From Macrostomum lignano (lineage: Eukaryota): a DNA stretch of 64,000 nt. Shown one piece after another: positions 1 through 64,000 of the stretch. The stretch is from the NCBI GenBank assembly GCA_002269645.1, contig NIVC01002311.1, positions 62,001-126,000 on the forward strand. Reading direction: 5' to 3'. The position numbers were made by a program, and so were the translations under genes. The notes under the pieces were generated by a model. That model was not told the origin of the DNA, ran no database searches, and saw only the letters and a list, made by a program, of their open reading frames with translations. Every line of letters starts with the position of its first letter. Within the stretch, counting starts at the first letter, position 1.

Positions 1-1087
1 ACGTACAGACGCTTCCCGTCATTAACTTTGTAGTACTTGTAGAACATTAGCGTGAGTACAGTTAATACGGCTGCCTTTCGTTACGGCTCGCGGTCGGGTC
101 TCTTTCTAGCAGCGTTGTTAGTCGCTGCCACAAGTTCCTTCAGGTCTCAGTCTTCGGTGAGATGAGCTTCTCGTTGGAAAGAGAGAAATAAACAAAACAA
201 CGAAGATTTTCAAGTTTACGATCATAGGCGTCTGGTCAGCAGATCTTCCTGGGCTCAGTGGGTGATTGGGAAGGCGAGTTTGCCTTTGGTAGACTTGGGC
301 GTCTGAGTTTATTTGGGTGTTATTCAGGCTTTGAATTCAGGCACATAGAAATAGCGGGTCTCAAGAACTTTGAAATAGCTAAGAACAAAAAACTAGAGAA
401 ACTCCTTGACTGGAAACAAGGGTGAGCGGTTCCGTATTTATAGCCTTCGAAACCCCCCTGCTCTATTGTGCGCAAGACCGCGTGACACAGTGTCTATTTG
501 TAGAAACTGACGTCACCACCCACCTTTTAGAGAAGGCATGGGTTTCGGGGGTATGTGATTTCCGCCACGGACCAGTCACTTTAAGACTTCAAAAAACAAG
601 GCTCGTATTGTGAATATAGGTCACATAACAAGGGAAAAACGGACTGGGCCATCAGTTAAACCACCAGTGACCTCTTGACTGAAGCAAACGAAGAGCAGAC
701 CACAGCAGAGATGCCAGTGACTGCAGAGAAGAGCGCAGAGCAAAAAGAGGGAGGCGGGGAACAGGCACAGCAAAAAGGGAAGGGAAGCTGCCCAGCGGTA
801 GACAGCAACCCAAGGCTGTCTACATTACACCGGTGTGCGATGCCAGTGAGAGAATCCTATAAATGTCCTCGCGGGAGTCCTCTTCTTCAGAGCGTCCTCG
901 TACTCCGCGGGGAAACTCATGTACAAGATTTTACAGGGAGCGTCCTTTGCCGGAGCCTCCGGCAAAAGCAATCTCTTGGACACGGAGACGAAAATTCAGA
1001 TCTTGATCGGAGATAATCCACTGGCACGCTTACATAACAACCTACTTAGAAGCTCCATTAAATAAGAAGACTCAAAGAACTCTAACA
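1..1087 (-). mobile_element. Probable LTR (left end unresolved or outside window) in the intron upstream of the first WSC microexon
   Basis: Ends ...CTCTAACA at 1087 (TGTTAGAG on minus). Minus-strand TATAAATA at 435-442 is followed by AATAAA at 308-313 (U3-R order). Homology to the other WSC intron units starts only after ~1105. No TSD found. Confidence 0.4.
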
Positions 1088-1236
1088 CCCTCGTAAAGAT
1101 AAAGTGTAATTTTACAAAGTCTCGAGCACTTTACTGAGCTCAGTAGCCAACCTGCTATTGACATGTCTGCAAAAACTAACGTAGCTTTTATCGATTCTTA
1201 ACATTAAAGCGATTAAATTGCTGCCTCTTGTTGCAG

Positions 1237-1248
1237 AGCACCCGAACT
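1237..1248 (+). CDS. WSC gene microexon 1 (12 nt, E-H-P-N linker)
   Basis: ttgttgcag|AGCACCCGAACT|gtaagt; phase 1 on both sides. Confidence 0.75.
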
Positions 1249-4200
1249 GTAAGTAATCATCAATCCACCAATATATAATTATAATTTCTTCCGTAATATT
1301 TATAGTGCAAACACTTTACTCAACCTTTTGAATGTTGGGTAAATTTACACTGGTGTTGGGACATTGGCAGAAACAGACCTCACTCTCCACTCCTTAATTG
1401 ATCCAATGAGCCTCAGAGGAAGAGATCAAGGTGTCTTAGGTTATCTGGCCGGACCCACTTCGAACTCTGAGCAGAAGATCGCGTCTTCGTTGGGATCGAC
1501 CCGTCCCCAGGCACACAATACAATACGAATCTCCAGTCATCTAAGAAATAACGCAGCTCACTCAACATGCTCTTGGATTCCACGAGTCCGACAGGCAAGC
1601 GAGCGACGGGCTTGGTTGCACGGAGCGCTGAGTAGTATGGTAGTTGACTGACTCAGCTGAGTGAGCTCTCGATCGTCTGAGATTATCTGAGTATCTGAGT
1701 CTGAGTAGACTCTGCGAACCACCCATGTTATTAACCTCAACACACAAATCATACAAATATTGTACACTGCTTCACCCTTGGGTGCAGCAATCCTGATTAC
1801 AACTGACAATGCGACTAGCGACTGTAGCGACCTTCTGCTTTAATTCTTTATGAGTTTGAGTAGTAGCAATTCGCTTTCTTATTCTTAATACTTTGCATTA
1901 AAATTTCAGTTAAGCTGCAAGGTTGCTACATTAGTAACGATACAAGTTCTAATCTACAACACCGCATTTCAACCAGCGAGTCAATGACAATTGAGAGCTG
2001 CCAAAAGGACTGCAGTCGCTATACTTATCGCTACTTTGGAGTCGCAAATAAAACAGAATGCTATTGCGGGGATTCACTAAGAAAAGAGCAAACTTCAAAC
2101 GAATGTAATTACAGGTGTCCAGGAAATCTAAAGCAGATTTGCGGTGGTTCTGAGTACATGGTGGTGTACGAGCAGCCGGATATACTTCTTGCAGCCTCTG
2201 CTGGTGAGAATATTATAATTAATGGTCGTTGTTAGTGGTCTTGAACTCAAAGTTTTTTTTTTCTACGATTTTGTATGTCTCCATATACGTTTGAGTCTGA
2301 AGCAATCTGGAGCTAATCATGCACGTGCAGAGCAGTTGGCATTCACCAGGTGCTTGCCAAGTTACGTGGGTCTACTTGTAGAAAGCGAAGGGCAGTCGTC
2401 GAAGCTTTAAAGTACGGAATACTCTGTAGTGCGCTTGTGGCCTCAGAAATAACAGGGTTTCTCGGGCCGTATAACTGAGTTTCTATGCTCGCACGAGCGT
2501 ATAGATTGATGGCCGAAGCGCGGCTACACGTGTTACGCAGAGGCGGATCGATGAGATGCCAAAGTTTAACTGAGAGTTGCTGGTAGACCAATTAATCATA
2601 AAATAGAGAGTACGGGTAACGGTAAGGCCATGGCTTAAGGGAATTGCTGAGATACCGAGACTCAGAGGCTGATGCTGATGCTGGGTATGGGCGGATGCTG
2701 GGTAGACAGCAGGCTTTGAAGCGTTTGGCTTTGAACATCTCTTTCTTTAGAAATCTTAAAGAAGCGAGTATGTAATCTTACGAAGTCTTCTACACTTATT
2801 TTTTGGCTTAAATATTTTACCCCCAACTGGGGGCAATGATTGATTGCATTCGCAGAAAATGTTGTAGGGCCTCTGGGTCATTCCACAATTTCCATAGTAT
2901 ACTTGAGCTCTGGAATCAAATTATTTTTTACGAGTAACATTGAGCTTTCACGTGAATAACCGATCGTTCCGGTAGCGTACACTGCCCGAGCGGCAAGACA
3001 CTGTTGTTGACTATACTTTATGGCATTGAGTGCTGAGTGGCGTTGTCAATGGATCGAGGTTTTCCTGTTTTTCTCTTCCCCATATTCCTCTTGTCGGGAT
3101 TGACTTATGTCAGTTTACGACCAGTCATTGGTGGATTCATTTTCGAAAGGAATTTTGGAATATTTTCTTCCTATAACTTAGCGAATAACGCGTCTCTTGC
3201 TGTTTCGCAATCTGTTCCTTAGACTACGTATTCGCTTGCACAAACTGGTTCCCTCAACCAGCCGACGAGCAATCTTTTCACAATTTTGGCAAATGAGAAA
3301 AATTCTTTGAACACTTGAATCGGTTATTCGAACCTTATCTGAGAGACTGTGCGGTTCACCGATCCTCTGATATTCCTCAATTGAGACTCCTCTGAATTTA
3401 TAGTCAAGAGTGAGATGGGGTGAAGCGCTTTTAAACAAATCGGCTTTTATTATTATTCTGGCGCGAATTTAAATGAAGGAGCCGCTAACAAAAAATAGCA
3501 ACATCAATAATACAGTACTAAATACGCTGACAGATTAAAGAGATGAAGATCATACACGTATCGAGAAGCAATGGGCCTCATCTTCAGATTCAAATTCACA
3601 CGAAGCTCAACATAAAAGTTTTGTGCCGTTTATTCGACTGAATAAAGCCTTTAGTCTGGAGTTTTTAGTCGAAACCGACAGTCGAATTGCAGTTTCACCA
3701 AGTCTTAGCACTTTACATAGAGCAGTAGCCAAACCTGCTATTGACAAATATGCAAACTACGACGTAGCTTTTACTGATTTTCCATTTTTCAATTTTCAAA
3801 CTGCTTTCTCCTCTTTCTCCTGTTGCAGAGCACCAGAACTGTAAGTTCATCATCAACTCACCAATATATGCTTATAATTTCTTTGTGGTATTTAAATTGA
3901 CAACGCTGTACTCAACTTTTTGAATGTTTGGTAAATTTACACTGGTGTTGGGACAATGACAGAAACTGATCTCACTCTCACTCCTAAATTAATCCAATTA
4001 ATCTCGGAGCACGAGCTCAAGGTAGCTTCGGTCGTCTGGCCGGACCCACTTCGAACTCTGAGTGGAAGATCGCGTCTTCGTTGGGATCGACCCGTCTCCA
4101 GGCAGACACAATACAGTACGAGTCTCCAGCCTGAAGTGTTAGTGGTGATCAGTGACTCGAAAATTCCTACTTCTAGACAGTGGGGAACAAGTGCCACGAG

Positions 4201-6685
4201 GTGTATGCAAAATCAAATAACTCTTAGTGCAGCGGATCCTTTAGTAGCTTTTAGACGTCTTGGTTTGGCTTAGGTGATTCGTTACCCCCGGCAGTCCTTG
4301 ACTTTTATCTGTGGGTCGACAAAAAACGAGAGCGAATCAGAATTTTTTGACGGTCCTCGAGCTCGGAATTAACAATAGAACGTGCGCCCTAATGAACAAT
4401 TGAATTCTCTGAATAACTGTATTAGGTCCTCCTGAAGGGTGTCTTATTCGCTACATCTGAAACGTAATGGATAACTCAAATCAAATCAATAATCCTCTAG
4501 GAATATATCCCAGGAAACAAGGAGGCCTTTCTCAAATGTATCCACAATGAACTGCTCTCGTAAACTCAATTAATCAACTTATTATCACTAACAATTAAAG
4601 AACTGAATCCGGTAAACGCTTACCAATTGGACAAGTGTGGTCCCTTAGAGATTGGTCTTCTTCTTTGTTCCTTCAGAGTCTTCTTAAAGACCGCTCTGAG
4701 TCTGAACTTTTTACTCAGATTTTCACTTATATTTATAGCAAAATTTTGGAGAAAAACCGGTTTAGGATCGGATACTTACTTACTCCAATTATGTTTGATT
4801 AAGCTGTCATGTATGTTTGAGCATTACCATTATATGGGGTTAAGCAAATACAGCTGTTGGAAACAGGTTCCTTGATATAAAATGTTGGTCCCATGTGGGG
4901 TTCTAAATCACTCTGATTCATAAAATAGATATGACTCATTCTAGAATAAATTGACTTTCTTTGAAGAATAATTTTAGTGGGGCATTACGGTATGGTCTAA
5001 CAGGGGCGTAGCCAGGAATTTTGATTGGGAGGGGGCCGTGAGTTAGGGGGCGCCAGCTTCTTATAGGGGGGCGCCAGTTTCTTTTAGGGGGGGGGCGCCA
5101 GTTTCTTATAGGGGGAGGGGCGCCAGTTTCTTTTAGGGGGGGGCGCCAGTTTCTTTTAGGGGGGGGGCGCCAGTTTCTTATAGGGGGGGCGCCAGTTTCT
5201 TTTAGCGGGGGGGCGCCAGTTTCTTTTAGGAGGGGCCGGGGGCACCAGTTTCTTTTAGGGGGGGGGGGGCGCCAGTTTTTTATAGGGAGGGGGGGCGCCA
5301 ATTTTTTTTTAGGGGGGGGCCCAGTTTCTTTTAGGGGGGGGGGGCGCCAGTTTCTTTTAGGGGGGGGGGGCGCCAGTTTCTTTTAGGGGGGGCGCCAGTT
5401 TCTTTTAGGGGGGGCGCCAGTTTCTTTTAGGGGGGGGGCGCAGTTTCTTATAGGGGGGGGGCGCCAGTTTCTTTTAGGGGGGGGGCGCAGTTTCTTATAG
5501 GGGGGGCGCCAGTTTCTTATAGGGGGGGGGGCGCCAGTTTCTTTTAGGGGGGGGGCGCCAAGGCCAGAGTTGGTTGATTGGGGGGGGGCCACGGCCCCCT
5601 TGCCCCCCCTCTGGCTACGTCCCTGTGGTCTAATAAGTCTCTACAAGCCCTCTAAGAAATAACGCAGCTCACTCAACACACTCTTGGTCTCTTGCTCTCA
5701 CTCAACAACCACAACACACAAATCATATAAATATTGTGCACTGTTTCATCCTTGGGTACACCGATCCCGACTACAACTGGCAATGTGATTAGCGCCCTTC
5801 CACTTCACATGTCCATGAGTTTGTTTAATTCTTTTGCATTAAAACCTTTCAGTTAAACTGGAAGGCTGCTACTTTCATTACGACGATACGAGTTCCAACC
5901 TACGCCGCTACAAGTCATCCAACGAGTCCATGACAATCGAGAGCTGCCAAAAGGACTGCAGTGTCACTGCTGATCGCTACTTTGGAGTAATAAGTGGAAC
6001 GCATTGCTACTGCGGTGATTTAATTATGAGTGCACAATTGTCTTTGAAAAAGTGTGATTACAGGTGTCCGGGAAATCCAAAGCAGATCTGCGGTGGTTCT
6101 ATCACAATGGTTGTGTACGAGCAGCCCGCCTCTGCTGGTGAGAATAATCTAAAAATCAATTTTCATTCTCCTTTAATTGTCGAATTCAAACTTGGGTTTT
6201 CAGGATTTTTTATAATTCGTGCTCCGTCTCCGTATGGTTTTGTGCCTGAAGCAGTGAATGAAGGTTCGCAGGGAAGTTGCTGAGGTGCCAATGCTGACGA
6301 GAGGATTTCTGAGATAATAATGCTTAACTGGGAGTTGCTACTAGGCCTATAAATAGTAACAATAATAATTTATTACACCTGCCCTAATGGACATGTGTGC
6401 AACCGAAAGCTCAGCCGCAGCTATTGCACGGCGCATCTAATAGCTGTGTATGGCTGTTCAGTCCAAGGACTGGACTGGGGGGTCACGCACACACTCTCAA
6501 TTACCCAAGCTATAAATGCTGGCACTCATTTTACAGCTGGGTGAACTGAAGCAATGCAGAGTTAAGTGTCTTGCTCAAGGACACAAATTGTTCCGACTCG
6601 CTCGAGAATCGAACCCCCGACCTTCAAGTCATGAGTCCGACGCTTTAACTACTAAGCTACAACCTCATGTACATGTAGGCCAAAC

Positions 6686-6771
<86 letters not shown>

Positions 6772-8291
6772 GGCATTGCTTAAGGAGAAAGTTGCTGAGA
6801 TGCCGAGTCAAACCTTTACTTTTCATGTTTTGTTGTCTCCCAACTGGGGCAAACCTTGCTAGTAATATTGAAGAAAAGCAACAGCAACAGCAAGCAACAT
6901 CAATGACAGCAAGAGCCACAGCAACGCCGAAGACCAATCTGATCATCTACGCGGATGACCTCAACCGCGTCCGCCTCGTCCCCAAACAGCATTTCTCTCG
7001 AAGAAAAGCTCAACGACTATACCTAGCCTAACTTTTTTCTGCTCTCGAGTCGCATAAACTACAGATTTCAACCTCGAAATGTACCGCCACCCTATTTAGC
7101 CCGGGAAAGAGCAGGTACTCGCGGCAACTACGTGTCTACATGTACATCAACGGCACACAACTCCTGCCAGCGCTACACTAAAAATTCTGAGTGTCACGTT
7201 CGACCCCAAGCTATCTTTCTTTAGATATGTCTCTAACCTAGCGGAGATAATAAGGAAGAGAGCCAGCATTCTGCACTGACTTGCCGGCTTTTGTTTTAAG
7301 CCACTGTAAAGTATTGCTGTATTCAATTTTAAAGTGACTAAATTGCTGTCTCTTGTTGCAGAGCACCCGAACTGTAAGTTCATCCTCAATCCACCAATAT
7401 ATACGAGTAGCTATAATTTCCTTCGTAGTATTTATAGTGCAAACGCTTTATTTAACCTTCTGAATGTTTGGTAAAGGGGTTGGTGTGGGGACAATGGCCG
7501 AAACGGATCTCACTCTCCCTCCTAAATTGAACCAATGTCTTCTGGCCGGACCCACTTTGAACTCTGAGCAGAAGATCGCGTCATCGTTGGGATCGACCCG
7601 TCCCCAGGCAGACACAATACAGTACGAGTCTCCAGCCCTCTAAGAAATAATGCGGCTCACTCAACATGCTCTTGGATTCCACGAGTCCGGCAGACAAGCG
7701 ACGAACTTGGCTGCACGGAGCGCTGAGTAGTATCGTAGTTGACTGACTCAGCTGAGTGAGCTTTCGATCGTCTGAGTTTATCTGAGTATCTGAGTCTGAG
7801 TAGATATACTCAGATGTACAATCAATACCATCAACCTCAACACGAAAATGATATAAATATTGAGCACTGTTTCATCTTTGGGTACACCGACCCCTTCTAC
7901 AACTGACAAAGTGACTAGCGCCCTTCCACTTTACTTGTTCATGAGATTAAGCATGAGCAGTTCGTTAATTTGTTGTTCGCTTAATGTTTAATTAGTTTGC
8001 ATACAAATTTCAGTTAAACTGCTCGGTTGCTACTTAAATTCCAAAAAGCAGGATAGCCTAAGCCTCTTCATGTCATCCAGCGAGTCAATGACAATCGAGA
8101 GCTGCCGAAAGGACTGCAGTGTCTTTACTGCTCCTTACTTTGGAGTAATAAGTGGAACATATTGCTACTGTGGTGATTCAATAATGGGGACGCAATTGTC
8201 ATTAAGAAAATGTAATTACAGGTGTCCGGGAAATCCAAAGCAGATCTGCGGTGGTTTTGACTCGATGGTAGTGTACGAGCAGCTTTTATGA
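1237..8291 (+). CDS. Tandem WSC-domain (carbohydrate-binding) protein, 3' portion, 5' end probably outside window
   Basis: join(1237..1248,1910..2203,3829..3840,5853..6137,7362..7373,8014..8291); all introns GT-AG and phase 1. Each large exon encodes a full WSC pattern (GCY...MT.E.C..DC...YFGV...CYCG...C.YRCPGN..QICGG...VYEQ). Stop TGA at 8289-8291. Confidence 0.85.
1910..2203 (+). CDS. WSC domain exon 1
   Basis: aaatttcag|TT AAG CTG CAA GGT TGC TAC ... GCC TCT GCT G|gtgaga; 294 nt. Confidence 0.88.
2941..3609. mobile_element. TG...CA element with short imperfect terminal inverted repeats and 4-bp TSD (solo LTR or MITE)
   Basis: Starts TGAGCTTTCACGTGAAT, ends ATTCACACGAAGCTCA; ACAT at 2937-2940 and 3610-3613. 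Confidence 0.5.
3829..3840 (+). CDS. WSC gene microexon 2 (12 nt, E-H-Q-N)
   Basis: tgttgcag|AGCACCAGAACT|gtaagt. Confidence 0.75.
4132..5645 (-). mobile_element. Solo LTR (about 0.88 kb net) carrying a nested hAT MITE
   Basis: TG...CA ends, TSD AGCC (4128-4131, 5646-5649). The paralogous intron in unit 3 shows the empty site CTCCAGCCCTCTAAG. Minus-strand TATAAATA at 4730-4737. Confidence 0.7.
5001..5625. mobile_element. Non-autonomous hAT-type element (MITE) with internal G-run tandem array
   Basis: TIR CAGGGGCGTAGCCAG / CTGGCTACGTCCCTG (1 mismatch); 8-bp TSD TGGTCTAA (4993-5000, 5626-5633); internal array of about 23-bp GnCGCCAGTTTCTT(T)TA units. Confidence 0.85.
5853..6137 (+). CDS. WSC domain exon 2
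   Basis: acctttcag|TT AAA CTG GAA GGC TGC TAC ... TCT GCT G|gtgaga; 285 nt. Confidence 0.88.
6361..6664 (-). mobile_element. tRNA-headed SINE with CORE-like central domain
   Basis: Minus strand: A-box-like TAGCTTAGTAG, B-box GGTTCGATTC (6606-6615), then GTGTCCTTGAGCAAGACACTTAACTC...CAGCTGTAAAATG (6527-6584) resembling the MIR CORE, and an ATT-rich tail near 6361-6375. Confidence 0.75.
6688..6767. repeat. (GA)n microsatellite
   Basis: About 40 GA units. Confidence 0.95.
7362..7373 (+). CDS. WSC gene microexon 3 (12 nt, E-H-P-N)
   Basis: ttgttgcag|AGCACCCGAACT|gtaagt. Confidence 0.75.
8014..8291 (+). CDS. WSC domain exon 3 (terminal coding exon)
   Basis: aaatttcag|TT AAA CTG CTC GGT TGC TAC ... 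VVYEQLL stop. Confidence 0.85.
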
Positions 8292-8370
8292 GGCCTGATT
8301 TATTATTTATCAGAGAAGTAACTAACTTTTAAAGACACATCATTGAAAAACATGATGATTCTGATTAACA

Positions 8371-8376
8371 AATAAA
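8371..8376 (+). terminator. Candidate polyadenylation signal of the WSC gene
   Basis: AATAAA 80 nt after the stop codon. Confidence 0.45.
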
Positions 8377-8833
8377 CGCAATCTTTAAACATTGTCCGCA
8401 GTGTCCGTGTTCTCTCAAACAATATATACTTCCTAAGGGCCGCACTGACGCAGAAAGTTTTGCTGTTAAAAGTGCTGCAGCAGAGCCTCATATGTGTAAA
8501 TATGTGGTCACAGCTTCATATTCTAGTGTAGCGCACAGACTTCAGCAGCTGGGTGGAGGAGGGTGTGGTGTTGCAACGGCCTTCGGGCGGTCTGTGAACA
8601 ACCGGAAGAAGCTATGAAGTACTGGGAGTGGTGGAGAGGTCACCCGCCGTGGGGGCCAGGAGGAGGCCCCTAGCCGTGGATGAAAGGTGTTTGGCAACAA
8701 CAACAACTGCAGCAGATGTGACGAAGCGAGTGACGAAAATTGACGAGAGAAAGAGACCGGTGCGATTGACCGCCGACACCGACTCCGAAGACGAGACCGG
8801 CAGCCCGAGTAAAGAGACATCAAGCGAAGAGTT

Positions 8834-9295
8834 GAGAGGCCGGCAGACGGGAGGCCATAAGAGGCCGGCAGACGGGAAGCCATAAGAGGCCGGCAGACGG
8901 GAGGCCATGAGAGGCCAGCAGACGGTAGGCCATGTGAGGCCAGCAGACGGGAGGCCATGAGAGGCCGGCAGACGGTAGGCCATGAGAGGTCGGCAGACGG
9001 TAGGCCATGAGAGGCCAGCAGACGGGAGGCCATGAGAGGCCGGCAGGCGGTAGGCCATGAGAGGCCAGCAGACGGAAGGCCATGAGAGGCCAGCAGACGG
9101 TAGGCCATGTGAGGCCAGCAGACGGGAGGCCATGAGAGGCCGGCAGACGGTAGGCCATGAGAGGTCGGCAGACGGTAGGCCATGAGAGGCCAGCAGACGG
9201 GAGGCCATGAGAGGCCGGCAGACGGTAGGCCATGAGAGGTCGGCAGACGGTAGGCCATGAGAGGCCAGCAGACGGGAGGCCATGAGAGGTCGGCG
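8834..9295. repeat. 25-bp minisatellite (GAGAGGCCAGCAGACGGKAGGCCAT), about 18 copies
   Basis: Direct reading; explains the 25-aa periodic ORFs. Confidence 0.92.
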
Positions 9296-9790
9296 GCATT
9301 ATGATGAGCAACGAAACCCGAAACCAGATGCCAGATGAAGGGATGATGATTTGACGAGAAAATTGGTGGGCGGCTGCAATGGCATGGCCCTTTGTTTTAA
9401 CTAATTTATTTACGTTAGGGAATTTTTTGTTCGGGAGCCATGTAGAGAAAAATAAGAAAGACTACTTAATTTGAATTAAAAATTTATACATAAGTAGGGC
9501 GCACGCCAAGAGCCAATCAGAAGGAAGCGAGGGGGAGAGATGAGACTAACGACATTGAACTGGCCAGAGAGAGAGAGAGAGAAAACAGAGTAAACAACGA
9601 CAAGTGCAAATGAACTGAAGAAGTGAGCAAGAAGCTCTCAAAACTAGCAGCGTGGGTTCAGCAAACGCCAAATTATTGTCTGCGAATTTAAAGAAGCAGG
9701 CCGAATGATGCTTTTGTCATTGAAAATAATAATCAAGTGGGAATCCTCATTCGCTGTAGCAGCCACTGCCACATGACTGCAATCGGCCAT

Positions 9791-10584
9791 TGCCAATCAG
9801 GCTAATAAAAAGCCAATCAAGCTGATAAAAAGCCAATCAAGCTGATAAACTAGCCAATCAAGCTGATAAAAAGCCAATCAAGCTGATAAAAGCCAATCAA
9901 GCTGATAGAAGGTCAATCAAGCTGATAAAAGGCCAATCAAGCTGATAAAAAGCCAATCAAGCTGATAGAAAACCAATCAAGCTGATAAAAGACCAATCAA
10001 GCTGATAAAAAGCCAATCAAGCTGATAAAAAGCCAATCAAGCTGATAGAAGGTCAATCAAGCTGATAGAAGGCCAATCAAGCTGATAAAAGGCCAATCAA
10101 GCTAATAAAAGGCCAATCAAGCTGATAAAAAGCCTATCAAGCTGATAAAAAGCCAATCAAGCTGATAGAAAACCAATCAAGCTGATAAAAGACCAATCAA
10201 GCTGATAAAAAGCCAATCAAGCTGATAAAAAGCCAATCAAGCTGATAAGAAGCCTATCAAGCTGATAAAAAGCCAATCAAGCTGATAGAAGGTCAATCCA
10301 GCGGATAAAAGGCCAATCAAGCTGATAATCAGCCAATCAAGCTAAAAGAAGGTCAATCAAGCTGATAAAAAGCCAATCAAGCTGATAGAAGGTCAATCAA
10401 GCTGATAAAAAGCCAATCAAGCTGATAAAAAGCCAATCAAGCTGATAGAAGGTCAATCAAGCTGATAAAAAGCCAATCAAGCTGATAAAAGCCATTCAAG
10501 CTGATAAAAAGCCAATCAAGCTGATAAAAAGCCAATCAAGCTGATAAAAAGCCAATCAAGCTGATAAAAAGCCATTAAAGCTGA
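9791..10584. repeat. 20-bp minisatellite AGCCAATCAAGCTGATAAAA, about 39 copies
   Basis: Direct reading; variants GGTCAATC and GATAGAA. Confidence 0.95.
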
Positions 10585-11362
10585 TGTCCCTTGGCTCGGG
10601 CTTAGCCGCCTCCCCAGCCGCGAAGGTGGACGCGGTGCCCGCGGCAGGTGAGACACCTGACCGCACTGCACTGCCTTCATCCCCAGCGACTGGGGTACGT
10701 CTGCTGTCTTCTTCTTGTGCGCAACAGTCGGGAGTCTGAACTCGGCCGGCAGCATCCTTCTGGTGGCAATCCCACCAGTTGGGTTGTCAAGCCGTGTCGT
10801 CGTCCAGTTCCTTTGGCTGGCTTTGAGCAGTTTGACGAGCGGCACGAGGCCGCTCGAGGTGAATTCTCAGGAACTGAGCTTCATTGAGGGGGCGCTGAAT
10901 TAGCCCGGACAGCCGACTACTGCGGGTGGGTCTACGTCCGCGCGAGGCAGACTCAGCAGCGCGGATTGCCTTATTAGGCTCTGGGTCGGGTTTCCGCTTG
11001 GCCGGCGGAGCCTGAGCCCCAGCTCCGGGTGCGATACGCTTCCCGTTGTGAAGTGTACGCTGCTTGTCTAAGTGAGTGTGATTGTGTACGTTTAGTAATG
11101 CGTAGCAATGTACATACTATCGGATATATGGGGCGGGGTTTTCGCACTTTACCGTTTATTCGAAACAAATAAACGGTAACTTGGGAGCTAAGACTCCTTG
11201 TAAAGTCCACAACACAACAGTGTCGTCGCAAGCAGAATCAGCATGAGCAAGCAATTAAGGCGAACAAACACTGGGCTCCCCTGCAAAGGCAGTGGCAGGT
11301 CCACCGGCTGGCCAGTCGACCAAGGCAGCAGTCTCTGTTGTTAAGACTCCAGTTAAAACTCC

Positions 11363-11832
11363 ATGGAGATCGAGCAGCTGGACGTCGGAAATAATTTCAC
11401 CCGATGGATAATGTATGACTTTAAAGTTGCGGCAAAATTTTACCGCGTGGATAACGAGACAAAGTCGCAGATGCTGCTCATGAAACTGTCTCCGGCCCTG
11501 TATGACCGAGTAGCCGATCGGGTGGCTCCAACAAAGCCGAGTCAATTGTCAGCTACGGTGTTGGAGGCTGCCTTAAAGGAACTGTTGGTACCGGCAACCT
11601 TCGTATTGGCTGAACGGTACACGTTCCAACAGTGTACTCGCGCACACGTAGAGAGTCAGTGCTTCTGCCGTCAGCGGAGAAATGCAAATTCGATAATAAG
11701 GATGAGCGCCTGCGGGACCAACTCATCTGCTGTCTGATGGATCAACAGATCGTAGGCAAGCTTTTGGTCAAGGACCATCATAGCTTTACCTTCAAGGATG
11801 CGGTTGCCAAGGCTGAGGTTCATTACGCCTGA
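11363..11832 (+). pseudogene. Gypsy gag remnant (frameshifted)
   Basis: ...FVLAERYTFQQC then, in another frame, AEKCKFDNKDERLRDQLICCL: typical invertebrate Ty3/Gypsy gag. Confidence 0.75.
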
Positions 11833-11941
11833 ATAGCCACGGAGATCATGAAGAGCACACCAAAAGGAGATAGCACGGCCGTTATAAAGGTATCACTACA
11901 GCGCCCAGCATATTTCAAAGATAATCCCACAGGTCGTACAG

Positions 11942-13690
11942 GGAATTAAAGGAGCCGTAGCCTGTATTGATGACATACTCATTGGCGGTCAGACTAAAGA
12001 GCAGTTGAAACAACGGGAAGCGCTGGTGAGAGCGAGACTTCAGCAGCACAATCTCAAAATTAACGAAAAGAAATGCCAAATCTCTCAGCGAAAGGTGCGA
12101 TTCCTAGGCTTCGTACTGGATGACGGTCTGATCCGCCCGGATGCGGAGAAGGTGCTAGGCCTCAGGGAGATGTCCGCTCCAACCGACATAGCTGAGCTGC
12201 AGCCGCTTATCGCTTATCGCTTATCGCCGCTTATCCGCTTATCGCCGCTTATCGAAAATTGAAGGCCATGCTAACGGAATAGTCGGCCCTAGCCAATTTC
12301 GACCCAGCAAAGCACACTATGCTACGAGCTAGAATGTGACGCATCACAGAAAGGTATCGGTGGAGTTTTCATGCAGGAAGATCGTCCAGTCCTATACGTG
12401 AGCAAGCTACTCTCAGAAGCGGAACGCAAATATTCCTAGATCGAGCGAGAGGCACTTGTAATTTTATGGGCAGTGCAAAGGTGTCACAGGTTCTTGGCAG
12501 GGAGGCAATTCACTTTGATAACCGACCATCGTCCACTCACTTACGGCCAGACCAAGAGTTACTGGCACGAGTATCAGCACGGCTGCAGCGCTGGGCCATT
12601 CTCCTGATGACATATGACTTCTATAAGAGATCTGGCCTGATGAATTCCGATGCATTGTCTTGGCTTCTTGGACCCGGACAGGGGCAAACATTCAGCGTTG
12701 GCAGTGTTGAGCTGGCTCCCCCGACTTCAACTATTGAGCAGTACGTTGCGGATTCAGTCGGAGCAATGTCCGGAGTTAAAACGACTCCAAGAAGCGATTC
12801 AAGCTAGTAATTTCAACCACCAGGATCTACGGGCGTACAAGATGGTGTCCACCGAACTCACTATGGAAGACGGTCTGTTGATTAGAGGTTTGAGAGTAGT
12901 TCCACCGCGTGCGTTGAGACAAACCATCATGGAGGAAGCTCATTCGACGCACCTGGGCATGGAAAGGACTAAGCCTTTAATACATGGTGGCCTGCAGCTT
13001 TGGACAGAGTGCAAGATGGTAAAATAAAGCAACAGGAATCACCTCAGTTCCTGGCCACACAGACTACAGAGCCGTGGGATCGTACATGCAGACTTCGCGG
13101 GACCAATCAATGGGCAGTACTTATTTGTGCTGGTAGATTTTTTCTCAAGCGCCACCTAGAGGTCCATCATCTGACTAACGACAAGTGGAATCAGCCACAG
13201 CGGTGTCCTAGTAACGACGAACTTTTCACAGATCTGAATTCCCAGGACTCTGGTGACTGACAATGGACGCAGTTTTGTATCTGCCGAGACAACCAAAATT
13301 GGCTGAAGAGTTTAATATGGTTGCCAGCATGTACAACACCGCCATACAACCCTCAAAGCAACGAGCTCGCATAAAGGTTCGTCCGAAGAGGCCACTGGAC
13401 TGAGTCAACAAAATTTGGATCGGTTTCTGCTGTTCTACCGGGCCACACGTGGGTCTTCGGTGACGACATGGCGGGCAACACCGCAGATCTGGCCAAGATT
13501 GTTTTTCTGACCGGAAGAAACACCTCGCTGGTCATGTTAACCAATGGACAGTACAAAGGCCCTTTTAGCGGAATGGGCGTCTGCGCCTTCCCGCTGTGTA
13601 CCCCTCCGGGGCAGCCCTGCAGTACAAAGGTCCACCTTGATCAGTTGCACGGCCCAGGGGAAGATGCGGCTGTCGGAGACGGAATTTAAG
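11942..13690 (+). pseudogene. Gypsy pol remnant (RT C-half, RNase H, integrase) with stops and frameshifts; protease and RT N-half deleted
   Basis: ACIDDILIGG (YxDD equivalent), KKCQISQRKVRFLGF, LECDASQKGIGGV, ITDHRPL, HADFAGP...LVDFFS, LVTDNGRSF, FLLFYRAT, KVHLDQL. Confidence 0.85.
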
Positions 13691-14216
13691 CAGAATCTTC
13701 CGCAGTGCAAGAACCTCCAGCAAATCCTCCTGAAACTATATTGACAGCCCGACCGAGTTGCCCGGCACGGAGCAGAGCACGCAAGAGCAGCCCGCACCAT
13801 TGCCTGCAACTGTATCACCATAACAAAGTACTCGGCTCGCTCAGAAGCCGTGAGTAAACTATCGGTTTTGTCTCCGAAGGACAGTTTTATCAAAGAGGGG
13901 AGGTGTTGTGGGTCGATTTATTCTATATTTATATGATATTTTCTTGAATCAGTCACAGCAGAATTTGGTCTATGGCCTAGTGGGAACTTCGTTTTGTACT
14001 GTATAATGGTACGAGTACCGCCTAAAAAGAATGGCTTACGCAGTATGTCGAAAAGACAAAATTAGCTGGCTGGTAAAGCCAAGAAATAAACAAAACTGTT
14101 AAGTTGCGAGCAAAGACTCCTTGTAAAGACCACAACACAACAGTTTCCATTAAGCGCTGTTAAAAGAAATGCGCCAAATGAATTCCATGACATTGGGACG
14201 CGGAATGTATTATCGA

Positions 14217-14594
14217 CAGGGGCGTCGCCATTGATTTTATGGGGGGGGACTTAAAGCCAAGAATCGATCAACATGCACATGACTAAATTCCTACATTTCC
14301 ATTATTTTGAGAATCGTGTTGTCAGCGCTCATTTTGGCACTGCAGGTATTCACTTTAACGCCGCAGGCACTCATTGTGGCGCCATAGGCATTCCTTTAAG
14401 CACCGCAGCCACGATCTTTTTGGCGCCACAGTCACTCCTTTTGGCGCCGAAGGCGCTATTTTTGGCGCCCTGAATAAAAATTTTTGATTACCACAGCGAG
14501 TCAAAAGGTGGAGTGAGGGGACAAAGCATTAGAATGTCCCCCCATAGCTTTTACTGGGGGGACATGTCCCCCCCCGCGGTGGCGAAAGCGCCTG
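14217..14594. mobile_element. Possible MITE with TTTTGGCGCC internal repeats
   Basis: CAGGGGCGTCGCCA start and GGCGAAAGCGCCTG end are loosely complementary; no TSD found. Confidence 0.4.
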
Positions 14595-16135
14595 ATCAGG
14601 ACGACTAAAAAGTAGCATACATGTAGTAGTGGCCTTGTATCGGATCCTTAGCGATCGAAATTAAGAAGAGTTCTCTGGCTAATTCTCGCTAATTCAGTCT
14701 CGTATTGTGACCTAATAGACCTAATAGACCTAAGAGTTGTGGCACGACCCACAAAAGTAGTAATATTATATATTCTAAAGAATCTATTACATATTACTAA
14801 ATTCTCTGTAGCGGCTCACAAGCAATCCTGTCTGCTTGGCATCATCTTTAATCTTTCAGTCACGACCACAGCTATCCATCGAAATCCTATTGCACTTCTA
14901 AATTTGTTTGAATTGATTTTGACTGCCGGAAATTCAGCACCGATTTGAACGCTGCAAAAGATCCATGGTCGAGCCTCGATTCATTTCAATTCCACTTTAT
15001 ACATTCCAAATCCGCCGTTCTCACTCCTAAAGCTGACGACTAGCCGTGATCTACGTTTAGCCTGTAGGTTGTATACTAATAGCACTTTGCCTGCAGTTTT
15101 TAAAAAATCCTATACCCACTGGCCACTGCTGACACCAAAAGTTGTAACAGGTCCATACTCAGGAACTTCAGTCAGGAAGGTGGGATCGGGGTGTATGCAA
15201 TTTTTTGGGGTATCCAGCGACCAGCCCAGCTCAAGGTATGGAGGGTGGAAAGTGGAAACTTTCTTTTTTTGTAAAATTATTGTTAGAAAATATTTGTTAA
15301 AATAATAATAGGCATCAATTTTTTTGTGCACGAAATTATGTAGTTACTTACTTTACTTAAGGGTAAGAGGTATTAATTATTAAGTTAAGTAGGCCTAATC
15401 AATTTAAATGACCTTTAGTAGGCCTAATGGCTAATTCTTATGTAAGTTAAATGACTTTTTAGGGAAAATTTTGGAGTGCATATACAATTCTGTCTTTGTA
15501 GGCCTATTTTTTGAAATGCAAATTGCTAGGCCTAGGCAGCCATAGTTCCAAACACCCTGAATGTATGCCAGACTAAAATCTCTCACAATATTTTTGGTAC
15601 ACCAGTGACAGTGTACACCAAATTTTACAACAATGAATTATTTTGTTTTTAAATTGCATAAAATAACATTTTTTTGCTGATAATTTGGTTAATACTTTTG
15701 CTTTTTTGCTGATATTATTTATAGTGGAAACCTAATACATGCAAAGATTTGTTTAAATTTTTTATTACGAGCTTTAAAAACCTGGAAACTTGAAATTGCT
15801 TAAAAATAAAATCATAGTTTTTTATTTTTTTTAATACTTTTCACGAACTCTTCCGTGTGATTCTATTAGCTGCATGCACACTATTTTCTTAGACTATTTG
15901 ATTTGATTCCGCAACTGCAGGAACATGTACACTACTTTTTGAATGTGCATTTTTATATGCCAGATAGTATGCCAGATTTCAAAAAGTAAAAAATTGTATA
16001 CCAAGTGTATACCAAAAGTCGTGAGTGTACGCCGGATCAATCCCTGTACCCCATGTACCCCAGATCAATCCCAATTAATATGCCAGATTAATCCGGCGTA
16101 CCACCCCTCTTCCGGACTATGGCTAGGCAGCTAGG

Positions 16136-18786
16136 TGAAGTGAAGCGAAAGCGCCGTTAGCAAGAGGATGGGAGAAATCAGCCGACACGCGCGTGATGCG
16201 TGAACAAGCATCCAGCCTTGGCAGCAACTCCCCAGATGCACAAGATCTGCATGCCTAAAAATAGTCCTGATGATCGGCGAGCAAGAAGCCCAGCCATGCG
16301 ACCCTCGCGTGATGCATGCACAACCTCTGACCGACACTGCCTATTGGGCCTCGAAATCCCACTCTCTCTCCCTACTGCTCCTATTCCTCGTTGCTCGCGT
16401 ACAGTGTGCTAGCTTATAAAATATACTGATTGAAGAGGAAAGATCCTTGCCTGAAGTTTGAGAATGTGACTCTAGAGATCACACAGAGAAAGTTACCATC
16501 GAGGTCCATTGTTCGTTGTCTTCCTGAACTGTTGGCAGAAGGAAACGAATAATATGGGAAAACCCATATAAATTGTCATTTCAATTGGTTCCACTGACTG
16601 CGTGAGTCGCCGCTAGACAGAAGTCTCAGACACCATGCAGTTACTGCTCTGCTGCATGTCTTCAACAGCCATCCGAATGAATCGAGAACTGAGACTTTCC
16701 TGCCTTCAGTAAAGGAAAACTTCGAACTAAACAAGACCAATGGACGAAGATCAAGAAGCGACGCAGTTTAACCTTCCAAGAAGAAACTTTCGTTGAGAGA
16801 TCTACACAATCAATTTGGTCAAGACGGTATTTTTCCGACGTCCTTTTTAACTGCAATGTACCTTCAGCCAGCATCCTGATCTGACTGTCTACCAGACGCT
16901 GTTTCAATTTGTCGAGTCTCCGTGTCCAGTCCTATTTGCGTCACTGTTTAGGGCATCGAAAAGCCCATTCAATTTGTCGAGTTTCCGAGTTCACGTGAAT
17001 CCCCCTCTCAGATCTGATTAAATAGTCAAGAGGATATGCTGGTACAATTCATCCACTGTTGTCACAAGTTCACTTTGCCCCTTGACCAAGTTTCGTGTTT
17101 CAACAACATCAACTCAATTGCAAGTTACCAAGTGGGACTGCGTATCGCAAGCAAATGCACAACTGTACGCCATGTCATCATTGCTCCAAGCTTATTTTCA
17201 ACAGAGCTCGGAGGGCCTCGCTTCCCTGAAAAAAGAGCGACTGAAGTGAAGCGAAAGCGCCGTTAGCAAGAGGATGGGAGAAATCAGCCGACACGCGCGT
17301 GATGCGTGAACAAGCATCCAACCTTGGCAGCAACTCCCCAGATGCACAAGATCTACATGCCTAAAAATAGTCCTGATGATCGGCGAGCGAAAAGCCCAGC
17401 CATGCGACCCTCGCGTGATGCATGCACAACCTCTGACCGACGGCTCCTATTGGGCCTCCCTGTTCCACTTTCTTCCCCTATTCCTCCTTGCTCGCGTACA
17501 GTCTGTTAACTTATAAAATATACTGATTGAAGAGGAAAGATCCTCGCCTGAAGTTTGAGAATGTGACTCTAGAGATCACACAGAGAAAGTTACCATCGAG
17601 GTCCATTGTTTGTTGTCTTCCTGAACTGTTGGCAGAAGGAAACGATAATATGGGAAAAAGCCATATAATTTTCGTTTCAATTGGTTCCACTGACCGCGTG
17701 AGTCACCGCTAGACGGAAGTCTCAGACACCATGCAGTTATCGCTCTGCTGCATGTCTTCCACAGCCATCCGAGTAAATCGAGAACTGAGACTTTCCTGCC
17801 TTCAGTAAAGGAAAACTTCGAACTAGATAAGACCAATGGACGAAGATCAAGAAGCGACGCAGTTTACCCTTCCAAGAAGAAACTCTCGTTGAGAGATCTA
17901 CACAATCAATTTGGTCAAGACGGTATTTTTCCAACGTCCTATTTAACTGCAATGTACCTTCAGCCAGCATCCTGATCTGACTGTCTACCAGACGCTGTTT
18001 CAATTTGTTGAGTCTCCGTGTCTAGTCCTATTTGCGTCACTGTTTAGGGCATCGAAAAGCCCATTCAATTTGTCGAGTTTCCAAGTTCACGTCAATCCCC
18101 CTCTCAGATCTGATTAAATAGTCAAGAGGATATGCTGGTACAATTCATCCACTGTTGTCACAAGTTCACTTTGCCCCTTGACCAAGTTTCGTGTTTCAAC
18201 AACATCAACTCAACTGCAAGTTACCAAGTGGGACTGCGTATCGCAAGCAAATGCACAACTGTACGCCATGTCATCATTGCTCCAAGCTTATTTTCAACAG
18301 AGCTCGGAGGGCCTCGCTTCCCTGAAAAAAGAGCGACTGAAGTGAAGCGAAAGCGCCGTTAGCAAGAGGATGGGAGAAATCAGCCGACACGCGCGTGATG
18401 CGTGAACAAGCATCCAGCCTTGGCAGCAACTCCCCAGATGCACAAGATCTGCATGCCTAAAAATAGTCCTGATGATCGGCGAGCAAGAAGCCCAGCCATG
18501 CGACCCTCGCGTGATGCATGCACAACCTCTGACCGACACTGCCTATTGGGCCTCGAAATCCCACTCTCTCTCCCTACTGCTCCTATTCCTCGTTGCTCGC
18601 GTATAGTGTGCTAGCTTATAAAATATACTGATTGAAGAGGAAAGATCCTCGCCTGAAGTTTGAGAATGTGACTCTAGAGATCACACAGAGAAAGTTACCA
18701 TCGAGGTCCATTGTTCGTTGTCTTCCTGAACTGTTGGCAGAAGGAAACGATTAATATGGGAAAAACCCATATAAATTGTCATTTCA
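16136..18786 (+). mobile_element. Tandem non-autonomous LTR retroelement (TRIM-like), LTR-I-LTR-I-LTR
   Basis: LTRs 16136-16583, 17242-17679, 18338-18786; outer LTRs TGAAGTGA...TCATTTCA, middle ends CGTTTCA. Internal segments 16584-17241 and 17680-18337 (658 bp each). PBS TGGTTCCACTGAC follows LTR1 and LTR2; purine tract GAAAAAAGAGCGA precedes LTR2 and LTR3. Single TSD TAGG (16132-16135, 18787-18790). No intact ORF. Confidence 0.85.
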
Positions 18787-19984
18787 TAGGCCTAGGGGTT
18801 AATAAGGCCTATAAAAACATTTTGAAAAAAGATAAAGTGAGAAGACAAGCTATTAGAGGCCTAGGCCTATTAGTAATTATATTTATATCATACATGCGCA
18901 ACCCCCTGATTTACACTGGCCATGCGACTTACTTTTTGACCAAAAATGCGACTTACCTGTGACAGAAACCCTATAGCAACATTAACGCAATTTTGGGTAA
19001 ACGGCAGGAGTAACTATGACTGTCTTATAAGGGCTAAATGCCTTGTCATCTAATTAGTACTATGTCTGTATTCTTTGGGGTGAGCATTTTTGCGACTTAC
19101 CCCTGGTCCACCACAATTTACGGTGGCCAGATCGGCCAGGTCGGCCAGCAGTTGCGCATGTATGTTTATATATTATATTATACTTTATACCAAGCACTAG
19201 GCCTCTATCCTATCAAATAGTATAGGCCTATAAAAAATATGGTATATAGGCAGGGGCCTATGAATGATAGATAGGTTTAACTTTGGTTTCCCATGTCTTA
19301 AAATTATTTTTCTGGAGTGTTTAAAACATTAATTGTTAAAAACAAAACTTCAAAAAAGTTAAAAGCAACAAGTAAAAAGTCAATAGCATAGTCCTAGTTT
19401 ACTTTGTTATATTATTTCGTAATTCTACTTTACTTCGTTATATTAATTTCATGTATTTTCTTGCATCTGTACTCTTACCACAACACTTTCAGCTATTATG
19501 GCCAGTTGCCCAGCTGCACCAAGCTTTTAAACTATACTAAAAGAAACTTCAAAATTCGCAAGATAGTGGAAGCCAGTCGGGATGACTTCACCACCATGAA
19601 GTGGCTTATAATTGCGAAGCAGAAAAATGGGGTAAAATAATTTAACAAAGGGCAAAATAATATAATGAAGTAAACTAGAACTCTGCCAAGTCAACAAGTC
19701 ACATTCACATAGGGCCATACCTACTCTTAAAGATTATACAATATGTAAAAAACAGTGATCCCTTGACATTGTAACTTAAAGTTTGTATTAGAAAAACAAA
19801 TTTATTCATAATATATATTTTATATATACTGTATATTATCATAAAAGTATTGCAACAATATAGGACCTTTTTTGCATTGCAACAATAAAAGACCCTGTTT
19901 TGCAGTATGATATTTTGGTCTTTTGTATGCCAACTGCCAACAGCTACACCATATGCCTATATATCAGCTCTGTGGTACAATTAG

Positions 19985-21777
19985 CAAGGGTGTGTCTAGA
20001 AGTTTCAAGATAGGAAGGCCTAGTTGTGTAGTTGAGGCCTAGTAAAAACTGAAAGGGTAGCACCAATATCTCTAATTGAGTTTTGAATTATTGTAATTTA
20101 AGCAAATTTTTATTGAAAAGTAAAAATGATATCCAAATATACCTTGCAACTTATAATGAATACAATAGCTAAGTTGATTTAATTAATATTCTAAATGTTT
20201 TTGGCCTAAGAAAACTTTTAGAATTTCCATTGGTTCACACATATTTTTACTATGAGAGGAGAGAAGTAAGAAAAGAGGGGAAAGAAAGAAAAAGATTATG
20301 AAGAGAGAGAAATGAGAGGAGAGAGTAGAGGTGAGAAGAGAGAGATAAGATAAGAGAGAAGAGAATAGATAAGAAAAGGTAAAGAAGAGATAGAAAAAAG
20401 TAAAGATGGAAGAGTAAAGAGATAAGAGTAGATAAAGGAGAGATTATAAGGTGGAGATGAGCAAGCAGAAAGAAAAGAGGAAAGATGAAAAGGGAAAAAG
20501 GAGACATGAAAGAGTAGAGACAAGAGATGAGAGAGTAGAGCTAGAACAAAGAAGAAAGAAGAGATTATAGAGATAAGAAGAGATGCAAGAAAAATATATG
20601 AGAGCAAAGAGGAGAGACAATGAGAGAGAAAAGTGAAGTGAGGAGAGAGGAGCTAAGAGGGAGGATAATCAAAAGAACAGGGGGAGAAGGGAAGAGAAAA
20701 AGGAGAGAGGAAAGAGAATAATGGAGAAAGGAGAGAGTAGAAAGCAAAAAAAAGATAGGAGAGCAAAGAGATGAGAGGTGAGAGATAAAAGAGGGAGGAG
20801 AGAATAAAGAGGAAAGCTGAGAGAGTAGAGGAAAGAAAGTAGAAAGAAGAGTTTAGAGAAAAGGAGAGATATTAAAAAGGAGAGTACAGATTAGAGATAA
20901 GAGAGAGAGAAGATAAGACAGGAAATAGATAGGAGAGAAGATTGAGACAAGAGAGGAGAAAGAATACAGATGCTAAAAGAGATGAGAAATGAGAGCAAAG
21001 AAGTAGAAAGAAGAGGAGGGAAGTTTCGAGAGAGGGGAGAGTGAGGAGTGAGACGAGGGGAGAGTGAGGAGTGAGAAGAGGGGAGAGTGAGGAGTGAGAA
21101 GAGGAGAGAGTGAGGAGTGAGAAGAGGGGAGAGTGAGGAGTGAGAAGAGGGGAGAGTGAGGAGTGAAAAGAGGGGAGAGAGGAGAGAGCAGAGAAATGAA
21201 AATAAATCAAAAAGCAGAGATAAAAGAATAAAAAAGAGAGATGAGAAAAAAAAGGAGAAGCAAATTGAGGACTGAGGTAAAGGGAAGAGAAGACATAAGA
21301 GAAAGAGAAGAGAAGACAGAAGTTTCAAAGGATCGGATGGACATAGAGAGAGGCAGAGACAAAGGCCAGAGTTTGCCAATATGTTTTCGAAAGACATTTC
21401 CTGACGTTCTGCGTAGCACCCCAGCCAACAAGACCAATGCTTTCCTCAATATTTTACACAAATTTACTCCATTTTATGTTCATCTCCATCCTAACTATTA
21501 ACAAGGTTTTGTTTGAGTATGACTTCAAATTTTAGAATATGTGCAAAAATAATTCCAGGGATTGGAATTCCCTGGGTTCAAAATCCGTGGGTTTCAACTG
21601 TTTGTGCTTGTATAGGAACAATTGTTTCTAAAATTAAAATTGTAAAGAGAAAAAAGGTTTTTAAAAATATTTTTTGGAAAATCCAAAGTAAAAAACTGAA
21701 AGTAGGGGGAGGGCACAAGGGGGCCTGTGGCCTAATGGGGGCGTAGGACCCCCCTGGCCCCCCTGGACATGCCACTG
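19985..21777. mobile_element. Non-autonomous hAT-type element swollen by a purine-rich low-complexity tract
   Basis: Degenerate TIR CAAGGGTGTGTCTAG / CTGGACATGCCACTG; 8-bp flanks ACAATTAG (19977-19984) and GCAATTAG (21778-21785), 7/8 match. Confidence 0.6.
20250..21350. repeat. A/G-rich low-complexity tract, with about 23-bp GAGGGGAGAGTGAGGAGTGAGAA units at 21030-21180
   Basis: Direct reading. Confidence 0.85.
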
Positions 21778-22189
21778 GCAATTAGTGATGAATCAAAATT
21801 TGATTTCAATTTTTGCAATTCTGGCAATTCTTGTCAAGTAAGTTGTGGTATTTACACAATATATGTTAAGATCATGTACTCAGATATAAGTTTAGAACTT
21901 TCAAAATCAGTTTTAATAGTAGTTAGTTACTATTAACTTGTACTATTTGTTAGAATGCTAGAAATTTGATTTAAAGAATAGTTAAAAATGATTTCATAAA
22001 ATGTTTATTTTGCATTTAAAATTGTACTAATTTTAATTGTACTAATATCTTATATTTATTTGCAAAACCATATTTTTCAGAGACGAAATTACATTATTCA
22101 GCAAAAGGTGCCTAGCTGACCCACAGCTGCAAGGCATAGTAAAGTTATTGAGCTGTTATTAATTTATTGTAGCAAACACATAGGAAGCC

Positions 22190-22450
22190 ATGAGTGAGAA
22201 CAGTGAAAATGAAGAGGACCAATTCTTTGATTGTCCTGAGGATCCTGAAGCCATCCAGTTTGCCAGTCTTGACAGAATCTATGCTATCTGTCTGCCAGCC
22301 ACTCCATCTGCTGGTGCTGCATCGAATGCTGTTGCCACACCGTGTGTTGCTGCTTCTGGCTCTGAAGCTTGGCGCGAACGTCTGCTGCTATTTCCAAGCA
22401 GTGGAGAGGCTCTGGCCAAGCTTAAAGAGCATAGGAATGCCCGCTATAAG
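22190..22450 (+). CDS. ANKLE2: ANKLE2 coding exon 1
   Basis: GAAGCCATG start; donor AAG|gtaagt; 261 nt. Confidence 0.8.
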
Positions 22451-25400
22451 GTAAGTTATTTTTATTTGGAAGTTTCGGGTGTACTTTTAAAGAGTTATAT
22501 ATTGTAGTCTGGCAGTGGCTCACTGAATGGCTGAGGTGACGGTGGCAGTGGCTCACTGAATGGCTGAGGGGAGGGTGGCAGTGGCTCACTGAATGGCTGA
22601 GGGGAGGGTGGCAGTGGCTCACTGAATGGCTGAGGTGACGGTGGCAGTGGCTCACTGAATGGCTGAGGGGAGGGTGGCAGTGGCTCACTGAATGGCTGAG
22701 GTGACGGTGGCAGTGGCTCACTGAATGGCTGAGGGGAGGGTGGCAGTGGCTCACTGAATGGCTGAGGTGACGGTGGCAGTGGCTCACTGAATGGCTGAGG
22801 GGAGGGTGGTAGTGGCTCACTGAATGGCTGAGGGGAGGGTGGTAGTGGCTCACTGAATGGCTGAGGTGAGGGTGGTAGTGGCTCACTGAATGGCTGAGGG
22901 GAGGGTGGCAGTGGCTCACTGAATGGCTGAGGTGACGGTGGCAGTGGCTCACTGAATGGCTGAGGGGAGGGTGGCAGTGGCTCACTGAATGGCTGAGGTG
23001 ACGGTGGCAGTGGCTCACTGAATGGCTGAGGGGAGGGTGGTAGTGGCTCACTGAATGGCTGAGGGGAGGGTGGTAGTGGCTCACTGAATGGCTGAGGTGA
23101 GGGTGGTAGTGGCTCACTGAATGGCTGAGGGGAGGGTGGTAGTGGCTCACTGAATGGCTGAGGTGACGGTGGTAGTGGCTCACTGAATGGCTGAGGTGAG
23201 GGTGGTAGTGGCTCACTGAATGGCTGAGGCCTGAGGGGAGGGTGGCAGTGGCTCACTGAATGGCTGAGGGGAGGGTGGTAGTGGCTTACTGAATGGCTGA
23301 GGTGAGGGTGGTAGTGGCTCACTGAATGGCTGAGGTGAGGGTGGCAGTGGCTCACTGAATGGCTGAGGGGAGGGTGGCAGTGGCTCACTAAATGGCTGAG
23401 GTGACGGTGGCAGTGGCTCACTGAATGGCTGAGGGGAGGGTGGTAGTGGCTCACTGAATGGCTGAGGTGAGGGTGGCAGTGGCTCACTGAATGGCTGAGG
23501 GGAGGGTGGCAGTGGCTCACTGAATGGCTGAGGTGAGGGTGGCAGTGGCTCACTGAATGGCTGAGGTGACGGTGGCAGTGGCTCACTGAATGGCTGAGGT
23601 GACGGTGGCAATGGCTCACTGAATGGCTGAGGGGAGGGTGGTAGTGGCTCACTGAATGGCTGAGGGGAGGGTGGCAGTGGCTCACTGAATGGCTGAGGTG
23701 ACGGTGGCAGTGGCTCACTGAATGGCTGAGGGGAGGGTGGTAGTGGCTCACTGAATGGCTGAGGTGAGGGTGGCAGTGGCTCACTGAATGGCTGAGGTGA
23801 GGGTGGCAGTGGCTCACTGAATGGCTGAGGGGAGGGTGGTAGTGGCTCACTGAATGGCTGAGGTGAGGGTGGTAGTGGCTCACTGAATGGCTGAGGGGAG
23901 AGGGTGGCAGTGGCTCACTGAATGGCTGAGGAGAGGGTGGTAGTGGCTCACTGAATGGCTGAGGTGAGGGTGGCAGTGGCTCACTGAATGGCTGAGGGGA
24001 GGGTGGTAGTGGCTTACTGAATGGCTGAGGTGAGGGTGGTAGTGGCTCACTGAATGGCTGAGGGGAGGGTGGCAGTGGCTCACTGAATGGCTGAGGGGAG
24101 GGTGGTAGTGGCTCACTGAATGGCTGAGGTGAGGGTGGTAGTGGCTCACTGAATGGCTGAGGTGAGGGTGGTAGTGGCTCACTGAATGGCTGAGGGGAGA
24201 GGGTGGTAGTGGCTCACTGAATGGCTGAGGTGAGGGTGGTAGTGGCTCACTGAATGGCTGAGGGGAGGGTGGCAGTGGCTCACTGAATGGCTGAGGGGAG
24301 GGTGGCAGTGGCTCACTGAATGGCTGAGGTGAGGGTGGTAGTGGCTCACTGAATGGCTGAGGTGAGGGTGGTAGTGGCTCACTGAATGGCTGAGGGGAGA
24401 GGGTGGTAGTGGCTTACTGAATGGCTGAGGTGAGGGTGGTAGTGGCTCACTGAATGGCTGAGGGGAGAGGGTGGTAGTGGCTCACTGAATGGCTGAGGTG
24501 AGGGTGGTAGTGGCTCACTGAATGGCTGAGGGGAGGGTGGCAGTGGCTCACTGAATGGCTGAGGTGAGGGTGGTAGTGGCTCACTGAATGGCTGAGGGGA
24601 GGGTGGCAGTGGCTCACTAAATGGCTGAGGTGAGGGTGGTAGTGGCTCACTGAATGGCTGAGGGGAGAGGGTGGTAGTGGCTCACTGAATGGCTGAGGGG
24701 AGAGGGTGGTAGTGGCTCACTGAATGGCTGAAACAAGGGTATCAGATCGATAAGCAGCAAATAACTATCCTGAAAACGGCAACCACGACAAATTTATCCA
24801 GGTGTTCAATTCTTATCCGGAGGCCAAGCAGTTCGCCAGCAGTACAGTTGAACAGCTGACACCGAAGCGACCAGCGAAGGCTGGCGGTGCCCAGCAACCG
24901 GGAGGTTCAACTGACCGTTTGGCCACGGCTGTCCAAGATACGGACAGCTTCAAAAGTGTCACCCAAGTGCAGCTCAATCAGTTGAAGGCCGCAATCATCT
25001 CTGGCGATTTGAGTACAGTCTCAGCTCTGGTCTGGAATAATCCTAAGCATTTGGTGACAGATTGCGATGCGCCCACTCTGCTAATGCCTCGGTTTAGGTA
25101 CAACTGCTTGCACCAGGTGAGCATCCGGTTTTATTGATTTTTTCACTCATCATCATTATTATTGTAGCTAATATTCTATTGAGCTACTTACTAAATAGTA
25201 GTATGTGCACATTTACATGTGTTTTTCAGCTTTTTACTGTTGGTTATTACACCAGCGTAAATGTCGATAAGCTACTTATAACTCAGTAGTATTGACCGTA
25301 TTTTTAGTTAGTTTCTCTGTCGCTGTCCTCGGTAACGATGCTAATAAGCTATTAACAACATATATTTTTTGGTTAGTTTTTGTGCCACTGTCCTTATAAA

Positions 25401-27531
25401 AAGATACTAATAAGCTACTTAAAAATCAGTAGTATGACCATAATTATGGTTACTTTTTGTGCCGCTGTCCTAAAACGCTAATAAGCTACTTACAAGTCAG
25501 TAGTATGACCGCAACTGTCACGTGATTTTTACATTTCATATGCGCAACCAATCAAATTCTACGATGATTTTACAGGCCGCATTGCGCAATCAATCTGCCG
25601 TCATCAAACTTCTGCTGGCCATCTTATCCGGTGACGAGTTCTGGCGTCGACTTAACGCAGACACTGGCGCAGAATTGCGACGCTGTAGACGCAATCGGTT
25701 ATTAGATCTCTATTTAAACGGCCGAGAGATGGCGCTGGGCGAAACTCCGCTACACATTGCGGCTAAATTTTGTTACACCGAATGCATTCGCTTATTGGTT
25801 GCTAGGCGAGAATGCGATATTAATATTCTTAACAATGCCGGTCAAACTGCCCTAGAGATTGTTGGCTCGCGCTGCGATTCCGCGTCAGCTGGCCAGCTGG
25901 CCGAGACGCGTCTGGCTCTGTCCGGCCAATTTGTACCTCTATTGGCCGAAGTATCAACCGGTGTTGTCCGGGTCGGCCAGCCAGTTCCAGCTTGGGCCCT
26001 GCAGGAGATGCTAGACCAGCCTCACAGGCTGCTGGTCCGCGCCTACGCTGGCCCGGCCGAGCCGGACACGGCGCGCAGCCTCTACGAACGCTGGCGAGCG
26101 CCGTCGCGTGTACTGTTATTCTGTCGCCGAACAGCTGCGGCTACCACCGCCGACAAAGACAACTGGCCTACTACTGGCAACAAAGACTTTGAGGACAGCG
26201 ACGATTATGAGTCTTCTCGACCGCCTCGCCTGCCGCCGGCATCTCCTGTCCCGGGTCGGCCGGCCGGTTTCGAATTCCAATCGCCTACTAACATGCTTCG
26301 GACGCCGCCAATGGTAGGCAAGGTGGACGCCAACGACGACAACGTTGACGACGCAGCCGCTGCAGCCGTAGCCGAGGTGACGGCCGCACCGCTGTTAGAC
26401 TACGACAAAGGCTACGAGATCACCGGCAGGGCTCTCTGCCGGGCATTGGGCGGCATTGCTTGGCACGAGCGTTGGGATTTTTTTGACGGCGATTTCGCCG
26501 ATTTAGCTACGGACGAGGGGCTCAGCCGGTTGAATCGGCTGCTAACTGACGCCTACGAACGAATGGAAAAAGAATTGGGCGTCTCAGCGTCTGCCAATAC
26601 TAGCGGCGAAGATGCTGTCGGAGCCGCCGCTGTCGCTGCCGCCGCCGCCGCCGCCGCAGATCCCTGGACTGATTATCGCGACTTTGGAGGCGGCAGTCCA
26701 ATCGAGGACGACGACGCCGACGAAACAAAGGAACTAACGGATTTATCCCGCGATAGTTGTCACGGCAGCGACAATGGCCAGCAGGCATCCGCTGACCTGT
26801 CAGATTCATTCCTGGAGCGGGTGTCTCGCTGGGGTCTGTCCGAATCTAAGAAAGCCGCCGCTGCCGCTCAGCTACCGGCGTCGTTGACGAAAGCATCGAC
26901 CAGCGGGAAATCTGGCGCCGATCCGCGATTTCGCTCTCCGCCACCGCCGCCGCCGCCGACTTCGCGTTTGTCGAAGCAGCCGCAGGCGCCGCGAATGAGC
27001 ACCCCTAGGCAGCAGCAACAGCGTCGTGCAGCGCCAACTTCCAGTCCGTTTGAATTCGTGGTTAATAATGGCGCCAACGCCAGGCCTGGGGGCCTGAGTT
27101 TCTCTTCACCTAGTAGCCGAACTAATAATGCTACTCATAGTAAGCGGCCAGTGACTCCGGTCGACCTGCAGGTACTCAAAGCGATCTCTCCGGCTTCGTC
27201 TGCTTCTAAAATTGATCAAAAGCGCTATCCAAGTTTGGCGCGTTGGCGCCGATCGATTGGCGCCAATACAGCTGCTAGCGTCTCTAGCGAGGACGTATCT
27301 AAACTGTTATTACAGCTTCCCGCTTCGCCGTCGCCTTCGCCTTCGTTAGCGGCCGCGTCTCCGTTGGCGTCGCCGTTGCCAACGTCGCCGTCGTTGCGTC
27401 GGCTGGCCGCGGCGGCAGCGGCCGGTGGCACCCCGCGGCGCCGGCTAGCGGCGAGGAGCGGCGCTACGGGTCAGACGCCTGACGCTCTTAATAAATCGTT
27501 CGATCACGATTCTGTTGCGTTCGGCCAATAA
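22190..27531 (+). CDS. ANKLE2: ANKLE2/LEM4-like protein (ankyrin repeats, viroplasmin-like domain), 843 aa
   Basis: join(22190..22450,24802..25116,25576..27531), phase-0 GT-AG introns. Motifs resemble human ANKLE2 as recalled: [15 protein letters not shown]|[24 protein letters not shown]...[28 protein letters not shown]...WHERWDFF...[20 protein letters not shown]...YPSLARWR. Confidence 0.88.
22511..24731. repeat. 33-bp minisatellite filling ANKLE2 intron 1 (GGYAGTGGCTCACTGAATGGCTGAGGKGAGGGT), about 67 copies
   Basis: Direct reading; source of the [11 protein letters not shown] and SHSVSHYHP ORFs. Confidence 0.95.
24802..25116 (+). CDS. ANKLE2: ANKLE2 coding exon 2
   Basis: tatccag|GTG TTC AAT ... 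CAC CAG|gtgagc; 315 nt. Confidence 0.88.
25576..27531 (+). CDS. ANKLE2: ANKLE2 coding exon 3
   Basis: ttttacag|GCC GCA TTG; open to TAA at 27529-27531. Confidence 0.9.
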   Translation, partial: AALRNQSAVIKLLLAILSGDEFWRRLNADTGAELRRCRRNRLLDLYLNGREMALGETPLHIAAKFCYTECIRLLVARRECDINILNNAGQTALEIVGSRCDSASAGQLAETRLALSGQFVPLLAEVSTGVVRVGQPVPAWALQEMLDQPHRLLVRAYAGPAEPDTARSLYERWRAPSRVLLFCRRTAAATTADKDNWPTTGNKDFEDSDDYESSRPPRLPPASPVPGRPAGFEFQSPTNMLRTPPMVGKVDANDDNVDDAAAAAVAEVTAAPLLDYDKGYEITGRALCRALGGIAWHERWDFFDGDFADLATDEGLSRLNRLLTDAYERMEKELGVSASANTSGEDAVGAAAVAAAAAAAADPWTDYRDFGGGSPIEDDDADETKELTDLSRDSCHGSDNGQQASADLSDSFLERVSRWGLSESKKAAAAAQLPASLTKASTSGKSGADPRFRSPPPPPPPTSRLSKQPQAPRMSTPRQQQQRRAAPTSSPFEFVVNNGANARPGGLSFSSPSSRTNNATHSKRPVTPVDLQVLKAISPASSASKIDQKRYPSLARWRRSIGANTAASVSSEDVSKLLLQLPASPSPSPSLAAASPLASPLPTSPSLRRLAAAAAAGGTPRRRLAARSGATGQTPDALNKSFDHDSVAFGQ

Positions 27532-27532
27532 A
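27527..27532 (+). terminator. AATAAA overlapping the ANKLE2 stop codon (candidate polyA signal)
   Basis: CAA TAA A. Confidence 0.35.
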
Positions 27533-27609
27533 GCTGGGATGCGTTTTGTTTAAATTTTTAACAAGCTGTGTCTGTTTCGATTTTCAATCAATTAACATCC
27601 ATGCGGAGC

Positions 27610-28085
27610 CGCGCTTTCCGCCCTCTGATTTGCGCCAGTATCCGCCCTTTGATCCGCCCCATATATTATCCGCCCCCTATCCGCCCCTACGAAGCGCCCT
27701 TTATCCACCCTTAGGAACCACCCCCTATCCGTCCTACAAATCGCACTTATCCGCCGTTAAGAACCGCCCCCTATCCGCCCTGTGCACCGCCTACCAACCG
27801 CCTCTATCCACTCCTAAAAAACAACCCCCTATTCGCCCTACCAACCGCCTCTATCCACTCCTAAAAAAACAACCCCCTATTCGCCCTACGAAATGCTCTG
27901 CGCCTACGAACCGCCGTCTATCCGCCCCTGCCGACCACCCCTTATCTGCCCTACGAACCGCCCCTATCCGCCTCCTATCCGCCCTACAAACCGCCCCTAT
28001 TCGCCCCTTATCCGCCCTACGAGCCGCCCCCATCCGCCTCTACGAGTTGCCCCCTAACCGCCCCTACGAACCGCCCTTTATCCTA
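27610..28085. repeat. Degenerate TATCCGCCCC/CCGCCCTA repeats
   Basis: Direct reading; includes a tandem ~50-bp duplication at about 27788-27890. Confidence 0.8.
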
Positions 28086-28991
28086 CTACTATTAATGCTG
28101 TCCGACTGAGACATTGTTAATGATATATCTAGTTAAAATGTACAGACCTATTTTGTATTCAGAAATTTGGTTTTTATCTTAAAGCGGTGGTTGATTCAGT
28201 TTTCAGGTGAGTTTCTATTAAAATTATAGACTACTACTTTATGTAGTTAATTAGCAGTTTTGCTTTGACCATTTCATATTATACGGTTTACTTGTACTTT
28301 TGTTGGCTGCGTAAAAATCATATGTTGTCATGGCTAATCTGATTAGTCTTCGCCCAAGGACTTCTTAGTAAGAATTTATTATCATTTACGGTTGGCCCGG
28401 CTTGTTTATATTGACTTTTAATGCACAATTTATGTAGCTTAATCTCTTCTTCGATTTCTTTCAACACTGAATATTACTTTACGTGTCCGCTCCGGCTACT
28501 GTCAGTAAGTAGTATTACGCGAAATTGAAACTATTTTAGACAAATAATGATATCTCGCTCGTGCTGTATATTTGTTGTTTTTTATGTAGCATTTATGACT
28601 GCAAAAATCAGTTGAGTTGTCTCCATTTATTTTTCACATATTTATGTTACAATAACTTTATTTTCTTAGCTAATTCACTTATTTTATTCAAGTCGATGTA
28701 CAGTTAAAAATCGATTCGTCTTAATATGTTTAGTCTCCAAATAATTCCGTTTACACACTGTATAGATAGGCGAGTTTCAGAGCATGCTGTCACCCGAGAT
28801 TTGGCATAACTTTTCGGTTGTTTTCTGGTTGCTACTGATTTTAATCATCACTGATTCTTTTTTTAAGTTAAGTTACTTGTCTCTATTGAAAATTCATAAG
28901 TTCAAAACTTTATATCGTCGAATTCGTTTCAAGATGTAAAAATTGGGTTAGTTACAGTATCAGACGTTAGCCTTTTTAAATTGTGTTGAAA

Positions 28992-29368
28992 CTAGCTCAA
29001 CCAATGAGAGAGCAGTAAGGAGAGAGGTTAAATCCAGATAGGCAGACGAAACTCAGTGTAAGGCGCATGCAGGCCCAATCTAGCTCAACCAATGAGAGAG
29101 CAGTAAGGAGAGAGGTCAAAGCCAGACAGGCAGACGAAACTCAGCCGAGGTGGGGGCAGGCCCAATCTAGCTCAACCAATGAGAGAGCAGTAAGGAGAGA
29201 GGTCAAAGCCAGACAGGCAGACGAAACTCAGCCGAGGTGGGGGCAGGCCCAATCTAGCTCAACCAATAAGAGAGCAGTAAGGAGAGAGGTCAAAGCCAGA
29301 CAGGTAGACGAAACTCAGCGTAAGGCGCATGCAGGCCCAATCTAGCTCAACCAATGAGAGAGCAGGCA
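28992..29368. repeat. 87-88-bp tandem repeat, about 4.3 copies
   Basis: TAGCTCAACCAAT recurs at 28993, 29081, 29168, 29255, 29343. Confidence 0.9.
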
Positions 29369-30834
29369 GGAGGTCAAAAACTTAAGCTTAAAGAACTCCG
29401 AGTACCGCGTAAAATATTGATAAGTTTTTTTATTTACCATTATCAAATATTACTCTGTTGCAGTGTCTCATCTGCGTGGGGCTATGTAAAAGGTTTGTTC
29501 ACTATTGATGGACTTCCTCAATTTTTTAATTTTAACAATAAAGCCAGGCGTTGTACCGTGTCAATCAGCCAGTTTGTTGATCTTTCATGAGTTTTTATAT
29601 ATTTGCGCTAGTTTTTGTCTCAGTGCACATGCAAAATTTAGATCTATTAAGTATATACGCCAGGCGTTAACTTCATAAGGTGATTTTTAGCTAAAAGAGA
29701 CGAAACATCTGCGTTAATTGCATCATGAGAAAAATTTTTATTTAAAAAAAAACTGTTTTAGTAAGCTGCATGTAATTATTGATTAATTCCATTAAAATTG
29801 AAGACCATAGGCAATTTGGAGTACGAGTGAACTAGAATAAGTAAGAGCCGATTCAATTTGAAATCTCTTACCTCCAGCTAGGTTAATGTGTTTCCCTGAT
29901 CTCAGATAATGTTTTATTCCCAATACAAGGAGCTATATATATATTACCCAGTAGTTGATACATTGTAATTATTCGCTAATATGTACTCTGCTATAAAAGT
30001 ATAATTTTTACAGCAGTAAAATTCAATCAGAGAGTAGTCCTTTTCTTAAGACAATTTGAATCCCGAATTCAAATAGAAAATTAGAAAAAAAAGTATATGG
30101 TGACATTTTTTAGTTATTAAAATTAATAACTTTTCCACGGTGTACGTTCGTGCCAGTCGAATTTCTAAGGGATTTCTCGGACAACTCCGAGTAATATAAT
30201 AATCATCATGAGAGATTTCCGTCGAAAACCGTTTGAATACATTGCTATTAACTGTTCTAGCTAATAGGAATTAACCAGTGGTGGGACTGAGGCGCGAATT
30301 CGCGCCTGGCGCGAATTTCAGTAAAGATGGCGCGAATACGCGATTTTTCAGGTGTGGCGCGGATTTTGAGGCGTGAATGGCGCGGATTTATATTTAGTGT
30401 GTGCGGTTTATGCTGCAACTTCATTTTCTTTCAAGTGTGGCTCTGGGCTTGTATCGAGCAAGATGTATGAACGGTTGCATTCTTAGCTTCCCTACAGAAC
30501 ATAAATATAACTCCACTAGCTCTGTTTTTTTGCACAAAATATAGTGTGGTGACTCGCTAGGAGGTAACTACGAGGTAGGTAGGTAGGTAGGTAGGCATAT
30601 GTAGAGACGGGAGGAAGGCTTCTAGCATAGATCTTAGAGCTTTGTTGAGTCCTTTCAGCGGCGCTCTGCGCCAAGTTAGACGCTATTGCTTGCTAACAGG
30701 CCGGCCATGTCAATGGCCCGCCGCGCTGTGGTACTACGTCCGGTCCCGCTCGAGGTGCCAGCATCCAGCTGAAGATCCCGATTGTCGCTGACATCGGACA
30801 TCTGAAGGTCATCCGTAGTTCACCTGAACTCGTA

Positions 30835-30975
30835 GCCTGAAGAACCTGAAGAGTCTGAAGATCACTTGAAGGGCCTGAAGTATGCCTGAAGATCACTTGA
30901 AGGGCCTGAAGTATGCCTGAAGATCACTTGAAAGGCCTGAAGTATGCCTGAAGTTCACCTGAAGATTGCCTGACT
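30835..30975. repeat. 31-bp tandem repeat inside the hAT element (CTGAAGATCACTTGAAGGGCCTGAAGTATGC)
   Basis: About 3.5 copies. Confidence 0.8.
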
Positions 30976-30989
30976 AATTCGCAATCTAT

Positions 30990-31665
30990 GGACTTAGGGA
31001 CGCTGAAGTCGCAAATGAGACAGTGACTGACTTCTGGAGCAAAGTCGCCACTGCTGGCAACCGCCCTCTACTGATGCGCATAGCACGAGTGTTATCTGTC
31101 TTGCCTCATGGCAATGCTGAAGTTGAGCGTATTTTTAGTAACTTAAACGATGTTGTGACGAAAAAACGCTCCAGCCTGGGGCCGCAGACCATCAAGGCAC
31201 TCGTTGTTTCGCGGTCCTGCCTACAGACAAAGCATTGGTCAGCTGCTACACTGCCAGTCTCCTTGAGGCTGAAGAATTTGTGCGCCAGTGCTGCTGCTGC
31301 ATATCGGCGACGACTGGAAGAGAAGGCTGCGGACGAACAGCGGAAGCGAGAGGAGCTCGAGAAGCGAGTTTTGATGGAGCTGCAAAGTGAGAAGAGTGCC
31401 AGCAAGGTGTATGGTGGCTTGGAAAAGTCTATCAATGCGACGGCAGATGCGATCAAGCAGAAGCAGAAACAGCGAGATAATGCTCAGCGGCTGTTGTCGG
31501 AGTCTTCAAAGGTCAAGGAAGCAAGGGACCAGGAGCTCGAAGAACTACGGCAGCAACAAGAGAAGCTGCAACGAAAGAAGATGAAGGAGTCTGAGAAACT
31601 GGCGCAAAGCATTCTCAAGCGACGGGCTGTTGAGCAGTCGGTGTCAACTCCTCTGCCTGCAGGTA
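30990..31665 (+). pseudogene. hAT transposase C-terminal remnant (dimerisation domain plus coiled coil)
   Basis: DFWSKV...LLMRIARVLSVLPHGNAEVERIFS...KKRSSLGPQTIKAL matches the hAT dimerisation pattern; interrupted by mariner at 31666. Confidence 0.8.
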
Positions 31666-32987
31666 CGAGGGGTGATCAAAAAGTTCTGCAAGTGACCTCA
31701 CAACTCTGTGCTACAGCAGCCGAGGCGTCTAATCAGTGTCACATTCCCTTAAAGTACTTTCCACCACTATCTATGCACCGTCGCATCCGTGTGCACCATG
31801 TCTGAAAGCAGTCATGGTACTCCGAAGTTGGTATACCCTGTAGAGCTGAATGTACCGCTTGGGCAAGGTCTTGCATGCGTGAAAACGGCCTCCCAGAAAC
31901 GACGGATTTGATCCTCGGGGACAGCCAAAAGTCGCAAGGTGCTAGGTCTAGAGAGTAGGGTGGATGGGGCAGCAGCCGGACCCCCTGCTGCTCCAGGTAC
32001 GCCATGGTTGATGCCGCTCTGTGCGGTGCCACATTGTCATGGTGCAGCAGGAGTCGAGGTCCATGCCTGGTTCGCGCACGTTCCTGCCGCTCCTGCAGCA
32101 CGCCTGGCAGAACAGTGTCTGTGTAGTACCTGGCAGTCACTGTGGCACCCGCTGGAAGGATGTTCACCGATACAACACCCTGAGAGTTGAAAAAAAAATG
32201 GTGAACATCCGCTTCCGACTGCGGAATCCGATCTTCAGCACCTCAGGCCTTGGCTCATCTTCTGCCAGCCAGACCATGTTGGACTGCTTATCCTTCATGG
32301 TAAAAGAAGGAGATCCAACATTCGTCTCCTGTGATGACATCCGACAGTCGTCGTGGGCCGTGGGGCTCAAACATTTGCAGCCACAAGCGACAGATGCGCA
32401 CCCTCTCTGCTTGCTGCTCCGGAGTGAGAAGATGAGGTACCCACCGAGCGCAGGTCTTTGTGCGGCCTAGTTGCTCATGCATGATGTTATGAGCACTTCC
32501 ATAGCTGACACCAAGCTCATAGGCAATGAATCTCAGCAAAATGCTCCAATCCTCACGAATTATTGCATCGGCATGGGCCACGACATCTTCGGTCACGGAT
32601 GTCCGGGGTCAGCCAGACCTCGGTTCATCGTTGAAGCTGTCCCAGCCTTCCAAGAAATGGCGCAGCCAGCGGGCAACTGTGTCAAATGATGGAGCAGAGT
32701 CAGCTAAAACATTCACAAAACATGGTGTGAATATCAGTCACTTTGCAACCAAGTTGCATGCGCATAAAGATATAGAAGCGAACACTGTCTTTTGATGTTT
32801 CCATCAGCTACTGAAAACACATGGAAAATATATAGCTGTGAAATTTTACTGGAGCACATTTGGAAGCCAAAAATGCATATAAGTATAGCAAACAGATATA
32901 GCCGCATATGTGTAAGTTTTCGGCTTTTGCCGATTCTATAACTAAAAGCTATAACAAAAGGTTGCAGAACTTTTTGATCACCCCTCG
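31666..32987 (-). mobile_element. Full-length mariner element (1322 bp)
   Basis: Perfect 26-bp TIR CGAGGGGTGATCAAAAAGTTCTGCAA; TA TSD (31664-31665, 32988-32989). Confidence 0.95.
31739..32804 (-). pseudogene. Mariner D,D34D transposase, frameshifted
   Basis: METSKDSVRFYIF..., DEPRSG*PR, WVPHLLT, ITGDECW, LLHHDNVAPH, YSLDLAPCDFWL, GGKYF; several frameshifts and a stop. Confidence 0.9.
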
Positions 32988-33134
32988 TATTATGCAGAAA
33001 AAGTTCAGACACAATTGATGTGCGCTTCATGCAATCATGCTCCATGTGACTCCATGCTACTGTGTTTAGAACTGGTTATCACAGTGAATTTAATGCGCAT
33101 ATAAGTAGGAATAAAATTTCTTATCATCTTATTC

Positions 33135-33403
33135 GGTGGTATGTAAAAGACGGAGCGGATCGAATCTACATCGGATCTACAAATAAGCGAAATTTAGTGT
33201 TAAAGTCGATTTTTTTCTCAAAAGTCAAATAAGCAAGAAAGCAGATGCCATTTTATGTAAAGAACTGTTAAGTGCCAATACTAAGAATGTTTTTAAATAT
33301 TTGTTATTATACTTTTGACTGATCCGTGGTCCCATTACTTTCAATGTACGGATGGATCCGTATTCCATACCGATCTGATCTGCTTCGTCTTTTACATACA
33401 ACC
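33135..33403. mobile_element. 269-bp MITE with GG termini and 8-bp TSD (Merlin-like by terminus and TSD only)
   Basis: 27-bp TIR GGTGGTATGTAAAAGACGGAGCGGATC (3 mismatches); TSD TCTTATTC (33127-33134, 33404-33411). Confidence 0.8.
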
Positions 33404-36400
33404 TCTTATTCTGCTTCTTTCGCTACGAGCCTGAACCACGAATACTGAAACTTCTGAAAGTGAGTGAGAGGACTTGTGTTTCACGAAAAAAGTATATCTA
33501 CTTTGCGACAATGACAAATAAACGTGACGCTCTGTCAAAACTTCGTTAAAAGTGTCCACTTCATTCATTAGAGTAAATTCGTAAGATCGTAATTTACTAT
33601 ATTAAAAAAATATTTATAATAAACCATTAATTAACTATACGCTTGTAACAAGGGACCCCAAGGCTGCATAAAAGGAAAATTTAGTAGTGCGGGGCACTGG
33701 GCAGGAAATCTCGGACGGCGCGAATATTTTTTAATGGCGCGAAAAAAATGGTTGCCTCTCAGTCCCACCACTGGAATTAACAAACACCAAGAAAGAATAG
33801 GGCGTAATAATCAGCTAAAAACACGGTAAAAACCTCATTTGAAAGGATAAATGAAAATCTAATGATATAACTTAAGTTAGGTTTTTGTGCACTCGAAATA
33901 TTTTCAACTACTGCGCACTTTGTTATTTGTTTAATTGAGACATCAGTATCGCGCTATCATTTTCAAAATATTTTAATTTGCAAAATTGCGCAGCACAGGG
34001 CCGCCAAATACCAAACCATTAGCAGGCCCAGCTATTACTTACGCGAGGAGAAACAAGGCATGCGTGTGCTCAGTTTTGTTGTCCGTACGTGCGTACGTAC
34101 CATCAAAACCCTAGGGACAGACTAAACCCCGTAAATAAATCCTATCTCTTGAGTTCCCTTGTGAGAATTAAGGAAACAGTGTTTCATTGGACGATCATAT
34201 GGTATAGACATAGTGTATTTGCAAATAAAATTTTGAAATATTATTTTTTTGCCTTTCGGCTTTTCAATATCTTTGAAAAAAATGTTTCATGACCTATTCT
34301 AATTTATAGTTCTTGACATAGATAGAATTTTTATATATTAATATTTTTCTAAAATTCCTATCAATGTAATGTAGGCCTAACCAATGTTATGTACTTATGT
34401 TATTGTTTTTATTGGAACTTAATACATTTGATAACATGAAAAAGGCTGCTGATGTTGCATGTTTAACTTTAGGAGTAATATTAGAATAAGTGTAATAATA
34501 TATGTCCCAGGACCCAGGGCTCTTATTTATTCTTTTGTTTAGCCTTACTTGCTGCCACCAAGCTGTTGCAGGGGTTATTCCTTCTTGTTAATATTGCTGG
34601 TTATTACTTGCCTTTTACTTGTAGCACATGTACTTCTATTGGTAGCATCTGTACTTCTATTGGTAGTGTATGTACTTTTACTAGTAGCATCTGTACTTCT
34701 ATTGTACTTTCTGGCCTGAGTGGTCTTTTTAGGCACTGTCTATCCTATTCCTATACTCCCCAAAGATATTATTCTCAGTCCTGGGCGTTCCTGGGATCAG
34801 AGGGTCACAGCGCACTTCACTGGGTATTCTGCCCTGAGGCGGGTTTCTCAGACTCTAAGCCTGGATTTCTCTACCCTGTGGTAGGATCTCTACCTCCTAA
34901 ACGCGGGTTACTAGACTCCTAAGTCTAGGATTTCTCATTCTCTGAGAATGGGTTGAACTCTCCCAATCTTGGGGCTTCTGATGCTTCTAAAATAACTAAG
35001 TCAGTAAGTATCGAGCAATATACTAGAACAGTTTTAAGCTTGAAGCCAGCAAAGCACAAGTTGCACAAGTTGCTCTCCTTCTTATTCGGCTCGTGTATTT
35101 ATACTCCTCTTGATTTGGTCTTTTAAACAAATAAAATTTCATAATTTCATAAATTTCATTTAAAATATTTACAATAGGGGCCTATTACTAATAGTATGCA
35201 TATTAAAACAAAATATTCTAGTTTCAAATATACTACTTTCTAGGAAACAACAATGCTAAAATAAGGCCTACCTCATTTTTTTTGTCTGAGTACCCACATA
35301 AAGAGCCATTTTTATTAGGGTAGGCACACTTTAAAAGACCCAGTAATGGTTGAAGTAGTAAGTGCATATGTGGCTCTATAATGCCTAAGGCAGACAGAGA
35401 ATCCATGTTTTGGAAGGAACTTGACAAGCTGATCTTCTATCTTGATTAGTATCCTACATCTATGCTTTTTAGTGCCTTGCATTTTGGTGTTCCAGTTTGC
35501 TTTTTAGTGCCTAGTGTAGTCAAAGATGAGCCCTGATTTAATATTAAGTGCTTTGCAGTACTTCTTTGCTTTCTAAGGTACTGTTCAATTTGTTAGGCTG
35601 ACCTGCTAGCCTCTTTTAATTTTTTAAAGTCTTGTTTCTTTTAACTTTATTGTTTTGATTTCTTGAAAAATCAAAATATAATTGCATGTTGCTCAAGAAA
35701 TCAATGCTAAAATAGATCTGTCTCAATATTATTTTATCAAACTACATATAACATTATTGGTGATATATTTTCTTAACCAAACTATCTAATTCCTAGTTTT
35801 ACTAAGCCCTAAGCCCTAGTTTTACTAATTCTAAATGTTAGATATTCCTATTATCATTTAAGATGAAATTGCAATTATGGATCAATTGTGATCATGGTCA
35901 TGATCATAAAAACCATGATCATGAGATAAAAATCATGCATGGTCTTTTGCCAATCACAATTTATGAATTTTATTAATTAAACCTTACTTTAAAAAAAGTT
36001 TTTTAAGGAAATGATTGTGAAAAGCAAACTGAAATTGCAACAAATCAGCGCAGACAGATATAACAAAGCCATATAATAAAATACAGTCAAACAATTAATA
36101 TGAAAAAACAAAGCTTAAAAATTATGCTATACTCTGTAGTATTAATATTAATAATAATTCTGTACAGACTGTGCTTAAATTAAAATATAGCCTATGTTAT
36201 AAAAAATGCATAGTAATATACAGTTTCCTGCATGGTCTAGTTCTAATCATGCATAAAAAGAAAATCATAGTTGGTCAATCCCTAGTTGTAATAGAGATAT
36301 TTATTTGATCCTAGGATATCTTACAATTAATGATTAAGCTACCAAGTTATAACATGTCTTTAATGTATATATTTATTTCTAAGAATTATTAGTAGAATAT

Positions 36401-37573
36401 AGTTAAGTTTTCTAATTTTAATAGCAATAAATTTTTGGTAGTGTATATATGTATAGAAAATATTTTATAAATTAAAGCAAAAATATTTTTGAACTTTTTT
36501 AGTTGCTTTTCTAAAAAGGTAAGAACACTTTGAAGAGTTTCTTTCTTTAATATAAATTTTTGAATAAAAGGAAAGTATAGTGAAAAATAATGAACAAAAA
36601 ATGGTACTAGTCAAGGACAACTCAAGTAGAACAGGAAACTACAGTTCTTGTAAAACATTAAAAAGGCTGCTTCTTACCAAAAATACACTATGGAGATAAG
36701 AACTTTTCATGGTTTTCCATATTAAAATTTTTATTGATTTTGATAGCATGCAAACCTAATGTTTATATATTTTGCCTTTCTTATAGCTCTATTGATTTTT
36801 TATAAAGCTTTTGTTCAGAAAATAAGGATTCTATGTTAATTTGTTATTATTAATTAAAGCTTAATAAAGTATTAAATTATTATTAGAATATCTTATTTAT
36901 TAAATAAAGTAACATCTGCTATGGTAGGCTTACTACTGACACCTTGGGCAAGATTGACAAGTAGACAATCTTTTTAAAGGTGGCACTTCTACTAGTATAG
37001 CAATTTACATTGATTGACTGCAGCTCTTACTACATACAATTGCAATCAGAGTGTTCTAAAAAAGTGGCCTTCCTTTTCTCTGGCTAATTGGCTTAGCTTA
37101 GAGCTATGATGAACAATGACATGTTTGGCTTTGGCTGCTTGTTAACAGGGTTTTTACCACGGGTCTTGAGCAAGTTTTGTATTTTCAATGTAACAATGTA
37201 CAGATTGCACAAAAGTTGTGTATAAATTGTCTTTCAAAATTATTTTCCAAGGCATGCTATGCCACCTTCCTGACTATGGTTACTTATTGCTTATATTTTA
37301 TAGTATATATTTAATTTACTATAATTATAAAGTCTAATAATAGCCAGCAACAAACTATTCAAGTTTGTTTCACCTACTTAATTTTTTACTACTCATCTTG
37401 AGCTTGGCTAAAAAATCTGAAAAATCCAAATTCCCAAGTAGAGTATGTCTAACCTAAACAAAATAATAAGCTTCAATTTAAAAATGTTTTCAATGTTTAC
37501 CCATTGGCTTATTTTATCAATGCTGATATAACACATATTTACAATATTATTAATTGCATGCAGCTCATTTAAC

Positions 37574-61805
<24,232 letters not shown>

Positions 61806-61969
61806 ACTGCTAGCGGTTTTGCTGGGCCTGCCGTGATGATCAACCGGATATTGCTGGCTAGTACAGATACGAAAGCGTTAGGGCTTTTTTTGTTATGCTG
61901 TTCTTTTCAGTAGCTTATGACCGGTTGGTATCGGTTCTTGGTAGTCCGTTTTTAGTCTGAATGCTTTTG

Positions 61970-61986
61970 TGTGTCGTGTGTCTGCC

Positions 61987-62019
<33 letters not shown>

Positions 62020-62062
62020 GCCTGTCTGCCTGTCTGCCTGTCTGTCTGCGTGTCTGTCTGTC
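61970..62062. repeat. (TGTC)n microsatellite, probably in the ACLY 3' UTR
   Basis: Direct reading. Confidence 0.85.
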
Positions 62063-62912
62063 AACCTGTTGTATTCCTTTCGTAATTAATGATATTTTTA
62101 TTTGCAAGTCAGCAGGTGCGCACAATCAGGAATCCTTAAGATATATATTGAAGGAGTATGTTGGAAAAGAAACTCAAAATATCTACACGGGAAATGACAT
62201 TGCTATGAAAATGTTGCCTCATTGTCGCAACTGTTGCACCTTGCCTCTCTTATAGTTCAGTAGCTCGTGTCGATGTCAATTTTTATCAGTCACTTTGTTT
62301 CCGCTTATTTAGTGTTTGCTTAGAGAAAAGTTGGGCTAGCAGTTAGCTTTCTCACCAAACAATGTTTTTTATATCGATCTGTCGTCTGTCGTCTGTCGTA
62401 AAATAGCTGATTGCCAATATTTTAATCCCACGCACATAAACAAAAGGTTGTAGTAGTGAGATTATTCGTCAAAGGTTGTAGTCATGCTGCTTTTATATGT
62501 CTCCAGCCATATCTCTGCGTCACTCTTTTAATTTCCGTTAATTTTGTTTTATTTGTTTTACTTCGCAATTAATAAGCTTGTTTTAATGCCGGAAAATTTG
62601 TTTAAACTAGCCCCAGAAAAGTTATTAATATAATTCTTGATTATGATTTTTTTCAACGCAGCATTGAATGACGAATCCAATTTGGAAGCATAATATTAGA
62701 ATTTAATGTAATACGCTAGTTTAGTTCCTGTGATAGCGGCATACGACGTTATAATATAATAATTTATCATATTTTGTTTTGCAGTTGCAACAGTAGTTTA
62801 TATCATATTCTAATTCCGACACTTCAAGTTCCCTATTTGCCCTATTAAATATTATCGAACTGTTTTATGCTATGCACGTTATTTTACTGTAGGTCTAGAC
62901 AGACACTGTATT

Positions 62913-62918
62913 AATAAA
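62913..62918 (+). terminator. Candidate ACLY polyadenylation signal
   Basis: First clear AATAAA I found after the stop, about 1.1 kb downstream. Confidence 0.35.
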
Positions 62919-63044
62919 TAAATATTGCTGCATATATTCAATATGTAGTGGACACTTTACTAGCTTGTTGTGGCATTGCAAAAATGTTCTAAGTGGTTTG
63001 ATTAAATCGACCTGGTTACTTTAATTATACCGGCTGTGAATACC

Positions 63045-63905
63045 TTCTTTCACACCTGTGAACGCCCTCTTTCTCACCTGTGAATATACTCTCGCCTGTG
63101 AATGCCCTCTCTCTCACCTGTGAATATACTCTCACCTGTGAATGCCCTCTCTCTCACCTGTGAATATAGTCTCACCTGTGAATGCCCTCTCACCTGTGAA
63201 CGCCCTCTCTCTCACCTGTGAATATACTCTCGCCTGTGAATGCCCTCTCACCTGTGAATATCCTCTCACACCTATGAATATCCTCTCTCCCTTTTGAATA
63301 TCCTCTCTCTCACCTGTGAACGCCCTCTCTCCTGTGAATATCCTCTCACCTGTGAATGCCCTCTCTCCTGTGAATATCCTCTCACCTGTGAATGCCCTCT
63401 CTCCTGTGAATATCATCTCACATGTGAATGCCCTCTCTCACTTGTGAATATCCTCTCACCTGTGAATGCCCTCTCTCACTTGTGAATATCATCTCACCTG
63501 TGAATGCCCTCTCTCGCCTGTGAATAGCATCTCACCTGTGAATGCCTCTCTCACCTGTGAATAGCATCTCACCTGTGAATGCCCTCTCTCACCTATGAAT
63601 AACCTCTCTCTCACATTCGAATATCCTCTCTCTCACATTCGAATATCCTCTCTCTCACCTGTGAATATCCTCCCACCTGTGAATATTCTCTCACATCTGA
63701 CTGTCCCCTTCACACCTGTGACTGTCCCCTCTCTACCTGTGACCGTCCCCTTCCCACCTGTGACTGTCCTCTCCTTCCCATCCGTGACTGTCTTCTCTCC
63801 TTTTGTGACTGTCCCCTCTCCACCTGTGACCGCGTCCTCCCATCTGTGACCGTCCCCTCTCTACCTGTGACTGCCCCCTCCTCCCCACCTGTGACTGTCC
63901 CATCC
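63045..63905. repeat. Degenerate CTCTCACCTGTGAAT-based array grading into CACCTGTGACTGTCCCC units
   Basis: Direct reading. Confidence 0.85.
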
Positions 63906-64000
63906 CCGGCCTCCCCGTCCCATTCCAGTCTTGTCCTTTACTGCTATTGCACTTTCTCTTCTATCTGCTTATATTTGACTAAGAAGAGCTGCTTAATGCT

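What the first reader, a model, noticed from the sequence alone, without database searches (positions are those of the whole stretch)
16136..18786. Tandem TRIM-like retroelement: LTR-internal-LTR-internal-LTR inserted as one unit
Seen: three 438-449-bp LTRs with TG...CA ends and a TATA box (16415-16421), two 658-bp non-coding internal segments, a PBS after LTR1 and LTR2, a purine tract before LTR2 and LTR3, and one TAGG TSD around the whole. Established: TRIMs are small non-autonomous LTR retrotransposons; tandem-array forms are best known in plants, and few animal TRIMs are described (e.g. in taeniid tapeworms). The PBS TGGTTCC fits a tRNA ending GGAACCA, typical of tRNA-Glu (inference). This is the best candidate here for an undescribed mobile system: a miniature parasite of a Gypsy-type helper (4-bp TSD) that propagates as multimers.
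Basis: partly seen in the sequence, partly recalled or inferred. Interest (0 to 1): 0.75.

Follow-up and report, generated by a model that had tools for sequence, protein, structure and literature searches.

The report
Two-unit non-coding LTR retrotransposon, inserted once

Summary
The described structure is there, at the stated coordinates: LTR1 (448 bp), internal (658), LTR2 (438), internal (658), LTR3 (449). It has TG...CA ends, a TATA box, a TGG-type primer-binding site after LTR1 and LTR2, a purine tract before LTR2 and LTR3, and one TAGG target-site duplication around the whole. It has no coding capacity and no ribozyme, 5S or tRNA-like motif.

New here: the outer LTRs are 99.3% identical. 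The middle LTR differs from both by 4.6% plus 6-7 indel events, and the internals differ by 2.9%. Together with the single TSD, this rejects later unequal crossing-over, recombination between neighbouring insertions, and a haplotype or assembly duplication. The dimer existed before integration. I favour template switching between two co-packaged related RNAs during reverse transcription. Read-through of an older genomic dimer is the main rival.

This exact signature was described in plants in 2007. L3I2 tandem TRIMs with TSDs are common in plants and reported in bivalves and tapeworms. No other copy, helper element, host tRNA or host species could be found, so the Gypsy-helper, tRNA-Glu and "propagates as multimers" claims are untested. 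The monomer (about 1,550 bp) slightly exceeds strict TRIM size limits.

The parts
16132..16135 (+). 5' target-site duplication TAGG
   Evidence: Identical 4-mer at 18787-18790; not extendable to 5 bp
16136..16583 (+). LTR1 (448 bp), TG...CA
   Evidence: 445/448 identical to LTR3 with one 1-nt indel; boundaries fixed where similarity to the other LTRs stops
16415..16421 (+). TATA box TATAAAA in U3 (LTR position 280); same motif in LTR2 (17512) and LTR3 (18617)
   Evidence: Role as the Pol II promoter is an inference
16541..16583 (+). Terminal LTR hairpin (putative U5 structure); equivalents at 17638-17679 and 18743-18786
   Evidence: MFE -10.6, -13.0 and -14.0 kcal/mol; z = -3.1, -5.2 and -4.1 against shuffles. 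Kept in LTR2 despite 6 differences, with a re-registered outer stem
16586..16598 (+). Primer-binding-site-like TGGTTCCACTGAC, 2 nt after LTR1
   Evidence: Identical copy at 17682-17694. The first unit-to-unit difference falls at the next base. The matching tRNA was not identified
16584..17241 (+). Internal segment 1 (658 bp), non-coding
   Evidence: 639/658 identical to internal 2 with no indels; no ORF >88 aa; no Pfam or Rfam match
17228..17241 (+). Polypurine-tract-like GAAAAAAGAGCGAC before LTR2
   Evidence: 12/14 purines; identical copy at 18324-18337
17242..17679 (+). LTR2 (438 bp), shared middle LTR, divergent variant
   Evidence: 34 of 38 variable LTR columns are LTR2-specific, including a 9-bp deletion. 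95.4% identity to LTR1 and LTR3 plus 6-7 indel events
17682..17694 (+). Second PBS-like site, 2 nt after LTR2
17680..18337 (+). Internal segment 2 (658 bp), non-coding
18324..18337 (+). Polypurine-tract-like sequence before LTR3
18338..18786 (+). LTR3 (449 bp), TG...CA
18787..18790 (+). 3' target-site duplication TAGG

Best explanation
This is a non-coding, non-autonomous LTR retrotransposon (TRIM-like, monomer about 1.55 kb) present as a heterodimer of form L3I2. The dimer was made before integration and was inserted once by an integrase that makes a 4-bp staggered cut.

Inferred life cycle: transcription starts downstream of the TATA box in U3. The RNA (R-U5-PBS-internal-PPT-U3-R) is packaged in trans by proteins of an unidentified autonomous LTR element. 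A tRNA primes at the TGG... site 2 nt after the LTR.

Favoured origin of the dimer: two related but different family RNAs, A and B, were co-packaged. Minus-strand DNA started on A and jumped at R to the 3' end of B. It copied B to its intact 5' end, then jumped at R again to the 3' end of A. Plus-strand transfer then produced the order [U3 of B, R, U5 of A] - A internal - [U3 of A, R, U5 of B] - B internal - [U3 of B, R, U5 of A]. This makes the outer LTRs identical at birth, the middle LTR different, and the two internals different, all bounded by one TSD.

Shown: the structure, the absence of coding capacity, the single TSD, and the divergence pattern. Inferred: the promoter, the tRNA priming, the helper, and template switching as opposed to read-through.
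For: - Canonical LTR-element anatomy at base resolution.
- No coding capacity and no known RNA motif.
- One 4-bp TSD around the whole, with no host DNA between units.
- Divergence: LTR1 vs LTR3 3/448 substitutions; internal 1 vs internal 2 19/658 (Fisher p = 0.008); LTR1 vs LTR2 20/436 (p = 0.0002; with indels p = 1e-5). 34 of 38 variable LTR columns are LTR2-specific.
- All four published diagnostic features of a complex formed during reverse transcription are met: internal LTR, two complete cores, flanking TSD, similar outer LTRs (PMC1950507).
- For switching between two distinct lineages rather than in-place decay of an old dimer: the unit-to-unit differences are strongly non-uniform, 18/414 in the 5' internal part against 1/323 across the 3' internal part plus the first 79 nt of U3 (p = 0.0003). 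LTR2 also keeps the terminal hairpin through a re-registered perfect 7-bp stem, which suggests its U5 evolved under functional constraint.
- Youth: CpG o/e is 0.80-0.84 in the element and 0.45-0.47 in the flanks.
Against: - Only one locus could be examined. No monomer, solo LTR, other dimer, source copy or helper was found in any searchable collection.
- Template switching and read-through of an older dimer predict the same structure at this locus.
- The uneven spread of differences could reflect uneven constraint or gene conversion rather than mosaic ancestry.
- The hairpin argument rests on three sequences.
- The PBS has no identified tRNA partner.
- The purine tract is separated from the LTR by CGAC.
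- No canonical poly(A) signal was found, so the R/U5 limits are guesses.
Confidence: 0.55

Rival explanations
1. Read-through copy of an older genomic dimer. A dimer already existed elsewhere, however it formed. A transcript started in its first LTR, ignored the weak termination signals of the middle LTR, and ended in the third LTR. This roughly 2.2-kb RNA was reverse-transcribed and integrated normally. That regenerates identical outer LTRs while copying the middle LTR as it was.
For: It predicts the same pattern: one TSD, near-identical outer LTRs and a divergent middle LTR. No LTR has a canonical AATAAA or ATTAAA after the TATA box. LTR2 has lost the only A-rich hexamer near the LTR end (TATAAA at position 432 of LTR1 and LTR3), so it could be a poorer terminator.
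Against: The source dimer would need to stay transcriptionally active while its units diverged by 3-4.6%, or to have been a heterodimer already. Neutral divergence in place should be roughly uniform, but it is not (p = 0.0003). LTR2's U5 hairpin is preserved rather than decayed. No second dimer could be looked for.
Confidence: 0.27
2. Post-integration recombination. Either a monomer inserted and was later duplicated by unequal sister-chromatid or allelic crossing-over between its two LTRs, or two neighbouring independent insertions recombined and lost the DNA between them. These are the usual explanations given for tandem TRIMs.
For: It is the mechanism most often proposed for tandem TRIMs. 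Unequal crossing-over within one element would keep the TSD.
Against: Unequal exchange within one element predicts a middle LTR that is a hybrid of the two near-identical outer LTRs, and internals no more diverged than the LTRs. Observed: internals four times more diverged than the outer LTRs (p = 0.008), and a middle LTR with 34 private differences spread over U3 and U5. Recombination between two independent insertions predicts different flanking 4-mers (1/256 chance of a match) and outer LTRs as different as the two elements; neither is seen.
Confidence: 0.08
3. Assembly artefact. A monomer locus was falsely expanded, for example by placing two haplotypes in tandem or by a loop in the assembly graph through copies from other loci.
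For: Repeats of about 1.1 kb are error-prone in assemblies, and no reads were available to check.
Against: The units are not identical (2.9-4.6% divergence plus indels). Two haplotypes of one insertion cannot be more diverged than that insertion's own two LTRs (0.7%). The path returns to a flank with a matching TSD.
Confidence: 0.04
4. Not a retroelement: a 1.1-kb macro-tandem repeat of 2.4 units that happens to resemble one.
For: Formally the array is 2.4 copies of a unit of about 1,100 bp, and the window is full of tandem arrays.
Against: The following all fall at exactly the right places: TG...CA ends with 7/8 terminal inverted repeat, a TGG site 2 nt after the repeat, a purine tract before it, a TATA box inside it, and a 4-bp TSD. 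The outer partial units are more alike than adjacent units are. The other arrays in the window have periods of 4-197 bp.
Confidence: 0.03

Closest known systems
Template-switching complexes of LTR retrotransposons (Angela, Squiq, Opie; Sabot & Schulman 2007, PMC1950507)
   Same: The diagnostic set is identical: a third, internal LTR shared by two complete cores, one flanking TSD, and highly similar outermost LTRs. The origin proposed there (inter-RNA strand transfer at R in one reverse-transcription cycle) fits this element.
   Different: Those are 10-17 kb autonomous Copia or Gypsy elements of grasses with 5-bp TSDs. This is a 2.65-kb non-coding dimer with a 4-bp TSD, in a genome with animal-type genes.
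Tandemly arrayed TRIMs (TA-TRIM, L3I2) of plants, e.g. Zma-SMART (Gao et al. 2016, PMC4717578)
   Same: Non-coding LTR elements arranged LTR-I-LTR-I-LTR and bounded by one TSD. L3I2 is the commonest array form, 63 of 93 arrays in maize.
   Different: Plant TRIMs are much smaller (most <1 kb, LTRs about 100-250 bp). That paper does not analyse outer versus middle LTR divergence. No sequence relationship was tested.
ta-TRIM of taeniid tapeworms (Koziol et al. 2015, PMC4558846)
   Same: An animal non-coding LTR element with a similar internal length (about 590 vs 658 bp). It has TG...CA LTRs, mostly 4-bp TSDs, a PBS a few bases after the LTR, a PPT a few bases before the 3' LTR, no canonical AATAAA, and occasional tandem copies.
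   Different: ta-TRIM LTRs are about 198 bp (here 448). Its PBS matches tRNA-Leu at 4 nt from the LTR (here a different TGGTTCC... site at 2 nt). Its tandems have highly similar units and are attributed to unequal crossing-over. Its helper candidate (lennie) is known; none is known here.
biv-TRIM of bivalves (Satovic et al. 2019, PMC6934838)
   Same: An animal TRIM with tandem arrays of the TDRx_I(x-1) pattern and solo repeats.
   Different: biv-TRIM lacks a recognisable PBS and forms very long arrays (up to 58 repeats). Here there is a clear PBS-like site and a two-unit insertion with a TSD.
Cassandra TRIMs and retrozymes
   Same: Small non-autonomous LTR elements that often occur as multimers.
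   Different: Their defining features, a 5S rRNA-like sequence in the LTR (Cassandra) and hammerhead ribozymes in the LTR (retrozymes), are absent here (Rfam).

Membership tests
LTR retrotransposon (structural definition) | Direct long terminal repeats ending TG...CA with short terminal inverted repeats | tested here: met
   Three LTRs of 438-449 bp, all TG...CA; 7/8 terminal inverted repeat in LTR1 and LTR3
LTR retrotransposon (structural definition) | Target-site duplication of 4-6 bp flanking the element | tested here: met
   TAGG at 16132-16135 and 18787-18790
LTR retrotransposon (structural definition) | PBS complementary to the 3' end of a host tRNA next to the 5' LTR | tested here: inconclusive
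   TGG-initiated 13-nt site 2 nt after LTR1 and LTR2, invariant between units. No tRNA in the window and no host genome to match against
LTR retrotransposon (structural definition) | Polypurine tract next to the 3' LTR | tested here: met
   GAAAAAAGAG followed by CGAC before LTR2 and LTR3; 12/14 purines. The 4-nt spacer makes it imperfect, comparable to the 3-nt spacer of ta-TRIM
TRIM (criteria of Gao et al. 2016, PMC4717578) | Element shorter than 1,500 bp (classically <1,000 bp, LTRs about 100-250 bp) | tested here: not met
   Monomer 1,544-1,554 bp with 438-449-bp LTRs; criteria quoted. It misses by about 50 bp. It would still count as a TRIM under broader size definitions (own knowledge, not checked)
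TRIM (criteria of Gao et al. 2016, PMC4717578) | No retrotransposon proteins | tested here: met
TRIM (criteria of Gao et al. 2016, PMC4717578) | [quoted passage not shown] | not testable with these tools
   No other copy in the window. No eukaryotic genome collection was searchable. Exact-match scans were empty or gave chance hits
Tandemly arrayed TRIM, L3I2 | [quoted passage not shown] | tested here: met
Template-switching complex (Sabot & Schulman 2007) | Internal LTR, two complete cores, flanking TSD, and outermost LTRs highly similar to each other | tested here: met
   Outer LTRs 99.3% identical against 95.4% to the middle LTR; p = 0.0002; criteria
Template-switching complex (Sabot & Schulman 2007) | Origin from two separately transcribed, co-packaged parent RNAs | not testable with these tools
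   Needs the parent monomer copies in the host genome. Indirect support only
Retrozyme | Hammerhead ribozyme in each LTR | tested here: not met
   No Rfam match at gathering threshold or at E<=5
Cassandra | 5S rRNA-like Pol III unit in the LTR | tested here: not met
Parasite of a Ty3/Gypsy helper | An autonomous element sharing LTR termini, PBS, PPT and TSD length | tested here: inconclusive
   The only Gypsy-type sequence in the window (pol relic about 11.9-13.6 kb, RT_RNaseH E = 5e-23) shares no LTR, PBS or other nucleotide similarity with the element. A genome-wide search was not possible

The most novel reading that the evidence does not exclude
In this unidentified animal-type genome, a TRIM-like family uses the dimer as a regular replicating unit. 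Weak or structurally masked 3'-end signals in the LTR let transcripts run through a middle LTR, so multimers are copied repeatedly and compete with monomers for the helper's capsids. That would be a non-coding retroelement whose unit of selection is a concatemer.
Probability: 0.12. Interest if true: 0.55.

Novelty: new member of a known kind. Interest (0 to 1): 0.3.

Why it matters
Tandem TRIMs in animals have so far been put down to unequal crossing-over after insertion. This locus is a clean case where that explanation fails and the dimer must have existed before integration. That extends a mechanism documented for large autonomous plant elements to a small non-coding element in a genome with animal-type genes.

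In practice, LTR-identity dating and TE annotation pipelines should treat L3I2 structures as possible single insertions. The outer-LTR-versus-middle-LTR test used here is simple and general. Beyond that, the element is an ordinary young non-autonomous LTR retrotransposon about 3.4 kb upstream of an ANKLE2-like gene, in the same orientation. Any regulatory effect on that gene is speculation.

Tried and rejected
1. Other copies in the window: none.
2. Other copies through spurious ORFs. Five ORFs from the LTR and internal region were concatenated and searched against 5.8 billion proteins; nothing was found.
3. Exact-match DNA scans with the LTR-end/PBS junction, the PPT/LTR junction, the LTR 5' end and the R region. 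Metagenomes gave 0 and 0. Viral contigs gave 0 and 0. Prokaryotic genomes gave three hits that are 20-25-nt chance matches, with about 1 expected.
4. Host identification.
 - The ACLY exon gave at best 72-77% identity, with arthropods the best named hits.
 - Exact look-up of the 669-aa ANKLE2-like ORF was not on record.
 - The contigs of the closest NCBI relatives showed only assembly accessions.
 - The Gypsy pol relic gave only 27-34% identity.
 - The host remains 'animal-type gene content, species unknown'.
5. Retrozyme, Cassandra or small-RNA-derived LTR: rejected.
6. Hidden gag or pol remnant in the internal region: rejected.
7. The neighbouring Gypsy relic as helper: no shared sequence, PBS or LTR ends.
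8. Global RNA structure of the R-U5-leader region: not different from shuffles, z = -0.47. Only the terminal LTR hairpin stands out.
9. Literature search for the PBS string: only unrelated PCR primers. A search for tRNA-Glu-primed LTR elements gave nothing useful.
10. Pfam confirmation of the putative upstream ANKLE2-like exons: no hit.
Full report
OBSERVATION. Repeat finding and pairwise alignment give LTR1 16136-16583 (448 bp), internal 1 16584-17241 (658 bp), LTR2 17242-17679 (438 bp), internal 2 17680-18337 (658 bp) and LTR3 18338-18786 (449 bp). Similarity between LTRs stops exactly at TG on the left and CA on the right. The first 8 nt and the reverse complement of the last 8 nt match at 7/8 in LTR1 and LTR3. 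TAGG flanks the whole structure on both sides and cannot be extended to 5 bp. TATAAAA lies at 16415-16421, LTR position 280. TGGTTCCACTGAC lies 2 nt after LTR1 and LTR2 and nowhere else in the window with 1 mismatch or fewer. GAAAAAAGAG followed by CGAC directly precedes LTR2 and LTR3. No other copy of the LTR or the internal segment exists in the 64 kb.

NON-CODING, NO KNOWN RNA MODULE. The longest ORF on either strand is 88 aa. A six-frame Pfam scan of a full monomer finds nothing. A concatenate of the five longest ORFs finds no protein among 5.8 billion. Rfam finds nothing at gathering thresholds in the whole window and only noise at E<=5 in the element. There is therefore no hammerhead ribozyme (retrozyme), no 5S unit (Cassandra) and no tRNA-like part. 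The R-U5-leader region as a whole folds no better than shuffled sequence (z = -0.47). The last ~44 nt of every LTR does form a stable hairpin (z = -3.1, -5.2 and -4.1).

THE KEY PATTERN.
- LTR1 and LTR3 differ by 3 substitutions and one 1-nt indel in a homopolymer (99.3% identity).
- LTR2 differs from each of them by 20 substitutions and 6-7 indel events, including a 9-bp deletion (95.4%).
- The two internals differ by 19 substitutions and no indels (97.1%).
- In a three-way alignment, 34 of 38 variable columns are private to LTR2.
- The outer-LTR divergence is significantly lower than the internal divergence (Fisher p = 0.008) and lower than the LTR1-LTR2 divergence (p = 0.0002; p = 1e-5 if indel events are counted).

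WHAT THIS EXCLUDES.
- Unequal crossing-over within a single inserted monomer. It predicts a middle LTR that is a hybrid of two near-identical LTRs, and internals no more diverged than the LTRs. Both predictions fail.
- Recombination between two neighbouring independent insertions. It predicts different flanking 4-mers and outer LTRs as different as the two elements. Both fail.
- A haplotype or assembly duplication of a monomer. It predicts units no more diverged than that insertion's own LTRs. This fails, and the copies are clearly distinct sequences.
- A generic macro-tandem repeat. It does not explain TG...CA ends, PBS, PPT, TATA and TSD all in register.

What remains is that the dimer existed before integration. 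One reverse-transcription and integration event regenerated identical outer LTRs and copied the middle LTR as internal sequence.

MECHANISM. Sabot & Schulman (PMC1950507) defined exactly this signature for plant Angela, Squiq and Opie complexes: internal LTR, two complete cores, flanking TSDs, similar outermost LTRs. They explained it by strand transfer at R between two different co-packaged RNAs. Worked through for this element, that model gives outer LTRs made of U3 from B and U5 from A, and a middle LTR made of U3 from A and U5 from B. Internal 1 comes from A and internal 2 from B.

The alternative is read-through transcription of an older genomic dimer. It gives the same local picture. I prefer template switching (0.55 against 0.27) for two reasons.
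- The unit-to-unit differences are very unevenly spread: 18/414 in the 5' internal part against 1/323 across the 3' internal part plus the first 79 nt of U3 (p = 0.0003). That is expected for two family members with mosaic histories or differential constraint, and not for neutral decay of two units sitting side by side.
- LTR2 keeps the terminal hairpin despite six differences there. Its two substitutions near the end re-register the outer stem into a perfect GAAACGA/UCGUUUC helix. This suggests its U5 evolved in a replicating lineage.

In favour of read-through, no LTR has AATAAA or ATTAAA after the TATA box, and LTR2 has lost the only A-rich hexamer near the LTR end. The available data cannot settle this.

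AGE AND CONTEXT. Three substitutions in 448 bp between the outer LTRs, and a CpG o/e of 0.80-0.84 against 0.45-0.47 in the flanks, indicate a fairly recent insertion into CpG-depleted, AT-rich intergenic DNA. The window carries animal-type genes.
- A fused ATP-citrate lyase with exons at 43.7-56.6 kb on the + strand. One exon matches human ACLY residues 200-400.
- An ANKLE2-like terminal exon at 25522-27531.

The element lies about 3.4 kb upstream of what looks like that gene's first exon (about 22190), in the same orientation. This is an inference and was not confirmed by Pfam. The best ACLY matches are only 72-77% identical, with arthropods the best named hits, so the host species and phylum remain unknown.

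HELPER AND tRNA. A degraded Ty3/Gypsy pol (RT C-terminus, RNase H, integrase remnants; RT_RNaseH E = 5e-23) lies at about 11.9-13.6 kb, bracketed by a 65-nt direct repeat. It shares no nucleotide similarity, PBS or LTR ends with the element. Its closest relatives are only 27-34% identical K02A2.6-like polyproteins. It is therefore no evidence for a helper. By general knowledge, a 4-bp TSD occurs in several LTR-element superfamilies and does not identify a Gypsy helper. In ta-TRIM it was one of several shared features with the candidate helper, not the only one. The PBS begins TGGTTCC, which by my own recollection resembles the complement of animal tRNA-Glu 3' ends. This is a lead, not a test: there is no tRNA in the window and no host tRNA set.

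COMPARISON WITH WHAT IS KNOWN. L3I2 tandem TRIMs bounded by one TSD occur in 129 plant TRIM subfamilies and are the commonest array form in maize. Tandem TRIMs are reported in bivalves and taeniid tapeworms, where they are attributed to unequal crossing-over. ta-TRIM is the closest animal analogue in layout: an internal region of about 590 bp, 4-bp TSDs, PBS and PPT a few bases from the LTRs, and no canonical poly(A) signal. It has 198-bp LTRs and a tRNA-Leu PBS. Under the Gao et al. criteria, this element passes 'no proteins', narrowly fails '<1,500 bp' (1,544-1,554 bp), and cannot be tested for 'two or more copies with different TSDs'. I therefore call it TRIM-like.

VERDICT. The element is a new member of a known kind. 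The one point of modest interest is a clean pre-integration dimer signature in a small non-coding element outside plants. Interest 0.3.

Noticed in passing
window 11900-13600 (+), direct repeats 11162-11224 and 14083-14147: Degraded Ty3/Gypsy-type pol with many stops and frameshifts: RT C-terminus, RNase H (E = 5e-23) and integrase zinc-finger and core remnants. It is bracketed by a 65-nt direct repeat (83%) that may be LTR remnants. Closest proteins are only 27-34% identical (K02A2.6-like). It is unrelated in sequence to the finding.
   Followed up: yes
whole window, e.g. 5046-5560, 8833-9294, 9792-10585, 22510-24731, 38048-38798, 40308-40816, 49520-50589, 50993-52171, 56593-57743, 58332-59241, 59661-61603, 63072-63774: Very high density of minisatellites: more than 25 arrays with periods of 4-197 bp and up to about 67 copies. 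Many lie inside introns of the ATP-citrate lyase gene. Several produce long spurious ORFs, such as the 350-aa repeat ORF at 58194-59246.
   Followed up: partly
window 1102-2218, 3685-4131, 5651-6152, 7329-8283: Four diverged direct copies (71-80% identity) of a unit of about 1 kb. One ORF (5930-6283) carries a WSC domain (E = 8e-13). These are probably tandemly duplicated WSC-domain exons or genes.
   Followed up: partly
window 31023-31805 (+): Remnant of a hAT transposase C-terminal dimerisation domain (E = 2e-7), i.e. an old DNA transposon.
   Followed up: no
window 25522-27531 (+), with possible upstream exons near 22190-22507 and 24700-25100: ANKLE2-like gene: ankyrin repeat plus a sub-threshold ANKLE2 third domain, and a long low-complexity alanine/proline-rich tail. 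A 2.2-kb 33/66-bp minisatellite (22510-24731) would lie in its first intron. The upstream exons are inferred from the translation only.
   Followed up: partly
window 43745-44419, 52719-53951, 55924-56559 (+): Exons of a fused, animal-type ATP-citrate lyase. Best database matches are only 72-77% identical, so the source organism has no close relative in the protein collection searched.
   Followed up: partly
window 16903-16928 / 16968-16993 and 17999-18024 / 18064-18089: A 26-nt direct repeat (TTCAATTTGTCGAG...) at 65-nt spacing inside each internal segment of the element. Its function is unknown; a protein-binding or packaging site is conceivable.
   Followed up: no
window 15136-16135 and 18787-19786 versus 16136-17241: CpG observed/expected is 0.45-0.47 in the flanks and 0.80-0.84 in the element. 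This suggests a CpG-depleted (probably methylated) host genome and a young insert. The short motif GGCCTAGG / CTAGG recurs around the insertion site.
   Followed up: partly
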